From assembly GCA_023261545.1 (NCBI GenBank), contig JAHFOS010000002.1, positions 62,590 through 126,589 on the forward strand: a stretch of 64,000 nt of DNA, written 5' to 3'. How positions within the stretch are numbered: position 1 is the stretch's first letter; each line of letters begins with the position of its first letter. The notes beneath the pieces are model-generated. The model made no database searches. It had not been told where the DNA came from and was given only the letters and a program-made list of their open reading frames with translations. The translations under genes were made by a program, and so were the position numbers. Shown piece after piece: positions 1 to 64,000 of this stretch. Source of the stretch: a bacterium. GTDB taxonomy: Bacteria; Planctomycetota; JADGBV01.

Positions 1-3000
1 TAGGTAATCTTGATATTGCCAAGGGCACGGGTGTAACCGGCAACGCCGGGCCAGCTATAGGTCACAACGCCACCCTCCGGCTTGGGCGCCAGTTCCAGAG
101 GCAGCATCACGCCCGTGGGGGTATGGCTGAGGTAATACTGTTCCACCGCATCGGGATAGCCATTGCGGTTGCCATCCGTGGATACAGGCAGATCCGCCGG
201 AGGAACGGTTGAAGAAGAACTGGTGGTAGAGGAAGTGGTTGTTGTTGTCGTCGTGCTCCCCGTGCCACTGGAGGTGCCAGAAGTTCCCCCTGAGCTGGTG
301 CTCGACGAAGTGCTACCCGAAGTCGTGGTACCGCTGCCGGAGCTTGAAGTGCCTCCCGCCGTCGTGGTGCCGCTGGAAGTATTGCCGGAAGATGTTCCGC
401 TGCTGGAGCTTGAGGAACCTCCCGTACTGCTGTTCCCAGAGGACGTGCCCGTCCCGCTCGTCGAGTTCCCCGAGGACGACCCGCCCGTAGTCGTGGTCAC
501 GGGGGGATACTCATAGTAGATTTCATCCAGATAAAAGACCTGCCGGACCTGGTCGGCCGACCCAATGCCGAACCACGAGAAGGGGTTGACGATCCTGGAG
601 AGGTCCTGGCCGCTCATGTCCAACTCGTATTTCGTCCACGCCTTATTCAGCGTCAGGGTGCCCGACTTCGGCGGAGTTTTTGCAGAATCCCCGTACTTCT
701 GCCCGTTCAACGAACCCATGGTGAAGGAAACCTTTTCCCCGCCGTCCTGGCCGCGCGCCCAGAAGACCAGCTTCTTGGCACCCGTCAGATCATAGGCCGG
801 ATTTTCCTGAGCCGACGGGACATCGCCCCAGTAGTTGGGCTGCGCGACCACCGCCATCCCGCCCCACCAGGGATCCTTGTAAGTGATGTCGTACTTGATG
901 CAGTGGGAGCCGGACTGGGGAGTTTCGGCACAATTGTAGGTCGAAGCGTTGATGGTCGCGCCGTCCAACATCCAGTTGGTCCAGTAGCCGTGGTTGCTGG
1001 CATCGTCGGAGTCCTTATAGACGTAGAACTTACCGTCGCCGGCATTGCCCGATGACGATCCGCCGCTGGAAGCGCCCGAGGTGCTGCCACCCGTGCTGTT
1101 CCCAGAGGATGTGCCGGTGCCGCTGTTACCCGTCGTGCCCCCGGTGGTGTTCCCAGAGGAGGACCCCGACGTGGAACTGCTGGAATATTCGTAATACACG
1201 TCATCCAGATAGAAGACCTGCCGGACCTGGTCGGCCGACCCAATGCCGAACCACGAGAAGGGGTTGACGATCCTGGAGAGGTCCTGGCCGCTCACGTCCA
1301 GCTCGTATTTCGTCCACGCCTTATTCAGCGTGAGGTTGCCCGACTTCGGCGGGGTCTTCGCAGAATCCCCGTACTTCTGCCCATTCAGCGATGCCATGGT
1401 GAAGGAAACCTTCTCCCCGCCATCCTGGCCGCGCGCCCAGAAGACCAGCTTCTTGGCACCCGTCAGGTTGTAGGCCGGATTCTCCGGCGCTGACGGAACA
1501 TCGCCCCAGTAATTGGGCTGTGAGACGACCGCCATTCCGCCCCACCAGGGATCCTTGTAGGTGACGTCATACTTGATGCAGTGGGATCCGGAATGGGGCG
1601 TCTCGGCACAATTGTAGGTAGAGGCATTGATGGTCGCCCCGTCCAGCATCCAATTGGTCCAGAACCCATGGTTCAGCGGATCCTCCGCGTCCTTGTAGAT
1701 GTAGAAGTTCCCGTCACCGGCGTTGCCCGAAGAAGACCCGCCCACAGTCGTGGATCCGCCAGAGGAATTGCCCGAGGCGGTGCCTCCCGTGCTGTTTCCG
1801 GAAGATGTGCCGCCCGTGTTCGTGGATCCGCCGGAGGAGTTCCCCGAGGAAGTCCCTCCCGTGCTGTTCCCGGAAGACGTGCCGGTGCCGCTGTTGCCGG
1901 AACTCGTGCCGCCTCCGCTCGCGGAGTTGCCCGATGACGTTCCAGACCCGCCCGTCGTGGAGTTCCCGGAAACGGCAAACTCGTAGTAAATTTCATCTAG
2001 GAAGAAAACCTGCCGGACCTGGTTGCCCGATCCGTACCCGAACCAGGAGAAGGGGTTGACGATCCTAGAGAGATCCTGCCCGCTGACATCCAGCTCGTAT
2101 TTCGTCCACGCCTTATTCATGGTCAGGGTGCCCGACTTCGGCGGGGTCTTTGCAGAATCTCCGTACTTCTGCCCATTCAGCGATCCCATGGTGAAGGAAA
2201 CCTTTTCCCCGCCGTCCTGGCCGCGCGCCCAGAAGACCAGCTTCTTGGCTCCCGTGAGGTCGTAGGGCGCCGAGCCCTCCGGCAGCGGCACATCGCCCCA
2301 ATAGTTTGGCGCCGCGACCACCGCCATCCCGCCCCACCAGGGATCCTTGTAGCTGATGTCGTACTTGATGCAATGGGTGCCGGACTGGGGAGATTCTGTG
2401 CAATTGTAGGTTGATGCATTGATGGTCGCACCGTCCAGCATCCAGTTGGTCCAGTAGCCGTGGTTGCTGGCATCGTCGGAGTCCTTATAGACATAGAACT
2501 TGCCGTCGCTGGCGCCCGTGGTCGATCCCCCGGAGGAATTGCCCGAGGCGGTGCCCCCCGTGCTGTTCCCGGAGGATGTGCCGGTGCTGTTGCCCGAAGT
2601 AGTTCCCGTCGTGCCTCCGGTGGTGTTCCCAGAGGATGAGCCTGTCGTGGAACTGCTGGAAAATTCGTAGTACACGTCATCCAGGAAGAAGACCTGTCGG
2701 ACCTGACTGGCCGACCCAATGCCGAACCACGAGAAGGGGTTGACGATCCTGGAGAGGTCCTGGCCGCTCACGTCCAGCTCGTACTTCGTCCAATCTTTAT
2801 TCAGCGTCAGGGTGCCCGACTTCGGCGGGGACTTCGCCGAATCCCCGTACTTCTGTCCATTCAGCGATCCCATGGTGAACTGAACCTTCTCTCCGCCATC
2901 CTGGCCGCGCGCCCAGAAGATCAGCTTCTTGGCTCCCGTCAAATTGTAGGGCGGACTCTGCGGGGAGGCCTCGACGTCACCCCAGTAATTGGCTTGCGAC

Positions 3001-4664
3001 ACCACCGCCATCCCGCCCCACCAGGGATCCTTGTAGGTGATGTCGTACTTGATGCAGTGGCTCCCGGAATGCGGAGTTTCGGCGCAGTTGTAGGTGGAGG
3101 CGTTGATCGTCGCCCCGTCCAGCATCCAGTTGGTCCAATACCCGTGGTTCAGCGGGTCGTCCGCATCCTTGTAGATGTAGAAGTTTTCACTGCTGGTGTT
3201 GCCCGAGGATGATGCGCCGCCCGAGCTGGTGTTGCCAGAGGACGTGCCCGTATCCGTTGTGGACTCGGGGGGCAACGCGGCGGGCGCCGTCGGCACGGGC
3301 ACCGATGAGTCGCTGTAAAAAGGGAAATCCGCAACGGCCGACTTGTTAGCCCCATCGCGCGCGTAGGCGAAAAAGCGGTACGCGCCAGCGGTGGACGGAA
3401 CCTTGAAGATGGCTTTGCCGCCGGACTTCTGCACGATGGCGCCCTGCACCACGGCGGGCGCGGAATTCACGCCTCCGAACCAGTCGGTATAGTTGGGGAT
3501 TTCAGGGCGCACTTCGTAGGTATAGGTGAGCGCGGCGCCTTCAGGGTCCGTCACGTTAAAGGTGACAAGATACTGGCCGCTGGGAGCCACCTTGGCTTGG
3601 GCCGCCGTGCTGCTGATCGAGCTGATTTCCGGGGCGCGATTGGTCGGGTACGTCCCTTTCCATGCATATTGCAGGGTATCAATGGCGCCCAGGGGATAAC
3701 CCGCCCAGGTCTCGGTCAGGAACATGGAAAACCAAGCATGGGTGCAGACGTAGCGTTGATTCGGCTCGATGCCCCAGAAGTAGGCGTAACCCCCCAAGCT
3801 ATAAGTCTTCACGGCGGTATTGCTGGGCTTGACGATGCTGGAGTTCCACTGCGATAGGTAGGAGGTTGCCTTCTGTGTGCTCGTGAGATCGATCCGGGCA
3901 GACCAGGACGTGGTGGGAGCTTGTCCCCAGGGCGCCCTGGGCCCGAATTCCGTGACCATGTAGGGCCGATCCAGTCCGGCGCCAACAATCGTGCTCGCCA
4001 AGGCGTCCATGTCGCCCCCGTAAGCATTGATGCCGATGGTGTCAAGGCTAGGGCAATAGGTTTTGACCGCGTCCATCTTGGACTTGGTGATCATAGCCCA
4101 AACCGTGGACGTGGGGTGGTTCGGATCCGCCGCTTTGATGGAGGCCGCGAGCTGCTGCACCGCATTCCAGACGTTGGCATCGGCGCCGCCTTCGTATTCG
4201 TTGCCGATGCTCCAGATGGCGATGGCGGGGTGATTCTTGTAGGTGTTGACGTAAGCAAGCAGGCGGTCGTGCTGCTCCTTCACCTGCGCCGCGTTGGCAT
4301 AGCTGATTTCGCCCGGCTTTGAGATCCACAGGCCCGCGCACACCGTCAACCCCAGGGCCTGCGCGCGGTCGTAGGTCTGGGGATCTGAGGCGGCACCCCA
4401 GGTACGCACGGAGTTTCCGCCAGCATCCTTGATAGCCTGCAAGTAAGCGCTGGTGCTGAGGCTGCTGTCCACGCCGCCGCCCTTGAGGAAATAGGCGGCG
4501 CCATCGTGCGTGAGGCCGTAGCTGCCGTCTCCGTTCTTCACCACTTTCGTGACGCCGGCTTCAGCTCCTCCCAGCAGCGCGACGGCTATGCCGCAGAAAA
4601 TAAAAAACAGCGCCGGCACCCCGGCGAAGCCCCGCGTGCGGGACTGTAGCGTTGATTCTTTCAT
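1..4664 (-). CDS. Partial (3' end off-window) giant secreted modular glycoside hydrolase. Domain order: signal peptide, clan GH-A (GH5-like) TIM-barrel catalytic domain, Ig-like domain, four tandem ~230-aa CBM-like beta-sandwich modules joined by G/S/T/N-rich linkers, Thr/Ser-rich tail
   Basis: Manual reverse-complement translation from ATG at 4664-4662: MKESTLQSRTRGFAGVPALFFIFCGIAVALLGGAEAG (signal peptide). Catalytic motifs AIWSIGNEYEG (acid/base Glu) and YMVTEFG (nucleophile Glu) are typical of clan GH-A. Repeated module WTNWMLDGATINASTYNCAETPHSGSHCIKYDITYKDPWWGGMAVV...GQDGGEKVSFTMGSLNGQKYGDSAK...KAWTKYELD occurs four times. No stop codon before window position 1, which explains why the ORF track (complete ORFs only) lacks it. 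Confidence 0.75.
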   Translation of the reverse strand, partial: MKESTLQSRTRGFAGVPALFFIFCGIAVALLGGAEAGVTKVVKNGDGSYGLTHDGAAYFLKGGGVDSSLSTSAYLQAIKDAGGNSVRTWGAASDPQTYDRAQALGLTVCAGLWISKPGEISYANAAQVKEQHDRLLAYVNTYKNHPAIAIWSIGNEYEGGADANVWNAVQQLAASIKAADPNHPTSTVWAMITKSKMDAVKTYCPSLDTIGINAYGGDMDALASTIVGAGLDRPYMVTEFGPRAPWGQAPTTSWSARIDLTSTQKATSYLSQWNSSIVKPSNTAVKTYSLGGYAYFWGIEPNQRYVCTHAWFSMFLTETWAGYPLGAIDTLQYAWKGTYPTNRAPEISSISSTAAQAKVAPSGQYLVTFNVTDPEGAALTYTYEVRPEIPNYTDWFGGVNSAPAVVQGAIVQKSGGKAIFKVPSTAGAYRFFAYARDGANKSAVADFPFYSDSSVPVPTAPAALPPESTTDTGTSSGNTSSGGASSSGNTSSENFYIYKDADDPLNHGYWTNWMLDGATINASTYNCAETPHSGSHCIKYDITYKDPWWGGMAVVSQANYWGDVEASPQSPPYNLTGAKKLIFWARGQDGGEKVQFTMGSLNGQKYGDSAKSPPKSGTLTLNKDWTKYELDVSGQDLSRIVNPFSWFGIGSASQVRQVFFLDDVYYEFSSSSTTGSSSGNTTGGTTGTTSGNSTGTSSGNSTGGTASGNSSGGSTTGASDGKFYVYKDSDDASNHGYWTNWMLDGATINASTYNCTESPQSGTHCIKYDISYKDPWWGGMAVVAAPNYWGDVPLPEGSAPYDLTGAKKLVFWARGQDGGEKVSFTMGSLNGQKYGDSAKTPPKSGTLTMNKAWTKYELDVSGQDLSRIVNPFSWFGYGSGNQVRQVFFLDEIYYEFAVSGNSTTGGSGTSSGNSASGGGTSSGNSGTGTSSGNSTGGTSSGNSSGGSTNTGGTSSGNSTGGTASGNSSGGSTTVGGSSSGNAGDGNFYIYKDAEDPLNHGFWTNWMLDGATINASTYNCAETPHSGSHCIKYDVTYKDPWWGGMAVVSQPNYWGDVPSAPENPAYNLTGAKKLVFWARGQDGGEKVSFTMASLNGQKYGDSAKTPPKSGNLTLNKAWTKYELDVSGQDLSRIVNPFSWFGIGSADQVRQVFYLDDVYYEYSSSSTSGSSSGNTTGGTTGNSGTGTSSGNSTGGSTSGASSGGSSSGNAGDGKFYVYKDSDDASNHGYWTNWMLDGATINASTYNCAETPQSGSHCIKYDITYKDPWWGGMAVVAQPNYWGDVPSAQENPAYDLTGAKKLVFWARGQDGGEKVSFTMGSLNGQKYGDSAKTPPKSGTLTLNKAWTKYELDMSGQDLSRIVNPFSWFGIGSADQVRQVFYLDEIYYEYPPVTTTTGGSSSGNSTSGTGTSSGNSSTGGSSSSSSGTSSGNTSSGTTTAGGTSSSGSGTTTSGSTSSSTSSGGTSGTSSGTGSTTTTTTTSSTTSSSSTVPPADLPVSTDGNRNGYPDAVEQYYLSHTPTGVMLPLELAPKPEGGVVTYSWPGVAGYTRALGNIKIT
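560..3250. repeat. Four tandem near-identical ~690-780 bp direct repeats (coding repeats of the CBM-like module inside the giant hydrolase gene)
   Basis: The same antisense artefact ORF (MPNHEKGLTILERSWPL...FLAPVRS) recurs at 565, 1243 and 2023 on the + strand. The minus-strand translation gives four copies of the same module with only a few substitutions. Confidence 0.8.
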
Positions 4665-4881
4665 AAGCACCATTACGGCCGGCAAGCCTGTATATATGCA
4701 ATTTCTCTTCAGAAAAAACATGGAAAATTTTCAAAGGTATGAAAAAATCCACTCCGGTGGAGCTTTGTCGCGACAACCATCGTTGATTTTTACATATTTG
4801 GCGCCCGCGGGGCACAAAATGCACCTTTCCCGCGCTAGCCTTGCCGCTAGAATGTGAAGAGCTGGGAAAAGGGAAAAGTAA
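4665..4881. promoter_or_regulatory. AT-rich divergent intergenic region between the hydrolase gene (minus) and the SDR gene (plus); likely holds both promoters
   Basis: 217-bp non-coding, locally AT-rich stretch flanked by divergent start codons. GGGAAAAG Shine-Dalgarno 6 nt before the ATG at 4882. Confidence 0.3.
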
Positions 4882-5637
4882 ATGCCCATCACGTTGACGG
4901 ACAAGGTGGCATGGATCACCGGCACCAGCCGCGGCATCGGCGCGGTACTGGCGCGCCGCTTCGCCGAGCGTGGAGCCCGGGTCGTGGCCACATGTCTGGG
5001 GGGGGCCAAGGACTCCGGGGGTCTGGACGAATTTTTCAGGGAAAATAGCCCGCGTTCAACCGTGCTTCACCAGGACGTGCGCCGGCCCGAGGATGGCGAG
5101 GCGGTGGCCGCCTGGATTCGCGATCACGCGGATCGGCTCGACGTGCTGGTCAACAACGCCGGCATTGACCCGCGCAAACCAGCGGATGAGATGAGCGTGG
5201 AGCACTGGCGCGAAGTGTTGAGCGTCAACCTGGACGGCTCGTTCTATTCCTGCCGGGCGGCCCTGCCGCTCATGAAGGAGCGGGGTTACGGCAAAATCAT
5301 CCAGGTGGGCTCCATCATGGCCTTTTTCGGCGGGGCCAAGGTCGCCCACTATGTCTCAAGTAAGATGGGCCTCATCGGGCTCACGCGCGGGCTGGCGCGC
5401 GACCTTGGCCGCTTCGGCATTCGCGTGAACTGCGTGGCGCCGGGCGCCATCTTCATGCCGCTGCCGCCGGAGGAACGACGTGGGGAAATTGAAAAGACCA
5501 TGAACGAGCGGCAGTGCCTGCCGGGCCTCATGGTGGCGGAGGATATCGAGCCCACCTACGCCTTCCTCGCCTCGGAGGACAGCGACGCCATCACCGGCCA
5601 GTGCATCACCGTGGACCGCGGATGGACGCACTATTGA
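4882..5637 (+). CDS. Short-chain dehydrogenase/reductase (SDR) family oxidoreductase
   Basis: N-terminal TGTSRGIGAVLARRFAERGARVV Rossmann glycine motif, NNAGI, catalytic YVSSK (YxxxK), PGAI. Confidence 0.85.
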   Translation: MPITLTDKVAWITGTSRGIGAVLARRFAERGARVVATCLGGAKDSGGLDEFFRENSPRSTVLHQDVRRPEDGEAVAAWIRDHADRLDVLVNNAGIDPRKPADEMSVEHWREVLSVNLDGSFYSCRAALPLMKERGYGKIIQVGSIMAFFGGAKVAHYVSSKMGLIGLTRGLARDLGRFGIRVNCVAPGAIFMPLPPEERRGEIEKTMNERQCLPGLMVAEDIEPTYAFLASEDSDAITGQCITVDRGWTHY

Positions 5638-5679
5638 TGGCCCGCCGCGAACCGCCAACTCCTGCCTGAAGGAAAGCCC

Positions 5680-6891
5680 ATGAAGATCACGCACATCGAA
5701 ACCCTGCGCGTCATGAAGTGGCCCCAGAACATCTGGGTGCAGATCCACACCGACACCGGCCTCGTCGGGCTCGGCGAAACCTTCTACAATGCTCCCGGCG
5801 TGCAGGGGTCGGTGCTGGAACACTTCGGCCCCATGCTCATCGGGCGCAACCCCTGCGAGGTGGAGCGGCATTGGGAAGCGATGTTCCGCGTGAGCGAGCA
5901 CGCGGGTTACGGCGGGGCCGAACTCCGGGCCATCTCGGCCCTGGACATGGCGCTCTGGGACCTCAAGGGCCAGGCGGCGGGTCTGCCGGTTTACGAAATG
6001 CTGGGCGGCGCGACGCGACGCCGCGTGCGCTTGTATGCCACCAGCCTCAGCCACCAGCAGCCCGCGGAGATCGCCAAGGGTCTCATGGATCAGGGCATCT
6101 TCGCCATCAAGGGCGATCCCTTCATCTCCTTCTGTCTTGAGAGCGATGGGCAGTTCATTTCCGCGGCTGATATCGAGCGCGGCCTCAGGCCCGTGCGCGC
6201 CATCCGCGACGCCGTGGGCGATGCCATGGAAATCGCCATTGACACGCACGGCAAATGGAACCTGCCGGTGGCCATGAAGCTGGCGCAGGCCATGGAGCCC
6301 TACAACATCCTATGGTTCGAAGATCCCATGCGCATGGTCTGCCCCGAAACGCTGAAACGGCTGCAGGAGGGGACGCGCATCCCGCTGTGCATTTCCGAGC
6401 GGCTGATGACGCGCTGGCAGTTCCGCCAGTACATCGAGAGCGGCGCCGCGCGCATCGTCATGCCGGACCTGATATGGACGGGAGGCATCTCCGAGACCCA
6501 CAAGATTGCCATCCTGGCCTCGGCCCACGAGGTGCCGGTGGCGCCCCACGACTGCACCGGGCCGGTCAACATGTTCGCCTGCGCCCAGATCTGCATGAGC
6601 GCGGCCAACGTCATGATCCAGGAGTATCTCCCGGTTTACCACCAGGGCTGGTACGCGGAGGTGGTGGACCCCAACCTGGACGTGCGCGACGGCTGGCTCT
6701 ACGCGCCGGAAAGGCCGGGCATCGGCACGCGCCTCAAGCCCGAGGTGCGCGGCCGTTCCGATACGGTCATCGCCGTTTGCAAGGAGGCACGAGAGAGTTA
6801 CATTGACCACTGGGTCGCGCCACCCGGCCTGCGCTCGCCGCGCATGGAGGCGGAAACACAAAAAATGCGCGAGGAAAGAGGACCGCGATGA
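5680..6891 (+). CDS. Enolase-superfamily dehydratase (mandelate racemase/muconate lactonizing enzyme family; galactonate/sugar-acid dehydratase-like)
   Basis: MKITHIETLRV...WVQIHTDTGLVGLGET N-terminal capping domain. TIM-barrel metal ligands AIDTHG...WFEDP...E. Start overlaps next gene by 4 nt (operon). Confidence 0.85.
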   Translation: MKITHIETLRVMKWPQNIWVQIHTDTGLVGLGETFYNAPGVQGSVLEHFGPMLIGRNPCEVERHWEAMFRVSEHAGYGGAELRAISALDMALWDLKGQAAGLPVYEMLGGATRRRVRLYATSLSHQQPAEIAKGLMDQGIFAIKGDPFISFCLESDGQFISAADIERGLRPVRAIRDAVGDAMEIAIDTHGKWNLPVAMKLAQAMEPYNILWFEDPMRMVCPETLKRLQEGTRIPLCISERLMTRWQFRQYIESGAARIVMPDLIWTGGISETHKIAILASAHEVPVAPHDCTGPVNMFACAQICMSAANVMIQEYLPVYHQGWYAEVVDPNLDVRDGWLYAPERPGIGTRLKPEVRGRSDTVIAVCKEARESYIDHWVAPPGLRSPRMEAETQKMREERGPR

Positions 6892-8150
6892 ATCCCATGG
6901 ATCTGCATATCACCAGAATAGAAACCGTCATTCCCACCGCCATCATGCCGGGCCTGGTGCTGGTGCGCGTGCACACCGATGCCGGCATCGTCGGCTGCGG
7001 GGAGAGCTACTACACCCCGCACGCGGTGGCGGCCATGATCCACGACTGGATGGCGCGGCGCCTCTTCGACCGCGCGGTGCCGTTCTCGGTGGAGGGCACC
7101 TGGCGCTTCCTCTACGAGCGCGCGGCCAACTTCGGCACCCAGGGCTGCGAACTGCGGGCGCTGTCGGCCATTGACCTGGCGTTATGGGACATCATGGGCC
7201 AGCTCACCGGCCAACCGATATGGGCGCTGCTGGGCGGGCCGGTGCGCGACCGCGTCCCGGTGTACAACAGCAGCGGCGGCCCGAGCTATGGCGCGCGCCG
7301 CGACGGCCACACCGATCCCCAGGGCTGGCCCGGTTACGGCGACGTCGGGGAAAAAGGACCGCTCAATGATTACTGGTCCATCGTGAACCAGCCGGTGGAA
7401 TACGCCGGCGAGCTCATCGCCTCGGGCACCAAGGCCCTCAAGACCTGGATCTTCGACTTCGCCGCCCACAAGCCGAATGGTGGCCTGCATATCAGCCACG
7501 CGGATATCGAGACGGGCCTGAAGCCGCTGCGCGCCATCCGCGAACGCTGGGGAAAATCCATCGAAATCATCCTCGACGGCCACGGCTTCTTCCAGTTGCC
7601 CGCCGCCCTGCGCATCGCCCGCGCCCTGCGCGAAATAGATCCCCTGTGGCTCGAAGACGTCATACGCCCGGACTGCATTGACACTATCAGCGACTTCCGC
7701 AACAAGGCCGGGGTTCCGGTGGCTGTGAGCGAGATGATGGTCGGCCACGAGGACTACCGCCTGGTGCTGGAGAAGCGCGCCGCCGACTACATCATGATCG
7801 ACCCCACCTGGGTGGGCGGCATCTCCCAGACGCGGCGCGTCGCCCAGATGGCCCAGGCCTACAACCTCCCCGTCACCATGCACGATTGCACGGGGCCGCT
7901 CACGCTGCTGGCCGGGGTGCAAATCGCCGCCGCGACCCCCAACGTGGCCTGGCAGGAGACGGTGCGCGCCCACCTGCAGTTCGTCTATCCGCGGCTCATT
8001 GACGAACGCCTGGCCATCGTGGAGGGACACATCGCCCTCCCGCGCCGGCCCGGGCTCGGAGCCGGCCTGCTCCCGGAGCTGTTCAGTCCCAAGCAGCCGG
8101 ACTACCGCGAAAGCCGGGCGCCGGCTCCCGGAGCCGCAAAAGCCGGCTAA
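6888..8150 (+). CDS. Second enolase-superfamily (MR/MLE) dehydratase, tandem paralog
   Basis: ITRIETVIP...LVLVRVHTDAGIVGCGES...ILDGHG...LWLEDV; ATGA overlap with upstream gene. Confidence 0.85.
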   Translation: MNPMDLHITRIETVIPTAIMPGLVLVRVHTDAGIVGCGESYYTPHAVAAMIHDWMARRLFDRAVPFSVEGTWRFLYERAANFGTQGCELRALSAIDLALWDIMGQLTGQPIWALLGGPVRDRVPVYNSSGGPSYGARRDGHTDPQGWPGYGDVGEKGPLNDYWSIVNQPVEYAGELIASGTKALKTWIFDFAAHKPNGGLHISHADIETGLKPLRAIRERWGKSIEIILDGHGFFQLPAALRIARALREIDPLWLEDVIRPDCIDTISDFRNKAGVPVAVSEMMVGHEDYRLVLEKRAADYIMIDPTWVGGISQTRRVAQMAQAYNLPVTMHDCTGPLTLLAGVQIAAATPNVAWQETVRAHLQFVYPRLIDERLAIVEGHIALPRRPGLGAGLLPELFSPKQPDYRESRAPAPGAAKAG

Positions 8151-8157
8151 GACGGCC

Positions 8158-9408
8158 TCAGCCCAGGAACCAGGGAGCGGGCAGGGCCAGGATGCCCTCG
8201 CCTAGATCCCGCACCTCGGGATCATTGCTGAGAACGAAAGCTCCCAGCACCGGCTTGTCCAAGATTTCACGCAACCGAAAGAGGTGCTTGGCGTCACCAG
8301 GACTGACGCGGTTCGCTTTCTTGATCTCGATGGGGACGAAACCGTTTTCCAGCTCCAGCAGCAGGTCCACCTCCAAGCCATCTGAGGTTCGCAAATGGTG
8401 GAACTGGATACGCAGGTCGAGGGACCGCGCTTGCTTGTAGATTTCTGCCACCACGGCGCCCTCGTACTCAAATCCAGTGAGGTCCCCACTCCTGCCCGCC
8501 ACGGCTTGCTGGACGCCTGGATCCAGCCAGTGCAGCTTGGGCGTTTTCACCAGCCTTTTGAGCCGGTTCCTGAACCAAGGCCGCAGGACGATGACCTGGT
8601 AGCTGATTTCAAGGTAACTCAGGAAACGCTTGGCGGTCTGCGGCGCGATGCCGGCCTCCCTGGCCAGCGTGCTGTGGTGGACTTGCTGCCCCACGAGCTC
8701 GGCCAGGCACCGCTGGGCCAGCACGAAGGGCTCCAGATCCCTAATCGCGACCAGATCGCGCAGGTCGCGCTGGAGGTAAGTCTGAACATATTGGTGAAGC
8801 CAGTCCCGTTTCTCTTTTTCCCCCAGATCCTCCGCCAGCACCTCCGGCAACGCGCCGAAACTCAGATAGCGCTCAAACAACAGTTGGGCCTGGGCATAGC
8901 CCTTGTCCCCCGCGGGAATTCCCAGGAACAGGGCCGTATCCTTGGGGCCGCCGGCGATCCAGCGTTGGAAGCGGGAAACCGGAATATCCTCGGACCAGGA
9001 AGCCGTCCGCATCTCCGGAATCGTGAGGGGAAATAGCTCGAAAAGGGCCGCCCTTCCCGCCATGCTTTCCCGGACTTGGCGCAACATCAGGATTTGGCTC
9101 GAACCCGTGAGGATAAAGCGCATGTCGGCGTGGGCATCGAAGGCCGCCTTCACCGACTCGAAGAGGGCGGGCGCCTTCTGCACCTCGTCGAGAATCACGT
9201 TCTGGAAACGCTCGCGCCACTGGACCGCCGACAAGCGGGTGTACTGGGGCCGCAGTATGGGATCATCCAAGGATATATAATCGTAGCCCTCCAGTTGCCG
9301 GACCAGGGTCGTCTTGCCGGTCTGGCGCGCCCCAGAGAGAACCACCAGTCGCCCATGTCGAGAGGCGATTTTTTCCTTCAATCGCCGCAGCAGTATCCGG
9401 TTCTTCAT
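8158..9408 (-). CDS. AAA_14 / DUF4143-family ATPase (paralog 1 of 3)
   Basis: Walker A LVVLSGARQTGKTTL, Walker B-like FILTGSS, then the long C-terminal DUF4143-like region. Same architecture as 25203-26468 and 47539-48825. Confidence 0.8.
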   Translation of the reverse strand: MKNRILLRRLKEKIASRHGRLVVLSGARQTGKTTLVRQLEGYDYISLDDPILRPQYTRLSAVQWRERFQNVILDEVQKAPALFESVKAAFDAHADMRFILTGSSQILMLRQVRESMAGRAALFELFPLTIPEMRTASWSEDIPVSRFQRWIAGGPKDTALFLGIPAGDKGYAQAQLLFERYLSFGALPEVLAEDLGEKEKRDWLHQYVQTYLQRDLRDLVAIRDLEPFVLAQRCLAELVGQQVHHSTLAREAGIAPQTAKRFLSYLEISYQVIVLRPWFRNRLKRLVKTPKLHWLDPGVQQAVAGRSGDLTGFEYEGAVVAEIYKQARSLDLRIQFHHLRTSDGLEVDLLLELENGFVPIEIKKANRVSPGDAKHLFRLREILDKPVLGAFVLSNDPEVRDLGEGILALPAPWFLG

Positions 9409-9546
9409 GGCAATTTAATGGCGTAAAAATGATATGTTATAGTTGTTAATATACGCCAAAAATTTAATATTAAAGATATTAAATACGCTTTATCACCAGG
9501 CCATCGTCCCCTGGGAAGGGACTCGCGCGCCGGAGGATCTGGGCAC

Positions 9547-10011
9547 TCAGCCCGGATCGCAGGCGAAGAAGGCGAGCAGGCGCGAGGATTCGAGAGCCGC
9601 TGATTGCAGCGGTAACTGCTTCAGGGCGCTCGCCAGACATACCAGCAGCAGCACGCCGCGCAGCAGCGAGAAACTCCCGGCCAACAGGATTGGCAGCGGC
9701 AACGTAGGCCCCCGGCCCTTGGCGCGCCAAGGCACGATGAGCAACAGTCCCACCGTGGCCAGCACCCCCGCCGTGAGGGCAAAGGCGGTCGTGCGACCGA
9801 GTTGCGCCGGCAGCCCTGACAACCCTTCACGCACGGCCAGGGCCGGAGCGAGCAGCGCGGCCAACGGGAAAACGCCGAGCCAGAGCAGCCAAAGGGAGAA
9901 TTCCAGGCGATCCCCCGCCCAGCAGCCCTTGAGGAAGAATAAAATCAGAACAAGGATCAGCAGGGTGTCAGCCACCGCGGGCTCAGCTCGCGCGCTGCTT
10001 CTTCTCCACAT
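9547..10011 (-). CDS. Hypothetical integral membrane protein (about 4 TM helices)
   Basis: Hydrophobic segments LLILVLILFFL, LWLLWLGVFPLAALLAPALA, FALTAGVLATVGLLLIVPW, LLAGSFSLLRGVLLLVCLA. Overlaps the upstream small gene by 29 nt. Last gene of the minus-strand operon. Confidence 0.35.
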   Translation of the reverse strand: MWRRSSARAEPAVADTLLILVLILFFLKGCWAGDRLEFSLWLLWLGVFPLAALLAPALAVREGLSGLPAQLGRTTAFALTAGVLATVGLLLIVPWRAKGRGPTLPLPILLAGSFSLLRGVLLLVCLASALKQLPLQSAALESSRLLAFFACDPG

Positions 10012-10348
10012 AGCGCACGAGCCAGTCCTTAAACTGGGTATCGCTCACGTTCTCGTTCAGGCTCTGCTCCAGGGCTTCCTGGCGCTCCGCCGGAGTGAGG
10101 TTGTTGTCCACCAGCATGGCGGCGCGGTTCATGCCCACGACACCGCGTTCGAGGTAATCAAAGGTCGGCCACTCCACGCCCTGGATAACCCTCCAGCGTT
10201 TTTTGACGTTGGCCAGGGGCTGGCTCGTGGCCCTGGCGATGGTCTCAAGGACCAGCGTCTCACTTTGGTGCGGGTTCATGCCTTTGATGTTGTCGTAGTG
10301 ATCGGCGATCTCCTCAAGGGCTTCCAGGGGATTTTTCTTGCTGGCCAT
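9983..10348 (-). CDS. Hypothetical small protein (121 aa)
   Basis: Complete ORF with plausible composition, immediately downstream of the 668-aa gene on the same strand. No recognisable motif. Confidence 0.4.
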   Translation of the reverse strand: MASKKNPLEALEEIADHYDNIKGMNPHQSETLVLETIARATSQPLANVKKRWRVIQGVEWPTFDYLERGVVGMNRAAMLVDNNLTPAERQEALEQSLNENVSDTQFKDWLVRYVEKKQRAS

Positions 10349-10620
10349 GCGAGCAGTCTAAGGGACAGCCGCCCTGGGCAACCGCCAGGGGCGAGGGGGA
10401 CGGAGGGCTGCTATAGATTCAAGGTTGCGCTGCAAACTGCCGGCTGGCGATTCGGCTACGTTTCTGATGGCCGGCCGCTGGACAAGGTGGAGTACAGAGA
10501 GTTTCTGGACCACAGGATTCGCGATGTCCGACGCGCACTCGCTATCGAGCGCGATCTGATCCTGGCGTATGACCGCATAGAAAAGCGCCGTTATCCGGAT
10601 TCGCAGGCCAGCCGTTCATT

Positions 10621-12627
10621 TCACAACGAGTTGCAGATCTTGACGATGCGCAGGAAGTGCAGGCGGTTCCAGGACTGGTTTTTGATGCGCGGGCGGTTCA
10701 ACAGGTCCGTGATGAGAGCGCGATCCTGAAGGCCGTCCAGGATGGAGCAGTTCTTCCCCAGCGCCACCAGTTCCTCCTTGATCATCAGCTCGAACCTGGC
10801 CAGATCCGACTGCGCCTTGCGCACCTCGCGGTAGATTTGCGTGAAGTCATCCAGCAGCCTCTCCAGCTCGGCGCCGACGGAGGTGTTCAGGACGAGCGGC
10901 TGGTTCCTGAGCATCCCCGAGACGCGGTTCAGATCCCCGCCGATTTTTGATTTGTCGAGACGCAGGTACTCCTGGTACTCCGCGTCGCCCTGCCGCGAAA
11001 TTTCATTGTCCCTTTGCAGCAGTTTGCAGGAGACGAAACAGACGTAGCGGAGCAATTCCAACAGCTCCTGCGGCAGGAATTGCACGCCCGACTCTCCGGA
11101 CGGAAGCTGGTGGGACTCACGGATGGAAGATCGCAGCCTGTCCAACTTCAACAGGACGAGCTCGGCCACATGGCAGGACTTGATGTACACCAGCCATTTC
11201 TTCAGGGTCCCCAGAGGCGTGCCGGACGCGATGGCTCCGGGCTGGCTGATGAGGGATTGTTCGATGTTCGAAAGGGTCCTGTCGTAGAGAGTTTGCAGGG
11301 AAAAGGGGTTGATTTTCCGGTTCCTGCCAATCTGGGCCAGCAGCTCCACGAGTTCCCCGAGGCTCTTGCCCTTGATGCTGACGAGCCCTTCGATATTCAG
11401 GTCCGCGTCCATAGTCAGCGTTTTTTCCTGCCCCAGGTCGTAGCTCACGTTTTGCAGGAGGTTGGCGAAGACGGGAAAAATATCGAGCTGTTGGCGGGTG
11501 CGGCGCTCTTTGGAGCATTGCTCGAAGGATTGGGGAATGGTCCTGGCGAACAGGAGCGTGGTCAGAACCCCCGAGAAATCCTTTTTGATGTCGCCATCGC
11601 CCTTGAGGTAGGGCAGTTCCATCAATTGGTTCAACTGGCCGAGCTGCTCGTCCAGCGTGTCCTGGAGTTTTTGCAGGTTGTTGCGCAGGGCGGGCATGGA
11701 GTCCGCGGGAACGTTCTCCGCGTATTTGGCCCTGATCTTGCAGACCAGCAAACGACTCAGGGGAGGCTCAAGGTTCGTCAGCTCGCGGCGGATCAGCTCG
11801 CGCGAAGATCGGACATAGGCCCGCGCGTTCTCCTTCTGGTCGCGCATGTCGGATCGCGCGGAAACCATGGAGGAATCGTTCATGAGGTCCGCCAAGCGCT
11901 TTAAAATATCGTTCTGTCGCAGATCCCAGGTCTGGACCAGCTCGCTTTCCGCCGCTTTGTGGCTGCGGATGGCGCTGATCTCCGCATGCCGCTCCCCGAG
12001 CGCCGCATGGGTTTCATTGATGAGATAGATATCCTCCAGGCGGCGGTGGATCAGCAGGAAAATCTGGATGGCGAAGCGCGCCTCGCCCTTGCCGGCGAAG
12101 ATGTTCTGCAGGGCCTCCTGATCGGCCGCCGCGGTCAGCACCAGCCCCTTGTCGGAGAGCCGCAGACCGGAAATCCTGCCTTCGATGTCATTGGCGCAGG
12201 CGGCTTTCGCCGATTCCAGGTCCGCCATCCCCGAGGTGTCAATAAAGTGTTGCAGCGTCTTGAAGAACTCCTCCTGGTCGGGTTTCGAGAAGTTCTTGCG
12301 TTCCACGATCTGTTTGATGAGCCGCTCGGGGAAGGAATACCCGGCCATGTGCTCGAAATACGCGCGCAGCCGGCTCAGGTTGTAGAGCTTGGGGTTGCTG
12401 CTCTGAAAGGGCATCAGCCTGGAGAAGGGGAATATCTCCTCCAGCTCAACGCCCGTTGATTTCTCAATGCCGCCGCTCACCCTGCCTGTTTTAACCCGCC
12501 AGCTCGCCGCGCCAGCCAGATCGACCACGCCGAGCCACGCGCGGGGGCACTCTGGGAGCAGGAAACGCTGCCCGAGAGTGGCGCCTGTGCTACGGCTGGC
12601 TCTCTGGGAGGTGCGGGCCCAGCGCAA
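10621..12627 (-). CDS. Large hypothetical alpha-helical protein (up to 668 aa). The start is uncertain: the TTG at 12627 may be an over-extension, and ATG at 12414 is an alternative
   Basis: Long uninterrupted ORF with coding-like composition and no P-loop or other known motif. First gene of a three-gene minus-strand operon. Confidence 0.55.
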   Translation of the reverse strand: MRWARTSQRASRSTGATLGQRFLLPECPRAWLGVVDLAGAASWRVKTGRVSGGIEKSTGVELEEIFPFSRLMPFQSSNPKLYNLSRLRAYFEHMAGYSFPERLIKQIVERKNFSKPDQEEFFKTLQHFIDTSGMADLESAKAACANDIEGRISGLRLSDKGLVLTAAADQEALQNIFAGKGEARFAIQIFLLIHRRLEDIYLINETHAALGERHAEISAIRSHKAAESELVQTWDLRQNDILKRLADLMNDSSMVSARSDMRDQKENARAYVRSSRELIRRELTNLEPPLSRLLVCKIRAKYAENVPADSMPALRNNLQKLQDTLDEQLGQLNQLMELPYLKGDGDIKKDFSGVLTTLLFARTIPQSFEQCSKERRTRQQLDIFPVFANLLQNVSYDLGQEKTLTMDADLNIEGLVSIKGKSLGELVELLAQIGRNRKINPFSLQTLYDRTLSNIEQSLISQPGAIASGTPLGTLKKWLVYIKSCHVAELVLLKLDRLRSSIRESHQLPSGESGVQFLPQELLELLRYVCFVSCKLLQRDNEISRQGDAEYQEYLRLDKSKIGGDLNRVSGMLRNQPLVLNTSVGAELERLLDDFTQIYREVRKAQSDLARFELMIKEELVALGKNCSILDGLQDRALITDLLNRPRIKNQSWNRLHFLRIVKICNSL

Positions 12628-12635
12628 AAAAAACT

Positions 12636-12664
12636 TGACTCGGTGGCCCCCTTCGCATATAATG
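12636..12664 (+). promoter_or_regulatory. Near-perfect sigma70-type promoter: TTGACT, 17-bp spacer, TATAAT
   Basis: Sequence aaaaaaaacTTGACTcggtggcccccttcgcaTATAATgctaaatcgg. It is followed by an AAGGGA Shine-Dalgarno about 7 nt before the ATG at 12691. Confidence 0.45.
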
Positions 12665-12690
12665 CTAAATCGGTTTAATTAAGGGATATT

Positions 12691-12918
12691 ATGGAAAGCA
12701 AGCGAAACCCAGGCGCCGCCGCGGGAGATCGGCGCTTCGAGCCCCCCGGCCCCATCGCCGGCGCGGGTCGGGCCGGGGAAGCGGCCAAGAGTCCGGCCCT
12801 GGATCGCTGGCGCACGTCGCTGTTTCTAGGTGACGCGCGTCCCCCCTGGATCTCCGAGTCCCGCCGCGGCCCCCAGGCCCTGAAGCGCCTGCTCCAGCGG
12901 CGCGGGATGGTGGATTAG
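12691..12918 (+). CDS. Possible small leader ORF (75 aa, G/A/P/R-rich). Could instead be 5' UTR of the downstream gene
   Basis: Good SD and consensus promoter upstream, but the product is low-complexity. Confidence 0.25.
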   Translation: MESKRNPGAAAGDRRFEPPGPIAGAGRAGEAAKSPALDRWRTSLFLGDARPPWISESRRGPQALKRLLQRRGMVD

Positions 12919-15515
12919 TGAAACGCGCTGGCCTGCTGCTGGCGCTGCTGGTCCGGGGTGCCCTAGAGCTCAGCGCCGCCTCCACCCCTGTTCTGCCCCC
13001 CGAGGAGACGCCCGCCATCCCGCCTTCCGCGGGAGTGGCCCTTGCGGCGACCTCCTTGGTTGTGAGTTCTGGAAACCTCGAGCTGCATTTGGCCAGAAAC
13101 GCCGGAGGTGTTCAAGTGACGAGCCTCCGGGATACGGCCACGGGCACCGAGTTGCAGGCGGGTTCGCTGCGTCTTCCCCTTTTCACCCTGGTCTTGGGGA
13201 ACAACTCCCAGCTCAACGCCGATAGCGGCTGGGGCAAGGTGGAGCTGGCCGCCATTCCAGGCGGAACCTCCTTGCGCTGGAGCGGGGCGGGCGCGGTGCC
13301 GGGCTTGGCAGTGGTGGCCAATCTGCTGCCGGATTCCGGAAACAGCGCCTTGGAGTGGGCGCTGAGCGTGGAGAACACTTCCTTGCTGCCCGTGAGCCGC
13401 GCCATCTTTCCGCAGTTCGCCGTCGCCGATCTCGGAAGCAGTGGCCGCGTTTTCCTGCCGCGCGGGCCGGGGGAAGAGGTGCTTGGCGCCTGGAGCAGCG
13501 CCTTCACCTACAGCGAACTCTATCCCAATGGCTGGAGCGCCAGCCTGCAAGTCCTTGCCGCCTATAACGGCGCCACCGGCCTGTATTTCGCCATGCACGA
13601 TGCGAGTGGCGCAACCAAGCACATTGGCGCCTACGGCTTGCCCGCCTTCAAGGCCGTGAAGTTCGTCTTCGAGCATTTGCCTCCCGGCAGCGCCTCTTCC
13701 GGCAGCTCTTTCACCCTCCAGGGCCGCGGCGTGTGGCGCCTGCTGCGGGGCGATTGGTTCGATGCCGCCCTGGTCCACCGCGAGTGGGCGAGCTTGCAGC
13801 CCGCCATGCTGCCCCCCGATAGAGCGGCGGGAAGCAGCGCGACGCCGCTGTGGATGCGCGAGCTTGGCGTCTGGACCCAGGCCGCCGGCACCGACGCGGC
13901 CACCATCGCCTCCGTCCAGGCCTTTGCCAGATACATGGGCGTGCCCACGGGCTTCCACTGGTACACCTGGCACGCTATTCCTTTCGATAACGATTATCCC
14001 CACTATTTCCCGCCACGCGCCGGCTTCGCCGCGGGGGTGAAAGCCCTCCAGGCCACGGAGCCCAGGATCCGCGTCATGCCCTACATCAACGGCCGGCTGT
14101 GGGATACCCGGGACCAGGGCACTTCTGACTTCGAGTACACGGCGCTGGCGAAACCCGCGACCACCAAGGACGCCGCCCTCGCGCCCAACACCGAGAGCTA
14201 CGGCAGCCTGGAGGCGGATGGCTCTCCGGTGAAACTAGCCGTCATGTGTCCGGCCACCTCCCTGTGGCAAAGCCGGCTGCGCACCATCACCCTGGAGCTT
14301 TTCAAATCCTACGGGGTGGACGGCGTGTATCTGGACCAGATCGCCGCCGCCGCTCCTAAGCTCTGCTACGACGGCGGCCACCCGCACCCCCCGGGCGGAG
14401 GGCGCTGGTGGGTGGACGGTTATCGCAATTTGTTGGCCGGAATCCGCAATGAGATGCCGGCGGATCGCATGCTCACCAGCGAGTCGGCGGTGGATACCTT
14501 CAACGCGGGCTTCGATGGCTACCTGGTGTGGAACTGGCAGCGCAACAATATGGTGCCCGCCTTCAGGGCGATCTATGGCGGAGCCGTCCAGCTTTTCGGA
14601 CGAAACTATAGCGGTGGCCTGCCCCGCGACCTGTCGGTGTGCCAGCGCGCCGGGCAACAGCTCGTCTTCGGCGAGCAACTGGGATGGGCTTTTCCTGGGA
14701 TCATCTACGAAAATTCCGCTCCCTTCCTGCGCGACTGTGCCCGGCTCCGCAACCGCCTGGCGCCCTACTTTTACGCCGGGCGCATGGAACGCCCGCCGCG
14801 TTTCACCGGCGCCAATCCGCCGTGCACCTCCGACTGGCAATGGCAGGGCGCGGCGACGCCGGTGACCACGCCCTCGCTGCTCACGGGCGCTTTCACGCGG
14901 CCTGAAGTCCAAAGCACGATCCTCGTTTTCGCCAATATCTCCGAGACCACCCAGTCGGGCAGCGTGAGCTTTGACGGCGCAACTTATGACCTCAGCGGCA
15001 ACGCGGTTCACCTGCGGGTGGTGCGACCGCAGGCCACGGACACTGCCGTGGCGCAATCGCTCGCTTTCCAGAAAGCTCTGGTATTGCCAGCGCGTTCCGT
15101 CCAAGCCTGGGAAATCGTCGTGGCCCCGGTCGAAGCCGGCGCGGGTGGCGGAACTATTCCCGTTCCAGCCGATGCCGTGCCTTCGGGAAACACCTCCAAT
15201 GGCGCCGGGGTACCCGCGCCCACCCCGGATGTCGGCGCGGCGCCGGCCAACCAAGCGCCCGTGGTGAATGCTGGACTTGATCTGACGGTGACGTTGCCGA
15301 GTGGCGCAAGCCTGAACGGTTCCGCCACGAATGACGGCCTGCCCGCGGGAAACGCGCTGCTTTACAACTGGAACAAGGTTTCAGGCTCCGGGACCGTGAC
15401 CTTTGCCGCTGCGACGGCCTCAGCAACCACGGCGACTTTTCGACTTCAGGAACCTACGTTCTGCGCCTCACGGCCCACGACGGCCTGCTTTCCGGCAGCG
15501 ACGACACGCTGGTGA
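12918..15515 (+). CDS. Secreted glycoside-hydrolase-like protein (DUF6259-like TIM-barrel region) with a C-terminal PKD/K319L-like Ig domain. The reading frame is broken at a T-run at 15437-15440
   Basis: GTG start with signal peptide MKRAGLLLALLVRGALELSAAS. Region FHWYTWHAIPFDNDYPHYFP...VDGVYLDQIAAAAP. C-terminal VVNAGLDLTVTLPSGASLNGSATNDGLP...YNWNKVSGSGTVTFAAATASATTATF is a typical PKD-like repeat that stops abruptly. Confidence 0.65.
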   Translation: MKRAGLLLALLVRGALELSAASTPVLPPEETPAIPPSAGVALAATSLVVSSGNLELHLARNAGGVQVTSLRDTATGTELQAGSLRLPLFTLVLGNNSQLNADSGWGKVELAAIPGGTSLRWSGAGAVPGLAVVANLLPDSGNSALEWALSVENTSLLPVSRAIFPQFAVADLGSSGRVFLPRGPGEEVLGAWSSAFTYSELYPNGWSASLQVLAAYNGATGLYFAMHDASGATKHIGAYGLPAFKAVKFVFEHLPPGSASSGSSFTLQGRGVWRLLRGDWFDAALVHREWASLQPAMLPPDRAAGSSATPLWMRELGVWTQAAGTDAATIASVQAFARYMGVPTGFHWYTWHAIPFDNDYPHYFPPRAGFAAGVKALQATEPRIRVMPYINGRLWDTRDQGTSDFEYTALAKPATTKDAALAPNTESYGSLEADGSPVKLAVMCPATSLWQSRLRTITLELFKSYGVDGVYLDQIAAAAPKLCYDGGHPHPPGGGRWWVDGYRNLLAGIRNEMPADRMLTSESAVDTFNAGFDGYLVWNWQRNNMVPAFRAIYGGAVQLFGRNYSGGLPRDLSVCQRAGQQLVFGEQLGWAFPGIIYENSAPFLRDCARLRNRLAPYFYAGRMERPPRFTGANPPCTSDWQWQGAATPVTTPSLLTGAFTRPEVQSTILVFANISETTQSGSVSFDGATYDLSGNAVHLRVVRPQATDTAVAQSLAFQKALVLPARSVQAWEIVVAPVEAGAGGGTIPVPADAVPSGNTSNGAGVPAPTPDVGAAPANQAPVVNAGLDLTVTLPSGASLNGSATNDGLPAGNALLYNWNKVSGSGTVTFAAATASATTATFRLQEPTFCASRPTTACFPAATTRW

Positions 15516-16120
15516 CGGTGAACCCGGACCCCGACGGTGATCGCGACGGCCTGCCGGATATTTGGGAGCAGGCGCATGGCTTGAACCCCCTGACCGCGGA
15601 GGACGCGACCCAAGACGCTGACAACGACGGCCTGAGCAATCTGGCGGAATACCAGCGCGGGACGGCCATGGACAAGGCTGATACGGATGGCGACGGCCTG
15701 CCGGACGGTTGGGAAGTGGCCCGCGGTTTGAACCCCAGCGCGGCCAGCGATGCGGCCCAGGACGCGGACGCCGACGGCCTCACCAATCTCCAGGAGTACA
15801 CGCTGCACGCGGATCCCCACAACCGCGATTCGGACAGCGACGGTTTGCCGGATGGTTTCGAGGTGGCGCACGGGCTGAGTCCGACGCAGAGCAACGCCAG
15901 CGCGGACACGGACAACGACGGCGTGAGCGACGTGCAGGAGTACCTTCTGGGTCGCGACCCCGCCACCGCTGAGCCGCCGGAAAGCTCCGTGTCCAGTGGG
16001 CCCACCACAACCACCGGGACTTCACCCCTCGTAGCGAGCACGCCGGCGGAGGTCCTGGCAACGGCGGCGAAGATCCAAGCCCCCAGCAGCGCTGGCGGCG
16101 GATGTCTTTTCAGCTTTTAG
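15512..16120 (+). CDS. Frameshifted C-terminal continuation of the 12918 gene: end of the PKD-like domain followed by thrombospondin type-3-like calcium-binding repeats
   Basis: Frame +2 from 15441 reads STSGTYVLRLTAHDGLLSGSDDTLVTVNPDPDGDRDGLPD, the canonical end of a PKD-like domain. Repeated DxDxDGLxDxxE motifs follow (DADNDGLSNLAEY, DTDGDGLPDGWE, DADADGLTNLQEY, DSDSDGLPDGFE, DTDNDGVSDVQEY). Confidence 0.55.
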   Translation: MTVNPDPDGDRDGLPDIWEQAHGLNPLTAEDATQDADNDGLSNLAEYQRGTAMDKADTDGDGLPDGWEVARGLNPSAASDAAQDADADGLTNLQEYTLHADPHNRDSDSDGLPDGFEVAHGLSPTQSNASADTDNDGVSDVQEYLLGRDPATAEPPESSVSSGPTTTTGTSPLVASTPAEVLATAAKIQAPSSAGGGCLFSF

Positions 16121-16144
16121 CGGGAGGCCCGGCCAGCAACGGCG

Positions 16145-16723
16145 TCACCCCTCCTCCTGGGACTGCCCCTTGAACTGGCTCTCCTTGGAGGCGAAAAGCA
16201 GGTTGAAAGAAGTCAGGCTGCCGTAGCAGCGCGAGATGTAGCCGTCGAGTTCCAGCTTCTCCTCGGGGGAAAGGGAGGGGTGGTTGTTGATCTTCTGCTC
16301 CAGGACGCGCAACTTCTCGCGGACGGTGATGAGTTTTTTGAAGAAAACCTCAAGGGGCAGTTCGCGGGGTTGGGTCTCCTCGCGTCCGGGAACCAGCTTC
16401 AAGCTGCCGCCGACCCAGCGCTTGCCCATCTCCAATTCGCTTTCGATAAACCCCCAATCATCCATGGATTCACGCACCGCCTGGCGGATGCGGTCGAGCT
16501 CGGGATCTCCGGCAGCATGGAGCGGCTTCATGGCCTCGAAGCTGAAGGCCACCACCGTGGCCTCGCCGCCTTTGAAGAGCACGCGATAACCCTCGCTGGT
16601 GTAGCCCACGATACGCCCCGTGCCCTTGAAGGGATGCTGGACCAGGATGCCCAGTCCCAGCTTTGGCCGCTGCGGTGTTGCTTCGCTCATGAGGTCAGTC
16701 TGACTTGTGGAGAAAAGGATCAA
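16145..16723 (-). CDS. Hypothetical protein (192 aa) with a small N-terminal beta-barrel-like motif (DUF3553/CarD-like G..V.H..FG.G.V pattern)
   Basis: LGILVQHPFKGTGRIVGYTSEGYRVLFKGGEATVVAF; complete ORF with coding-like composition. Confidence 0.5.
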   Translation of the reverse strand: MILFSTSQTDLMSEATPQRPKLGLGILVQHPFKGTGRIVGYTSEGYRVLFKGGEATVVAFSFEAMKPLHAAGDPELDRIRQAVRESMDDWGFIESELEMGKRWVGGSLKLVPGREETQPRELPLEVFFKKLITVREKLRVLEQKINNHPSLSPEEKLELDGYISRCYGSLTSFNLLFASKESQFKGQSQEEG

Positions 16724-16781
16724 TGGAGACAGACTTGAAGGGGAGTTGCGTGGGGTTTACAGGCGCGGTCAGGTTATTTAA

Positions 16782-17036
16782 GGCTCATCCGACTAATGCG
16801 TACTTTTCTGGAGTTTTTAACACGGGTGCACGGTCGAGCAAGGCTAGAACCAAAGCGAGCTGCCGGGGGATTTTCCACAGATTGCACAGATTAACACTGA
16901 TAATAATCAATCCGGGCCATCCTTTCTAATCGGTGCAAATCTGTGTAATCTGTGGATGCTCCCGAGTTGAGAACGCAGAGAGCCGAGAACAAATGAGGGG
17001 GAACCCTGCCAGAGGTACGCATTAGTCGGAGGCGCC
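16782..17036. mobile_element. MITE-like non-autonomous element, copy 1 (~255 bp). It has ~22-bp terminal inverted repeats and an 8-bp target-site duplication TTATTTAA
   Basis: Left end GGCTCATCCGACTAATGCGTAC, right end GTACGCATTAGTCGGAGGCGCC. Flanking direct repeats TTATTTAA at 16774-16781 and 17037-17044. Internal inverted pair CCACAGATTGCACAGATTAACAC / GTGCAAATCTGTGTAATCTGTGG. A second copy lies at 62931-63181. Confidence 0.6.
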
Positions 17037-17087
17037 TTATTTAAAGCGCCAACTGTGCAGGCAAGGTAAGACATGGCATGCACATGG

Positions 17088-17501
17088 CTAAATTTTTCCA
17101 ACATTGGCTTTTCCCACAAAACTCTCCAGCGTCATAATCTCTACCTCCGGCGCGTATTCGATATGATTCCGGAGTCCTCCGCTCGTGTAGAATTCCCGAA
17201 GACGCCACCCCTCGCCGCCCAACACCAAATAGGCCTTCTCGAACTCGCCGCTTCGCACCGCCTCCAAAAGGCAGATGATTTCGAATGGCACCTTCTGTTC
17301 CGCTGTTCCCCCTACCTGCTGCCATTTGAGAGACAGCAGCATTTTTCGGCTGTTCTTTGCGATTACGGCGTCCACCTTATGCAGACCACCACCCGGCCTT
17401 CTGCCGATATTGACCTGCTTTTCCCACACATATCCGCCGTGATTCAGGGCGGGCAGCACCATCGCTTCGAGAATCCCTCCGGTGCTGGTGTTTCGCCCCA
17501 T
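17088..17501 (-). CDS. Putative small restriction-endonuclease-like protein (PD-(D/E)xK-like fold) coupled to the Dam-family methyltransferase
   Basis: Translationally coupled (1-nt overlap) directly downstream of the methyltransferase. Motif pattern: helix with Glu (GGILEAMV), then HKVDAVIAK, then LLSLKWQ (S-x-K in place of E-x-K). Locally lower GC. Confidence 0.45.
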   Translation of the reverse strand: MGRNTSTGGILEAMVLPALNHGGYVWEKQVNIGRRPGGGLHKVDAVIAKNSRKMLLSLKWQQVGGTAEQKVPFEIICLLEAVRSGEFEKAYLVLGGEGWRLREFYTSGGLRNHIEYAPEVEIMTLESFVGKANVGKI

Positions 17502-18382
17502 CAGAGATTACGCAGTGCTAGTATCTCGCGTACTGGTGTGCGATCCCCGGTGCAACTGATGCGCCGGGGAGCCTTGAGGAATGCCAGCTTGTAGCCGAGG
17601 TTCTCATAGAGGCTCACTATGCGATCCGTGGCCTGATTGGAGAGAACCACAGGGCCCGGATGACGACACAGCCAATTGGCTAGGCGTTCTTGGTCCGCCC
17701 ATGTGAAGTCCTCTTTGGCGTAACGTGTAAACTCAACATCGTAGGGCGGGTCAGCGTAAACAAAGTCATCAGGGAGAAGCGACACCTTCTCAAAATCTTC
17801 GCAGAGAAATGTCCATCGCCGTGTCACCGTGCGAAAGCTCGTGAAGTCCCGGGCGTAGTTGATGGTGGCATAGCGGCCGAAGGGGACGTTAAATTTTCCA
17901 CTGCTGTTGAAACGGCAGAGGCCGTTGAATCCCGTGCGGTTCAGGTAATAGAACAGGGCTGCCGCCTCGCCGCTCTTGCGGCCACCATTGGAAATCAAGG
18001 CATTGAAACTTCGGCGATTCTGTTCGTAGACGTCTCGGTCATTCATCATGCACACATCAGCAAGTGCGCCGCGCTTCAAAGCCCGATAGAAGTTAATGAG
18101 GTGGGGGTTAATGTCATTGAGAAGAGCTCGGGAAGGTCCAAATCCCAATGTGACCGCCAGCCCCCCGCAAAAAGGCTCCACGAGACGACGGCTGCGGTAC
18201 GGTACCCAGAGGGGTAGCAAGTGTGGCACCAACCATCGCTTACCCCCCGCCCATTTGAGAGGTGGTGTCGAGGCGCACTTCCGCGCGCTTTTCCCAAACA
18301 TTGTCGCCGGTGCCGCCATCTTATTCATCACCCGGTCCATCTTACCCCCTCCCCAAAGCCGCAAATGTCCGATTTCGTCCAC
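17501..18382 (-). CDS. Dam-family N6-adenine DNA methyltransferase
   Basis: PLKWAGGKRWL (motif I region of the Dam family) and catalytic DPPY (YADPPYD). The true start is probably an internal Met (MNKM or MFGK). Confidence 0.85.
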   Translation of the reverse strand: MDEIGHLRLWGGGKMDRVMNKMAAPATMFGKSARKCASTPPLKWAGGKRWLVPHLLPLWVPYRSRRLVEPFCGGLAVTLGFGPSRALLNDINPHLINFYRALKRGALADVCMMNDRDVYEQNRRSFNALISNGGRKSGEAAALFYYLNRTGFNGLCRFNSSGKFNVPFGRYATINYARDFTSFRTVTRRWTFLCEDFEKVSLLPDDFVYADPPYDVEFTRYAKEDFTWADQERLANWLCRHPGPVVLSNQATDRIVSLYENLGYKLAFLKAPRRISCTGDRTPVREILALRNL

Positions 18383-18719
18383 ATTCTATTCACTCCCCCT
18401 GGCGCGGCTTCCTGCTGGCCCACACCCTCTGTCTCGCCTACCTCGCCATCTTCCTGCGCTTGCGGCGCATCCCCCTGTCCCACGAGCGCGCGGCGCTGGC
18501 CTGCACGCTGATCTTCGGCCTGCCGGCGCTGCTTGTTTTCCTTTCCCCGCCGCTTTTCAAGAAGCGCGCCGCCTGCAGCGCCTGCCGCCAGCGTATTCCC
18601 GTCACCTTGCCCACCTGCCCCTGCTGCGGGGCGCCGACGTCGTGAGGCGATAGGTCTGCCGTGCGTCCCAGAGGGAGATGGCGGCGTATCCAGCTCGCTA
18701 TATCGGATAGCATGTTACA

Positions 18720-19010
18720 ATGATCAAGAGTATCGCGGGCCGGATCACACAGGATATCTACGATGGCACGGATAGCCGAAACGCGCGCAAGGTTCCCGTC
18801 GAGCTGCACGGCAAGAGCCGTCGGCTCCTGGATCAGATCAACGCGGCCGCGCGCATTGAAAATATGCGCGTTCCCCCCGGCAACAGGCTCCAGGCCCTTG
18901 CCGGCGATCGCAAGGGTTTTTGGAGCATTCGCGTCAATGATCAATGGAGGGTCGTGTTTCGCTGGATCGACAACGACGCTTATGATGTGGAAATCACGGA
19001 TTACCATTAA
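18720..19010 (+). CDS. higB: HigB-like toxin (RelE/ParE superfamily, plasmid maintenance system killer)
   Basis: MIKSIAGRITQDIYDG...PPGNRLQALAGDRKGFWSIRVNDQWRVVFRWIDNDAYDVEITDYH matches the HigB signature (GNRLE.L.GDR.G.WSIRIN.QWRI.F.W....A..V.I.DYH). Confidence 0.8.
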   Translation: MIKSIAGRITQDIYDGTDSRNARKVPVELHGKSRRLLDQINAAARIENMRVPPGNRLQALAGDRKGFWSIRVNDQWRVVFRWIDNDAYDVEITDYH

Positions 19011-19019
19011 GGAACGCTG

Positions 19020-19316
19020 ATGTTGCCAAGAAACCGACCGCCCACCCATCCCGGAGAGATGCTTTTCAAAGAGTTCATTGAACCGAGCGATATCACGCAG
19101 AGTGCTTTTGCCAGGCACCTGGGCTGGTCTTTCGCCAGACTCAATGAGATCGTGCGCGGCAAGCGCGGCGTCACCGCAGACTCGGCTCTATCTTTCGGTG
19201 AGGCGTTGGGCACGGGACCAGAATTCTGGCTCAATCTGCAAAGGAATTGGGATTTGTGGCATTCGCAGCGGAAACATAGGCCGGTCGGACCCCTTAAATC
19301 GTTGGTGAGGCGCTGA
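19020..19316 (+). CDS. higA: HigA antitoxin (XRE-family helix-turn-helix)
   Basis: HPGEMLFKEFIEPSDITQSAFARHLGWSFARLNEIVRGKRGVTADSALSFGEALGTGPEFWLNLQRNWDL is the canonical HigA HTH. Located 10 nt downstream of higB. Confidence 0.8.
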   Translation: MLPRNRPPTHPGEMLFKEFIEPSDITQSAFARHLGWSFARLNEIVRGKRGVTADSALSFGEALGTGPEFWLNLQRNWDLWHSQRKHRPVGPLKSLVRR

Positions 19317-19464
19317 AAGGTCAGGGCGATACCAGAGCGTAGGTGGCCGACATGAGGCACCTTGCGATTTTTTGTGCCGTTCGCAGATCGCGCCCCTGAG
19401 CATGCTGATTCCGTCAAGTCCGATGATAGTTGCCGCCCCGCTCCGCGCTGGATGATCGCCGCCC

Positions 19465-20487
19465 ATGTCCGCCGGCAGCTACGATGAAGGCGTGAGGGCG
19501 CTCCGCGAGGTGACGGGGGTGGTCGTCCCCACCTACTTGCCGGAGAACCCCGAGCGCGCCTTGCAGGTCCGGCTTCTGGAAGAGACGGTGCGCGCTTTCC
19601 TGCGCGAGCTGGGGGATCCCAGCCACCTGGTCTTGAGCGCCGACGGGGAAGACTGTGGCGCCGACGTGGTGCGCGAGCTGGCGCGCCACTGCGGCTGCAG
19701 CGCCGTCGTTCACGGCCGCAATCTCGGCAAGCTGCACGCCGTGCGTTTGGGCGCGCGGCTGTTGCTTGAAAGCAGCGCTGTTCAGTACGTCGCCGTTGCC
19801 GATAACGACGGCGATCACTTTGCCAACGAACTCCTGAACCTGGTGCGTTGCGCCCAGCACGCGAGCCGGGAAGGCGCGGAAGCGCTGGTCATCGGCGGTC
19901 GCTTGTCGCGCCACCGGCCCATGGGCTTTTTGCGCGGGGAGCAGGAGGAACTAGCCTGCCGCGTGCTGCTCGACGCGCTGCGCTACGACGCGGCCCTCAC
20001 GGGCCGGCCGCTGCGGCTTGATCATGTTCTGGCCGTGGAGGATTTCCCCGACTTCCACTCCGGCTATAAGCTTTTTACGCGCGCCGCGGCCACGGCCGCT
20101 TTCCTGCGCGAGCCGGTGCTGGCCGGGACCAGCGAGACCTGCTACTACCGCCACGCCTGCGAAGCGGCCATGGTGGTCGAGGCGCTGCAGGGCGGGGCCG
20201 TACTGGCCTCGGTCCTGCGCTCCACCTTCAACGAGCAGCCAGTCTCCACTTTCGGACGGCTGGACCGCAGCGCGCTCGCCGCCGACATGATTTCTTGGCC
20301 GCTGCTGCGACTCAAGGTTCCCGCGTCTTTCGCGCGCGTGTGGCTCGACAATCACATCAGCCGCCTGCAGCTCGGGACGCTGGCGCCGCTAGGGCGCGGG
20401 GAGCTTTTCGCCATCCGCCGTCAGGTGCTGGCCGCTTATGGCGAGGACACCAAAGAAGGCCCGCTTCCTGGGCCGCTGTTCGTCTAG
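19465..20487 (+). CDS. Hypothetical protein, possibly a GT-A fold (family-2-like) glycosyltransferase
   Basis: N-terminus VVVPTYLPENPE resembles the GT2 IVIPAYNEE motif. ADNDGDHFANELLNLV resembles the GT2 DxD region. Weak evidence. Confidence 0.4.
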   Translation: MSAGSYDEGVRALREVTGVVVPTYLPENPERALQVRLLEETVRAFLRELGDPSHLVLSADGEDCGADVVRELARHCGCSAVVHGRNLGKLHAVRLGARLLLESSAVQYVAVADNDGDHFANELLNLVRCAQHASREGAEALVIGGRLSRHRPMGFLRGEQEELACRVLLDALRYDAALTGRPLRLDHVLAVEDFPDFHSGYKLFTRAAATAAFLREPVLAGTSETCYYRHACEAAMVVEALQGGAVLASVLRSTFNEQPVSTFGRLDRSALAADMISWPLLRLKVPASFARVWLDNHISRLQLGTLAPLGRGELFAIRRQVLAAYGEDTKEGPLPGPLFV

Positions 20488-20488
20488 C

Positions 20489-21700
20489 ATGGCCGGCGAT
20501 CTCATCCCACCCCTGCGGGCCGAGGCCCTCATCCGGGAGCATTTCCCGGCATTTTCCTCAGAGAACGTTGATCTGGAGGAAGCCCAAGGCCGAATCCTGC
20601 GCGAGGACCTCCACGCCGACCGCGAGCTGCCCCCTTACGACCGCGCGGCCATGGACGGCATCGCTTTCAGCTCAGCGGAGGTTGCGGCGGGCCGGCGCGA
20701 GTTCGCCGTCGTCGGCTTCCAGCCCGCGGGCCGGCCGGCGTCGCGTCTGCCAGCGGGGGAAGGAAGCTGCCACGAAATCGCCACCGGCGCCGTGCTGCCC
20801 ATCGGGGCTGACAGTGTTGCGCCTTACGAGCGCATCGCGCTGCGCGACGGTCGGGCCGCTTTCGAGGAAGGCTTCACTCCCGGTCCCTGGGCCAACGTCC
20901 ACCGGCGCGGCTCGGACGCCGCGCGCGGAGCGCGGCTGGTCTCATCCGGCATGCTTCTCACGTCACCGGAGATCGCCGTGGCGGCCTCCATCGGCAAGGC
21001 ACGACTGCGCGTGGCGCGGAAACCCGTCATCGGCTTCGTCTCCACCGGCGACGAGATCGTCGCTGTGGAGCAGGCGCCGCTGGCGCACCAGATCCGCGGC
21101 AGCAACGGACCGGCCCTTGCCGCCGCGCTGAGGCGCTTCGGATATTCCTTATCCAAAAAAATGCACCTGCCCGACGAGCCAGAAGCGCTGCGCCGCGGCA
21201 TCGGCGCGCTGCTGCAAAGCTGCGAGGTGCTGATCTTGAGCGGCGCCGTCTCCGCCGGACGCACGGATCTCGTCCCCGCCGCTTTGGAGGCCTGCGGGGC
21301 GCGCCGTGTCTTCCACGGCGTGGCGCAGCGGCCGGGCAAGCCCTTCTGGTTCGGGACGGGACCGGCGGGCCGGCCCATCTTCTCGCTGCCCGGGAATCCC
21401 GTCTCGGTGCTGGTTTGCCTCTACCGCTACGTGCTTCCGGCCTTGGAGAACGCCTCGGGGCTGTCAGACCTGGCGAACGAGACGGCGGAGCTGGCCAGCG
21501 ACTACGAGGTCAAGGCGAAGCTGGCTTTTTTTCTGCCCGTGCGCATCGAGTCACGCGCTGGTCGGCTGTTAGCGCACCCGCAACCCCCCAATGGCTCGGG
21601 CGATTTCGCGGGCCTGGCCGGTACCAGCGGTTTCGTCGAGCTTCAGCCCGGCCCCAATCGCGTGGCGGCTGGCACCGCAGTCCCCCTCTACCGCTGGTAA
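20489..21700 (+). CDS. moeA: Molybdopterin molybdenumtransferase MoeA
   Basis: LPPYDRAAMDGIAF (MoeA PPFDxSAMDGYA motif), GADSVAPYE, the MPT-binding domain LILSGAVSAGRTDLV and the C-terminal barrel. Confidence 0.85.
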   Translation: MAGDLIPPLRAEALIREHFPAFSSENVDLEEAQGRILREDLHADRELPPYDRAAMDGIAFSSAEVAAGRREFAVVGFQPAGRPASRLPAGEGSCHEIATGAVLPIGADSVAPYERIALRDGRAAFEEGFTPGPWANVHRRGSDAARGARLVSSGMLLTSPEIAVAASIGKARLRVARKPVIGFVSTGDEIVAVEQAPLAHQIRGSNGPALAAALRRFGYSLSKKMHLPDEPEALRRGIGALLQSCEVLILSGAVSAGRTDLVPAALEACGARRVFHGVAQRPGKPFWFGTGPAGRPIFSLPGNPVSVLVCLYRYVLPALENASGLSDLANETAELASDYEVKAKLAFFLPVRIESRAGRLLAHPQPPNGSGDFAGLAGTSGFVELQPGPNRVAAGTAVPLYRW

Positions 21701-21825
21701 TTTCATAATAGTTCCGCTCTGTCGAAGATTTTCCAGCCGTTCGCCCTTCATCCCCAGCTTTGGGGGATGAGTTTTTCGAATGGCCACGAAGCGGGCCACT
21801 AGGGGTGGATAGCGGTGGTGCCGAG

Positions 21826-21866
21826 ATCCGTTCATGCTTCGACAAGCTCAGCACGAACGGATCTGA
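21826..21866. terminator. Perfect hairpin (9-bp stem, 21-nt loop) between convergent moeA and moaD. The sequence is related to the REP-like repeat family
   Basis: GATCCGTTCATGCTTCGACAAGCTCAGCACGAACGGATC; the loop sequence CTTCGACAAGCTCAG is shared with the elements at 33826, 34892 and 47215. Confidence 0.4.
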
Positions 21867-21917
21867 TTGCCATTCACTTCAAACGAAAACCCATTCCTCG
21901 GGCTGAATTGTGTAGGC

Positions 21918-22157
21918 CTATCCCCCCGCCACAGGCGGGATGAAAACCAGGCGGTCGCCATCCAGCAGTTTGCGATCCCAGGGAGCGAATTCGTCGTTGA
22001 TGGCGAGTTTCAAGTTTTCGCGGCTCAGCTTGAGATGATGCCGCGTGCGTAGCATGTCATAGAGCGCCACGGCGTCGCCGTCCGCGAGTTCGATCTCTTC
22101 CTCACCGAGCCCGCGCTGCTCGCGCAGCGCGGCGTAGTACTCAATACGCACGCGCAT
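21918..22157 (-). CDS. moaD: Molybdopterin synthase sulfur-carrier subunit MoaD (ThiS/MoaD fold, C-terminal GG)
   Basis: 79-aa product MRVRIEYYAALREQRG...DGDRLVFIPPVAGG ending in Gly-Gly. The start overlaps the nnr stop (TGATG). Confidence 0.7.
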   Translation of the reverse strand: MRVRIEYYAALREQRGLGEEEIELADGDAVALYDMLRTRHHLKLSRENLKLAINDEFAPWDRKLLDGDRLVFIPPVAGG

Positions 22158-23719
22158 CAGGGCATCCGAAGATTGATGAACGCCTTGTGCAGGCATTCGA
22201 GCAGACGCCCGGCGGTCACGCCGGGGATGCCGTAAAGTTTGGCGGCCTCGTCGCCCGCGGCACCGTGGAGGTAGGCGCCCAGGACCGCCGCCTCTCCGGG
22301 TGGCAAACCCTGTCCCAGGAGCGCCGCCACGAGCCCCGTCAGCACGTCGCCGCAGCCGCCGCTGGCCATGCCCGGATTGCCGCTGGAGTTCACGAAAACC
22401 TCGCCTTCCGGCGTGGCGGTCATGGAGGGCGCACCCTTGAGGTGCAGGACGAACCCCCATTTGCGGGCGTGCGCGCGGATTTCTTCGGCCAAGGCGAAGC
22501 CGTGGGCTAAGGCGAAACCGCGGGCCTGGCTCTGGATCTTGAAAAAAGCCTGGTATTCGCCCGGATGGGGCGTGAGGATCACGGGAGCCTTGCGATGGAA
22601 CAGCCAGCGCGGCGGGCCGGCGAGCAACTGCAGCGCGTCGGCATCGAGCACCAGGGGCTTGTCACAGTGTTTCAGCAATAATTCGAGGAAGCGCCCGGTG
22701 CCGGCCGCACGGCCAAGACCGGGTCCGGCGGCGATAACGTCCGCCCATTCCAATTTTTCCTCGATAGCCTTAAAGGCTTTCTTTCCGGCAAGTCCCCCCT
22801 CGGTTTCCGGCAGCCCCAGGGTCATGGCCTCGGTGAGTTTGGCGGCCAGCACGGGCTGGATCGAGACCGGGCAGGCCGCCACCACGAGACCCGCGCCTGC
22901 GAGCAGCGCCGCCTGGGCCGAGAGCGCCGCCGCCCCGGCGAGTCCCCGGGAACCGGCGATGACGAGCACGCGGCCATAGTTTCCTTTGTGAGAGTCCGGG
23001 GCGCGGGCGGGCAGCAAGGAAGCCGCGGCGTGGCCATCGAAGCGGCGCAGGAACAGCTCCGGGCTTTCGATAAGGCTCGGAGGAAAACCGATGGGATCCA
23101 CCTCGACCCGGCCAGCGCACTCGCGCAGCGGCGAGAAAAAAAGGCCGGCTTTAGAAAGCCCTAGGCTCAGGGTGCGATCGGCGCGAACCGTGAGGCCGGG
23201 AAGCGCGCCGCTGTCGGCGTCGCCTCCCGAAGGGATATCCACGGCCAGGACGCACTGGCCGGATGTGTTCAGAGCCTCGATAGCGGAAGCGATGAGCCCC
23301 TTGGCCGGCCCGCGGCTGCCGGTGCCGAGCAGGGCGTCCAGCACCAGGTCGGCGCCCACCAGCAACGCGGGCAGCACTTCTTTATTGCGGACGAATCGCA
23401 GTTTCATGCCGCTTTTTTCGGCGATCGCGAACTGCTGCTGCGCCGCACTGCTCAGTTCCGCGCGGGCGCAACAGAGCAGGGCCAGCACCTTGGCGCCGCG
23501 GCCGGCAAGCTGGCGCGCAGCCACCAAGCCGTCGCCGCCGTTGTTGCCTTTGCCGCAGAGCGCGATGATGTTCCGGCCACAAGCGCCCCCCAGCATTTTC
23601 TCGGCCTCTCGCGCCACCGCCGCCCCCGCGGCCTCCATCAGCGAGGCGGCGGGAATTGCGATCTCCTCGATGGCTTTGCGGTCTATTTCCCGCATCTGGG
23701 CGGCGGAGGCGAGTCTCAT
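22157..23719 (-). CDS. nnr: Bifunctional NAD(P)H-hydrate repair enzyme Nnr (epimerase plus ADP-dependent dehydratase, YjeF N- and C-terminal domains)
   Basis: N-terminal domain IIALCGKGNNGGDGLVAARQL. C-terminal domain VLVIAGSRGLAGAAALSAQAALLAGAGLV and GNPGMASGGCGDVLTG. Confidence 0.85.
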   Translation of the reverse strand: MRLASAAQMREIDRKAIEEIAIPAASLMEAAGAAVAREAEKMLGGACGRNIIALCGKGNNGGDGLVAARQLAGRGAKVLALLCCARAELSSAAQQQFAIAEKSGMKLRFVRNKEVLPALLVGADLVLDALLGTGSRGPAKGLIASAIEALNTSGQCVLAVDIPSGGDADSGALPGLTVRADRTLSLGLSKAGLFFSPLRECAGRVEVDPIGFPPSLIESPELFLRRFDGHAAASLLPARAPDSHKGNYGRVLVIAGSRGLAGAAALSAQAALLAGAGLVVAACPVSIQPVLAAKLTEAMTLGLPETEGGLAGKKAFKAIEEKLEWADVIAAGPGLGRAAGTGRFLELLLKHCDKPLVLDADALQLLAGPPRWLFHRKAPVILTPHPGEYQAFFKIQSQARGFALAHGFALAEEIRAHARKWGFVLHLKGAPSMTATPEGEVFVNSSGNPGMASGGCGDVLTGLVAALLGQGLPPGEAAVLGAYLHGAAGDEAAKLYGIPGVTAGRLLECLHKAFINLRMP

Positions 23720-23828
23720 GGGCAGGAGCGCCTGAAAATAGTGGGGTGCATACCGATGATTTTAGCACGGAAACTGGGACGGCACGGCCCTTGCAAGCCG
23801 GCGGGCCGGGTCAGGATGAAAACACCTG

Positions 23829-24866
23829 ATGAAAGCCGCCCTGCTCACCGCCTTGCGCCACTTTGAAATCGCGGAGCTTCCCGAGCCCGCTCTTGAACCC
23901 GACGAAGTGCTGGTCGAGATGCGCGCGGTGGGCATCTGCGGATCGGATGTCCACTATTGGAACGAGGGCGGCATCGGGCCCGCGCGCGCGCGCTACCCCC
24001 AAGTGCTCGGCCACGAGCCGGCGGGAGTGGTAGTAGCGTGCGGAAAGCAAGTGAAGGATCTGCGGCCCGGCGACCGGGTCGCCGTGGAGCCGGGGCTTTC
24101 TTGCGGCCACTGCCGCCTGTGCCTCATGGGCCGGCAGAACTGCTGCCCCAACGTGGTCTTTTTGGGCTCGCCAGGAGGCACCGGGGCCTTTCAGGAATAT
24201 CTGCCCCGCAAAGCCCACCAATGCCACCTTCTGCCGGAGAGCCTGAGCCTGGAAGAAGGGGCGCTCTTAGAGCCTTTCTCCGTGGCCGTGCACGCCCTAC
24301 GCATTTCAGGCTTTACCATCGGCCAATCGGCCGCAGTCATCGGCGGCGGTTCCATCGGCTTGGCCATCGCCATCGCCTTGCGCGCGGCAGGGGCGGGAAG
24401 AATCGTGATCGGCGAGAGCCTGTCCTGGCGCCGCGAAAAGGCGCGCGCGCTGGGCTTTGCGGAGGTGGGCGACACCACCAGCGGCGAATTCGAGGAGCTG
24501 GTGCGCCGGCATACTCAGGGAGAAGGCGCGGAGGTGGTCTTCGAGGCCGCTGGCGAACCCGAGACTTTCCACCTGTCGGTGCGCTGCGCCGCCATCGGCG
24601 GCACGGCGGTGCTCGTGGGCATCTGCGGGCCGGAAGACATCGCGCTGCCCATGCACACGGCGCGCCGGCGCGAGCTCAAAATCCTGCTCTCAAGGCGTGA
24701 TAATCGCGAATACGCGCCCACCTTGACCCTGGCGGCCCAAGGACGCCTGGACATGAAAAGCCTGATCACGAACCACTACGCCCTGGGCGACGTGCAAAAG
24801 GCCTTCGAGGAAACCCACGCCCGCAAGCCGGGCGTGTTGAAGTCCATCATCAGGGTCAAGGGGTGA
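23829..24866 (+). CDS. Zinc-dependent medium-chain alcohol/polyol dehydrogenase (sorbitol/threonine dehydrogenase-like)
   Basis: GICGSDVHYW, GHEPAG, structural-zinc cysteines CGHCRLCLMGRQNCC, Rossmann AAVIGGGSIG. Confidence 0.85.
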   Translation: MKAALLTALRHFEIAELPEPALEPDEVLVEMRAVGICGSDVHYWNEGGIGPARARYPQVLGHEPAGVVVACGKQVKDLRPGDRVAVEPGLSCGHCRLCLMGRQNCCPNVVFLGSPGGTGAFQEYLPRKAHQCHLLPESLSLEEGALLEPFSVAVHALRISGFTIGQSAAVIGGGSIGLAIAIALRAAGAGRIVIGESLSWRREKARALGFAEVGDTTSGEFEELVRRHTQGEGAEVVFEAAGEPETFHLSVRCAAIGGTAVLVGICGPEDIALPMHTARRRELKILLSRRDNREYAPTLTLAAQGRLDMKSLITNHYALGDVQKAFEETHARKPGVLKSIIRVKG

Positions 24867-24924
24867 GCCGTCTGCGGGCCGCGCTCACGGGGTTGGGCGT
24901 TTCAGCTTTAAGAGCTTGTTTAAA

Positions 24925-25110
24925 AAATACGAATTCTTTCACCACAGAGAACACCGAGGGCACAGAGCGTTCACCTAGCCATGCTAAGCCTGAGCGTAGG
25001 CCTCCGACATAATTTTGAATTTTCAATGGATTTTTCCTCTTATTCTTGTCCGTTCTCTGTGTTCTCTGTGCCCTCTGTGGTAAAATATTCTTTTAAAAAA
25101 CCAAAAGGGT
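24925..25110. repeat. Palindromic intergenic element (~185 bp) with imperfect inverted repeats of about 30 bp, sitting between two convergent genes
   Basis: Left arm TTTAAAAAATACGAATTCTTTCACCACAGAGAACACCGAGGGCACAGAG. Right arm CTCTGTGTTCTCTGTGCCCTCTGTGGTAAAATATTCTTTTAAAAAACC. Confidence 0.4.
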
Positions 25111-25202
25111 GACACTAAATATACATTTTAAACAGGCTCTAAGAATTGCCATCTAGGCTGCGGTCGAAGGGGTCGGGTCGGCATAGGCGCGCAGGACAAG
25201 GA

Positions 25203-26468
25203 TCAAGCGTTCTCCGCCAGCAAGAACTCCATGAGGTCTAAACGGCGAATGCCATCTAGATCGCTGCCCCAGGCGGGATCCAGGCTCAGCACCAGTTTGG
25301 GGTAATGGTCCTTGATGGCTTTGAGCGGTCCGAACTCGCGGGCCACCGTAGCGGGGCTGGCCAGGAGATAGGCGACCTGGATGTAGAGCTTGTCGCCAAC
25401 GCGGGTGGCGACAAAGTCCACCTCCGCGTTTTGGAGCTTGCCGATACAGACCTCATAGCCGCGGCGCTTAAGCTCCAGGAAGACGACGTTTTCCAGGATG
25501 CCGGAGATATCCGCCTCGCGATAGCCGAGCACGGCGTGCCGCAGGCCGAGGTCTCCGAGGTAGTATTTCTCGTGGATCTCGAGCAGACGCCGACCCTTCA
25601 GATCGTAGCGCGGCACTCGGTACGCGAGCAGGGCCTCGCAGAAATGGCCGAGGTAATGCTGCACGGTCTCGACGCTAACGGTCAGGCGTTGCGCTTTCAA
25701 GTGATCCGCGATGCGCTTGGCGGAAATCACACTTCCGATATTGTCCATGATAAATCGGCCCAGGCTTTCCAGCAAAGGCACGTTGCGGACGGCGTGCCGC
25801 CGCACGACATCCTTGAGCAGGATGGAGTCGAAAACCGAGCGGCTGTAGGGAAGAGCCGTTTCATCCCGCAAGGGAAAATGGTGCAGACCGGGCAGACCGC
25901 CGTAGCGCAAGTAGAGACGGAAAGCTTCGCGGCGGTCGGCCACGGCGGCGGAATGAAAGGCCAAAAACTCGGTAAAGCCCAGGGTGTAGACGGGGAACTC
26001 GAGATAACGCCCGGTCAGCAGCGTGGCCAGCTCGGAAGAGAACAGATGGGCGTTGGAGCCCGTGAGGATAATATCCAGATCGGCACGGGCGGAAAGAGGA
26101 GCCACCGCCCTTTCCCACTGCCCGATCTCCTGGACCTCGTCAATAAGAAGATACTTCCGACCACCCTTTTTCCCGAGCAGCGGCCTCGCGATTCGGTCCA
26201 GATCACGGTAGGTGACGATGTCCTCGAATTCCAGCGATTCCTTGTCAATGTACAGGATGTTGGTGGCCGGAACCTTTTCCCGCTCCAGGAGATCCACCAT
26301 CAGCAGTTTCAACAGACAACTTTTGCCAGCGCGACGCATGCCAGTCAGTATCTTGACGACTGGCTTGCCGATGAACGGCCGGATGCGCTCGGCGTAGATA
26401 TTTCGGCTGTGGATAAAACTTGCTTCTGAATTCATGAAAGTTTTCGATTTGGACGAAATTATCCACAT
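25203..26468 (-). CDS. AAA_14 / DUF4143-family ATPase (paralog 2)
   Basis: Walker A ILTGMRRAGKSCLL, Walker B YLLIDEVQE, and the C-terminal DUF4143-like region. Confidence 0.8.
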   Translation of the reverse strand: MWIISSKSKTFMNSEASFIHSRNIYAERIRPFIGKPVVKILTGMRRAGKSCLLKLLMVDLLEREKVPATNILYIDKESLEFEDIVTYRDLDRIARPLLGKKGGRKYLLIDEVQEIGQWERAVAPLSARADLDIILTGSNAHLFSSELATLLTGRYLEFPVYTLGFTEFLAFHSAAVADRREAFRLYLRYGGLPGLHHFPLRDETALPYSRSVFDSILLKDVVRRHAVRNVPLLESLGRFIMDNIGSVISAKRIADHLKAQRLTVSVETVQHYLGHFCEALLAYRVPRYDLKGRRLLEIHEKYYLGDLGLRHAVLGYREADISGILENVVFLELKRRGYEVCIGKLQNAEVDFVATRVGDKLYIQVAYLLASPATVAREFGPLKAIKDHYPKLVLSLDPAWGSDLDGIRRLDLMEFLLAENA

Positions 26469-26597
26469 TTCCCGCCGACGTCAATCTGAAGCAACGCCAC
26501 ACCCCTCCCTCAGACCCAGGCTCCGATACGCTTGTGCCGGAGAGTTCGGTGCGCGTCGGGAAACGGCAGGGCCGCGCAAGGCGGCATCTGCCGTGGA

Positions 26598-27992
26598 TCA
26601 GCCTGCGGCGTTTTCGAGCAACACCGCCCGCACCGCTGCGGCGTCAGCCGGCAACACCTGCTTGCGGCGCGGCAACTTCTCCAGCGCCTTGAACTCGGCG
26701 GGCAGCTCGATTTTGCGGCCCAGCGCGCGCTCTACCGCCGCCGGAAATTTCCCGGGGTGCGCGGTGGCGAGCACCATGACATCATCCCCGCCGGCTTCGG
26801 CCAGGCCAGCGTGGAGTCCCACGGCGCCGTGGGGGTCGAGGACGCAGCCGTGGTCGCGGTCGAAGTGGCGGATAGCCTCATGGCACTCTTCCTCGCTCAC
26901 GCGGCGGGCGGCGAAATCCCTGCGGAATTCCGCGAGCGTGGCGGGGTCCACGGTGAAACGGCCTTGGGCTTTGAGGTCGTCCATGTACTGGCGCACGGGC
27001 GTGGCATTGCGGCCGTGGAGCAGGAATAGCAGGCGCTCGAAGTTGCTACTCACCTGGATGTCCATGGAGGGGCTGGAGGTCGGCACCACCGCGCGCGGGG
27101 TGTAGGCACCGCTCTGGGCGAAGCGCGCCAGGATGTCGTTCTCGTTGGTGGCGACGATGAGTTTCTCCAGCGGGAGGCCCATCTTTTTCGCGACATAGCC
27201 GGCGAAGATATCGCCGAAGTTGCCGGTGGGCACGCTGCACAGCAGCGGCGCTCCGATCTTCTTGCCGGACGCCTCCAAAAAGCGGAAGTAGCCATGGAAA
27301 TAGTACACGATCTGCGAGAGAATGCGCGACCAGTTGATGGAGTTCACCGCCGCCAGTGACAGCCGGTCGCGGAGCGCAACGTCCGCGAAAAGTTCCTTCA
27401 CCACGGCCTGGCAGTCGTCGAAAGTCCCGCGCAACGCCAGGCAGTGGACGTTGGCCTCCGGCACCGTGGTCATCTGCAACTCCTGGACGGGGCTCACGCG
27501 GCCTTCGGGGAAGAGGATGAAGACGCGGTTGCCTTTGCGCCCTTTTAGGCCGTGGATGGCGGCACTGCCGGTGTCGCCGCTGGTGGCGCCGAGCACGGTG
27601 CGCTCGCCGTGCGAAGCGGGCCAGAGTTCGAAAAGCAGGCCCAAGGTTTGCAGCGCCACGTCTTTGAAGGACCAGGTGGGGCCGTGGAAGAGTTCGAGCA
27701 GATGCGTGCGCCCGAAGCTCCTGAGTGGCGCGACGCGCGGGTCGCGGAAGGCTTTGAAGCCGCGGTGCAATAGGGATTCGAGGGCCTCGCCTTGGAGATC
27801 GCCGCCAGTGTAGATCGCGAAGATTTCCCGGGCGAGATCGGGATAATCGAGCCGGCGCCAGGATGCAAGCCGGCTGGAAACGTCGGGAAACTCAAGGGGC
27901 AGGAGCAACCCGCCGTCACGGGCGAGCCCTTCGAGCACCGCCTCCTTGAAACCGAGGCGCTGCGCCCCGCCGCGGGTGCTCTCGTAGAGCAA
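26598..27992 (-). CDS. thrC: Threonine synthase
   Basis: MLYESTRGG N-terminus typical of long-form ThrC; PLP-fold regions FHGPTWSFKDVALQ and GATSGDTGSAA. Confidence 0.85.
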   Translation of the reverse strand: MLYESTRGGAQRLGFKEAVLEGLARDGGLLLPLEFPDVSSRLASWRRLDYPDLAREIFAIYTGGDLQGEALESLLHRGFKAFRDPRVAPLRSFGRTHLLELFHGPTWSFKDVALQTLGLLFELWPASHGERTVLGATSGDTGSAAIHGLKGRKGNRVFILFPEGRVSPVQELQMTTVPEANVHCLALRGTFDDCQAVVKELFADVALRDRLSLAAVNSINWSRILSQIVYYFHGYFRFLEASGKKIGAPLLCSVPTGNFGDIFAGYVAKKMGLPLEKLIVATNENDILARFAQSGAYTPRAVVPTSSPSMDIQVSSNFERLLFLLHGRNATPVRQYMDDLKAQGRFTVDPATLAEFRRDFAARRVSEEECHEAIRHFDRDHGCVLDPHGAVGLHAGLAEAGGDDVMVLATAHPGKFPAAVERALGRKIELPAEFKALEKLPRRKQVLPADAAAVRAVLLENAAG

Positions 27993-28006
27993 GGGTTGCT
28001 AGGCTC

Positions 28007-29059
28007 TCAGCCGTGCACCGCCGCCGGTTCCGTGTCGGCGGCGATGGGGGGCGCGATGCGCAATTCCTTGACGCGGCGGTAGATTTCCCCGGCCTGGTCG
28101 CGGTGTTCTTTCAGATAAGCAATAGCTTGGTCGCGGCCCTGGCCGATGTTGGCGTCCTTGTAGCTGAACCAGGCGCCGGTGCGCGTGAGGACCTTGGCCT
28201 CGATGCCGAGGTCGAGGAGCTCCCCCATCTGCGAAATGCCCTCGTTGAAGATGACGTCGAACTCGGCCTGGCGGAAAGGCGGGGCCACCTTGTTCTTCAC
28301 GACCTTCACGATCACGCGGTTGCCGTAAACCTCGTCGCCGTGTTTCAGGGCCTCGCGGCGGCGGATGTCGAGGCGCACCGAGGCGTAGAACTTGAGGGCG
28401 TTGCCGCCGGTGGTGACCTCGGGGCTGCCGTAAACCACGCCGATTTTCGAGCGTATTTGATTGATGAACACCACCGCCGTCTTGGACTTGCCGACAACGG
28501 AGGTGAGCTTGCGCATGGCCTGGGACATCATGCGCGCCTGGGAGCCCATCTGAAATTCGCCCATCTCGCCTTCGAGCTCGCTTTTGGGAACGAGGGCCGC
28601 CACCGAGTCCACGATCACCACGTCCACGGCGGAGCTGCGCACCAGCATGTCGCAGACCTCGAGCGCCTGCTCGCCGTGATCGGGCTGGGAGATGAGCAGG
28701 TCGTCCAGGTTCACGCCGAGCTTGCTCGCGTAAGTCGGGTCGAGGGCGTGCTCGGCGTCAATGAAGGCCGCCGCGCCGCCGGCCTTCTGGGCGTTGGCGA
28801 CGATGTGCAGCGCCAGCGTGGTCTTGCCCGAGGATTCGGGGCCGTAGATCTCGATGATGCGCCCGCGCGGGATGCCGCCCACGCCGATGGCGAGGTCCAA
28901 GGTCAGGCTGCCCGTGGGGATGGCGTCAACGTCCACTTTGTAGTTCTGGCCCAGGCGCATGATGGTGCCCTTGCCGAACTGCTTCTCGATGGCCTCCAGC
29001 GTGACTTTCAAGGCGGCGGTCCTGACGCTGTCAACGGAGTTCTCGGTTTTCTTGGCCAT
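28007..29059 (-). CDS. recA: Recombinase RecA
   Basis: [22 protein letters not shown], Walker [14 protein letters not shown], and [37 protein letters not shown]. Confidence 0.95.
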
Positions 29060-29212
29060 GGCCGATCCTGGAAAGTAAAGGGGTACGGCTTCTTAGCCGG
29101 CCTCTCCAAAGCTCAAGCGCAAGAGCGCAATCCGGTCTGCGTAGGGGCAACCGGTGGTTGCCCCCTTGTGGTTGCCCCATGTGTTGTTGTCCCCGCCGTG
29201 GATTTCCCGGAT

Positions 29213-29283
29213 GTAGGGCACCCGGTGGGTGCCCCCCCGGTGGGTGCCCCCCCGGTGGGTGCCCCCCCGGTGGGTGCCCCCCC
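29213..29283. repeat. Tandem 15-bp direct repeat (GGTGGGTGCCCCCCC, about 4.5 copies) in the recA upstream region; G7 tracts on the minus strand
   Basis: cacccggtgggtgcccccccggtgggtgcccccccggtgggtgcccccccggtgggtgccccccc. It is translated as GGHPP repeats in a spurious ORF. Confidence 0.7.
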
Positions 29284-29296
29284 ACAAGGAGCGCCC

Positions 29297-30420
29297 CTAC
29301 CTCAAGAAGAGCCGGCGCCATAGCCCGCGCCAGGCTCCGGTGCCGGCCTGCTGCAGCCGCGCGCGCGCGCGTCGGCGCCTTTCCAGGGCTTCCTCGGCGA
29401 GGATGATGAGCGGGCTGAAGGCGCAGCCCGGGCCTTCCCCCGCCTTTTCGCCAGGGGCGGTGAGGACCTCGGGTTCGAGCGGGAGGACATCCCGCAGGAA
29501 GGCGAAAGAGGCGTAGAGGCGCGCGCCCTCCCCGGTGAGCAGCAGCGGGTGGCGGATGGCCTTGAGCTGTCCCGCCGTTTCAAGCTCGGCGCGCAACAGG
29601 TGCGCCAGGCGCTCGAATTCGTCCGCGAGGAAGTCTTTGATCTCCCCGAGATGGGCATCCAAAACGGGCAGCAATTCGAGGCGCTCCTTCCAGCGCCCGG
29701 TGTTCAAAAAGGCCGTGGGCACGGCGAGGTCCAGGACGGCGCGTCCCTGCTCGGGTTTGAGTTGCCAGCGCTCGGCCAGAGTTTTTGCCAGCGCGGCTAA
29801 GGAGAAATCCAGTTGGCACAGATGGAGCACCGCCGAGCCCGAGAAAACCAGCAGCACGGAGTTTTCCTCGTACAACCCCAGCAGGGCCTGCGGACCTGTC
29901 CTGGCGCGGCCGAGAGGATGGACGAGCGTGGCGAAGGTCAGGAAATCCTCTGGAAAAAGGCCCTGGTTGAGCAAACTTTTCTCCAAGATCTGGTGGTCCT
30001 GCAGCGGCAGGGAAAAAACGCAGCCAGCGCCGCCTTCGGCATCTTCGAAAACCTCCACGGGTTCGTGATGCGCAGGCAGCTCCCCGATGGGGAAATTCAA
30101 GCGCGGGACGTCGAGCAGCGGATGGTGGCTCTCCTGAGCGCGGCGGTAAGCCGCCGCGGCGCGCGTGCGCTGGAAATGCACCTGCGAACCGCGGAGCCAG
30201 CAGAACACGGTCTGGGGCTTGATCTGATGCCGCTCCTCGATGGGGGCCAACAGTTGGCGCAAGACCGCGCCGGATTCCTGCTCGCCGCAAGGCAGGCCGG
30301 CGCGGACGCCGCGCGAGGGGACTTGCAGCGTCTCCAGGGCCACGCGTTGGCCCTGTTCATAGCAGGCGTAGAGCAGGCGGCTTTGGACATCCCCCCATTC
30401 GAGGATGAGGATGTGCTCCT
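29297..30420 (-). CDS. Hypothetical protein. The start is uncertain: the track ORF extends to 30640 and overlaps accA by about 190 nt, so the true start is probably downstream
   Basis: Long ORF with coding-like composition (HILILEWGDVQSRLLYACYEQGQRVALETL...). No in-frame ATG; likely GTG or CTG start. No confident family assignment. Confidence 0.4.
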
Positions 30421-30447
30421 CCCGATCCAGGCCGGTCCCCGGCGCGC

Positions 30448-31446
30448 TCAGCCTTTTTTCACCGCCTTCTTCTGGGCGGCCTCCAGGCGGCTTTCGAGGT
30501 AGCAGCCCACGCCCCGGTAGCGCGCCTGGCGGCGCTGGAGCAGATCGTCCACTTCGACGGCGCAGAGTTCCTGGAGACGGCGCAGGATGGCGCCGCGCAG
30601 GGTGGCGGCGGCCTCCTTGGGGTTTTTGTGCGAACCGCAAAAAGGTTCAGGCAGCACGTCGTCAATAATGCCGAATTTCTTGAGGTGCGGCGTGGTGCAT
30701 TTGAGGGCCGAGGCCGCCAGCTCGGCCTTGGAAACGTCCTTCCAGAGGATGGACGCGCAGCCTTCGGGAGAAATCACCGAGAGGTAGGCGTAATCGAACA
30801 TATCCAAAACGTCGCCCACGCCGATGCCCAGGGCTCCGCCGCTGCCGCCCTCGGACATGATCACGCAATAGATGGGAACCCTGAGCTGCGTCAGTTCCAT
30901 GATGTTGCGCGCCAAGGCCTCGGACTGGTTGTGCTCCTCGGCTTCCCGGCCCGGAAAGGCCCCCGGCGTGTTGACCATGCAAACCAGGGGCAGGCCGAAT
31001 TTTTCGGCGAGCCTCATCTTCTGGAGCGCCTTACGATAACCTTCGGGGTGGGGGTAGCCGAAGTGGCAGGCGATTTTTTCCTCGGTGCTCTCGCCGCGAA
31101 AATGGCCGATGACGAAGAAACGGCGATCCTCGATGCGCGCGAAACCGCAGCGCACCGCGGGGTCGTCCTTCAAGTGGCGGTCGCCGAAGAGTTCGATGAA
31201 CTCGTCAAAAGCATTGTCCCGGAAGAACTTGAAGGTGGGGCGCAGGGGATGGCGCGCCAACTGGACGCGATTCCAGTCGGTGAGCGAGCTAAAAATCTTG
31301 GTGCCGACCTTGCGGTACTCCTGGCGCAGTTCTTCCAGCTCCTTGGAGAGGTCAATGGTCTGGGCCTTGGAGAAAGTCTCCAGCTCGTCTATTTTGCGCT
31401 GGATTTCCACCAGGGGCGCCTCGAAGGGCAGTGTGAAACTCTCCAT
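30448..31446 (-). CDS. accA: Acetyl-CoA carboxylase carboxyltransferase alpha subunit
   Basis: MESFTLPFEAPLVEIQRKIDEL...ARHPLRPTF...FVIGHFRG...GGSGGALGIGVGD is the canonical AccA sequence. Confidence 0.9.
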   Translation of the reverse strand: MESFTLPFEAPLVEIQRKIDELETFSKAQTIDLSKELEELRQEYRKVGTKIFSSLTDWNRVQLARHPLRPTFKFFRDNAFDEFIELFGDRHLKDDPAVRCGFARIEDRRFFVIGHFRGESTEEKIACHFGYPHPEGYRKALQKMRLAEKFGLPLVCMVNTPGAFPGREAEEHNQSEALARNIMELTQLRVPIYCVIMSEGGSGGALGIGVGDVLDMFDYAYLSVISPEGCASILWKDVSKAELAASALKCTTPHLKKFGIIDDVLPEPFCGSHKNPKEAAATLRGAILRRLQELCAVEVDDLLQRRQARYRGVGCYLESRLEAAQKKAVKKG

Positions 31447-31530
31447 GGCCCGCTAATTTACCCCCCCCGGGCGGCCAGCAAGCCGCTGGGAACGCCTGGG
31501 AGGTCGGCCAGAGAAATAGAAAGGACGCGC

Positions 31531-31992
31531 GTGTCCAAGGTTCTTGTGCTCGTGGGAGAGACCTGCAAGGATCGCCCCTGCGAAGAACTCAGCCTTTACT
31601 ACCTGAAATTGTGCTCGCGCTTCCTCCCCGTGGCGCGCGTCTGCTACGGCGCGGGCAGCGGCGCCCGCGAGCCCTGGATGGCGCGCGAGCGTACCGGCAT
31701 CGAAAAGCGGCTGCAAACCTGCGGACGGGCGGTGCTGCTCGACGAATCCGGCGCCACCTATTCGACCCTGGAACTCCTGAAGAAATTCGAGGGCTGGATC
31801 GCCGCGGGCCGCGGGCCGCTGGCTTTCGTGCTGGGCGGGCCCTACGGACTGCACCGCGATCTTTTCGTCCCTGGGCGCGAACGGCTCAGTCTGTCAAAGC
31901 TCACGCTGCCGCACGAGCTTGCCCTTGTAGTCCTACTCGAACAGCTATACCGCGTGCTCGCCATCCGTAGCGGCAAGCGGTACCATTATTGA
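31531..31992 (+). CDS. rlmH: 23S rRNA (pseudouridine1915-N3)-methyltransferase RlmH (SPOUT family)
   Basis: GTG start with AAGGA Shine-Dalgarno. C-terminus GGPYGLHRDLFVPGRERLSLSKLTLPHELALVVLLEQLYRVLAI matches the RlmH GGPxGL...LSLSxLTLPHxL signature. Confidence 0.75.
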   Translation: MSKVLVLVGETCKDRPCEELSLYYLKLCSRFLPVARVCYGAGSGAREPWMARERTGIEKRLQTCGRAVLLDESGATYSTLELLKKFEGWIAAGRGPLAFVLGGPYGLHRDLFVPGRERLSLSKLTLPHELALVVLLEQLYRVLAIRSGKRYHY

Positions 31993-32002
31993 GCGCGGCA
32001 GC

Positions 32003-32638
32003 ATGAAGGTCCTGGTTGACGGTGAAGAAGGTCTCATCGCGGTGCGCGCGGGCGTGAAGCTCGAAAACGTGCTGCCGCAAATCGAGTCCGTGCTGGCGGC
32101 CTCGCGGCGCGCGGTCGAGGTACTCCGCTGGAACGGCGCGGAAATCGAGGCCGACCAGTTGCAGGCCCTGCTGGAGAAGGAAAAACCCGATTCCGAGGGC
32201 GTGCTGGAGGTGTGCACCGTGGACCTCGCGGATCACCTCATCGGGCTGCTGGACGCCTTGGTTGCCAACCTGGACGGCATGGAGGAGCGCGCCGTCGAAA
32301 TAGCCGACCAGTACCTCAAGTTCGACAACCGCGCTTCCCTGAACCTGCTCTCCGAGTGGTGCGGGGATCTGGACGCCATGCTCGCCAACATCCAGGAGGT
32401 GCGCCGCAACTTCGGCGCCACCGGCTCCGCTGGCGAGGGTTTCGAGGCGACGCTGGAGCAGATCCGGAGTCTGGCGGCGCAGATGCTGGAGGCGATGGAA
32501 AAGGGGCGCAAGACGGTCCTGGCGGACCTCATGGAATTCGAGATGCCCAACTGTCTGGGCAAGCTGCGGGATATCTTTCCGGTTCTCAAAACAAACGTGA
32601 CAAAAATGCTGCGCCCGGTTCCTGGGGAAAAGGCGTGA
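32003..32638 (+). CDS. Hypothetical protein (211 aa)
   Basis: Complete ORF, translationally coupled (GTGA overlap) to sucC; no recognised motif. Confidence 0.5.
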   Translation: MKVLVDGEEGLIAVRAGVKLENVLPQIESVLAASRRAVEVLRWNGAEIEADQLQALLEKEKPDSEGVLEVCTVDLADHLIGLLDALVANLDGMEERAVEIADQYLKFDNRASLNLLSEWCGDLDAMLANIQEVRRNFGATGSAGEGFEATLEQIRSLAAQMLEAMEKGRKTVLADLMEFEMPNCLGKLRDIFPVLKTNVTKMLRPVPGEKA

Positions 32639-33798
32639 ACGTCCACGAATACCAGGCCAAGGAACTGCTGCGGCACTACGGGGTTCCCGTGCCCGCCGGC
32701 GCGGTGGCCGGCAAGCCCGAGCAGGTGCCGGTATTGGCTGAAAAACTCGGCGGGCGCGTCGTCATCAAGGCGCAAGTGCATGCGGGCGGCCGCGGCAAGG
32801 CCGGCGGCGTGAAGCTCGCCTCCAACCCCGAGGAGGCGCTGGCGCACGCGCGCGGCATCCTGGGCATGCGGCTGGTGACGCCCCAGACCGGAGCCGAGGG
32901 CCGGCTGGTGCGCAAGGTGCTGGTGGAGGCCGCCGTTTCCATCCAGAAGGAGTTCTATCTCGCGGCCCTGGTGGACCGCGAGAGCGCGCGCCCCGTCATC
33001 ATCGCCTGCCGCGAGGGTGGCATGGAGATCGAAGCGGTGGCCCACAGCGCGCCGGAGAAGATCGCGCGCGAAGTCGTGGACCCCCTGGCCGGGCTTCAGC
33101 CCTTCCAGGCGCGCCACGTCGCCGCAGCCCTGGGTCTGGAGGGCGAGGCCGCCAAGGCGGTTTTTCCCCTGCTCACGGGCCTTTACCGCCTGCTCATCGA
33201 GAAAGACGCCAGCCAAGTCGAGATCAACCCCCTGGTCATCACCGCCGCAGGCCAGTTGCTCGCCGCCGACGCCAAAATCAACTTCGACGACAATGCTCTG
33301 TTCCGCCATCCCGATATCGCCAGGCTCCGGGATCTGCACGAGGAGCAGCCGCTGGAAGTGGAGGCCTCGAAGTATCACTTGAATTACATCCGGCTTCACG
33401 GCGAAATCGGCTGTATGGTGAACGGCGCGGGGCTCGCCATGGCCACCATGGATGTCATCCAGCATTGTGGTGGCTCGCCCGCCAACTTCCTGGACGTGGG
33501 CGGCGGCGCCAATGCCGAGACCGTGGAGCAGGCTTTCCGCATCATCCTCAAGGACAAGAACGTGAGGGCCATCCTCATCAACATCTTCGGCGGCATCGTG
33601 CGCTGCGACCGGGTGGCCAGCGGCGTGGCCGAGGCCGCGCGCAAGGTGCGCGTAAAGCTGCCGGTGGTGGTGCGCCTGGCGGGTACCAACGCCGAGGAGG
33701 GCCGCAAGATCCTCGACGAGTCGGGCCTGAGTTTCCTCACCGCCGCGAGCCTGGCCGAGGCCGCCCACAAGGCGGTGGAGGCCGTGAAGAGTTTATGA
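32635..33798 (+). CDS. sucC: Succinyl-CoA synthetase beta subunit
   Basis: VNVHEYQAKELLRHYGVPVP N-terminus from GTG at 32635, ATP-grasp domain, C-terminal IFGGIVRCD. Confidence 0.9.
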   Translation: MNVHEYQAKELLRHYGVPVPAGAVAGKPEQVPVLAEKLGGRVVIKAQVHAGGRGKAGGVKLASNPEEALAHARGILGMRLVTPQTGAEGRLVRKVLVEAAVSIQKEFYLAALVDRESARPVIIACREGGMEIEAVAHSAPEKIAREVVDPLAGLQPFQARHVAAALGLEGEAAKAVFPLLTGLYRLLIEKDASQVEINPLVITAAGQLLAADAKINFDDNALFRHPDIARLRDLHEEQPLEVEASKYHLNYIRLHGEIGCMVNGAGLAMATMDVIQHCGGSPANFLDVGGGANAETVEQAFRIILKDKNVRAILINIFGGIVRCDRVASGVAEAARKVRVKLPVVVRLAGTNAEEGRKILDESGLSFLTAASLAEAAHKAVEAVKSL

Positions 33799-33825
33799 AC
33801 CTGAAAATGGCAGTTGAAAGATATC

Positions 33826-33960
33826 CTGTAAGCGTTCAGCCCGTAATTGCCTTCGCATCGCGGCATCAACAACCAGGCCCGTTCGTGCTGAGCCTGTCGA
33901 AGCATGAATGGGCCGAAACCTCCCGCCGTTCACCCTTCGACAAGCTCAGGGCGAACGGCG
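33826..33960. repeat. REP-like double-hairpin repeat element, copy A (~135 bp), immediately after the sucC stop
   Basis: GTAAGCGTTCAGCCC...AGGCCCGTTCGTGCTGAGCCTGTCGAAGCATGAATGGGCC...CCGCCGTTCACCCTTCGACAAGCTCAGGGCGAACGGCG. Each half is a stem-loop, and the two loops are complementary to each other. Confidence 0.55.
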
Positions 33961-34003
33961 AGCGACTTTTCGATAGGGCGGACTACTTGCTGTCGCATTT
34001 TGG

Positions 34004-34885
34004 ATGAGCGTCCTCGTCGGCAAGCAGACGCGCGTGCTGGTGCAGGGTATCACCGGCAAGGAGGGGTCCTTCCACGCCGAGCAGATGATCGCCTACGGCA
34101 CCAAGGTGGTGGCCGGCGTGACGCCGGGCAAGGGCGGCTCTGAGCACCTCGGCGTGCCCATCTTCAATTCCGTTCGTGATGCCGTGGCCAAGACGCGCGC
34201 CAACGCCTCGGTCATCTTCGTGCCGCCGGCTTTTGCCGCCGACGCCATCCTGGAGTCCATCGCCGCGGGCGTCCCGCTGGTGGTGTGCATCACCGAAGGC
34301 GTGCCGGTCCTGGACATGATGCGCGTCAAACACGCGCTCAAGAATTCCGCCAGCGTGCTTATCGGCCCCAACTGCCCGGGCATCATCACCCCCGGCGAAT
34401 GCAAGATCGGCATCATGCCGGGTTTTATCCACAAAAAGGGCAAGGCCGGCGTCGTCAGCCGCTCGGGCACGCTCACCTACGAAACCGTGGATCAGCTCAC
34501 CCGCGCCGGCATCGGCGAAACCTCCTGCATCGGCATCGGTGGCGACCCCATCGGCGGGCTCTCCTTCCTGGACGCCGTGAAGCTCTTCGAGAAGGACAAG
34601 GAAACCAAGCTCCTGGTCCTCATCGGCGAAATCGGCGGCAGCAAGGAGGAGGAAGCCGCCTCCTATATCAAGCAACACCTCAAAATCCCCGTCATCGCCT
34701 TCATCGCCGGCCGCACCGCGCCACCCGGCCGGCGCATGGGCCACGCCGGCGCCATCGTCTCCGGCGGCAAAGGCGACGCCGCCTCGAAAATCGCGTTTCT
34801 CAAACGCTGCGGCCTCAAGGTCGTGGACACCCCCTCGGAAATCGGGGAGGCGGCGCTGAAGCTGCTGAAAAAGAAGGGGCATTGA
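34004..34885 (+). CDS. sucD: Succinyl-CoA synthetase alpha subunit
   Basis: [24 protein letters not shown], CoA-binding domain, phosphohistidine loop GHAGAIV. Confidence 0.9.
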
Positions 34886-34891
34886 TTCGGC

Positions 34892-35018
34892 GTAAGCGTT
34901 CAACCCACGGAACGTGTCTTCGTCTTACCACCGGCATTCAGGTCCGTTCTTGCTGGGCTTGTCGAAGCATGAACGGGCCGTGACCGCCCTTGCCGTCCAC
35001 CCTTCGACAAGCTCAGGG
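34892..35018. repeat. REP-like double-hairpin repeat element, copy B, immediately after the sucD stop
   Basis: GTAAGCGTTCAACCCACGG...GGTCCGTTCTTGCTGGGCTTGTCGAAGCATGAACGGGCC...CCGTCCACCCTTCGACAAGCTCAGGGCGAACGGCGG. Confidence 0.55.
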
Positions 35019-35055
35019 CGAACGGCGGGGTACACGCGATGCTTGGGTAAAAAGA

Positions 35056-35714
35056 TGAGAGGGTTGGCCTGCGGCATAGCTATCACCGTGATGGTTTTCT
35101 TACTGTCAGGGTGTAATATTCCCCTCTCCCTGCAGCCTTTTCACACAGAAAAAGACCGCGTGGCTATGCAGGAAAAGGTCGCCGGTCCTTGGCAATTGAC
35201 CGTCTATGTAGGAAAAGAGTGGGAGGGGGAGGATACCCGGCCATGGGTGTTCAGTGGGAATCAGAGCGCGGTGAAGCTCGAAACCTATGACGCAAAAAAC
35301 AGGCGCGCTTTGCTCGATATCGCGTTCTTCAATTCCGGCAAGGCGCTTTTTTGTGACATTTTTCCCGGAGATTCCGACCGCCAAGATCAAGACAGTGAAA
35401 TTTTGGAGCTACACATGATTCCGTGTCACTCGGTAGCTAAGGTGTTCGTGACACCAGAGCGACTCAAATTCTTTTTTCTGAATTTTGAATGGTTGGAATC
35501 AGAGTTAGAGAAAGGCAACGTCAAGCTCCGGCGCATTGAGACCGAGACGCATCGTCTGTTGCTCTTCGACGAACCACCGGAAACATGGAAATCCTTTCTG
35601 CTCGAACACGGCGACAACCCCGAAGCCTTTCCCGAAAAGACCCGCATCGAACTCATCCGGCCCAACCCGGCGGAGCCGGAACCCAAAGACAAGGCACTAA
35701 AAAGTCCCCCATAG
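35056..35714 (+). CDS. Hypothetical lipoprotein
   Basis: MRGLACGIAITVMVFLLSGC is a signal peptide with a lipobox Cys. The longer track ORF (34914) reads through the REP element and is rejected as the start. Confidence 0.5.
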
Positions 35715-35773
35715 CCTTTCCCCCTCCGCATTCTCCGCGCCTAAAACCTTGAAAATAGACGGTTTTTACTAAA

Positions 35774-36031
35774 ATGCTGCGCATGAAAAATAAATCAGGC
35801 AACCTGCTGGAGAAGGCCCTGAACCTGAGTCCCAATGCAAGAGCCGCCATCGCTCATTGCCTGATTCAGAGCCTGGAAGAGCCGTCAGACCTGAACCACG
35901 AGAAAGCATGGTTGAAAATCGCCAAGAAGAGATGGGAGGAAATCGAGCGAGGTGAAGCGCAAACGGTGAAATGGGGTGCGATTAAAAATAGTATCGTGAA
36001 AAAATATGCTAAGCCTCGAGTTTCACGCTGA
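35774..36031 (+). CDS. Putative addiction-module antitoxin (Unstab_antitox-like)
   Basis: LSPNARAAIAHCLIQSLEEP...EKAWLKIAKKRWEEIERGEAQTVKW matches the family pattern. Its stop overlaps the start of the downstream ParE-like ORF. Confidence 0.55.
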   Translation: MLRMKNKSGNLLEKALNLSPNARAAIAHCLIQSLEEPSDLNHEKAWLKIAKKRWEEIERGEAQTVKWGAIKNSIVKKYAKPRVSR

Positions 36032-36308
36032 TGTTCGTCATGAAATTGAAAGCGCCGTTGATTAGTACGAAAATCAATCTCCGGGATTGGGTTTTGACTA
36101 CCTGAGCGAACTGGAGGAAAGTTTCGCCATCCTGTTGTCAAATCCAAACGCCTGGATTAATTTGGAGTTTGGTTTTAAGAAGTTCATCTTGCATAGGTTT
36201 CCATTTTCGATAATTTATAGAATTCAAAATAATATTGTGTTTGTTCTTGCTGTAGCGCACGCCGGTCGAAAACCAGGCTATTGGCAATCGAGACTAGGGG
36301 CGGGTTGA
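36003..36308 (+). pseudogene. ParE/RelE-family toxin gene inactivated by an in-frame amber codon (TGG to TAG at 36060-36062)
   Basis: ATG 36003 gives MLSLEFHADVRHEIESAVD, then TAG, then the same frame continues YENQSPGLGFDYLSELEESFAILLSNPNAWINLEFGFKKFILHRFPFSIIYRIQNNIVFVLAVAHAGRKPGYW. The conserved Trp of the ParE A..DW.Y motif sits at the stop position. Confidence 0.5.
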
Positions 36309-36696
36309 CGGGCCATTGTTATGGCGGCCATGGCCGTGGTGGTTGTGTGATCGTGGGTTTTGGGTGACCCCAGTCGATCGCAGGAAGGGTTGGCCGTAGA
36401 TTGACGACAAAACCGATCGGGAGAGTGGGGTTGGGCATTACATTCGGGGTGTTCACCGCCCAGAGCTTCACACGCAAGTGCGCCATGAAAGCCGGTGTTT
36501 TGGAACACCGGGGATGAAAGACCAATCTGTAATCCGAGGAGTCCGGGAATCTCGAACTTCCCGAATCGAAGCAACGGGAGAAACCCACAAATAACTACGG
36601 CGCATTTTACACTTTAAATTAATATGGACTTCAAGTCCATGAACCTAGGATGCGCCGCGCAATTTTTACGATTCCTGGCTCGCTCCTGCATTAGAA

Positions 36697-38109
36697 ATGG
36701 CAACAAAAATGAGAAACGTATGGGTGAGACCCCTCATGGCTGCTCTGCTGTTTTCCTGCGCGCTGGTGGAAGGCGCGCAGGAGGAGCGCGCCATCGAGGT
36801 TGATTTCGCCAAACCTGCCGGGGTGATCCGGCCCTTGAACGGCGTGAATGGCGGGCCTATCGTGACGCGGGGAGCCTTCGACCTGTCTCCGCAGTTCGCG
36901 GAACTCGGCATCCAGCACATCCGCCTGCACGACATTCCCTGGACCTACGAGGACGCGGTGGACATCGACTGCGTCTTCCCGCGTTTCGACGCCGATCCCG
37001 ACGATCCGAAGAGCTACAATTTCGCGACGACGGATTACTATGTCAAAACTATTCTGCCCCTCGGCGCGGAGATGACCTTCCGCCTCGGCTACAGCGCCGA
37101 ATGGCCGTTCCATCCTCCGATTCACAAGGCACCGCCGAAGGATTTCAAGAAGTGGGCCGCCGTGTGCACGCGCATCGTGCGCCACTACACCCAGGGCTGG
37201 GCCGACGGCTACAAATACAAAATCCGCGAATGGGAGATCTGGAACGAGCCGGACATCCCCTCTTTCTGGTCGGGAACCCCGGAGGAGTTCTACCAACTCT
37301 ATGAAATGACCGCCAAGGCGGTGAAGGCGCTGGACCCGGCCACTCTCAAAGTGGGCGGTCCCGCTCTGGCGGGAACCCACAAGTTTCTAGAGGGGCTGCT
37401 CAAGCACTGCCAGGAGACAAAGACCCCCGTGGATTTCGTGTCCTGGCACCGCTACGCCCGCAATCCCTTCGACCTCGCTACGGAAGCGGCCACCGTCCAG
37501 GCGCTCATGGACAAATATGGTTTTTCCAAGGCCGACAACATCCTGAACGAATGGAACTATTTCCCGGGCGATTGGGACCGCCAGCTCAAGGAGCCGGAAT
37601 ACCGGCGCGATCTCTTCGCTAACCAGATGGGCGGCGCGCCCGGGGCGGCGTACGACGCCGCGGCTCTAGTTTACCTCCAGGACTCTTCCGTGGACATCGC
37701 CGACTTCTACCAGGGCACCACCATGTTCTGGGGCGGCCTGTTCGACGAGTTCGGCGTTCCCCGAAAGCCCTATTACACGTTCAAGGCCTTCAAGATTCTG
37801 CTGGAGACGCCCGAGCGCGCGGCGACCTCGGGATCCGATCAATCGGGTTTCGCCGTGCTCGCGGGGATGTCGAAGGACCAGGCGACAGCTAATATCCTGA
37901 TCAGCAACTTCGGAGCAACTTCCAATCATTACAAGATCGCTCTGCGGGGACTTCCTGAAGGCAAAACCTACGACTGCGAATGGTATGCCGTTGACGGCAG
38001 CCGTGATCTGGGCCTCGTCAAATCAGAGAAACTAAAGCCAGGGCCGGTCACGATTTCCGGCGACGTAGAGACGCCCTCGGTGTGTTTGATCCGTCTGCGG
38101 GCGCGCTAA
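36697..38109 (+). CDS. Secreted clan GH-A glycoside hydrolase (GH39/GH5-like)
   Basis: Signal peptide MATKMRNVWVRPLMAALLFSCALVEGAQ. REWEIWNEPD is the clan GH-A acid/base motif NEP. TIM-barrel length protein followed by a C-terminal beta-sandwich. Confidence 0.7.
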   Translation: MATKMRNVWVRPLMAALLFSCALVEGAQEERAIEVDFAKPAGVIRPLNGVNGGPIVTRGAFDLSPQFAELGIQHIRLHDIPWTYEDAVDIDCVFPRFDADPDDPKSYNFATTDYYVKTILPLGAEMTFRLGYSAEWPFHPPIHKAPPKDFKKWAAVCTRIVRHYTQGWADGYKYKIREWEIWNEPDIPSFWSGTPEEFYQLYEMTAKAVKALDPATLKVGGPALAGTHKFLEGLLKHCQETKTPVDFVSWHRYARNPFDLATEAATVQALMDKYGFSKADNILNEWNYFPGDWDRQLKEPEYRRDLFANQMGGAPGAAYDAAALVYLQDSSVDIADFYQGTTMFWGGLFDEFGVPRKPYYTFKAFKILLETPERAATSGSDQSGFAVLAGMSKDQATANILISNFGATSNHYKIALRGLPEGKTYDCEWYAVDGSRDLGLVKSEKLKPGPVTISGDVETPSVCLIRLRAR

Positions 38110-38325
38110 AGGTGGCGCGCAAGGCCGGCTGCAGCTCATGAAACAGCGCCGGATACTCAGGATGCTGGGAGAGCCCGCGTCCTCAGGCCACTCCAGCTCA
38201 ACGTCCCGCCCTCCTGTTATCGGCGGTTATCAACCATTTAACTATTGTATTATGTATTGAAAAAATTTATTTTAAAATAGTATAAAGTCATGAAAACGTC
38301 TCGCTGAGTCACTCATGGCAGACTG

Positions 38326-38469
38326 GGCTTCCAAGCCAGGACGAATGCCTCTCGTTCTGCGTGGAGCGCGACAGACGGGAAAAACCTGGCTGATCAGGCA
38401 TGTCGGCGAGCAGTTCCATGGCGATTTGGCCTATGTAAAAAACCGCGTGGCCAAGTTACACGAATGCTG
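38326..38469 (+). pseudogene. Remnant N-terminal fragment of an AAA_14/DUF4143 ATPase gene (a fourth copy, truncated)
   Basis: MADWASKPGRMPLVLRGARQTGKTWLIRHVGEQFHGDLAYVKNRVAKLHEC followed by a stop. The Walker A block matches the three full-length paralogs. Embedded in an AT-rich non-coding stretch. Confidence 0.4.
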
Positions 38470-38600
38470 ATATAGAACAAACCATGCCTATCCGGTTGAC
38501 GCATCTACTCTCACAGGTAGTAGCGACCCTACCTGAAACTAAGGCAAGCAGACGCCTTGCGTTGTTAAGGGATAACTTTCAACTGCCGTTTTCAGGATGA

Positions 38601-40673
38601 TCACTTTTTGCCGCGATCCCTGACGGGGTTACTGCTGGCAACGGGCCGGACGAACTGAAGAAATGAGGCTTGGGGCCGGCCGTCGGCGTCCCAGAAACCG
38701 GCGCAAACGGCCTTGTTGAACCCCTCTCCTTCGGTCTCGGGCGCGTAAACCATGAAGTCGGGAATGAAATCGTATTTGTGGTTCTCCGCAAGGCGCGTCC
38801 CCCAAGGCAGGCCGCTGTTGACCGCTGCCACGCGCGCGCTTTGCCAGGGATTGCGCGTCACCACCCATAAGCCCGTGCCGGCGCGCGGCAGCTTTTCCCC
38901 GGCCAGTTCGATGGCTTCCCCGCCCACCTTGATGGCCAACGCCGACAATACCTTGCGCACCAAGGGACTCGTTTCGGGTTCGCCGAAGAGCACGAGGTTG
39001 AAGGCGTCCAGCACTGCTACGCTGGCCTGCCGTTCCAGCACGGCCCGGGGCCAGCCCCTGGCGTAGCGGTACCACTCGTAACGGCGCTCGTTGAAAGCGG
39101 CGCTGAATTCGCTTCCCGATCCGCCGTCGGCCTGCACAAAGAGAAAAGGATCCAGGAAGACCTCGCGCAGCGGGCCCGGAGCCGGGAGCGGCAAGGGTGG
39201 CGATTCCCGCGAATTGTTTTCACTCAACTGGAGGTTGCCCGCCACCGTGCAGGGCCAGCTCTTGCACTCCGCGGGCAGGAATTCGCGGTTCAAAACGAGC
39301 GAGCGCAGGCCCGTGGCGGAGATCAGGATCTTTCCATCCTTGGCTTCACCGGTAATTTTCTTGCGTTCCCCCAGCGGGCCGAAATCTTTTACGCTGACCC
39401 AATGCGCGCGGCTGTAACGCGGGTGATAGGTCGCGTAGTTGAAGGCGGCGGGAATAGCGCGCCGCAGGCCGGAAAGCCAGCGCCGCACATCCTCCAGCTC
39501 CAGCACCGCGGAGTGGATCCAGTGGCTTCCGTTTTCGATGCTGACGAAGCGCGCGCCCGGATGCGCGGGGGCGATGCGGCGGCGCGCGGCCTCGAACTCG
39601 CCGTAGGGAATCATGGTGTCCCTACTCCCATGAACGGCATAGACGGGAACCGCGGCAAGGTTCTCACCCAATTCGGCGGCGAAGTCGCCTTCGATGAGGT
39701 TGCGCTTCCAGGGCGGCAGCGCGTCGGGGTCCACGCCCTTCCAGGCATACCAGTCGGCGCGTCCCGAAATGACCAGGAGCCCCGCGAACAAATGGGGATA
39801 ATGCGCGGCGATATTCCAGGCGCCCATGGCCCCCATGGAGAGCCCGGAGATCACCACGCGATCCGCGTCAACGCCGTAGCGCCGTTTCATTTCCTCGATG
39901 ACGTTCAGGACGTCTTGCTCGCCGATGCCCTGGTAGTCGGTGTTGCCGCGCCCGAAAGGCGCGGCAAAGACGAAACCCAGATCGTCAGCCAGCTTGTAGC
40001 AGCCCTGGGGAATCATCTCCGTCCAGTTGTCCACTTCGAGGTAGGGCGAATAACCATGCAGGAAGACCAGCAGCGGACGGCCCTTCGTTTCTTCGTCGCC
40101 CGCGGGCAGGTGGACGAGAAAGGGCTGGAAGGAACCGTCGTTCTCGGAGCAATAACCCTCCTCATGAGCCCCCGGCTCCCGCTTTGGCGCCTGCTCCGCG
40201 TGGCTGATGCGCGCCAGTTCCGCGCGCGCCAGGGCGATCTCGTCCGCGACTCCCGCGGTTTCGCTTTCATCCCGGGAGCCGCGCTGCAACAGCACGCGCG
40301 CCCGACGCAGGTGCCAGCCCAAGTTCTGCCACGCCACGTCGGCGCTAGAATTCCGGGCTGGTCGCTCCGGAAACAGCTTGCTGAGCTCGTCAATCTCCCC
40401 GGAAAGCCGGTGGATGAGCGGCGCCGTCTCATCCGCCGCCGCCGGCGCCGCAACGGCGAGGGCGAACAGCAGTGCGGCGACGACCGCGGGTTTTAAATTG
40501 GGCCGACTCTGCGGCCGCCTGCTGGGTCCCCAGCGGCGGCCACTCCCGTTTCCCCTTTCCCAGGTTGGTGAGCGTCGCCAGACATCTCTGCTCTCCCTCT
40601 CCCGTCGGGAGAGGGTTGGAGTGAGGGTCTTGGAGATGATGAAGTTAGGAGAATCCTGAAATTTCGTCAACAA
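38601..40673 (-). CDS. Secreted alpha/beta-hydrolase (esterase/peptidase S9-like). The start is uncertain; the N-terminal approximately 60 codons translate a palindromic repeat element
   Basis: Nucleophile elbow GLSMGAMGA (GxSxG), and HGxxD-like VYAVHGSRD. Hydrophobic signal-like KPAVVAALLFALAVAAPAAA begins after the repeat-derived segment. Confidence 0.7.
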   Translation of the reverse strand: MLTKFQDSPNFIISKTLTPTLSRRERESRDVWRRSPTWERGNGSGRRWGPSRRPQSRPNLKPAVVAALLFALAVAAPAAADETAPLIHRLSGEIDELSKLFPERPARNSSADVAWQNLGWHLRRARVLLQRGSRDESETAGVADEIALARAELARISHAEQAPKREPGAHEEGYCSENDGSFQPFLVHLPAGDEETKGRPLLVFLHGYSPYLEVDNWTEMIPQGCYKLADDLGFVFAAPFGRGNTDYQGIGEQDVLNVIEEMKRRYGVDADRVVISGLSMGAMGAWNIAAHYPHLFAGLLVISGRADWYAWKGVDPDALPPWKRNLIEGDFAAELGENLAAVPVYAVHGSRDTMIPYGEFEAARRRIAPAHPGARFVSIENGSHWIHSAVLELEDVRRWLSGLRRAIPAAFNYATYHPRYSRAHWVSVKDFGPLGERKKITGEAKDGKILISATGLRSLVLNREFLPAECKSWPCTVAGNLQLSENNSRESPPLPLPAPGPLREVFLDPFLFVQADGGSGSEFSAAFNERRYEWYRYARGWPRAVLERQASVAVLDAFNLVLFGEPETSPLVRKVLSALAIKVGGEAIELAGEKLPRAGTGLWVVTRNPWQSARVAAVNSGLPWGTRLAENHKYDFIPDFMVYAPETEGEGFNKAVCAGFWDADGRPQASFLQFVRPVASSNPVRDRGKK
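40545..40625. repeat. Palindromic repeat element (~80 bp, core CTCTCCCGTCGGGAGAGGG). Related copies occur at 60835-60905 and 61310-61440
   Basis: CCAGGTTGGTGAGCGTCGCCAGACATCTCTGCTCTCCCTCTCCCGTCGGGAGAGGGTTGGAGTGAGGGTCTTGGAGATG is near-identical to CCAGGTTGGAGAGCGTCGCTAGACACCTCTGTTCCCCCTCTGCCTTCGGGAGCGGGACGGGGTGAGGGTCTTGGAGAG at 61350. Confidence 0.5.
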
Positions 40674-40688
40674 TGAAATTCCGAAGCT

Positions 40689-41242
40689 TCAAGGCGCCGC
40701 CGCGCGCCGCTGGCGGACGGCCTCGTAGAGGCACACCCCCGCCGAGACCGAGACGTTGAGGCATTCCACGGCTCCCGCCATGGGGATGCGCAGCAGCTCG
40801 TCGCATTTGTCGCGCGTGCCGCGCCGCAGCCCCACCCCTTCGGCGCCGAGCACCAGCACCAGGGGCGCGCGCAGGTCGGCCTCGTAGAGCGTCGCGCGCG
40901 CATCATCAGCCGTGCCCACCACCTTGAGCCCCGCCGCGCGCATGTCCTCCAGGGCCCGTCCCATGTTCACCACCTGGATGAGCGGCACGCGCTCAGCGCC
41001 CCCGCAGGCCACGCGCCGCACCGTGTCGCTGAGGCCCGCCGCGCGGTGGCGCGGCACCACCACCGCCTGCACCCCGGCCCCATCCGCGCTGCGCAGGCAC
41101 GCGCCCAGGTTGTGGGGGTCCTGAACGCCGTCCAATGCCAGGATGAGGTTGGCGCCGCCGCGCAACAACTCATCCAGATCGCGCTCGGCCAGGAAGGGGA
41201 TATCCCCGCCGCTGGAGGTGGAGTCCGCTCTATGGCCGCGGG
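40689..41242 (-). CDS. TrmH/SpoU-family RNA 2'-O-methyltransferase (short form). Start uncertain, likely GTG near 41240
   Basis: LILALDGVQDPHNLGACLRSADGAGVQAVVV (SpoU motif 1), LVLVLGAEGVGL (motif 2), IPMAGAVECLNVSVSAGVCLYE (motif 3). The track ORF N-terminal extension overlaps kdsA and is rejected. Confidence 0.6.
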
Positions 41243-42088
41243 TCACTTGGGTTTGGGTTGCGAAGGCCGCGCGTCGCTCACCACGCGATGAATCTCCTGG
41301 CAGAGGCGGAAGAGCGGTTCCACCTCGCCCAGTGGCAGCATGTTGGGACCATCGCTCGGCGCGTTGTCGGGATCGGGATGCGTCTCCCAAAAGAGCCCGT
41401 GCGCCCCCGCGGCCACCGCGGCCTTGGAGAGCGGCGCCACGTAACGCCGGTCGCCACCCGAGCTGTCTCCGCGCCCGCCCGGCTGCTGCACGCTGTGGGT
41501 GCCATCGAAAACCACCGGGCAGCCGTTCTCCTTGAGGATGGGAATGGCGCGCATGTCGTTCACCAAAGTATTGTAGCCGAAGGAAACCCCGCGCTCGGTG
41601 AGCATCACCCCCTCGGGCTTCACGGCCCGCGCCTTCTCGGCTACCCGGGCCATGTCCCAGGGCGCCAGGAACTGGCCCTTCTTGATATTGACCCAAGCGG
41701 GCGTCCCGCAGGCGGCGAGCACCAGATCGGTCTGGCGGCACAGGAAGGCTGGGATCTGAATGACGTCCAGGCGCTTCCCGGCGTACTCCGCCTCCTCCAC
41801 CGTGTGCACGTCGCTCAACACCGGCAGGTCGAACCGCGCGCGCACCTCCAACAACAGGCCCACGCCTTCCTCCAGCCCCGGCCCGCGAAAGCCCTTCAAA
41901 CTGGTGCGGTTGGCCTTGTCATAACTCGACTTGAAGATCACCACCGCTCCCGTGCGCTCGCGCACCCCCACCAAGTGCTCCGCGACGCGAAACAGCAGTT
42001 CGCGGTCCTCGATGACGCAAGGCCCGGCAATGAGGAAAAGCCGCCGCCGCAGGTCGGCGGGGTCCAAGGGAAGGGTGAGGTCAGGCAT
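41243..42088 (-). CDS. kdsA: 3-deoxy-8-phosphooctulonate synthase (KDO-8-P synthase)
   Basis: LFLIAGPCVIE, VIFKSSYDKANRTS, LDVIQIPAFLCRQTDLV and FDGTHSVQ are canonical KdsA blocks. Confidence 0.9.
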   Translation of the reverse strand: MPDLTLPLDPADLRRRLFLIAGPCVIEDRELLFRVAEHLVGVRERTGAVVIFKSSYDKANRTSLKGFRGPGLEEGVGLLLEVRARFDLPVLSDVHTVEEAEYAGKRLDVIQIPAFLCRQTDLVLAACGTPAWVNIKKGQFLAPWDMARVAEKARAVKPEGVMLTERGVSFGYNTLVNDMRAIPILKENGCPVVFDGTHSVQQPGGRGDSSGGDRRYVAPLSKAAVAAGAHGLFWETHPDPDNAPSDGPNMLPLGEVEPLFRLCQEIHRVVSDARPSQPKPK

Positions 42089-42460
42089 GAAAATTACTCC
42101 TGATCACAGATCATTTGAAGGCGTTCCGTAGTCGTCATCGTGGATATTCGACCCCATCCGACGAAATAGCTTCCGCGCTGAGACACCGAAAATCCCCGTG
42201 AAATCATTTTCGGTATTCTACGAAACGGCGGTCGAAATCTATCCGGCTAAAAACGTGGCCCGCGATGTCGCTGCCCTGGGCGGAACATTGGAGGTGCGTG
42301 CCGTCTTTGTCCGCAACCGCGGCAAGAAAAAGGCGTGTGTTGGAACTTTGCTGAGCCGCCGGGGCGATGCCACGAGAGAATGGGACTTTTACGAGGATGA
42401 AGTGGGGAATATCGGCGGAAAACCCAAACATTACGATGCCGACGAGCCTGCCCCGCCCCC

Positions 42461-43444
42461 TCATTTCATCCACCCCAGCACCTTCTCCACCCGCTCGCGA
42501 TACAATTCCTTCAGTTCCTCCGGCTCCAGGATCTCCACCACCGTGTCCCAGGTGAAGAGCCAGTTCATCAGCAATTGCGGGTTGCTGGTGTTGAAGCACA
42601 GCAGGACGCTTCCATCCTCTTCCACCTGCATTTTCTGGCCGGGGAACCATTCCCGTTCTTGGAGCACCGCGGCGTGTCGAGCCGCGAAACGCAGGCGCAC
42701 GTCCAGCAGCGCGCTTCCCGGCAGGGTTCCTATGGGCTGCTCCAGCAAAAAACAGGGGTCGAAATGAGTGGGAGGCGTGAAGTGCTTTTGGCCCTCCTTG
42801 AAGTCATGAATGCGCCACAGGGCGAAACAGCGCGGTTCGCTTTTGGCGATGTCGTTGCCATAGAGATACCAGCGTCCGCCATCGCAGACCAGAGCCAGGG
42901 GTTGCACTTGGCGCGGGCCGGTCCTTGGGCTCGCCGGCTTGCTGTAGGTGAAGCTGACCTCCCGCTCGTCCACCACGCACTCGGCCAGGCTCCTCCAGAG
43001 CGTGACGTCGAATTCGGCGAGGGCCGGGGGCCGCACCAGGATGCGCTCACCATAGAGCTTGAGCAGCCTTTGGAGATCGACGGAAAGCTTGGCGATGATG
43101 TCCTTCATGACGCGCTGGAAGACTTCGTGGATCGGGGTTCCCTGGTATTGTGCGAGAATCACTCCGGCGACATGGAGCGGCAGGACGTCCCGATCCGAGA
43201 CCACGACCAGATTCAGGGGCTGCGGCGGACTGGCATAGTCGTACCCTTTGCGGCGCTGGTTGTAGCGGATAGAGTGGCCGAGGGCCTTCATGTGCTTGAT
43301 GTCGCGGAGGATGGTCTTGTGAGAAACCCCGTAGAGTTTCCCGAGCGCGCGCGAAGATGGGAAGCGCCTCGTCTGGATCTCATTCTGGATGAAGTTCGCC
43401 CTCTTCTGCCAACGCGTCAAGTGAGCGGGCATCGCCGTCCTCAT
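42461..43444 (-). CDS. WYL-domain transcriptional regulator (winged-HTH, WYL, C-terminal extension; YafY/BrxR/CapW-like)
   Basis: N-terminal HTH LGKLYGVSHKTILRDIKHMKALGHSI. WYL motif LVCDGGRWYLYGND. ATG chosen at 43444 (MRTAMPAHL). Confidence 0.75.
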   Translation of the reverse strand: MRTAMPAHLTRWQKRANFIQNEIQTRRFPSSRALGKLYGVSHKTILRDIKHMKALGHSIRYNQRRKGYDYASPPQPLNLVVVSDRDVLPLHVAGVILAQYQGTPIHEVFQRVMKDIIAKLSVDLQRLLKLYGERILVRPPALAEFDVTLWRSLAECVVDEREVSFTYSKPASPRTGPRQVQPLALVCDGGRWYLYGNDIAKSEPRCFALWRIHDFKEGQKHFTPPTHFDPCFLLEQPIGTLPGSALLDVRLRFAARHAAVLQEREWFPGQKMQVEEDGSVLLCFNTSNPQLLMNWLFTWDTVVEILEPEELKELYRERVEKVLGWMK

Positions 43445-43642
43445 GGGAGTGTCATCTTTATTGTATTTGGATGCACTCACTGCAATCACGGCGCGTCGCC
43501 ACGGCGGGAAAAATCCGTCGCCGACCGCCAATCTCTTTATGAAAAAATACTAAAAATTCTCTCATTAAAAGAATTTCGCTCGCATGTCTCAGCCGCTGGG
43601 ACAGCGCGCGGCGCTGGGCGCGGATCCTCTTAGAAGGGCGTG

Positions 43643-45268
43643 CTAGAACTGCTGCTGCGGATAGGCGCGGACCGGGCTGAAGCGCTCCCAGTGCGTCAGC
43701 ATGTAATCCGTCAGGCAATTGCCGGTCGGCTGGGGGTTCACGCGCGGGTCGGGAAGGCGGATGACCAAACCGGCCTGGGAGTGCAGGATGACGCGATGCA
43801 GGCAGGATGAAGACGTGGTCAAGAGCTGTTTGAAACCGCTGCGACTCGCGCAGGCGCAGTGCAGGTGCTGATCCTCCGCGTCAAACCGGGAAAGATCGCG
43901 GCGGCGCCCGGCGCCATACCAGGTGGTGGGCCCATCGTGAAGCTTCAGGTGATAGGGCGAAGGGTAGAGCAGTTTCCCGCTGCCGGGACGCAGCCGCGGG
44001 CTCAACATCCCCGCGTCCTGGCAGGCCATGTCCAGCAGCGACTCCCAGGAGTCGCGCGCGATGCCGTCCAGCCGCCACAGCTTGAGCGCCCCGCGCAAAT
44101 TCGAAATGGCATTCAGCAAGAACAGGCTCTGCGGGTCTTCCCGCGATCCCGACCCATCCATGCGCGCCCGCAATGCCGCGGATGCTTTTTCCAATCGCGA
44201 CAGCATCCAGGGAACCTCCAGCCCTTGCTGCGGGTCGAAACCCGGGGTGTTCGACCAGTATTCCAAGGCATCGTCATCGCCGGTGTAGCGATATCCCCAT
44301 TTCCCGGGCGCGACCTCGACCAGCTCCCCGCCACCACCCTTTTCCGGGCTTCCGCCGCCTTTCTCAGCGGTCGTCCTGCGATGACGCGCTTTCGCCCCGG
44401 AGCCGCACTGGAAAAGCATCCGCTCTCCGGCCAGCCAACGACTCCTAGCCTGGGCTCCGAAGGTGCTCCAGGGCATCTCCCGGAAATACCACAGCGTCAC
44501 CAGCGCCGGGAGCCCGAAGGCGGTGGCCAGTTCCGGGGATATGTCCGACGCAGACTGGCAGACGACCGCCCCCGGAGCCGCCGCTCTCGTCAGCCAGGCT
44601 GGCAGCGGCACGCTCGTTTCCCGCTCCAAGTCGGCTTCGATGCGAAAACTGCCGTCGCAAGCCAGGTCGGGAAACTCGTGGCTGTTTCCGCTCGCGTGCC
44701 CCAGGACTTTCCCCAGATCGACGTCGCTCCGCCATGGAAGGGTCTGCGACGAGACGATGGCGCAGCCGCCGCGCAACATGGCGTCGAAAAAATCCCGCCA
44801 CCACGGGGGCATCGGGCTATCGGAAACCAGCTCAACGGTCGAGATCTTCTTCGCCAGATCCTCGATGCGCCCGACGGTGCGTTGCATCCTTGCCGCCATT
44901 CCCGGCGGCAGGGCCGCGCCCAGCTTTTCCATCGCATCATCCGGCAGCGTCCCCTCGCGCGCCGCGTAGGCGTGCGCGGAGCCGGGAGCGAAGACGCCCT
45001 GCAACTCCCGGGCGTCGGATGCGCCGACCGCTTCGGCGGCCACCCGAAACGGGTCGCGCGTGCCTGGGAAAGCATCGCGGATCCAGTTCATGGCCATCAC
45101 CACCCGAGCGGCCTGCGGCACCCATACACTTTGCAGGCCCAGGAGCTTGACGACCAGGTTCATGAAGCTCATGGGGGTATAAACCGGCTTAGGCTGAATC
45201 GAGGGTTTGGCGAATTTGACGATGTGCGAGGTGACATAGTCCTGGGTGTGAGAAAAATATACTTTCAT
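43643..45268 (-). CDS. Hypothetical protein (541 aa) of unknown family. Its C-terminal ~45 aa are paralogous to the fragment at 50188-50427
   Basis: Complete ORF, translationally coupled (ATGA overlap) to the upstream 45265 gene. C-terminus SSCLHRVILHSQAGLVIRLPDPRVNPQPTGNCLTDYMLTHWERFSPV matches SSCLRHVILHSMSRLALRLPDPARNAPRPWNCMEGYLRRHWDRVHPV at 50188-50427. Confidence 0.55.
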   Translation of the reverse strand: MKVYFSHTQDYVTSHIVKFAKPSIQPKPVYTPMSFMNLVVKLLGLQSVWVPQAARVVMAMNWIRDAFPGTRDPFRVAAEAVGASDARELQGVFAPGSAHAYAAREGTLPDDAMEKLGAALPPGMAARMQRTVGRIEDLAKKISTVELVSDSPMPPWWRDFFDAMLRGGCAIVSSQTLPWRSDVDLGKVLGHASGNSHEFPDLACDGSFRIEADLERETSVPLPAWLTRAAAPGAVVCQSASDISPELATAFGLPALVTLWYFREMPWSTFGAQARSRWLAGERMLFQCGSGAKARHRRTTAEKGGGSPEKGGGGELVEVAPGKWGYRYTGDDDALEYWSNTPGFDPQQGLEVPWMLSRLEKASAALRARMDGSGSREDPQSLFLLNAISNLRGALKLWRLDGIARDSWESLLDMACQDAGMLSPRLRPGSGKLLYPSPYHLKLHDGPTTWYGAGRRRDLSRFDAEDQHLHCACASRSGFKQLLTTSSSCLHRVILHSQAGLVIRLPDPRVNPQPTGNCLTDYMLTHWERFSPVRAYPQQQF

Positions 45269-45732
45269 GTCGAAGCCTTTTTAGATGAAGTTCGGGGAGG
45301 CGCCTGGAGGATGCCCGCCTTCTGGGCGGCCGCTATGACAAGCTCGCGCGGTAGTGGCGCCGTCAGCCGGAAGGAGTAGTCCGAGTTGAACGGCTCCGGG
45401 TTGCGCCAAGCACGGAAGTACATGGCGGGCACGTGTTTAAGGAGCTGCTCCATGACGATAAGCGAGAAAATTTCCGGCTTCCGGGCCAGCATAGGCGGGC
45501 CGTTCCTGGCCAATTCGTGGTTGTAGCAATGCACGGCTATTCTGAGCGTGAAACGCTCGAGGTCGAATAGCTCGACCTCGTCGGGAAGGTCGGTCAGGCC
45601 TTCCGACAGGAGTTTGTCGTAGAAGCGGTTTAGATGATGGGCATGGGTGTCGGCGCAGGCTGTGGAGCAATAGAAGCCAGCGGGGTCTATGTAGCCGGAG
45701 GAAAACTTCTGGTGGCAGTTATGGCAGTTCAT
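45265..45732 (-). CDS. Hypothetical zinc-ribbon protein (about 155 aa from MNCHNCH; the track ORF extends to 45819)
   Basis: MNCHNCHQKF...YCSTACADTHAHH has a CxxC...CxxxC arrangement. The start at 45732 is preferred because the longer form would begin inside the upstream palindrome. Confidence 0.5.
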   Translation of the reverse strand: MNCHNCHQKFSSGYIDPAGFYCSTACADTHAHHLNRFYDKLLSEGLTDLPDEVELFDLERFTLRIAVHCYNHELARNGPPMLARKPEIFSLIVMEQLLKHVPAMYFRAWRNPEPFNSDYSFRLTAPLPRELVIAAAQKAGILQAPPRTSSKKAST

Positions 45733-45748
45733 GGGTGGGGGGGTGGCA

Positions 45749-45866
45749 GGGCTTACGCATCTAATTTTTTCATCAATAAAATCAATGGGTTGAAAAGTGG
45801 TCGTGGCAGAAAATCGCATAAAAATATGTCAAAACAAAGGCGAATTCAATTTAGATGCGTAAGCCC
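45749..45866. promoter_or_regulatory. Palindromic candidate operator (16-bp inverted arms, ~86-bp AT-rich spacer) immediately upstream of the 45732 operon
   Basis: GGGCTTACGCATCTAA ... TTAGATGCGTAAGCCC is a perfect inverted repeat. The spacer (ttcatcaataaaatcaatgggttgaaaagtggtcgtggcagaaaatcgcataaaaatatg) contains -10-like motifs. Confidence 0.4.
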
Positions 45867-45955
45867 TGGGGGGGTGGGATGTGGGGAGGCGGGGGCGCGT
45901 TGACGAGGTGAGGGCGGGGGGTATGGTGGGGATTTAAGTTGATGAGGGGGCAGGC

Positions 45956-46777
45956 GTGTCTAGGAAGTCAAAGGTCAACACCAAAGAATTTAATTTTTTT
46001 TCGGCCAAAGGACTTTTTGTTAAAGAACACGGAGAAATATTGAGGCCGTATGCTAAAATAGTAATTGGTAATTGTAGCAACGAGGCTTCCACCGAGGGTC
46101 TTGTAATTATGAGCGATCCTGGGGGTGCATCAGAAAAGGAGGATGAAAAAGATGATGAGGGTCTAATTAAGGTCGAACCGGACCCGACCATGAAAAGTAT
46201 TTTTGGGCACATTCGTCTGATAAAAATGGAGTGGGACGATGCCACATGGGAAAAAGATTTTAACTTGACCCTTCATATTCTTAATTTGATACCCATTGAT
46301 ACTAAAAATAAATCTGCGTGCAAAACGCTTGCCGATATCGAACAAATGAGGAAAATATTTAAAAAAATACGATTAAATTATGCGAATTATAAATTTTTCT
46401 GGCTTGCATGGGGCTCGAATAAGAAAATAAAAATTAATGATAATTGTGACATAAAGTCTATTGCAGTTACAAAGCCCCCTCGAGATAAAAAAAATTCTAG
46501 TTGCTGTTGTGATGGCGAGGGGAATTTTAATAGTAATCTTTTAGTAATTCATAAAAAATTTGATATTATAAAAGAAAACATTGGGCTTCTAAATTGCTTA
46601 TTGAAGGCTAAAATATATGAAAAAATAGTGGGAGATCCTGGGGAAGATGAATGGGAATCCAGTTGCGCGGATATTGTTAAGAAAACTTGGAGGCACCCAC
46701 TTTCGCGCATGGAGCACACAAATTGGCGTCGAATATTGCACGGCATTTCTCAGGCGTGCTGTCCCCCCGCAAATTAA
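45956..46777 (+). CDS. Hypothetical ORFan protein in a strongly AT-rich (~35% GC) island
   Basis: 273-aa ORF, Lys/Asn/Ile-rich, with no motif recognised. The composition contrasts sharply with neighbours, which suggests horizontal acquisition. Confidence 0.45.
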   Translation: MSRKSKVNTKEFNFFSAKGLFVKEHGEILRPYAKIVIGNCSNEASTEGLVIMSDPGGASEKEDEKDDEGLIKVEPDPTMKSIFGHIRLIKMEWDDATWEKDFNLTLHILNLIPIDTKNKSACKTLADIEQMRKIFKKIRLNYANYKFFWLAWGSNKKIKINDNCDIKSIAVTKPPRDKKNSSCCCDGEGNFNSNLLVIHKKFDIIKENIGLLNCLLKAKIYEKIVGDPGEDEWESSCADIVKKTWRHPLSRMEHTNWRRILHGISQACCPPAN

Positions 46778-46783
46778 TTCTCC

Positions 46784-47113
46784 TCACCTCCCATCCCCAC
46801 TCCCCCCCAAGACCCCGCGGCTCTTCCTTGACCCCAGTTTCGCGAGGTTCCCCGCGGCGACATCCTCCAGGCTGACGCCCAGTTCGCTGGCCATGTTGGA
46901 AAGGTACCAGAGCACGTCGCCCATTTCCTTCATCAGTTCCGGCTTGGCTTCCGCCGTGACCTCCCCTTTGTCGTCGCGCAGGACTTTCTTGATCTTGTCG
47001 GCGACTTCGCCGGTTTCTCCGCACAGCCCTAGGCCGGTGTAGGGGAGGTTCTTGCCCACATCCGGGTAAAACGCGAACTCTCGGGCCTTGTTCTGGTATT
47101 CGGAAAATGTCAT
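46784..47113 (-). CDS. MazG-like nucleoside-triphosphate pyrophosphohydrolase (small all-alpha NTP-PPase)
   Basis: EYQNKAREFAFYP...YTGLGLCGETGEVADKIKK...EMGDVLWYLSNMASELGVSLEDV matches the MazG family EExxE and metal-binding helix pattern. Confidence 0.7.
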   Translation of the reverse strand: MTFSEYQNKAREFAFYPDVGKNLPYTGLGLCGETGEVADKIKKVLRDDKGEVTAEAKPELMKEMGDVLWYLSNMASELGVSLEDVAAGNLAKLGSRKSRGVLGGSGDGR

Positions 47114-47214
47114 GGCGACTCCTTTTTGAATTAGAATGGACAGCGGACAAAACTATTAACGCGGAGACCCAGGACAAAACACGTCCTCGGTCCCATTTTT
47201 TGCAAAATATTTTT

Positions 47215-47350
47215 GTAAGCGTTCAACCCATGAATCGCATCCGCGCATTGTGGCGCCAACCCAGGCCCGTTCGTGCTGAGCCTGTCGAAGCATGAACGGG
47301 CCGCGACCCCACCGCCGTCCACCCTTCGACAGGCTCAGGGCGAACGGCGG
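47215..47350. repeat. REP-like double-hairpin repeat element, copy C
   Basis: GTAAGCGTTCAACCCATGAATCGC...AGGCCCGTTCGTGCTGAGCCTGTCGAAGCATGAACGGGCCGCG...CCGCCGTCCACCCTTCGACAGGCTCAGGGCGAACGGCGG. Confidence 0.55.
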
Positions 47351-47538
47351 GTAGTTCTTTATCATGGCTGAACGCTTACATATTTTTCAAGCGACTATGA
47401 TTCAACTGGTTACGGCGAAAAATAATTCGCTTCAAAACACAACTCTTTTGCCACCCAACCGAGGCTTTCTTGAGCAGCAGGCGCCGGTCCAGGGATGTGG
47501 CGGAACAAAAAGCTGTCCCGCTTATGCTTTTTACACTT

Positions 47539-48825
47539 TCAGAGGCTCCACAGCAGTTTGAGCGGCGCGGCCAGGAGTTGCGGATGCGCCAGGGGCAATG
47601 TGCTGGATCCGGTGTGCAGCACAAGGCCGCCTTGGAAGTCGCGCCCTGCCCGTTCGGCCAAGCGCCGCAAGCCCTGCCCATCGCCGGGACTCACGGTGGC
47701 GGAGGCCTTGACCTCCACGCCCCACACCCTGGCGCCTTGAGTCATCACCACGTCCACTTCGACCTGATCCTTGTCGCGGTAATGCCAGAATCGTAGGTCG
47801 GGATCCGTCCATCCCGCCTGAGCGATCAATTGCTGCACGACGAAAGATTCCAGCAGGTGTCCGAAGCGCGGCCGCTGGGTGAGCCAATCTGCGACCTTGA
47901 GCCCCGCCAGCGTGGCGGAAAGGCCGCTGTCCACCAGATGGACCTTCGGTGTTTTGATGAGGCGCCTGGAAGGATTGCGATGCCATGCGGGCAGGCGACG
48001 GATCAAGAACAGGCGCTCCAGCACCGCCAGATAGTGATCCACGGTGTCGCGATAGAGCTGCAGGTCACCGCCTAGACCGCTGGTGTTGAGCAATTCTCCG
48101 GTGCGCAGGGCCAGCAATTCCAGCAAGCGGTTCAGGTCGTCTTCATGGCGGATCCTGGCGATGTCCCGTACATCCCTTTGCAGCAGTGCGCGCAGGTACT
48201 GCCGGTGCCATTGCCGGGCACGGACCGGATCGCGCGCCACGGGTTCTGGGTAGCCACCCGCTGCGATGCGCGCGGGCAGATCTTCCGTGGGCTCCAAATC
48301 TGGAACTATGTTGGGTTTGAGTCGGCCCGCCAGGAAATCGGCCAGGAAGGCGCCGGGACGGCGCTGCTTCTCGGCTTCGGTCAAAGGGTACAGGGTCACC
48401 ACCTCCATGCGCCCGACCAGGGGCTCATGAACTTGCGGGAGCAACAGCAGGTTCGCCGAACCGGTCAGCAGGAAACGTCCGGGGCGGCGATCCCGATCCA
48501 CGGCCATCTTGATGGCCGGCAGCACATCCGGCGCGCGCTGCACTTCATCCAGCGTCACGAAATCCGGCAGACCGGCGACGAAGCCCGCTGGATCGCCACG
48601 GGCTGTCTGGCAGAGGCTGGCGTCGTCAAAGCTCACATACGCCCGTCCGGGCGCTAAAGACTTGGCCAGAGTTGTTTTACCCGCCTGCCGGGGACCGATC
48701 AAACAGACCGCGGGCGTGTCCGCCAGCGCCGCGCGCAAGGTCGGCTCGATGTGCCGGGGATAGGTGCCAACGTCGGCGTCCATTTGCTGTATATAATAGC
48801 GTCCACTTGTTGGTTTCAAGGCCAT
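47539..48825 (-). CDS. AAA_14 / DUF4143-family ATPase (paralog 3)
   Basis: Walker A CLIGPRQAGKTTLAKSL, Walker B FVTLDEVQR, and the C-terminal DUF4143-like region. Confidence 0.8.
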   Translation of the reverse strand: MALKPTSGRYYIQQMDADVGTYPRHIEPTLRAALADTPAVCLIGPRQAGKTTLAKSLAPGRAYVSFDDASLCQTARGDPAGFVAGLPDFVTLDEVQRAPDVLPAIKMAVDRDRRPGRFLLTGSANLLLLPQVHEPLVGRMEVVTLYPLTEAEKQRRPGAFLADFLAGRLKPNIVPDLEPTEDLPARIAAGGYPEPVARDPVRARQWHRQYLRALLQRDVRDIARIRHEDDLNRLLELLALRTGELLNTSGLGGDLQLYRDTVDHYLAVLERLFLIRRLPAWHRNPSRRLIKTPKVHLVDSGLSATLAGLKVADWLTQRPRFGHLLESFVVQQLIAQAGWTDPDLRFWHYRDKDQVEVDVVMTQGARVWGVEVKASATVSPGDGQGLRRLAERAGRDFQGGLVLHTGSSTLPLAHPQLLAAPLKLLWSL

Positions 48826-49124
48826 CCATTTGCTGGATTTGTGTCCGATCAGCCACCTGCTGTCAAGTAGCGCGCGCCTTGATTTTCAGTTCACGCTGGG
48901 TGAGGACGGAAGCACGGAGTACCCCATGAAAACCTTGAATTTCCTGCTCGCCTCCCTGGGGCGAAACTTCAGAGTTGTTGGTGGCCCTGCAGTTCTTCTT
49001 GAAGGTATTCATCAGCAACACGGAGAAGCCGATGATAGCGCCTTTCGATCCAAGGTCGGCCAGTATGCTCCAAGACATGGAAGCGCCAACGGACAACCCC
49101 TCCGCCGGCTTCGAGACGATCAGC

Positions 49125-49424
49125 ATGCGCGCCGCCGTGGTGGCCGGCAGGATCGCATGGCAACGTCATGCGTTGCAACGCATGGTCGAGCGGGAAATCC
49201 AAAGAAGCTCCGTGAAGTCGGTCCTGCTCTCGGGAGATCTCATCGAGGATTATCCCGGTGCTCGCCCGTTCTCCTCGGCCTTGTTCCTTGGATGGGAAGG
49301 CCATCGGCCACTGCATGTGGTCGTCGCCTTCGATGGTATTTCACGCCAGACCTTTATCATTACGGTTTACGAGCCGACGCTGGCTCGCTTTGAACCTGGT
49401 TTTCGCAAAAGGAGAAGAACGTGA
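49125..49424 (+). CDS. DUF4258-family protein (toxin-like partner of the YgiT-type zinc-finger protein)
   Basis: IAWQRHALQRMVEREI...VLLSGDLIEDYP...LHVVVAFDGISRQTFIITVYEP matches the DUF4258 pattern. ATG at 49125 chosen; the track ORF starts at 48975. Confidence 0.55.
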   Translation: MRAAVVAGRIAWQRHALQRMVEREIQRSSVKSVLLSGDLIEDYPGARPFSSALFLGWEGHRPLHVVVAFDGISRQTFIITVYEPTLARFEPGFRKRRRT

Positions 49425-49657
49425 ATCGGCTCCCCAAAAAAGGCTGTCCCCTGTGCGGTGGGCCGCGACGGAGGGGCACCACCACCTTCACCTGCGATCT
49501 CGGATTTGGTGTTGTGGTCGTCCGCAAGGTTCCCGCCTCCGTTTGCGTCCAGTGCGGAGCGGATTGGATCCCCGACAAAATGGCCGAGCGGATCGAAGTG
49601 CTGGTCGGTGAAGCTCGGAACAAGCGCAGCCAAGTGGAGGTGATGGCGCTTTCTTGA
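49421..49657 (+). CDS. YgiT-type zinc-finger protein (MqsA N-terminal-like), putative antitoxin
   Basis: CPLCGG...TTFTCDLGFGVVVVRKVPASVCVQCGADW has a CxxC...CxxC ribbon with the VxxVPAxVCxxCGE pattern. 4-nt overlap with the upstream gene. Confidence 0.6.
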   Translation: MNRLPKKGCPLCGGPRRRGTTTFTCDLGFGVVVVRKVPASVCVQCGADWIPDKMAERIEVLVGEARNKRSQVEVMALS

Positions 49658-49724
49658 TAACTTGAGACGCGGAGACTGCGAGCCACCACCTTAGCCGCGA
49701 TCCCACTCCGGCGCATTCCTCTTC

Positions 49725-50066
49725 TCAAGGTCGTCTTTTCACCGCTCCGTGCAGATAGTGATCGTGATTGCGCGCGAGGTCCCGAGGCAAGCCTTCAACC
49801 GTACCCGCCAACTCCAGGAGAGCCTCCCATAGCTGGTCGGCCGCCCGACCCGACCCCTTCGGAAGTGAGGAAGCGCGGCCTTTGTCCAAGGGCGATACAT
49901 CCACAGCCAGCCCTTCGGGGAAAAAGGACTTGTTCCTGAGCACAATAACGCCGCTTTTTACTACCCTGCGCGCCGCCGGTTGGCGGGGCCCGGCCCGTCT
50001 CGGTTTCGATGACGCGGAGCGCTTGGAGGTTTTTGGGGTCGCCATGCCCCCATGATAACCCATCAA
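49725..50066 (-). CDS. Hypothetical small protein (113 aa)
   Basis: ORF only. Basic N-terminus; the C-terminus LPRDLARNHDHYLHG is reminiscent of antitoxin tails. Weak evidence. Confidence 0.3.
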   Translation of the reverse strand: MMGYHGGMATPKTSKRSASSKPRRAGPRQPAARRVVKSGVIVLRNKSFFPEGLAVDVSPLDKGRASSLPKGSGRAADQLWEALLELAGTVEGLPRDLARNHDHYLHGAVKRRP

Positions 50067-50187
50067 TAGCGATTTGAAGGGCAGGCGGACATTCCGGCAG
50101 GTGAGGCAAAAGCACTGTCCCTCTTACGCTGGCAGCCCCAGGACCGGGTGACGAGGAAGCAGAAACCTCCGGGAAGGCGGGGCATCC

Positions 50188-50427
50188 TCATATTACATTG
50201 AGCACGGGATGGACCCTATCCCAGTGCCTGCGCAGATAGCCTTCCATGCAGTTCCAGGGCCTCGGTGCATTTCGGGCGGGATCGGGCAACCGGAGCGCCA
50301 GTCTCGACATGGAGTGCAGGATCACATGGCGCAGGCAGGAGGAACGCTCTTGGAAAATCCGGTCCATTTCCATCGGGAAAGCGCAGAGGCAGTCGGGGAA
50401 GACGGCCTCCGTCCCGGGGAGCGGCAT
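50188..50427 (-). pseudogene. Orphan C-terminal fragment paralogous to the C-terminus of the 43643-45268 protein
   Basis: ...SSCLRHVILHSMSRLALRLPDPARNAPRPWNCMEGYLRRHWDRVHPV aligns with the last ~45 aa of the 541-aa protein. No upstream coding continuation. Confidence 0.4.
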
Positions 50428-50472
50428 CCCGCTTTCCCGGACCCCACCGTACCAGAGGGTGTCTTTTTACGC

Positions 50473-51096
50473 TCAAAGAGCACACCATGCGGCTGATTCT
50501 TGGCGGCTATCCAAAACCATGAGCTGACGGCCTTCCTGGTCCGCAAGAACCCATCGCCGCAGATCGATAGTCAACCCCTCGAAATGGATTTCGAAATTAA
50601 CGCTTTGGATCCCAGTGGCAATGACGATATGCGGCTCCCAATCCTCGTCCAGTTCGAAATTGAAACCGGCCTTCTCGTAAAAGTCCCCTTGCAAATCCTG
50701 GTAAAGTGCGCAGAACTCCTGAGATTCGAGATGCCACATCAGCCGGTCGCCCTCGTGGGATAATTTGTCCACGGAGCAACGCAAAAGGAATCTGGTAGGC
50801 TTGTAGCCTCGCAGGACTTCGCCGGCCCTCGCCGGATCGCCCTGGCCAACGAACCAGCGCTTCACCGGCACATGCCAGTGCTCTGGCCTCACCAAGCGGG
50901 CTTTGGGGTTTTCCTTGAGGATCTCGCCGATGGAGTCCACGACCGCTTGGAGTTCCAGGGAGTGGTTACGTTTCTCGAAGACCGGCGTGGCGGCCAAAAG
51001 CCAGCCTTCGTCGGTGCAGCTTGGGTTGCCGCCAGCAACGCGGATGGAGACGTCGAAGGGGAAAGAGCCGGAACGCCACCTCTCTGAAATCGTCAT
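50473..51096 (-). CDS. Hypothetical protein (207 aa), possibly a degenerate 2H-phosphoesterase (LigT-like) fold
   Basis: Two H-x-[TSPV]-x-like sites: RPEHWHVPV and EPHIVIATG, spaced as in 2H enzymes. Speculative. Last full gene of the ATPase operon. Confidence 0.5.
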   Translation of the reverse strand: MTISERWRSGSFPFDVSIRVAGGNPSCTDEGWLLAATPVFEKRNHSLELQAVVDSIGEILKENPKARLVRPEHWHVPVKRWFVGQGDPARAGEVLRGYKPTRFLLRCSVDKLSHEGDRLMWHLESQEFCALYQDLQGDFYEKAGFNFELDEDWEPHIVIATGIQSVNFEIHFEGLTIDLRRWVLADQEGRQLMVLDSRQESAAWCAL

Positions 51097-51100
51097 CTGA

Positions 51101-52216
51101 TTAAACAGTAAACAAGGGCTTTAAAATTTCATGTACTTTGTTGTAACCATTTGCAATTCGCTCGCTCCAACTTTTACCTTCTATGGGTATCGCGATGCCC
51201 CAATGGCGGTCTCTGGTTACTAGCGGCTTATTTATTTTTAGAGAGAGCGCATAGTTCTCAAGAAATTTTCCACTCTCCTTTTTCTTATCAGCAGTTAACC
51301 ACAATAACTCTGGAGTGGAGTTGGTCTCATCACCAGGAAAAATCCAACAGCCAAACCAAAAATCGCTTCCCTTGTCACGGCTCCCCTTGTCACGCAGCGT
51401 ATAACCGCAAGCTATACTGGAACTATATTTTCCACCCATTCCCTTGGTTGCATTAAACCGTTGTATGAAGCCGGGACCGCATTTCAGTCGCTCAATAATT
51501 TCAAAGACAACCCGATCAATCTCAAACAAGCACATGATAAACTTGCCCCTGTTGTCATCAAATTGTGACGTTGATTGCAAAAAATGCGGATCAATATTTT
51601 TCATGACTTCTAGAACCTCCTTTGAGTAAAATGTGCAATTAGTGCGATCTGGCTCGATCCTCGCATTGTTATTTATCGCATTACTAATTAGCTTCTGGAT
51701 ACGCTGCCAGCTAATTCCGACGAAATTAATGGATGGGTGCGCTTCTCCATTGAGGGGGTACTCATCGTTGTTTTCTTCAGCAAGGTGTATGCGCCATTTT
51801 GGTTTGGGGATGGTTGAAAACTGCGCGATATCGATCTTTGGCTTGAGACTTAATTCGGGAGCAATTACGACAAGAGCATTCTTGTCCCTTTTCGGGACAT
51901 CGAGCTCTCCTAAATATTTCCCCGGCTGATCGTCCGTCCATTTTGCGTCAATCTTAGACTCGATGACGACCACAAAATTCTTGTCAACCCATTTAAGATC
52001 ATATCGCCCATCTCCTTTGTCGGTTCCCTGCTGAGTATCGCAAGAGATGGGAGATTCGTTGCCGATTTCTCCCTTTCCTTCATCTTTCCAGATTAATTGG
52101 GCAAACCCTCTTCGGAATTCAGGACAGTACTCGATGAGAAAGGCGAGCGACTCTGTGACCTGATCTTCCGGTTTTGGTCGGCCCAACAGTCGCAGCAAAA
52201 GATGTCGCCGGCTCAT
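51101..52216 (-). CDS. Hypothetical protein with an N-terminal PD-(D/E)xK nuclease-like motif, encoded by a low-GC gene
   Basis: GDGRYDLKWVDKNFVVVIESKIDAKW follows the D...(E/D)xK pattern. The gene is about 40% GC while the flanking genes are above 60%. 52-bp gap to the upstream ATPase gene. Confidence 0.55.
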   Translation of the reverse strand: MSRRHLLLRLLGRPKPEDQVTESLAFLIEYCPEFRRGFAQLIWKDEGKGEIGNESPISCDTQQGTDKGDGRYDLKWVDKNFVVVIESKIDAKWTDDQPGKYLGELDVPKRDKNALVVIAPELSLKPKIDIAQFSTIPKPKWRIHLAEENNDEYPLNGEAHPSINFVGISWQRIQKLISNAINNNARIEPDRTNCTFYSKEVLEVMKNIDPHFLQSTSQFDDNRGKFIMCLFEIDRVVFEIIERLKCGPGFIQRFNATKGMGGKYSSSIACGYTLRDKGSRDKGSDFWFGCWIFPGDETNSTPELLWLTADKKKESGKFLENYALSLKINKPLVTRDRHWGIAIPIEGKSWSERIANGYNKVHEILKPLFTV

Positions 52217-52268
52217 GTTTGGGCACCTCGATACAGCCCTGAATGAGTGTAGAGATCGTGCGTGGTTG

Positions 52269-54473
52269 TCAAAACCCCACCCTCCTTCCCTCGCCCCGAT
52301 CCGCCGCCTCGCGGCGCAGTTCTTCCAGCAGCGCCGGCGTGGTGTGCTCGACTTGACTCAGGCATAGTTTTTGCTGCACGACCTTGAAATCTCCGAAGGT
52401 GAGACTAGCGGGAAAGGCCTGCCTCAAAGGTAGGCTGTCGGCCAGACCAGCTCCGAAGCACCTAGCAAAAAGCGCCTGCGCCTGATCGGGCCGCAGAGGG
52501 CGAAAATTCAGCTTGAAGGCGAAGCGGCGCAGGCTGGCTTTGTCCAGGTGGCCCGGAAAGTTGGTGGCGAAGAGTGAGATGCCGCTGTGCCGTTCCATCT
52601 GCACCAGCAGCTCGTTCACCTGGGTCACCTCCCAGGAGTGCTGGGCGTGCTCGCGCGCGGCGAGGAAGCTGTCGGCCTCGTCAATCAGCAGCAGGGCGCC
52701 GTCTTCCCGGGCTTCCTCGAAGGCATCCCGGATAAGGCTCTCGGTTTGCCCCACCCACTTGCTGAGGAGGTCCGAGGCTTTCTTGAGCAGCAGGCGCCGG
52801 TCCAGGGATGTGGCGAGATACTTGGCGTATTCGGTCTTGCCCGTTCCCGGCGGCCCCTGGAGCAGGATAGCGATGCCGTGCAACTGGCTGCCGGAACGCC
52901 GCGGTGTGTCGAGGAAGCGGCGCGCGGCGGCGAGCACTCCCGCCGGATCGGGATCGGCGTTCACGAACTCCAGGCCGTAAACTCCCGTGGGTTGCAGCAC
53001 GTTTTCGCCCTGGCTGCCCTCCAGCAGGCGCGCCTGGCGCTGCATCACCTCCTCGGCGATGTGCAGGCTTTCCTGGGGATTGGCGGGATCCGCGCAGGCG
53101 CCTAGGACTCTGAGGACCGAGCGGATGTTCGCCGGGCTCAGGGGAAAGCGGGCGCTGTATTCGCGGATGCGTTCGGGGACGATGACCTCGGAGTAGGGCG
53201 AGTCCGCGAGGGCCTGGCGCCACATTTCCTCCTTGGCCTTGGCGCTGAAGCCACGGAATTCGTGGCTGAAGTCGAAACGCCGCAGGGTGCTCTCCTCGAT
53301 GCCTTGGTGGTGGTTGGTGATCCACACGATGCGCTTGCCGTGGGACTCCAGAAACTGGTTGATCCAGCCCTTCTCCAGGGTCGCGCGGGCGGCGAAGGGG
53401 AAGCTCTCCGTGTTCAAGATGCTGTCGGCCTCATCCACCACCAGCAGGTCGTGGCTCGGGTCCATGAAGGCCGCGGCCATGCGCAGCCGGCCCGCCGTCT
53501 CCTGCGGCTTGGCGTGCTCGCATTTGAGGAGCTGGGCGCGCAGCCCGGCCCGCCGCGCCAGGGAGCGCGTGAAGGTGGTCTTGCCCAGCCCCGTGCCGCC
53601 GTAGAAGATCAGGTTTACGCTCTCGCCGGCCCGCCGCAGCAGGTTCAGACAGATATCCTTCATGCGCGCGGGGAGTTGAAAATGATCCCAATCCAAGGTC
53701 TCTCCCTCCAGCGGCTCGCAGGCTATTTCCTGGGGCGTGCGTTTTACGATACCGTTCAGATAGTTCAAAATGTCAGCGGAAAGACTGAAATTTCCCAGGG
53801 GGTCGCTGCTCGCGAAGAAATTCTCGTCCAGCAGGGCGTAACGGCTGAGGTTCCCCCTGATGGAGAAGGCCTCCTCCACCTCCGCCTTCCGGAGCCCATG
53901 GCCGGCGGCGATGAAGGCAGCCAGAAGCCGCTGGCTATGGCTGTTCATGGATTCCGACAGGAAGGTGCTCAACTTCCGGCTGGACGACGTGAGGTAGGCC
54001 GTGTGCAGCACGGCGGACTCGCTTTGCGACAGCCCGAGGCTGGCCGCCAGGGCCTGCATGCGCTTCTTCCATTCCCGCGCGAAGCCGCGGGAACGGCTGG
54101 GCCGCACCACGTTTCGCAGGAAGGACCCCACGCCCTCCGTGAGCCATTCGCCGTCCTCGCCGCGCCCATACTCCAGGATCAGCGTCGCCGGTTCCTTGAT
54201 TTCATGCAAAATCTCGCTGTGCCATTCCTCCGCCACGTCCGTGGTGGCGTGGCCGGCGTCGCTCATCTCCTGGATGAAGCGTTTGCCGAAGTTCTTGTTG
54301 TCGGCCCTGCCCAGGATCAGGGAGAGGCTCAAGAATGCGCCTTCGAGCCCCGCCCTGCCGGCCAGACGCCGCAGCAGGGGACGGGCGATGTCGAGCAGCT
54401 CCTCCCCGCCCTCGTGCAGGCTTTCCCAGATCCCGGAATCCCCGGCTTTCCAGTATTTTCTCCGGATTGTCAT
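52269..54473 (-). CDS. Double-AAA+ ATPase (734 aa): a degenerate first AAA module and a classical second AAA module
   Basis: D1 has LIFYGGTGLGKTTF and LLVVDEADS. D2 has LLQGPPGTGKTEYAKYLA (Walker A), LLLIDEADSF (Walker B), and ASLRRFAF (sensor 2 / arginine finger region). Confidence 0.8.
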   Translation of the reverse strand: MTIRRKYWKAGDSGIWESLHEGGEELLDIARPLLRRLAGRAGLEGAFLSLSLILGRADNKNFGKRFIQEMSDAGHATTDVAEEWHSEILHEIKEPATLILEYGRGEDGEWLTEGVGSFLRNVVRPSRSRGFAREWKKRMQALAASLGLSQSESAVLHTAYLTSSSRKLSTFLSESMNSHSQRLLAAFIAAGHGLRKAEVEEAFSIRGNLSRYALLDENFFASSDPLGNFSLSADILNYLNGIVKRTPQEIACEPLEGETLDWDHFQLPARMKDICLNLLRRAGESVNLIFYGGTGLGKTTFTRSLARRAGLRAQLLKCEHAKPQETAGRLRMAAAFMDPSHDLLVVDEADSILNTESFPFAARATLEKGWINQFLESHGKRIVWITNHHQGIEESTLRRFDFSHEFRGFSAKAKEEMWRQALADSPYSEVIVPERIREYSARFPLSPANIRSVLRVLGACADPANPQESLHIAEEVMQRQARLLEGSQGENVLQPTGVYGLEFVNADPDPAGVLAAARRFLDTPRRSGSQLHGIAILLQGPPGTGKTEYAKYLATSLDRRLLLKKASDLLSKWVGQTESLIRDAFEEAREDGALLLIDEADSFLAAREHAQHSWEVTQVNELLVQMERHSGISLFATNFPGHLDKASLRRFAFKLNFRPLRPDQAQALFARCFGAGLADSLPLRQAFPASLTFGDFKVVQQKLCLSQVEHTTPALLEELRREAADRGEGRRVGF

Positions 54474-54864
54474 CGCGCGCTCCTATTTCCTGTTTTGAAT
54501 CTGGAGCAATTCTAATCCGGACCGTGGACAAATCGTGTCCTCGATAATCCGGCGGGGCCAGAATCCTGGCGGGCGCGGCGGGAAAATCGAAACCGGGGAA
54601 AACTCGAGGCTCGCGGCCTCGGTTCAACAACAGCGCGCTGGATCTCCGCGATCTTGCGATTCGTCCTGGTCAGCGCCCAGCATTTCTCCCAGGATGTCGT
54701 CATGCGGGCCCAGAGGCCGCAGGATGCGTCCTGCGCTGATCGGCTGGAAGAACTCGGCACGCTCACGGCCCACATGCGCCGGCCTACGATAGATTTTGCC
54801 CTGGGAATCGGCTGGGGGTTTCTGGCTCATGGATCTGGCATTTTCGGGATTGTGCTATTGTCCC

Positions 54865-55947
54865 TTAACCCGCGAAGGCCTCGAACAGGGCGGCGCCGGC
54901 TTCGCCGTTTTCCGCTTCTAAAATTGCGAGGCCCCAGCGTTTGCGCTGGCGGCGCAGGGCGAAAAGCAATTCTGCCGCGAGTACCGCGCCCGCCGCGCCT
55001 GGGCAGAAACCCCAGGCCAGGCAGCCGCCGCCGGGGTTGACCCGGTCTTCTTCCAGGCCGAGGGCACGGATGATTCCTAGGGCTGAGGCGGCGGTGAGCT
55101 CGCCCACTTGGAAAAGCGCCACCTCCGCAAGTTCCAGGTTGGCCTGCTTCAGGACCTCGCGGGCGGCGCTCGCCGCGGCGCCCGGGCCCGCGCGCCTGTG
55201 ACTGCCGCACAGGCGGCCCAGGGGTTTGAGGCCGGCTGCCGCCGCTTTTTCGCCCTCCATGAGCAGCAGCCAGGCCGCTCCATCGGCTCCTGGCGCGACC
55301 CGGCGCGCGCCGCCCTCCAGGTTCTCGTCGGCGGCGCAGCGCCAGGGCTTTTCTTCGAAACCGCCGGGGCGGGCGACGCGTTCCGCAGCCTCCAGGGGCA
55401 GGACACAACTGGGCGCCACGCCCGCTTGCGCGCGCGCGCGGCTCAGGCTCGTTTCGCCGTAACGGGTCAACGCCTCCTCGGAGGGATTTTCGCCACCCGG
55501 GGCAGCGCGCAGGAAGGGCGGGAGATAGATGTCCGGCTCCACCGCGGTGATGCGGGGGTGCGGCCCGGCCGGGCGCGCGCGGCTCAGGGACTCGGCCCCG
55601 CCGGCGAGCACGCAAGCCGACTCGCCGAGAGCAATGCGACCGTGCGCCCATACCAGGGCCTCGAAGCTCGACAGTCCCATGCGATTTATTCCCAGGACGG
55701 GAAGTCCGCCCGGCAGGCCGGCGATGCGCGCGGCGGCGCCGGCGGCGGAAAGCACCGGCGCGCTCTCATGGAAAACCCCGCCACAGACGACCTCGTCAAC
55801 CGCCATCCCAACTGGCAAACCGTGTTCGAGAAGCTGGCGCGCGAGCCGACCCGCGATTTCTTCAGGGCGCATCCAGCGCAAGGCCCCGCCCACCCTTGCC
55901 AGGGGACTGCGCGCGGCGGCGGCGATGACGGGAATAAGGAGGCTCAT
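54865..55947 (-). CDS. Thiolase-family (acetyl-CoA acyltransferase-like) protein, highly divergent and very GC-rich
   Basis: MSLLIPVIAAAARSPLARVGG (thiolase N-terminal). C-terminal VNPGGGCLAWGFCPGAAG matches thiolase NxxGGxxAxGHPxGAxG. ATGA overlap with the upstream FadB-like gene. Confidence 0.65.
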   Translation of the reverse strand: MSLLIPVIAAAARSPLARVGGALRWMRPEEIAGRLARQLLEHGLPVGMAVDEVVCGGVFHESAPVLSAAGAAARIAGLPGGLPVLGINRMGLSSFEALVWAHGRIALGESACVLAGGAESLSRARPAGPHPRITAVEPDIYLPPFLRAAPGGENPSEEALTRYGETSLSRARAQAGVAPSCVLPLEAAERVARPGGFEEKPWRCAADENLEGGARRVAPGADGAAWLLLMEGEKAAAAGLKPLGRLCGSHRRAGPGAAASAAREVLKQANLELAEVALFQVGELTAASALGIIRALGLEEDRVNPGGGCLAWGFCPGAAGAVLAAELLFALRRQRKRWGLAILEAENGEAGAALFEAFAG

Positions 55948-58133
55948 GAATGAAAAAGCTCCGGGGCGCGCAACACTTGCTCTAGCCGCGCCTGAATCTC
56001 CGGCATGCCCAGCAGCGCCAGGAACGCTTCCTGTTCGAGTTCCAGCATGTGTTCCGGTCGTACCCTGCCGGGTCGGGTCAGTTGCCCGCCGCAAAGCACG
56101 CCGGCCAGGGCCCGGGCCACGGCTTGCTGGACGTGATCCCAGCCCTTCTCCTTGGCGCGGCGGTGGAAGTGCTGGGCGAGCAAGGCCCCACCTTCCTCCC
56201 CCGGCACTTCCAGGGAAAGGATTTCCAAGGGCGGACGCCAGCCCCGCTCCGCCAGACGCAGGGCGTCCTGCTTGGCCTCCAAAATGCGCCGCGTGGCCAC
56301 GCGGTTCAGGGTGTCCGTGGGATTGAGCCAACCGCGGCGGCAGGCGAGCGTCATCCCTGTCTGCAAGCGGCTGTGCAGCACATCCTCCGCGTAGGGGATC
56401 ATGCGCTCCGCGGCACCGGCAAGCCCCACGCCGTAAACGCGCCGGGCCAGTTCCTTGAGCCCACCTCCCGCCGGGATGAGGCCATAAGCCGCCTCGTCGA
56501 AACCCAGGGCCAAGGTTTCGCCGGCCTGCACCAGGGAACAATGCCAGGCCAACTCCAGACCCGCCCCCACCACGCGGCCGCGCGCCGCGCACACCACCGG
56601 CAGGGGAAACGATTGGATCATGGTATGGAGCTGAACGCGCGAGCGCAGATAAGAGCGGACCTCCTCGAAGCGGCGCGCGCGCGCCAGGGCCAGGAAGGGC
56701 CGCCAATCCTGCCCGGCCAGGAAATGCTGGCCCTGGGTGCCGAGGACCAGCCCCGCGCCCTCCTCCTGGACGCGCCTCAAGGTCTGGTGCAGCGCCTCCA
56801 GCAAGGGCGGCGTGACCATGGGCTCCATGATCTCAAAAAGAAAGATGCCAGCGCCGAGGTCCCAGAGGCGCGCGCCGCGCCCGGACTCCAGGGGCGGCCC
56901 GTGGCGCTCGAGTTCGCGCGGCTCCAGTCCTCCCGAGCGCGGCTCGGGCGGCGTGCCTGGGCTGACATCCCCGCGCCGGGACGGCCCTTCGCCGTCCGGC
57001 ATCCGCAGCCGGTCGCGCACCTGATCCGCGCCGATGCGTTCGAAAAGCTCGCGGGGGCCGAGGCTGAAGCCGGCGCCCACCCGCGCCACGGTGTCGAGAT
57101 CCTCGTCATGGAAAAAGTGCGCGTCGCGATGGCGCGCGGCGCAGGCGAGGTACGCGGCGAGCAGCCGCCGGGCGACGGCCCCGGCCCGCCCCTCATCGCC
57201 GAGCGCGCGCCGCCAGCGATCCTCCCCCGGTCCTACCGCGAGCCAGGCGCCCACTTCCTGGACCATGCGGCCGCGCGCCGCCGGGGCATACGCTCCCGTG
57301 GCGGGCCGGAAGACCTGAAGGCCCGCCAGTGTGCGGCGATACACCCCGGTCCCGCGCCCCTCCGCGCCCTCGCGGTCCGCGATGCGGCGCAACAGGGGGG
57401 GGGCTTCCCGACCCGCCAGCGCAAAAAACTCCCGCGCGCCGGCGAGCCCCAAAAGGTCCGCGCGGCCAAGGATTCCCCCCTCGCGTCCGAAAAGTCCGAA
57501 GCACAGGAAGTCTATGTCCTCGGCCTGCAGACCTTCCTCCATCATCCCCAGCCCGATTTCCAGCATTTCCGCTTCCAGGAGATCGGTAAAACCGCAAGCC
57601 GCGTCGCGGGTGGGGATCAGCGTGAGGCCGAGGACGGGCTCCAGGAGTTCTTCCAGGCGCCGGGGCAACGGGCTGGACTCCGTCACGAATTCCGCGCAAG
57701 GACGCAGGGCCAAACGCCGGGGAAGATGGATGCGCTGGAAGTTGGCGCGCCGCGCCTCCGGCAGCAGCTCAGCCAGCGACTGTCCAGACACCCCGAGCCG
57801 CACGCCCACCAGGTAGGTGGTCTCGGAAGCTTGCTGACCCAGCAGCGCGTAGAGTTCCTGGACCGGAGGCAGATCGGAGGAACCCGTGTCGAAAATAACG
57901 TCAGCGTAACCGAGGAGTTCGCCACTCAGCGGGCCGGCTTGGATGAGGCCCAGCGCTTCCGGAGCGCCCAGCGCCCCCGCGGTGGCGAGCCGGACTCTGG
58001 CCGCGGCGGCCTCCTTGGCGCCACGGCCATCTAGGAGCACGCAGGGAACGCCCGCGGCGGCCAGCAGGCCGGTGAGTTCCAGCGCGCGCTCCCCGGTGCC
58101 GAGCACGGCCGCCCTGCTGCGCGGGGGAGGCAT
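55944..58133 (-). CDS. Fused 3-hydroxyacyl-CoA dehydrogenase-like and enoyl-CoA hydratase (crotonase)-like protein, FadB/FadJ-like with reversed domain order
   Basis: N-terminal Rossmann-like AAVLGTGERALELTGLLAAAGVPCVLLD. C-terminal crotonase-like VVCAARGRVVGAGLELAWHCSLV...AAYGLIPAGGG. Extreme Ala/Arg/Gly content. Confidence 0.6.
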   Translation of the reverse strand: MPPPRSRAAVLGTGERALELTGLLAAAGVPCVLLDGRGAKEAAAARVRLATAGALGAPEALGLIQAGPLSGELLGYADVIFDTGSSDLPPVQELYALLGQQASETTYLVGVRLGVSGQSLAELLPEARRANFQRIHLPRRLALRPCAEFVTESSPLPRRLEELLEPVLGLTLIPTRDAACGFTDLLEAEMLEIGLGMMEEGLQAEDIDFLCFGLFGREGGILGRADLLGLAGAREFFALAGREAPPLLRRIADREGAEGRGTGVYRRTLAGLQVFRPATGAYAPAARGRMVQEVGAWLAVGPGEDRWRRALGDEGRAGAVARRLLAAYLACAARHRDAHFFHDEDLDTVARVGAGFSLGPRELFERIGADQVRDRLRMPDGEGPSRRGDVSPGTPPEPRSGGLEPRELERHGPPLESGRGARLWDLGAGIFLFEIMEPMVTPPLLEALHQTLRRVQEEGAGLVLGTQGQHFLAGQDWRPFLALARARRFEEVRSYLRSRVQLHTMIQSFPLPVVCAARGRVVGAGLELAWHCSLVQAGETLALGFDEAAYGLIPAGGGLKELARRVYGVGLAGAAERMIPYAEDVLHSRLQTGMTLACRRGWLNPTDTLNRVATRRILEAKQDALRLAERGWRPPLEILSLEVPGEEGGALLAQHFHRRAKEKGWDHVQQAVARALAGVLCGGQLTRPGRVRPEHMLELEQEAFLALLGMPEIQARLEQVLRAPELFHS

Positions 58134-58137
58134 GGCC

Positions 58138-58551
58138 TCAGCGCTCGGCGTGGCGCCGGCCCTGGGTAGATTCGGACGGCATGGGGGACTCCATCAAAAA
58201 AGGATAGATGGAACGCGCGGGACCCGTCACTCCTTTGGGCAGCCAGGGAAGGTGCTCAAAGTGTTCTGAACTCCACCCGTTCCAGATTTCGGGGCTGTGG
58301 TCCGCCAAGCGCACGGCCGACTTGTAGTGATGAGGCCCAGGCAGGTGCAGCCAGCCGATCCAGGCCGGTTTATAGGGCTCGTCCACCTTGGGGGGGACGG
58401 GAATAGCCGCCACCGGTTTGTCCGCCCCCGTTGGCAAGCCCTGCTCAGCGGCGGGTTGGGCACCAACGGGCGCGGGCGCTTTCTCCTCGGCGTGGCTGCT
58501 GGCGAGCAACAGGGAGATACAGGAGAGGATCGTCAGGGATGATTTCATCAT
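58138..58551 (-). CDS. Hypothetical small secreted protein
   Basis: Signal peptide MMKSSLTILSCISLLLASSHA; co-directional and tightly spaced within the beta-oxidation-like operon. Confidence 0.45.
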   Translation of the reverse strand: MMKSSLTILSCISLLLASSHAEEKAPAPVGAQPAAEQGLPTGADKPVAAIPVPPKVDEPYKPAWIGWLHLPGPHHYKSAVRLADHSPEIWNGWSSEHFEHLPWLPKGVTGPARSIYPFLMESPMPSESTQGRRHAER

Positions 58552-59915
58552 GGGGATAACGAGTTGATGAAGCGCGTGAAGCCCGCCGCATTGTCGCTGC
58601 CGCGGATGAAGGCGCTGTAGTTGGCGTCAGGGAGAATAATGGCCGTGCCACTGGGATAAAAATACTCGGCGCTGCCGTTCTTGAGCAGCAGGTTGCGGCC
58701 CTTCGACAAAAAGAAATAATTGATGCCCAGATAGGACTTCTGATCGAGCGTGTCGATCACCCGCGTCCTGATCTTGCTCGTGCTGTAGAGGATGCCGAGC
58801 GGGTCACCGGTGCGCGCGAAGGAGGCGAACTGGAAGTAAACCGAGAGACCCACCGTTTCCTCGGGACCCACGGTGATGGCGTTCCCGCCCGCCGCCAGGG
58901 GTTCGGCGATTTTTTTCTCGCAAAATTCCAGAAGTTTTTGGGCGCGGGCAGAGTTGACTTTGTAAAGGGCTGGACCTAAGCCGGGAATTTCAGTTTCGCT
59001 CAGATATTGGGCGACGGCCGTAACGAAGGTGGTCTCCCAGTCAATGAGCACGGGCTTTCCCGAAAACATCTCCGCGGGCGTGACATAGCAACTGAGCACG
59101 TAGTTGAAAGGCAGGCCCGACTGGACCACCACCACCAGGGCGGGCGCGGAGGTCGTGACCTCGGAAGCCTCGAAGAACTGGCTCAACGGCTGATCCTCCG
59201 ACGCCAGGGTGGTGCTGATGATCTGGTAGGCCTCTTTGCCGGGGCCGGCGGCGTAAACCGCCGCAGAAGGAAGGTTGGGAGGATCCTGCAGCGGCAAGCC
59301 CTTGGGCACGTTGGGGATGCCCCGGTAATCTATGTAGCCTTGCACGGGAATGGTTTCCGAGCTCGTGTCCACGTTGAGCCCGATGGGCACTTTGAGCGAG
59401 GTGATGGGCGTGCCATCGAGCAGCACCTTTTGACCGCGCAGCGCGAGCTTGCTCCTGACGCCACTGTAATAGACGACCTCGCGCCGGCTCTGGCGCGCCG
59501 CCTTGGATCCAAAATTCCTGCCGAGCTGCACGATGAGGGAGAGGTTCTCGCCGGCTTCAGTGGAGATCAGCGTGAAGCGCCGCGAGGACGTTTCCAAGGG
59601 ATACGGCGGCGTGGCGGAGCGTTTGAGCGGATGGAGGATCTCGGCCACCACCCGTCCGCCCAGGACATCGAGCAGGCGCGCGCGCGCATGGGTGCACTCC
59701 CGGGGATCTTCGCGGTCGAACTGGTCGGAAAAAATGACGAGCGGCTGATCCTCGGGAATAGTAGCGAGCTTGGCCCGCCCCGTGTCCTGAACCAGGGTGA
59801 TCCCAATCTCATAGCTCAGGGGGTCGGCGGGGGGACTGCCACTCGAACCCGAACACTGGATGGCCAGCGCGGGCAGCAGCAGCAGGGCAACGACGATGAC
59901 GAGGCGCCGGAGCAT
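58548..59915 (-). CDS. Hypothetical secreted protein or lipoprotein (455 aa)
   Basis: MLRRLVIVVALLLLPALAIQCSGSS is a signal peptide with a lipobox-like AIQC. Confidence 0.5.
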   Translation of the reverse strand: MLRRLVIVVALLLLPALAIQCSGSSGSPPADPLSYEIGITLVQDTGRAKLATIPEDQPLVIFSDQFDREDPRECTHARARLLDVLGGRVVAEILHPLKRSATPPYPLETSSRRFTLISTEAGENLSLIVQLGRNFGSKAARQSRREVVYYSGVRSKLALRGQKVLLDGTPITSLKVPIGLNVDTSSETIPVQGYIDYRGIPNVPKGLPLQDPPNLPSAAVYAAGPGKEAYQIISTTLASEDQPLSQFFEASEVTTSAPALVVVVQSGLPFNYVLSCYVTPAEMFSGKPVLIDWETTFVTAVAQYLSETEIPGLGPALYKVNSARAQKLLEFCEKKIAEPLAAGGNAITVGPEETVGLSVYFQFASFARTGDPLGILYSTSKIRTRVIDTLDQKSYLGINYFFLSKGRNLLLKNGSAEYFYPSGTAIILPDANYSAFIRGSDNAAGFTRFINSLSP

Positions 59916-59918
59916 GAC

Positions 59919-60443
59919 TCAGAACTCTATGGTCAGGGGCGTTTCTGGCGGCGGCTGCGCCGCTGCCGCCGCGGGAGGCGCGGGCTTTTTCTGCAATTGT
60001 CTGTAGTAGAGCATTCCGGAGACACCGACCACGATCAGGGTGCCGAAAAGCCAGGCCTTCTTGTTGATGTGCGTGGTCGGGAACTCCTGCGGCAACGGCA
60101 GCGGACGCTCGGGAGGAACCGCGTCCCCAGGCGGAGAAAGCCGGAAGGAGGAAAAACCCTCCAGCGGCTCCAAACCCTTTTTGGGCGGGCGCTTCTCCAG
60201 CGCCTTGTCGAGTGCCGCGAGCCGATTTTCCACTTCGCTGAGGAACTCCCCCTGGACTTTGGGGTCGCGGAACAGCCTCTCATAGTAGGACCTGGCGGAG
60301 TCCATGTACCCCAGATCCTCAAGCTGCCGGGCCAGATCGAAGAGCTGTTTTGCATCCATCTCCGCCGCTGACAGCGGCGCGCGGGACATCAGCAACGGTC
60401 CCGCCACGACCAGCAGAAGAAAGAGCCTCCAGGCACCTACCAT
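59919..60443 (-). CDS. Hypothetical protein with a signal peptide, a helical (TPR-like) segment and a C-terminal transmembrane anchor
   Basis: Signal MVGAWRLFLLLVVAGPLLMS; helical segment YYERLFRDPKVQGEF; transmembrane LFGTLIVVGVSGMLYY. Confidence 0.45.
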   Translation of the reverse strand: MVGAWRLFLLLVVAGPLLMSRAPLSAAEMDAKQLFDLARQLEDLGYMDSARSYYERLFRDPKVQGEFLSEVENRLAALDKALEKRPPKKGLEPLEGFSSFRLSPPGDAVPPERPLPLPQEFPTTHINKKAWLFGTLIVVGVSGMLYYRQLQKKPAPPAAAAAQPPPETPLTIEF

Positions 60444-60452
60444 TCTTCGATT

Positions 60453-62843
60453 TTATCCCAGCCGGGAAAGCTGCGAGAGAACCAGGATCGTCAACAGCGT
60501 GAAAAGGGCCAGCGCCCCCCAGGCGAGGATGCGTCCGGCGCGGCGCAGCCGTGATGATTGACGCACGAGGTACAGGATTTCGCTTTCGGTGGTCTCACGT
60601 GCGGTGGCGGCGACGCTGGGGATGTGCCCCTCAGCTTCCGCAGGCTTGGCCTTTCTCCCTTCACTTGTCCCATCACCCATCTTCCCCTCAAAAGAAAACG
60701 GACGGGGTGAAAAGACCGGCGCCGCGGCCATGGGCAATTCACGCGCGGCGACCGTTGCCTGGGTCGCCATCTCAGGGCCGACGGCAGCGCCGGACATCTC
60801 GGGTTCCCCCCTCCCGGGTAAGCGTTCGGCGCTAGAAATCGCTGTTCCCCCGCTCCCTTCGGGAGAGGGATGGGGTGAGGATCTTGGCGCAGGTTGGGGC
60901 AAAGTGGAAGCGCTGCTCTCCCGATCTTTCTCCTCGTCAGCCCCTCGCCTAGAGCCTGACTCAAAATTTTTCCCACCAGCGGCGCCCTCCGCAAAAAGGT
61001 GGTCGGGAAAAAGGCTCCCCGTATCGCTAGCGCGAAATCCACGGAAGGGATCTCCGGCACGTGGAAAGAGGTCGTCTGGCGTGGCCGCGAAGTCTGTATC
61101 CACCTCAGCGCCGAGCTCCGCGGCCTTTTCTGTCTCACCCGCTTCCGAGGCGAAGGCGCGCTGAGAACCTTCGTCCTCCTCCCGCGGAGCCTCTTCGGCA
61201 AACTCAGCTTCCTCGCCCGCCGGGGCCGCCGCGGGCGGCTCTTCGCCAGGAAAGAAAATATCGGAGGTGGAATAGGGGAGGCTCGTGGCCTGCGATGCCT
61301 CTGCTCCCCCTCTCCCAGGTTCCACAGCTTCGTCCGACGCCGCTGTTCTCCCTTTGCCAGGTTGGAGAGCGTCGCTAGACACCTCTGTTCCCCCTCTGCC
61401 TTCGGGAGCGGGACGGGGTGAGGGTCTTGGAGAGGGCTGGAGCGAGGATTCTGGAGAAGGCAGGGCCGAGGTCTCATGGAAACTCTCTGAGGTCTCGTGG
61501 TTCCCCTCGTTGTGCGGGACGACCTCCCCTGCCTCATGGCCCTCCCGCGAAGCCGGCGGCAGCTCCTCACCCAATGGCACCGCAGCGATCTCGACCCTCG
61601 GCGGAACAGGCAGCTCCGCTCCCGCCTCCGGCAACGCCGGCGCTTCGATGGCTGGCGGCAGCAGGCGCCGCGCGGCCTCTTCGTCAAGGAAGGCCGCGGT
61701 CTTCTTCGCCGCCTCCGCTTTTTCCAGGTCGTTCAGGCGCTTCAAAAGCAGCGTGGAATCCCAATAGATGCGCTCCGGCTCGGGCTCCGCCGTTGCCGCA
61801 GCTTCGCTCTCGACGGCGGGGCGTGCCTCGGCCAGGCGGCGCTCGCGCTCCGCTTTCCAGGCCTCGTCCTCGCAAATGAACGGGATGTCAGTTCCCGTGC
61901 AGGCCGGCCTCGGCCAAGGCAGCAAACGCGGTTCCCCTGCTTGCGGCTCGCCGATCTTCTTGAGTACTTGCTCCAGTTGATCGAGTTGCATGGAGCCGTC
62001 GCTCAACGCCGCGAGCCCCGAACGGCAGACTTGGCGCAGGCGATGTTCAGCTCCGGGGTCGGAGGCCGCGGCGCAGATGAAACCTTCCCGCGGACGCGCC
62101 TCGATGATGAGCAAGAGGTTCGGATGGCCACACCCCGTATAGAGATCGAGGAACCCGAGCCGCAAGGCCGCAATCTCCCGTTCGTTGAGCCCCGACCACC
62201 GCCACACCAGCCAATCGCCGTGCTGCTCCGCGGTTTTCTGGCCGCCCGTTGGCGCCGCGGGCGGTCGAAAGTCCCCGAGGATGATATGCAGTAGCCTCAA
62301 CAACGGAGCATCCCGGAGCGCAAAGGGGTAAAGGTTCAGGAAGGCCGTGAGCGCGCCCGCCAGACTTGGCGCCGGCTTGCCGCTGTGGGAGGGGAGCTCG
62401 CGGCCCAGGTTCCAGGCGAGTTCCCCGAGTCCCCCAAGCAAGGGCGTCTTGTGGAACCATTCGGCGAAGCGCTTGGTGCCTTCGGAACTGGTCCAGTCCA
62501 GGATCTGGATGACGTCGCAGCCGAGCATGAAATCCTCCAGTCCGGGGTAGTGTTCCTTCGCCCGGCCCACGCCCCATAGCCACACCCAGTCCGGCCGCGC
62601 GACGATATCGAAAGTCCCCTGCGTGGGCGTCAGCCAGCAGCCCCGTCCCCATTCCTCGGGCCAGGACTCGTTGCCCTGGGTCGGCGCCAGCACCTGCGCC
62701 TGCTGGCCGCTGCGAGCCAGGGTCTCGGCGAGGTAACAAGCGCTGCCCGCGGCCACGGCATCGAAGCGCGCGGGCGGAACGATGAGGTGGCGCGGCGCCT
62801 TCAGCCTTTCGACGAGATCGATGAAATGCAGCCGCCCCGCCAT
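60453..62843 (-). CDS. Hypothetical membrane-anchored protein (796 aa): N-terminal globular domain, long acidic/Pro-rich disordered linker with internal repeats derived from palindromic DNA repeat elements, and a C-terminal TM helix
   Basis: Long ORF. Linker repeats LQPSPRPSPRPAPEGRGGTEVSS and LPQPAPRSSPHPSPEGSGGTAISS are encoded by copies of the CTCCC(T/G)TCGGGAG repeat. C-terminal ILAWGALALFTLLTILVLSQL. Confidence 0.55.
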   Translation of the reverse strand: MAGRLHFIDLVERLKAPRHLIVPPARFDAVAAGSACYLAETLARSGQQAQVLAPTQGNESWPEEWGRGCWLTPTQGTFDIVARPDWVWLWGVGRAKEHYPGLEDFMLGCDVIQILDWTSSEGTKRFAEWFHKTPLLGGLGELAWNLGRELPSHSGKPAPSLAGALTAFLNLYPFALRDAPLLRLLHIILGDFRPPAAPTGGQKTAEQHGDWLVWRWSGLNEREIAALRLGFLDLYTGCGHPNLLLIIEARPREGFICAAASDPGAEHRLRQVCRSGLAALSDGSMQLDQLEQVLKKIGEPQAGEPRLLPWPRPACTGTDIPFICEDEAWKAERERRLAEARPAVESEAAATAEPEPERIYWDSTLLLKRLNDLEKAEAAKKTAAFLDEEAARRLLPPAIEAPALPEAGAELPVPPRVEIAAVPLGEELPPASREGHEAGEVVPHNEGNHETSESFHETSALPSPESSLQPSPRPSPRPAPEGRGGTEVSSDALQPGKGRTAASDEAVEPGRGGAEASQATSLPYSTSDIFFPGEEPPAAAPAGEEAEFAEEAPREEDEGSQRAFASEAGETEKAAELGAEVDTDFAATPDDLFPRAGDPFRGFRASDTGSLFPDHLFAEGAAGGKNFESGSRRGADEEKDRESSASTLPQPAPRSSPHPSPEGSGGTAISSAERLPGRGEPEMSGAAVGPEMATQATVAARELPMAAAPVFSPRPFSFEGKMGDGTSEGRKAKPAEAEGHIPSVAATARETTESEILYLVRQSSRLRRAGRILAWGALALFTLLTILVLSQLSRLG

Positions 62844-62930
62844 GGATCTAAAAGCCGGCCATTGTGGGACATGCCGGGCCGGTGCAAACCCGGCTCGTCA
62901 GCGTTTATTTGACGACTTCCGCCAAAAAAG

Positions 62931-63181
62931 GCTCACCCGAATAATGCGTACCTTTCTAGAATTTTCACGCCGGTGCCTGGTCGAGCAAGACCGGAACCAA
63001 ATTTAGCTGCCAGGGGGATTTTCCACAGATTGCACAGATTAACACAGATAATAATCACGCAGGACCGTCTTTTTTAATCAGTGCAAATCCGTGTAATCTG
63101 TGGATGCTCCCGAGTTTGGAGCACTGAGGAGCAAGAAAAATAGGGAAGACACTGCCGAAGTACGCATTATTCGGATGAGCC
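62931..63181. mobile_element. MITE-like element, copy 2 (~250 bp), with an 8-bp target-site duplication CAAAAAAG, inserted upstream of / overlapping the 5' end of the ECF sigma factor ORF
   Basis: Left end GCTCACCCGAATAATGCGTAC, right end GTACGCATTATTCGGATGAGCC. Flanking direct repeats CAAAAAAG at 62923-62930 and 63183-63190. The internal sequence is near-identical to copy 1. Confidence 0.6.
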
Positions 63182-63382
63182 TCAAAAAAGCCTCGCGCGC
63201 TCGGAACGCCATGGCCTGGACGGAGACTCCTGGTAAAATGCCTGAAGATGAAGGCGCCATGACCCCGGTCGTAGAAGAAGAAATCGCGGCTCCCTCTTTA
63301 CCCCCCATTTTGGAGGGGTTATCCCCTGTTTTAGGGGAGGTGGGGGACGAACTCCTAGCCGGGGCCGAACTCTGCGCCGCCA

Positions 63383-63933
63383 TGGATCTGGAGTCGGCCT
63401 GGTTGTCCGGCCTCAAGTCCAAGAGCCTGGGGGCCTTGGACGCCGTGGCGTCCCACTACGAGGAGCACCTGCGCCGCGCCGCCTACCTCTACATGGGCGA
63501 CCGGCACGCCGCCGAAGACGCGGTCCAGGAGACCTTGATCGCCGCTTTCGAAGGGGCGCACCGCACGCGCCCGGGAGCGCGCCTACGCCCCTGGCTTTTC
63601 GCCATCCTCTTCAACCAGTGCCGCAAATACTGGCAGAAAGAGACGCGGCGGCGCAAGCGCGAGACCCGGGCGGTGGCCGAGCGCGGCGAGGCGGTGGATC
63701 CGGGAATCTCAGACACGGGCCGGGAACGCCTGGATCGTCTGCAACGCGCGCTGCTCAAACTCGAAGGCGAACACCGCGAGGTGGTGATCCTCAAATACGA
63801 GCGCGGGCTGCAGCAGCATGAAATCGCCGCAATCCTCGGCGTGGCCGAGGGCACGGTGAAAAGCCGCATCTCGCGGGCCTTGGCGAAACTCAGGGAGTGG
63901 ATGAAGGCGGAGGAGAACGATGGAAGAGAATAG
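63383..63933 (+). CDS. ECF (sigma-70 family group 4) RNA polymerase sigma factor. Possible longer N-terminal extension starting at ATG 63175 inside the MITE terminal repeat
   Basis: Region 2: EEHLRRAAYLYMGDRHAAEDAVQETLIAAF...WLFAILFNQCR. Region 4: HREVVILKYERGLQQHEIAAILGVAEGTVKSRISRALAKLRE. Confidence 0.8.
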
Positions 63934-64000
63934 CGATTTCGAGCGCCAGCTCGCGGCGGGCCTCTCCGGCCTCGCGGACCGTGCCGGCGGGGGAAGCGCG
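63920..64000 (+). CDS. Partial ORF (5' end only); probable anti-sigma factor, overlapping the sigma factor stop
   Basis: ATG 63920 gives MEENSDFERQLAAGLSGLADRAGGGSA... and continues off-window. Assignment is by position downstream of the ECF sigma only. Confidence 0.35.
   Translation, partial: MEENSDFERQLAAGLSGLADRAGGGSA

Follow-up and report, generated by a model that had tools for sequence, protein, structure and literature searches.

Dispersed BoxC/TMECO-type repeats, probably passenger DNA, in a PVC-group bacterial contig and the reading of two copies in frame within a membrane-protein gene

Genes and repeats of the locus

The window, that is, the whole 64-kb stretch of DNA that was analysed, holds on its minus strand a called alpha/beta-hydrolase ORF with a SpoU-family RNA methyltransferase gene upstream of it, and a gene for a 796-aa membrane protein (Table 1). 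Copies of a single short repeat overlap both the hydrolase ORF and the membrane-protein gene. A profile made from three copies (nhmmer) matches 40541-40650, 60794-60904 and 61338-61448, all on the plus strand and with E values of about 1e-30 to 1e-32, and the next-best matches in the 64-kb window have E > 0.05. The full copies, hereafter copies 1 to 3 (40540-40650, 60794-60905 and 61337-61448), are all solo and share one orientation. In each unit a core follows a 42-nt 5' module, for a total of about 90-110 nt, and the sequence flanking the unit is unrelated between copies. A pattern describing the core matches the window five times (at the three copy sites, of which two match on both strands), where shuffled sequence would give 0.07, and five matches were reached in 0 of 100 shuffles.

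Much of this agrees with a first-pass annotation of the same DNA, which had proposed a palindromic, dispersed element of ~80 bp, ~85% identical between 40545-40625 and 61350-61430, with related copies at 60835-60905 and 61310-61350. The profile, the alignment and the hairpin stems support that description, with the repeat slightly wider than the coordinates first given. Over the 90 best-aligned columns copy 1 and copy 3 are 83% identical; the segment at 60835-60905 belongs to full copy 2, and the one at 61310-61350 corresponds to an additional copy of the 42-nt 5' module, located at 61298-61345 (alignment score 32 versus 9.0 +/- 3.1 for shuffled sequence, p<0.001).

Table 1. Features of the 64-kb window discussed in the text, with positions counted from its first letter
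Feature	Position	Strand	Description	Basis
Called 690-aa alpha/beta-hydrolase ORF (S9/esterase family)	38601..40673	-	TTG start 40673-40671	
GTG, aa 113	40335..40337	-	next in-frame canonical start; would remove signal peptide	
K61-A80 (KPAVVAALLFALAVAAPAAA)	40434..40493	-	signal-peptide-like hydrophobic segment; aligns with N-terminal signal or lipoprotein peptides of homologues	
Repeat copy 1	40551..40640	+	42-nt 5' module (40551-40592), BoxC/TM core and short G-rich tail	nhmmer E 1e-30, alignment, unit analysis
TM core of copy 1	40595..40627	+	CCCTCTCCC GTC GGGAGAGGG TTG GAGTGAGGG	one mismatch to published TMECO pattern
SpoU-family RNA methyltransferase gene, called 185 aa	40689..41246	-	upstream of hydrolase; stop 40689-40691	
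Gene for 796-aa membrane protein	60453..62843	-	N-terminal domain aa 1 to ~380, disordered linker aa ~400-746 with both repeats, C-terminal tail anchor	
Juxta-membrane motif (LVRQSSRLRR) and C-terminal transmembrane helix	60456..60599	-	in ORF frame, downstream of both repeats	
Repeat copy 2	60794..60905	+	core 60849-60881: CCCGCTCCC TTC GGGAGAGGG ATG GGGTGAGGA	two mismatches to pattern
PDHLF, aa 613-617	60993..61007	-	conserved D[YIH]L[HYF] linker motif in ORF frame, between copy 3 and copy 2	
Extra 42-nt 5' module	61298..61345	+	tandem, adjoins copy 3	
Repeat copy 3	61337..61448	+	core 61392-61424: CCCTCTGCC TTC GGGAGCGGG ACG GGGTGAGGG	two mismatches to pattern

The two copies of the membrane-protein gene might be taken for the products of a local duplication. 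This was rejected, as copy 3 resembles the remote copy 1 more closely than the nearby copy 2 (73% identity; copies 1 and 2 share 74%), and separate insertions are therefore favoured. Tandem Repeats Finder returned nothing relevant over 60400-61800, and no terminal inverted repeats, by which MITEs are recognised, were found at the ends of the 90-110-nt unit. Two further proposals about the extent of the unit were set aside: the similarity of the 42-nt module to a core motif lacking one hairpin arm is only marginal (p 0.02-0.08), and an extension of copy 1 to 40503, up to the signal peptide, is unsupported (p 0.07-0.5).

The core as a member of a known repeat family

The core has the form CCCTCTCCC-N3-GGGAGAGGG-N3-GGGTGAGGG. 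Judged by its sequence it is not a novel local repeat but is the BoxC, PIT or "TMECO" G/C-rich intrastrand-triplex repeat of E. coli, which has a literature reaching from the work of Bachellier in the 1990s through Hoyne & Maher 2000 to Holder et al. 2015 (PMC4666352). The published pattern, CCCTCNCCC-N3-6-GGGNGAGGG-N3-GGGNGAGGG, describes a G/C-rich hairpin and, after it, a third block rich in G (PMC4666352), and the same motif was reported from Enterobacter sp. 638 as 100 'CCCTCTCCCXX(X)GGGAGAGGG' palindromes (PMC2869309).

The window copies can be followed along this pattern block by block. The C-rich 9-nt block CCCTCNCCC is exact in copy 1 (CCCTCTCCC) and has one mismatch each in copy 2 (CCCGCTCCC) and copy 3 (CCCTCTGCC). 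The first loops (GTC, TTC and TTC) fall within the required 3-6 nt, and the first G-rich block GGGNGAGGG, present as GGGAGAGGG in copies 1 and 2 and as GGGAGCGGG in copy 3, pairs with the C block over 9/9, 8/9 and 7/9 positions in copies 1, 2 and 3. The 3-nt second loop and the second G-rich block GGGNGAGGG follow as TTG-GAGTGAGGG, ATG-GGGTGAGGA and ACG-GGGTGAGGG, the block being exact in copy 3 and carrying one mismatch each in copies 1 and 2; in the third block of copy 1, GAG replaces GGG. Under the published rule of at most one mismatched triplet per motif, copy 1 has one mismatch, and copies 2 and 3, with two each, are degenerate members. A canonical G-quadruplex reading fits copy 3 only, which has four G3 tracts.

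A cross-phylum scan for the core-plus-tail pattern, in which 22 bases are specified, found it in at least 80 loci, distributed over Planctomycetota, Chloroflexota, Acidobacteriota, Myxococcota, Bacteroidota and the Alpha-, Beta- and Gammaproteobacteria. Similarity to those loci begins at the core and excludes the 5' module, which is absent from 160 other loci, and two scans of JGI metagenomes for the module and for the point where it joins the core found 0 matches to the composite element. Only the 42-nt module is lineage-specific, and the three copies are best described as a lineage-specific version of the known repeat. They share with BoxC/PIT/TMECO the three-block core with the same block and loop lengths, and the habit of a dispersed repeat, found in both orientations and without a known function. 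They differ, in addition to the module, in their host, which belongs to the PVC group (the best homologues of the hydrolase are from Lentisphaerae/Kiritimatiellia), whereas the systematic count of TMECO covered 262 proteobacterial genomes (PMC4666352). They also differ in location, for two of the three lie within coding sequence while all 23 copies of E. coli K-12 are intergenic; an intergenic location is a habit of the E. coli copies and not part of the definition of the family. Among E. coli strains there are some with 1 and some with 29 such motifs, and Salmonella has none. On its C-rich strand the core is stop-free in all three frames, so that a protein is not cut short by an insertion oriented this way.

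The structure of the motif invites the suggestion that the copies are selected nucleic-acid elements, acting, for example, in the termination or attenuation of transcription, as hairpins that stabilise mRNA, or as triplex or G-quadruplex switches. Copy 1 forms a perfect 9-bp GC hairpin (40595-40615) and its plus strand folds better than shuffled sequences (z = -2.2), the motif is conserved across phyla, and the corresponding oligonucleotide gives a stable triplex in vitro (PMC4666352). Nevertheless, such a role seems improbable. The stems of copies 2 and 3 are degraded, with one and two mismatches, respectively, and these copies fold no better than shuffled sequences. The hairpin lacks a T-run, being followed on the mRNA strand by AGAGCAGAGAUG; a terminator scan of both strands over 40551-40640 found no terminator-like site, and the promoter and terminator scan gave nothing relevant at the repeat. 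Rfam 15 has 0 matches at the gathering score in the whole window, in which no tRNA or tmRNA was found either, and the two host contexts are unrelated to each other. Moreover, in published work the motif acted neither as a promoter nor as a terminator, and a triplex was seen neither in double-stranded DNA nor in vivo (PMC4666352).

Two copies within the gene of a membrane protein

The N-terminal domain of the 796-aa protein belongs to no Pfam family, and its relatives were sought by an index-free search, which found ten homologues. The N-terminal domain is common to all ten, and each continues with a hypervariable acidic linker of 257-906 aa and ends in a C-terminal motif and transmembrane helix; the linker motif D[YIH]L[HYF] occurs once per member in 10 family members, with two in P0062. 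Copies 3 and 2 fall in the linker of the window protein and are translated on the minus strand as aa 466-503 (...SPRPSPRPAPEGRGGTEVSS...) and aa 647-684 (...SSPHPSPEGSGGTAISS...), respectively, in the PSPxP...EGxGG frame, in which none of the three copies has a stop codon. Under read-through, SPRPSPRPAPEGR and SSPHPSPEGSGG would be peptides of the predicted product. The 42 nt of the 5' module correspond to 14 codons, and the protein has about three 14-aa repeats (PGxGG.E.S..A..).

One would first ask whether this is a single gene at all. The 796-aa 'gene' could end before the repeats, with the long ORF a mere product of stop-poor, GC-rich DNA and the repeats ordinary intergenic BoxC-type elements, as they are in E. 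coli. The GC content is 62%, an alternative-frame ORF of 398 aa also crosses the region, and codon usage in the repeat zones is of the non-coding kind: the log-odds score for the ORF frame is positive over aa 1-440, 510-600 and 720-796, and the only negative stretches are the two repeat zones, where GC3 also falls. However, coding-type usage returns in the same frame after each copy. In this frame, too, one finds the conserved D[YIH]L[HYF] motif between the two copies and the tail-anchor motif and transmembrane helix after them, in a layout of N-domain, linker and tail anchor that is seen in 10/10 homologues. With a C-terminal profile, the tail anchor is the top match among 1130 six-frame fragments, although this match is weak on its own (E 0.16). 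An artefact of this kind is very unlikely; because conserved landmarks bracket both copies, and codon usage is gene-like on each side of them, the 796-aa ORF is taken to be one real gene through which both copies are read in frame. The gene callers of two public assemblies call both the 690-aa and the 796-aa products.

This reading agrees with the earlier annotation, in which copies were placed within the 796-aa gene and translated in frame in a disordered linker. It does not extend to the further claims that the copies had been exapted and had generated the linker. No sign of function was seen: codon usage within the repeat zones is non-coding, and the encoded peptides are rich in P, S, G and R, unlike the surrounding acidic linker. 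Furthermore, all ten homologues already possess a linker, and the repeats supply only ~90 of the ~370 linker residues of the window protein. Both copies are therefore read here as tolerated passenger DNA, probably neutral rather than exapted.

The reverse history, in which the repeat arose as a protein-coding repeat within the 796-aa gene, from which a fragment then passed to a site ahead of the hydrolase, would account for the presence of two copies and a 14-aa tandem module in one gene. It is nonetheless scarcely credible, since the core occurs across many phyla, where it is mostly non-coding, the closest homologue of the 796-aa protein is without the repeat, the hydrolase ORF reads the repeat in another frame, and codon usage within the copies is not that of coding sequence.

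Copy 1 and the start of the hydrolase

Copy 1 occupies part of a 180-nt stretch between the stop codon of the SpoU methylase gene and the region encoding the signal peptide of the hydrolase, where it corresponds, on the opposite strand, to aa 12-41 of the called 690-aa ORF. Its status depends on where translation starts. No ATG, GTG or TTG in frame occurs between the called TTG at 40673 and the signal-peptide region (about 40493-40434), and TTG 40673 is the sole canonical start that keeps the conserved signal peptide. As this start is upstream of the repeat, copy 1 is most simply a translated N-terminal extension of the hydrolase, a reading towards which the balance tips slightly. The TTG is placed 15 nt past the stop codon of the upstream gene, a normal spacing within an operon. 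In addition, the hydrolase reads copy 1 in the LTPTLSRRERE frame, in which copies 2 and 3 have a TAG codon that is missing from copy 1 only, TGG standing in its place; given 17% divergence, this difference could be due to chance, with an estimated p of ~0.35-0.4. An extension of 60 aa ahead of a signal peptide is unusual.

The opposing view, that copy 1 is non-coding (5' UTR or spacer) and the 690-aa call over-extended, is a possible but less favoured one. The start would then be either non-canonical and near 40500-40520, or the GTG at 40337, giving a cytoplasmic form. The homologues of the hydrolase begin 5-20 aa before the hydrophobic segment, the codon score of the ORF frame is below zero over 40643-40494, with positive values only from about 40550-40520 onwards, and no Shine-Dalgarno-like sequence is evident ahead of the TTG; gene callers, moreover, often extend ORFs into stop-free TM cores, as at the termini of DUF559 proteins (see below). 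Against this, the GTG would delete a signal peptide that is kept in all aligned homologues. The first-pass annotation had warned that the hydrolase start may be mis-called, a fair caution; yet the sequence offers no better start than the called TTG, and, if anything, leans towards a repeat inside the ORF.

A candidate partner: DUF559 nuclease genes

A clue to the spread of the motif comes from other genomes. In 1.41 Mb of DNA selected for the motif, all four DUF559 (Vsr-like) genes have TM motifs within 12-123 nt, on both sides in three cases and on one side, within 85 nt, at locus L077, which lies at a contig end. When DUF559 proteins were chosen without regard to the motif, 9/9 showed TM motifs or TM-like hairpins at their ends or close by, usually arranged as TM(+) - ORF - TM(-). 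A translated TM peptide terminates 13 of 120 DUF559 proteins, compared with one marginal match among 56 controls. In E. coli, the stop codon of ycjD is within a degenerate TM motif, and an intact TMECO is 168 nt away. The DUF559 cassettes are free-standing genes of ~330 bp with TM repeats on either side; a nadE gene contains one such cassette in frame. Among more distant DUF559 genes on viral contigs, 18 of 20 are without the motif and both positives are on contigs already found, which limits the association to a subgroup of DUF559 rather than the whole Pfam family. No co-variation was seen between DUF559 sequence and the GGGGGAGGG variant of the motif, and no paper linking the BoxC/PIT/TMECO repeat with DUF559 was found in the literature.

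DUF559 is hence put forward as a candidate mobilising partner of the motif family. Conceivably, though with rather less than even confidence, BoxC/PIT/TMECO is the terminal repeat of a selfish cassette of ~450-700 bp that encodes a DUF559 (Vsr-like PD-(D/E)XK) nuclease, the solo and doublet forms being MITE-like derivatives; on that view the window would preserve three decayed, non-autonomous relics, of which two became fossilised in frame within a gene. A DUF559 profile has no match in the six-frame translation of the window, so that the proposed partner is not tied to this organism and the copies are at most solo derivatives of such a cassette. If the proposal is true, a sequence requirement of the nuclease would explain the near-identity of the motif across phyla, and the cassette would be an analogue of REPIN/RAYT and an origin for a repeat unexplained since the 1990s.

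Probable passenger repeats and their analogues

On the whole, the copies are probably lineage-specific BoxC-type repeats, that is, selfish or neutral dispersed DNA and not functional modules. The case for insertion in this window draws on homologues of 36-41% identity at best and on three copies in 64 kb. Such copies would persist wherever the host sequence tolerates insertion: two in the long, acidic, disordered and length-variable linker of the 796-aa protein, where they are read in frame as P/S/G/R-rich peptides, and the third ahead of the hydrolase signal peptide, where it would be read as an N-terminal extension. As the same motif flanks DUF559 nuclease genes elsewhere, the solo copies of the window are probably non-autonomous relatives of those cassettes, a mode of spread suggested by other genomes.

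Known systems offer parallels for each part of this scheme. The Rickettsia palindromic elements (RPEs) that Ogata et al. reportedly described in 2000 are said to be palindromic repeats of ~100 nt that stand in frame in genes and are translated as a tolerated extra segment, as the repeat is here; they are not known from outside Rickettsia, and their insertions are spread over many folded proteins. The present repeat is of an unrelated sequence family, and both of its genic copies in the window are in a disordered linker. REP sequences and REPINs are likewise short, GC-rich repeats that form hairpins and often stand as inverted pairs; their partner gene, RAYT (TnpA-REP), is flanked by the repeat just as DUF559 genes are by TM motifs. 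However, REP sequences are specific to species or lineages and their partner is a Y1 transposase, whereas the TM core is near-identical across phyla and its candidate partner is a Vsr-like PD-(D/E)XK nuclease; the window copies, moreover, are solo and in the same orientation, and no DUF559 gene and no evident RAYT was found beside them. A precedent for the use of this nuclease fold by selfish, site-specific DNA elements is the Vsr-fold homing endonuclease I-Bth0305I, and the Vsr/DUF559 clade has been listed with 'Group I intron homing endonuclease' (PMC3424549). I-Bth0305I, however, sits in a group I intron, while the DUF559 cassettes are free-standing.

The occurrence of the repeat in many phyla, together with its tight association with DUF559, provides a testable candidate for the spread of an element that has lacked an explanation since the 1990s. 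For genome annotation, the lesson is that BoxC/TM-type repeats are stop-free on the C-rich strand, so that gene callers run ORFs through them, and that real genes can hold them in frame; where predicted proteins contain strings like PSPxPSP..GRG, PHPNPLP.GEG and LTPxLS..ERE, these are better taken as repeat-derived than as domains. The membrane-protein gene clearly exemplifies, outside Rickettsia, the in-frame fixation of a palindromic repeat, and it points to disordered linkers that tolerate changes of length as the places where such insertions survive.

Three repeat copies in the window

Profile searching recovered three full copies of the repeat in the window (62% GC), all in one orientation and each of about 110 nt, with a 42-nt 5' module followed by a palindromic core; the following matches had E > 0.05. 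The core pattern gave five matches, at three sites, against 0.07 expected. The coordinates, identity estimate and translated peptide of the first-pass annotation agree with the profile matches, the alignment identities and the extra module beside copy 3. Over 90 columns, copies 1 and 3 are 83% identical, copies 1 and 2 74%, and copies 2 and 3 73%; as copy 3 is thus nearer to the distant copy 1 than to the neighbouring copy 2, the alignment favours separate insertions of copies 2 and 3 rather than local duplication. The 42-nt (14-codon) module at copy 3 would then have been duplicated locally, after insertion. The hairpin is perfect in copy 1 and its stems are degraded in the genic copies 2 and 3, three copies being too few to separate age from selection. 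A terminator scan found no terminator-like feature at copy 1.

Positions of the repeat copies and associated features (window coordinates)
Feature	Nucleotides	Residues	Remark	Basis
Repeat copy 1	40541-40650		G-rich strand on +	profile search, E 1e-30 to 1e-32 across the three copies
Repeat copy 2	60794-60904	647-684 of the 796-aa protein	G-rich strand on +	profile search
Repeat copy 3	61338-61448	466-516 of the 796-aa protein, including extra module	G-rich strand on +	profile search
Extra 42-nt 5' module	61298-61345		adjoins copy 3	p<0.001
Hydrolase signal-like segment	40493-40434	K61-A80		alignment with homologues

Identity and distribution of the core

A literature search matched the core to the TMECO motif of Holder et al. 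2015 (PMC4666352). There are 23 such motifs in E. coli K-12, with the pattern CCCTCNCCC-N3-6-GGGNGAGGG-N3-GGGNGAGGG, and their older names are BoxC and PIT elements (PMC4666352). The core of copy 1, CCCTCTCCC GTC GGGAGAGGG TTG GAGTGAGGG, has one mismatch to this pattern, against two in each of copies 2 and 3. Single-stranded TMECO forms a stable triplex in vitro, but none was seen in duplex DNA or in vivo; promoter and terminator activity was absent in earlier work cited there, and the paper itself offers no function, only an association with variability of the local genome (PMC4666352). In Enterobacter sp. 638, 100 such palindromes were reported (PMC2869309).

One genome per species was scanned with GGGAGNGGGNNGGNGTGAGGNTCTTGG (22 fixed bases; by our own estimate about 0.1 chance match expected at uniform base composition), and at least 80 loci matched, cultured isolates among them. 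The matches listed include Planctomycetota, Chloroflexota, Acidobacteriota, Myxococcota, Bacteroidota, Ignavibacteriae, Vampirovibrionales, and Alpha-, Beta- and Gammaproteobacteria. The window copies resemble these loci from the core onwards; the 42-nt 5' module was found only in the window, being absent from the compared motif loci and from two metagenome scans. The window copies are additional members, degenerate in sequence, of a repeat family that is already known and occurs in many phyla; they carry a lineage-specific add-on and are largely an ordinary feature. The TMECO pattern was also matched on predicted viral contigs, at least 120 of them (IMG/VR, L081-L200), which may include prophage host flanks; in E. 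coli no link of TMECO to phages or plasmids was found (PMC4666352).

Copies within the 796-aa gene

E. coli TMECO copies are always intergenic (PMC4666352), whereas copies 2 and 3 lie inside a translated gene, that of a 796-aa membrane protein. An index-free search returned ten homologues (707-1356 aa), whose similarity to the window protein spans aa 1 to about 380, and no Pfam family was found for the protein. All ten have the same layout: the N-domain leads into a long acidic low-complexity linker, whose length varies widely (257-906 aa), and the C-terminus carries a juxta-membrane motif (VRQxxRLRKxD) ahead of a transmembrane helix. The window protein has all four elements in one frame. Its C-terminus was the best of 1130 six-frame fragments for the homologue-tail profile (E 0.16), and the family's single linker motif, D[YIH]L[HYF], is present as PDHLF (aa 613-617) between copies 3 and 2. 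Codon-usage log-odds trained on the long ORFs of the window are positive in the ORF frame at aa 1-440, 510-600 and 720-796 and negative only across the two repeat zones, where GC3 falls from 0.74-0.88 to about 0.52. Conserved, coding-like sequence in the ORF frame flanks each copy on both sides, so copies 2 and 3 are both translated, as had been proposed, and it is this demonstrable position within a translated region that makes them noteworthy. The first-pass claim that they had been exapted is not supported, the repeat zones being non-coding in composition, and although the copies do sit in the linker, they did not generate it, as a linker is ancestral in the family. Because that linker tolerates changes in length and the repeat zones are non-coding in composition, we read both copies as tolerated passengers.

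The family (60453-62843; homologues P0059-P0067) is uncharacterised, with a conserved N-domain of ~380 aa, a tail anchor and, in its hypervariable acidic linker, a single motif whose fuller form is D[YIH]L[HYF](x)4-5GWG-like. The window gene is transcribed divergently from an ECF sigma factor gene.

Reading frames and the hydrolase start

Both host genes have the C-rich strand as their sense strand, and on it the core is stop-free in every frame, which accounts for the survival of the repeat in ORFs; the G-rich strand has, by consensus, a TGA in one frame. Copies 2 and 3 are read in the PSPxP..EGxGG frame, open in all three copies. The alpha/beta-hydrolase ORF reads copy 1 in the LTPTLSRRERE frame, in which the module's CTAGA gives TAG in copies 2 and 3 and the CCAGA of copy 1 gives TGG. 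This TGG is consistent with selection for an open hydrolase frame, and chance could also have produced it.

The 690-aa form of the hydrolase is the product in public gene calls. Its homologues (13 aligned, 607-695 aa, identity up to 41%) come from Lentisphaerae, Kiritimatiellia and Victivallales MAGs and start 5-20 residues ahead of an N-terminal hydrophobic signal or lipoprotein segment. Upstream of the corresponding segment there is no in-frame ATG, GTG or TTG before TTG 40673, which sits 15 nt past the SpoU methylase stop codon, and the first downstream start, GTG 40337, would remove the signal peptide. Judged from sequence, initiation at TTG 40673 is somewhat favoured, in which case the repeat would encode aa 12-41, within an N-terminal extension. 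Codon usage in the hydrolase frame is non-coding over the repeat and coding from about 40550-40520; a start further downstream or at a non-canonical codon, which would place the repeat in the leader, is a less probable but serious alternative, and a decaying gene is improbable.

In-frame copies elsewhere and a candidate nuclease partner

Screening the motif-selected loci for long ORFs running through the three-block core motif (TM) gave three cases with real genes, by Pfam, on both sides (L003, L005 and L053). In L003 (Anaerolineales) the reading frame of a heparinase II/III-like protein runs through a TM doublet, and in L005 (Alphaproteobacteria) a doublet forms a stop-free bridge in a CoxS ([2Fe-2S]) to CoxG read-through, so in-frame copies are not unique to the window. 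In L053 (Vampirovibrionales MAG JAJTHC010000092.1, about 5600-7100) the CN-hydrolase domain of a glutamine-dependent NAD synthetase is interrupted by a TM - DUF559 - TM unit, throughout which an 877-codon frame is open without a stop codon.

This unit prompted a search for DUF559, a Vsr-like nuclease family. In 1.41 Mb of motif-selected DNA each of the four small DUF559 genes (L053, L077, L114, L135) lies 12-123 nt from its TMs; three are flanked on both sides, and L077, at a contig end, on one. In E. coli K-12 ycjD (DUF559) ends inside a degenerate TM, with TMECO no. 9 168 nt downstream (L201, NC_000913 1351204-1351760). In the reverse direction, a translated TM peptide ends 13 of 120 proteins from a DUF559 profile search, against one marginal match in 56 controls. 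TMs or TM-like hairpins lie at or near the ends of all nine independently chosen DUF559 proteins examined on contigs (L222-L236), six of them picked for absence of TM peptide tails. The usual layout is TM(+) - 10-50 nt - ORF - 0-20 nt - TM(-). Of these cassettes, one separates two permease genes in an ABC operon, and two have the GGGGGAGGG variant in all three blocks. TMs were absent from 18 of 20 loci of a DUF559 group that is more distant and lies on viral contigs, and no co-variation of protein and motif was seen. The Vsr/DUF559 fold includes a homing endonuclease (PMC3424549), and we found no literature connecting DUF559 with BoxC/TM repeats. By analogy with RAYT and REPs, DUF559 is a candidate for the partner of these repeats; also of note, following the motif outward yields a hypothesis, open to test, of how the family arose. 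The window contains no DUF559 gene, and so nothing ties this partner to its organism.

Other repeats in the window

A second, unrelated palindromic family occupies four sites (21803-21871, 33870-33962, 34933-35029 and 47261-47356), with paired arms, e.g. CCGTTCGTGCTGAGCCTGTCGAAGCATGAACGG / CCGTCCACCCTTCGACAGGCTCAGGGCGAACGG, 82-97% alike across sites. A duplication of ~280 nt (16763-17044 and 62924-63200; 77-84% identity) holds internal 40-nt inverted repeats (GGGATTTTCCACAGATTGCACAGATTAACAC...), and its second copy reaches into the region where the ECF sigma-factor ORF starts (GTG 63100; called start 63238). The 15-nt unit CCCGGTGGGTGCCCC is repeated in tandem about 5-6 times at 29191-29295. 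Four long tandem repeats at 359-3251 (period 678-792 nt, 77-92% identity), with shorter repeats inside, are probably a highly repetitive protein-coding region.

Follow-up and report, generated by a model that had tools for sequence, protein, structure and literature searches.

Three minus-strand genes stand close together within a stretch of bacterial DNA of 64,000 nucleotides (the window), and the question they raise is whether they make up a conserved defence system or are independent modules that have come to lie side by side. A sequence-only reading had proposed a candidate defence-like operon, with a motor ATPase followed by a nuclease in the manner of McrBC. The features of the cluster are as follows.

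54474..54864, minus strand: intergenic region of 391 nt upstream of the ATPase gene, the presumed promoter site
52269..54473, minus strand: gene for a 734-aa tandem AAA+ ATPase (ORF call, Pfam, PHROG, family alignment)
51101..52216, minus strand: AT-rich gene for a predicted 371-aa PD-(D/E)xK nuclease (Pfam, family alignment, composition)
50473..51096, minus strand: gene for a 207-aa ORFan with HVPV and PHIVI motifs, starting 4 nt past the nuclease gene
50188..50466, minus strand: C-terminal gene remnant, an open frame of ~92 codons that includes the 79-aa ORF (50188..50427), from homology to a 541-aa gene

ORF calling reproduced the tightly spaced ORFs of 734, 371 and 207 aa that had been reported, along with the following 79-aa ORF, and both gaps proved exact (52 nt between the 734- and 371-aa ORFs and 4 nt between the 371- and 207-aa ORFs). 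Given those gaps, and since no terminator-like site was found within the three-gene cluster, the three genes are probably co-transcribed in this genome. A GGAG lies 7 nt before the ATPase ATG, and the 371- and 207-aa ORFs are uninterrupted, each with a plausible ribosome-binding site. The 391-nt region upstream borders a thiolase/FadB-like housekeeping operon; searches of the upstream regions found no consensus promoter or shared operator. Gene calls for the 371- and 207-aa proteins also exist on several other contigs, drawn from NCBI, Logan and ENA. Tight spacing, a shared strand and the lack of a terminator give the cluster the look of a functional operon, which is a counterpoint to the private juxtaposition argued for below.

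The sequence-only reading saw two AAA modules in the 734-aa protein, and the tandem architecture is borne out by Pfam and by the family alignment.

53214..53672, minus strand: ATPase module D1 (aa ~268-420), from invariant columns of the family alignment and a phrog_168 stretch at 268-420
52455..52871, minus strand: ATPase module D2 (aa ~535-673), from Pfam AAA (536-658), the IetA/IteA models, Cdc48 alignments and the family alignment

The match to Pfam AAA (PF00004) reaches 123 bits (cut-off 21.2, 1e-35) over two stretches, and the protein carries the marks of the classic AAA+ clade, namely Walker A and B, sensor-1 and arginine finger(s), with a score above Pfam gathering. A variable N-terminal region (aa 1-~265) precedes D1 and D2, and the protein ends with a conserved T-x-G-D-F and a terminal G-F. 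In D1 there are a Walker A of GGTGLGKT (G292-x2-G295-x-G297-K298-T299), a Walker B of VVDEAD (D347/E348), sensor-1 N387 and R398/R399; since all of these are kept, D1 is not degenerate. The family alignment shows no aromatic pore loop in it. D2 has the expected GPPGTGKT (K546) and IDEADS motifs, the latter holding the Walker B IDEAD (D598/E599), as well as sensor-1 N638 and R649/R650. The key residues of both modules are invariant in the family, E348 nearly so. The D2 pore loop, K572-W573-V574-G575, lines up with the KMAG/MWYG loops of Cdc48; its G575 never varies in the family, and W573/V574 are kept in at least 90% of the sequences. An aromatic-hydrophobic-Gly pore loop is a mark of polypeptide translocases, and the best matches of D2 are to Cdc48/p97, FtsH, PAN and IetA. 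Because both Walker sets are intact and D2 has the KWVG loop, the ATPase looks like a protein unfoldase rather than an McrB-like DNA motor. The proposed McrBC-type logic of motor plus nuclease does not fit a D2 of the classic clade with a polypeptide-type pore loop.

The 371-aa protein fared better as a nuclease. An N-terminal PD-(D/E)xK motif had been pointed out, and it is upheld by a Pfam match and an invariant D73...E86-S-K88.

51851..52204, minus strand: predicted PD-(D/E)xK core (aa 5-122) with an E17/E22 helix, D73, E86-x-K88 and Q97-x3-Y101

The match to PDDEXK_4 (PF14281) over residues 50-119 is marginal (23.7 bits, cut-off 22.3) and partial, covering profile positions 65-128 of 183. 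Eight of the 11 members of the family match PDDEXK_4, the best at 4e-8, and D73, E86, K88, Q97 and Y101 are invariant across these 11 divergent sequences. Aligning the family with a bona fide PDDEXK_4 protein by hhalign gives E = 2.7e-4. Compared with the other family members the ORF is complete, and none of its catalytic residues has been lost. The C-terminal domain has a conserved YGF...WFGLW and no assigned fold. As to the alpha-beta-beta-beta-alpha-beta restriction-endonuclease fold, sequence and profile searches with the 371-aa protein found no relative in the PDB, and its single-sequence AlphaFold model reaches a pLDDT of 32.7. These matches argue that the protein is a true PD-(D/E)xK nuclease of PDDEXK_4-like type. 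Its family is sparse: a search of 1.84 billion cluster representatives yielded no more than 10 distant relatives. Composition sets the gene apart (GC 0.445, GC3 0.47) from the ATPase gene (GC 0.646, GC3 0.84), while GC3 is 0.69 in the 207-aa gene. This agrees with the mosaic origin already proposed for the AT-rich gene and marks it as compositionally foreign, by all appearances a recent import acquired horizontally.

The third protein had been read as 2H-phosphoesterase-like, an assignment that finds no clear support. WHVPV (His75) and PHIVI (His156) lie 81 residues apart, as a likeness to the 2H phosphoesterases ThpR/LigT, and in a HMMER alignment to a home-made ThpR profile they fall co-linearly on its pair of HxTx motifs. 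Both motifs (H-V-P-V and H-I-V-I), however, keep the His of H-x-[T/S]-x and lack the Thr/Ser. The 2H models of Pfam give no match up to an E of 10. The ThpR profile match has 1.8 bits, ranking 7th of 1001 against shuffles, with 6 of 1000 shuffles scoring higher. No relative was found among 5.8 billion clusters, and the AlphaFold model (pLDDT 32.9) is unusable. The protein may have a degenerate 2H-like fold.

What follows the cassette is informative about its history. The orphan C-terminal fragment noticed earlier can now be given a parent: the 79-aa ORF, extended in frame to 50466, aligns with residues 448-533 of the intact 541-aa ORF (43643-45268) at 38% identity (E = 2e-17), and so is the C-terminal remnant of a paralog of that gene. 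The homology begins at most ~10 nt from the 207-aa stop codon, and its start marks a rearrangement breakpoint. Since the downstream end of the cassette abuts the truncated 5' end of this paralog, the rearrangement seems to have removed the rest of it. There is also an exact 44-nt repeat with one copy in the ATPase gene.

47459..47502, no strand assigned: intergenic copy of the 44-nt exact repeat
52772..52815, no strand assigned: copy in the ATPase D2 coding sequence, codons 553-568, ATSLDRRLLLKKAS

We then come to whether the three genes travel together. The ATPase belongs to a widespread, uncharacterised tandem AAA+ family, which counts at least 451 relatives in the GTDB set of species representatives, with full-length relatives on plasmids, and a match to phrog_10401 (5e-65, aa 128-706). 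The family survey took 82 ATPase loci and searched them as six-frame translations with the 371-family profile and the 207-aa sequence; the genes of the fetched loci were called only roughly, and the co-occurrence test itself ran on the six-frame translations. Relatives of the 371- or 207-aa proteins were found in 0 of the 82. In the other direction, six loci of 371-aa relatives, a small sample with several short contigs, showed no ATPase (0/6) and no common neighbour. The sequence-only reading had named the failure of the three genes to co-occur in other genomes as what would tell against its three-gene system, and that is the result in both directions.

The neighbours of the ATPase family are heterogeneous at +1, with 72 Pfam families among 79 proteins; 37 of the 79 downstream neighbours are co-directional with a gap below 100 nt. 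The closest homolog (42% identity, locus L002) is followed by DarT-NADAR and not by a nuclease, and this DarT-NADAR is a self-sufficient module 495 nt from the ATPase. The only recurrent partner is a wHTH-WYL-WCX regulator, or sometimes RtcR/RtcB. The WYL gene is within the available flank in 29 of 82 loci, adjacent in 19 of them, and present in 20 of the 46 loci having at least 3 kb on both sides. Other neighbours that recur are RtcR and RtcB (both less often than WYL), DUF2779, ADP-ribosylglycohydrolase and MoxR-DUF2201. As a counterpoint to independent modules, PDDEXK_4-type genes do occur near the ATPase in a few loci, at -1 in L039, at the locus end in L055 and, as a weak PDDEXK_4 match, at +1 in L038. 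On a Methylomonas plasmid, a PD-(D/E)XK gene lies within the ATPase-WYL interval.

The WYL partner is a point that the earlier note missed, and the window has one such gene.

42461..43531, minus strand: 356-aa wHTH-WYL-WCX regulator (HTH_11, WYL and WCX domains)
43643..45819, minus strand: 184-aa and 541-aa genes, overlapping by 4 nt, co-directional with the WYL gene, with no family assigned
45956..50066, no strand assigned: variable cargo between the ATPase and WYL clusters

This WYL gene is the only one in the 64 kb and lies 8.7 kb downstream of the ATPase, from which the cargo separates it. Among the fetched loci its best matches are WYL genes that adjoin the ATPase family elsewhere (34% identity in L027, 29% in L034 and 26% in L012), and the ATPases of those same loci are ~32% identical to that of the window. 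It is probably the displaced ancestral partner of the ATPase. It is not adjacent to the ATPase and stands as the last gene of another cluster, and it may simply regulate its own 184/541-aa cluster. No shared operator-like motif was found linking the upstream regions of the two genes, and for that reason we only infer WYL regulation of the ATPase here. The cargo includes an AT-rich 273-aa gene (plus strand), MazG (minus), REP-like palindromes, a 113-aa ORF (minus), an AAA_14/DUF4143 gene (minus; PADLOC PDC-S01, 2e-154) with a paralog at 8158-9408, and a DUF4258 gene with its zinc-ribbon 78-aa partner (plus). The defence-island context that had been suggested is thus sound in the DUF4258/zinc-ribbon pair, MazG, AAA_14 with its paralog, and the palindromes. 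The variable island spans ~12 kb, about 42.4-54.5 kb, and the three genes are at its edge.

Our preferred explanation, held with moderate confidence, is that independent modules have come together at this locus, in a variable island and in this lineage alone, and that they do not form a conserved three-gene system. The ATPase, native in composition, would assemble into a hexamer of two rings, gripping a protein substrate and threading it in the manner of the Cdc48/VAT/IetA-type ATPases instead of translocating DNA, and it would be expressed within a damage- or infection-sensing regulon. The nuclease would be an imported, normally stand-alone PD-(D/E)xK enzyme with an intact catalytic set, presumably a Mg2+-dependent DNA-cutting effector working alone. 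The third module is the 207-aa ORFan, possibly of a degenerate 2H-like fold, and a rearrangement at the downstream end of the cassette would have deleted the rest of the paralog of the 541-aa gene. Both the unfoldase and the nuclease activity are predictions from sequence. The probably co-transcribed arrangement is private, and therefore functional coupling, if any, would be recent and local. Defence systems often swap effectors, so the absent co-occurrence is no proof of functional independence in this organism.

That caveat leads to an integrated ATPase-effector defence system private to the lineage, which we consider unlikely. The ring would sense or remodel a phage or host protein and thereby license the nuclease or restrain it as an antitoxin would, with the 207-aa protein as adaptor or inhibitor and with interchangeable downstream effectors, a nuclease here and DarT-NADAR in the nearest relative. 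The operon-like spacing without a terminator is in keeping with this, as are the close co-directional downstream neighbours in 37 of 79 cases and the defence setting both here and in relatives (AbiE, DarT-NADAR, a Card1-like gene, PD-T4-6 and PDC matches). Precedents exist: IetAS pairs an AAA ATPase with a toxic enzyme (PMC13069673), and CDC48-like tandem ATPases adjoin PD-(D/E)xK-fold proteins in CoCoNuT loci (PMC11090510). But co-occurrence is absent in both directions, the nuclease gene is compositionally a recent arrival whose relatives stand alone, the downstream neighbours of the ATPase family show no effector theme, and the DarT-NADAR of L002 is self-sufficient and 495 nt away. About equally doubtful is a broader idea, that the ATPase and wHTH-WYL-WCX (or RtcR/CARF) make up the conserved core of a widespread system, so far undescribed, which damage or infection induces and whose effector slot takes interchangeable genes. 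If so, the Cdc48-like unfoldase of the core would have a phage or host protein as its target, with the slot filled by a rare nuclease and a degenerate 2H-like protein here and by DarT-NADAR in the nearest relative.

The recurrent neighbours could also be taken to mean that the ATPase is a nucleic-acid damage or RNA-repair stress component under WYL or RtcR control and not anti-phage, remodelling stalled or damaged protein-nucleic acid complexes, with the nuclease and ORFan as hitch-hikers. The family's WYL, RtcR (up to 4e-237 to PADLOC RtcR models) and RtcB neighbours favour this, as do Y-family polymerase, Pol II, RecC, AddAB-like helicase-nuclease, ADP-ribosylglycohydrolase and MoxR-DUF2201, and WYL regulators such as CapW are sensors of ssDNA and DNA damage (PMC11662680). 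However, regulators of the WYL and CARF classes govern defence systems as well (PMC9122601, PMC4012209), and many ATPase relatives sit among canonical defence genes, on plasmids or on prophage-like elements; we find this account rather improbable. Stress-response and defence roles of the ATPase are mutually compatible. Very improbable is a reading in which the ATPase is the sole working gene and the ORFs after it are insertions left by rearrangements, decaying or without function, or else mis-calls. The neighbouring remnant and breakpoint, the duplication of 44 nt of the ATPase gene at another place in the island, the ORFan status of the 207-aa protein and the low-confidence structure predictions (pLDDT 32.7 and 32.9) would suit decay, but the nuclease ORF is full length with its catalytic residues all intact, both ORFs are open with plausible ribosome-binding sites, and the same proteins recur on further contigs.

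With the juxtaposition of modules as our working reading, the locus can be set beside known systems. No named system had been recognised in it, and PADLOC-DB v2 leaves it so, with matches of the ATPase to IetA and other families over part of its length and none for the 371-, 207- and 79-aa proteins. It resembles McrBC/type IV systems in that an NTPase gene is followed by a PD-(D/E)xK nuclease gene. However, there is no PADLOC match to McrB or McrC models, the ATPase is of the classic clade with a polypeptide-type pore loop and matches AAA_5 only weakly (28.6 bits vs 123 bits for AAA), the nuclease is not McrC-like, and the pair is not recurrent. The likeness to Cdc48/p97/VAT is closer: each chain holds two AAA+ modules, every one of them has Walker A/B, sensor-1 and arginine fingers, and D2, with its aromatic-hydrophobic-Gly pore loop, aligns to both D1 and D2 of Cdc48 (E ~1e-29). 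It differs in that the CDC48 model TIGR01243 matches D2 alone, at 58.5 bits where its cut-off is 802.65, no Cdc48 N-domain is detected, D1 lacks the pore-loop aromatic, and the family has its own variable N-terminal region, T-x-G-D-F ... G-F C-terminus and WYL genomic partner. IetA gives the best PADLOC/NCBIfam match (4e-28 and 4.7e-28) and likewise belongs to the classic AAA+ clade, occurring in settings of defence and plasmid stability (PMC13069673). IetAS is a toxin-antitoxin defence system with a helicase acquired as an essential component, and its description refers to the pTiC58 serine-protease/AAA-ATPase system (PMC13069673). But IetA contains one AAA module only, with profiles 262-395 positions long, the match here covers D2 only (535-673; NF042959 98.4 bits vs an equivalog cut-off of 510), and the ORFs scanned in 45956-54473 gave no protease match in Pfam or PADLOC for an IetS-type subtilase partner.

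The nuclease family shares the G-R-x-D-[LI] ... [IV]-E-x-K ... Q-x3-Y signature of PDDEXK_4 (PF14281) but adds a C-terminal domain of ~200 aa and has only ~10 divergent members detectable. The 356-aa regulator is of the same wHTH-WYL-WCX class as CapW/BrxR, but is found 8.7 kb from the ATPase as the last gene of another cluster. Finally, type III-A CoCoNuT loci also have a tandem Cdc48-like AAA+ gene beside a PD-(D/E)xK-fold gene in a conflict locus (PMC11090510). Those loci include McrBC-type CnuB/C genes and an inactivated PD-(D/E)xK fold, and their ATPase has Walker motifs in its C-terminal domain only and carries C-terminal LRR and beta-barrel domains (PMC11090510). In contrast, the locus described here has no C-terminal fusion and no McrB/C-like gene, and it keeps both rings and the nuclease active site intact.

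The candidate cassette is a run of minus-strand genes, placed by the ORF listing as follows.

52269-54473, minus strand, tandem AAA+ ATPase of 734 aa
51101-52216, minus strand, PD-(D/E)xK protein of 371 aa
50473-51096, minus strand, ORFan of 207 aa
50188-50427 (open frame 50188-50466), minus strand, 79-aa ORF, a C-terminal remnant

The gaps of 52 and 4 nt that the sequence-only reading gave for the first three genes are exact. Its AT-rich second gene is confirmed by the composition profile and per-gene statistics: the 371-aa gene stands out as AT-rich (GC 0.445, GC3 0.47), the ATPase gene has a GC of 0.646 and a GC3 of 0.84, and the 207-aa gene has a GC3 of 0.69. Judged by this foreign composition, the 371-aa gene appears to be a recent arrival. 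The same four genes occur in the same order on an independent 5.6-kb metagenome contig. Between 49600 and 55000, no intrinsic-terminator-like site was found on either strand, whereas shuffled versions of this stretch predict 6.1 +/- 2.5, and sigma-70-like matches are confined to the AT-rich 371-aa gene. The trio is probably co-transcribed in this genome. Tight, operon-like spacing within a defence island is by itself no indication of a system.

The ATPase is matched twice by Pfam AAA (1e-35 overall), with the second module, D2, at residues 536-658. Searched against the PDB, D2 has matches in each ring of Cdc48/p97/VAT, at about 1e-29. The top defence-database match is IetA, covering residues 535-673 only, and the score against the IetA NCBIfam equivalog, 98 bits, is far below the cut-off of 510. 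The PHROG family phrog_10401 covers nearly the whole protein (residues 128-706, 5e-65). In an alignment of the window ATPase with ten full-length relatives, Walker A, Walker B, sensor-1 and the paired arginines are kept in both rings, at these residues:

first module, D1: K298, D347/E348, N387, R398/R399
second module, D2: K546, D598/E599, N638, R649/R650

The same alignment shows a conserved K-W-V-G pore loop in D2 (residues 572-575) and no loop of that kind in D1. In classic-clade AAA+ proteins such a loop is a mark of polypeptide-threading machines. The second module had been called canonical, and it has the complete motif set with the pore loop in addition. From the intact motifs of both rings and the D2 loop, we infer a double-ring hexameric protein remodeller rather than a McrB-like DNA-dependent GTPase, and the protein may act as a regulated protein unfoldase. 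The McrBC-like logic of a motor followed by a nuclease, suggested earlier, does not fit these features.

The 371-aa protein belongs to a PD-(D/E)xK subfamily that is very rare and has a new C-terminal domain, and it remains of value as such. A word-indexed search of 5.8 billion clusters matched it to itself alone; HMMER, run exhaustively over 1.84 billion cluster representatives, recovered ten distantly related proteins, 286-388 aa long. When metagenome and viral sequences were scanned with a five-sequence alignment of the family, only two new loci were added. The Pfam PDDEXK_4 score is barely above the cut-off (23.7 versus 22.3 bits), and the model matches eight of the 11 sequences of the family. 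In the alignment of those 11, D73, E86, K88, Q97 and Y101 are invariant and E17, T21, G70 and R71 almost so, which is the helix-E, D, E-x-K, Q-x3-Y signature of PD-(D/E)xK nucleases. In an hhalign comparison with a bona fide PDDEXK_4 protein (E = 2.7e-4) the motif falls in register. The N-terminal nuclease motif proposed from the sequence therefore stands. The C-terminal ~200 residues carry a conserved YGF...WFGLW and have no matches. The whole protein found nothing in the PDB by sequence or profile, nor in PHROGs or NCBIfam, and its single-sequence AlphaFold2 model is of low confidence (pLDDT 32.7). The gene would encode an effector that cuts DNA autonomously, and would have inserted between the ATPase and 207-aa genes.

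For the 207-aa protein, no relatives appeared in the word-indexed cluster search, the PDB (sequence and profile), PHROGs, NCBIfam or PADLOC, and Pfam gave no match even at E <= 10. It had been likened to 2H phosphoesterases. Against a ThpR (2H) profile built from nine annotated or tblastn-identified sequences it scores 1.8 bits, with 6 of 1000 shuffles higher. In the single HMMER alignment to that profile its WHVPV and PHIVI are co-linear with the two HxTx motifs, but the defining Thr/Ser is absent from both. Its single-sequence AlphaFold2 model (pLDDT ~33) is unusable. The 2H likeness is thus reduced to a weak hint.

The relationship among the three genes does not extend to other genomes in either direction. 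At least 451 relatives of the ATPase were confirmed among GTDB species representatives, and full-length relatives are also found on plasmids of Proteobacteria and Desulfobacterota. We analysed 82 loci, being 80 GTDB-representative loci plus others fetched, minus loci without a complete ATPase ORF and one duplicate. Gene calls in fetched loci were simple longest-ORF picks; the co-occurrence search used six-frame translations. The 371-aa family profile and the 207-, 79- and 113-aa sequences found no family member in any of the 82. Conversely, the six loci with 371-aa relatives, a small sample, have no such ATPase and no common neighbour. One relative lies beside an AbiE pair and others beside housekeeping genes, and upstream of the relatives there is no common small gene and no 207-aa-like gene. 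The proposed three-gene system fails on this point, and we lean towards a modular trio private to its lineage. An integrated ATPase-effector system with swappable effectors is unlikely. The only signals in the ATPase loci came from other PDDEXK_4-type genes, at position -1 in locus L039 (5e-30 to Pfam) and about 6.5 kb from the ATPase in L055, with a weak signal at +1 in L038. The 79 proteins encoded directly downstream of ATPase relatives are mixed and fall into 72 Pfam families. It is very improbable that the downstream ORFs are simply non-functional; the 207-aa ORF is without detected relatives, and the 371-aa protein has its catalytic motif intact. As a candidate for a three-gene defence system the finding is much weakened: the trio is confined to one lineage and one member is recent. 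At the locus of the closest ATPase homolog (L002, 42% identity), a DarT / NADAR-DarT1 pair (3112-4484) follows after 495 nt, and three unannotated genes (470, 228 and 257 aa) also follow.

What does recur beside the ATPase family is regulators. A wHTH-WYL-WCX gene, detected by neighbour clustering and a WYL profile, is within the examined flank in 29 of the 82 loci. In 19 of these it is adjacent to the ATPase gene, less than 400 nt away, and lies either upstream and divergent or downstream and co-directional. Where at least 3 kb is available on both sides, the count is 20 of 46. Sigma-54 activators are found in seven loci, at least three of them bona fide RtcR (4e-237). The association of the family with the ligand-sensing regulators WYL and RtcR is strong. 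WYL and CARF regulators provide ligand-sensing control of defence and damage responses (PMC4012209, PMC9122601, PMC11662680). Other recurrent neighbours are RtcB (three loci), DUF2779 (five), ADP-ribosylglycohydrolase (three) and MoxR-DUF2201 (three); RtcR, a CARF sigma-54 activator, and these genes recur in L008, L045, L074, L026 and others. On annotated plasmids, Y-family polymerase, Pol II and AddAB-like genes lie near ATPase relatives. The recurrent neighbours suggest that, besides its place in defence islands, the family has a connection with the response to RNA or DNA damage. A role of the ATPase in non-defence stress or repair is quite unlikely.

The only WYL gene of the window (42461-43531; HTH_11, WYL and WCX domains) has its top matches among the fetched loci in the ATPase-adjacent WYLs of L027, L034 and L012 (6e-49 to 3e-28; 34-26% identity), whose ATPases are about 32% identical to the window ATPase. 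From these matches we infer that the window ATPase and WYL were an ancestral pair, now 8.7 kb apart. The upstream regions of the ATPase, 184-aa and WYL genes share no operator beyond 9-mers. The WYL gene belongs to a co-directional minus-strand cluster (42461-45819) with a 184-aa gene and a 541-aa gene, which overlap by 4 nt. The 184- and 541-aa proteins have no Pfam or PADLOC family, and no relatives in the 82 ATPase loci.

The interval from the ATPase to the WYL gene contains the nuclease, the ORFan, the remnant, a 113-aa ORF, a DUF4258/zinc-ribbon pair, PDC-S01, MazG, an AT-rich 273-aa gene and the 184/541-aa genes. A thiolase/FadB-like operon upstream of the ATPase places it at the island edge. 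The orphan C-terminal fragment noted earlier has a counterpart within the island: the open frame at 50188-50466 can be aligned to the 541-aa ORF (43643-45268) over residues 448-533 of the latter (38% identity, 2e-17), and the 79-aa ORF is the C-terminal remnant of a paralog of that gene. The homology starts about 10 nt or less from the 207-aa stop codon, which puts a rearrangement breakpoint exactly at the cassette end.

The 273-aa gene (45956-46777, plus strand) is the second strongly AT-rich gene of the island (GC 0.37, GC3 0.35), with sub-threshold hints only of YfjL_C and PIN_11; this gene, too, was probably imported recently from a low-GC donor. Two AAA_14/DUF4143 paralogs lie at 47539-48825 and 8158-9408, both minus strand, and the island copy matches PADLOC candidate PDC-S01 (2e-154). 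REP-like palindromes such as GCCGTCCACCCTTCGACAGGCTCAGGGCGAACGGCGGG are scattered at 47261-47351, 33870-33962, 34933-35029 and 21803-21871; one pair forms a hairpin beside the MazG gene, and the elements have a weak sub-threshold Rfam match to AaHKsRNA41. Elsewhere in the window, a unit of ~680-790 nt occurs four times in tandem at 381-3251; its copies are 77-92% identical and contain sub-repeats of 52-79 nt, and the whole presumably encodes a highly repetitive surface protein. There are also five to seven copies of a 15-nt tandem repeat (CCCGGTGGGTGCCCC) at 29191-29295, and three copies (75-84% identical) of an 89-nt element with a GGGAGAGGG-type hairpin at 40548-40636, 60802-60890 and 61345-61433.

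An exact 44-nt direct repeat has one copy in the ATPase gene and one in the island interior.

52772-52815, genic copy, inside the D2 coding sequence (codons 553-568)
47459-47502, intergenic copy, directly after the PDC-S01 gene

We rejected att sites of an element replacing the ATPase 3' end: the flanks are without similarity, and neither GC3 nor the identity to the nearest homolog shows a break at the genic copy. No Rfam family matches the repeat, and folding z-scores of -0.8 and -0.3 dismiss a structured RNA. A contig from another sample stops exactly 30 nt into the repeat, as fits a graph branch at that point, provided that the assembly was made with k = 31; the repeat thus appears real and not an assembly artefact. 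Were the plus strand of 47459-47502 transcribed, its RNA would be antisense to the ATPase mRNA, with a perfect match over all 44 nt.

The ATPase family remains of value: it is large, taxonomically broad (Spirochaetota, Fibrobacterota, Lentisphaerota, Planctomycetota, Pseudomonadota, plasmids and a PHROG family) and so far without a name. On account of its strong WYL/RtcR link, it is a sensible candidate for a screen of defence or stress-response functions. Literature searches, including the ATPase with WYL or RtcB, returned no published description of it. The closest published analogy is the type III-A CoCoNuT loci, in which a CDC48-like tandem ATPase adjoins an inactivated PD-(D/E)xK-fold protein (PMC11090510), but every defining detail of that pair differs from the pair in the window.
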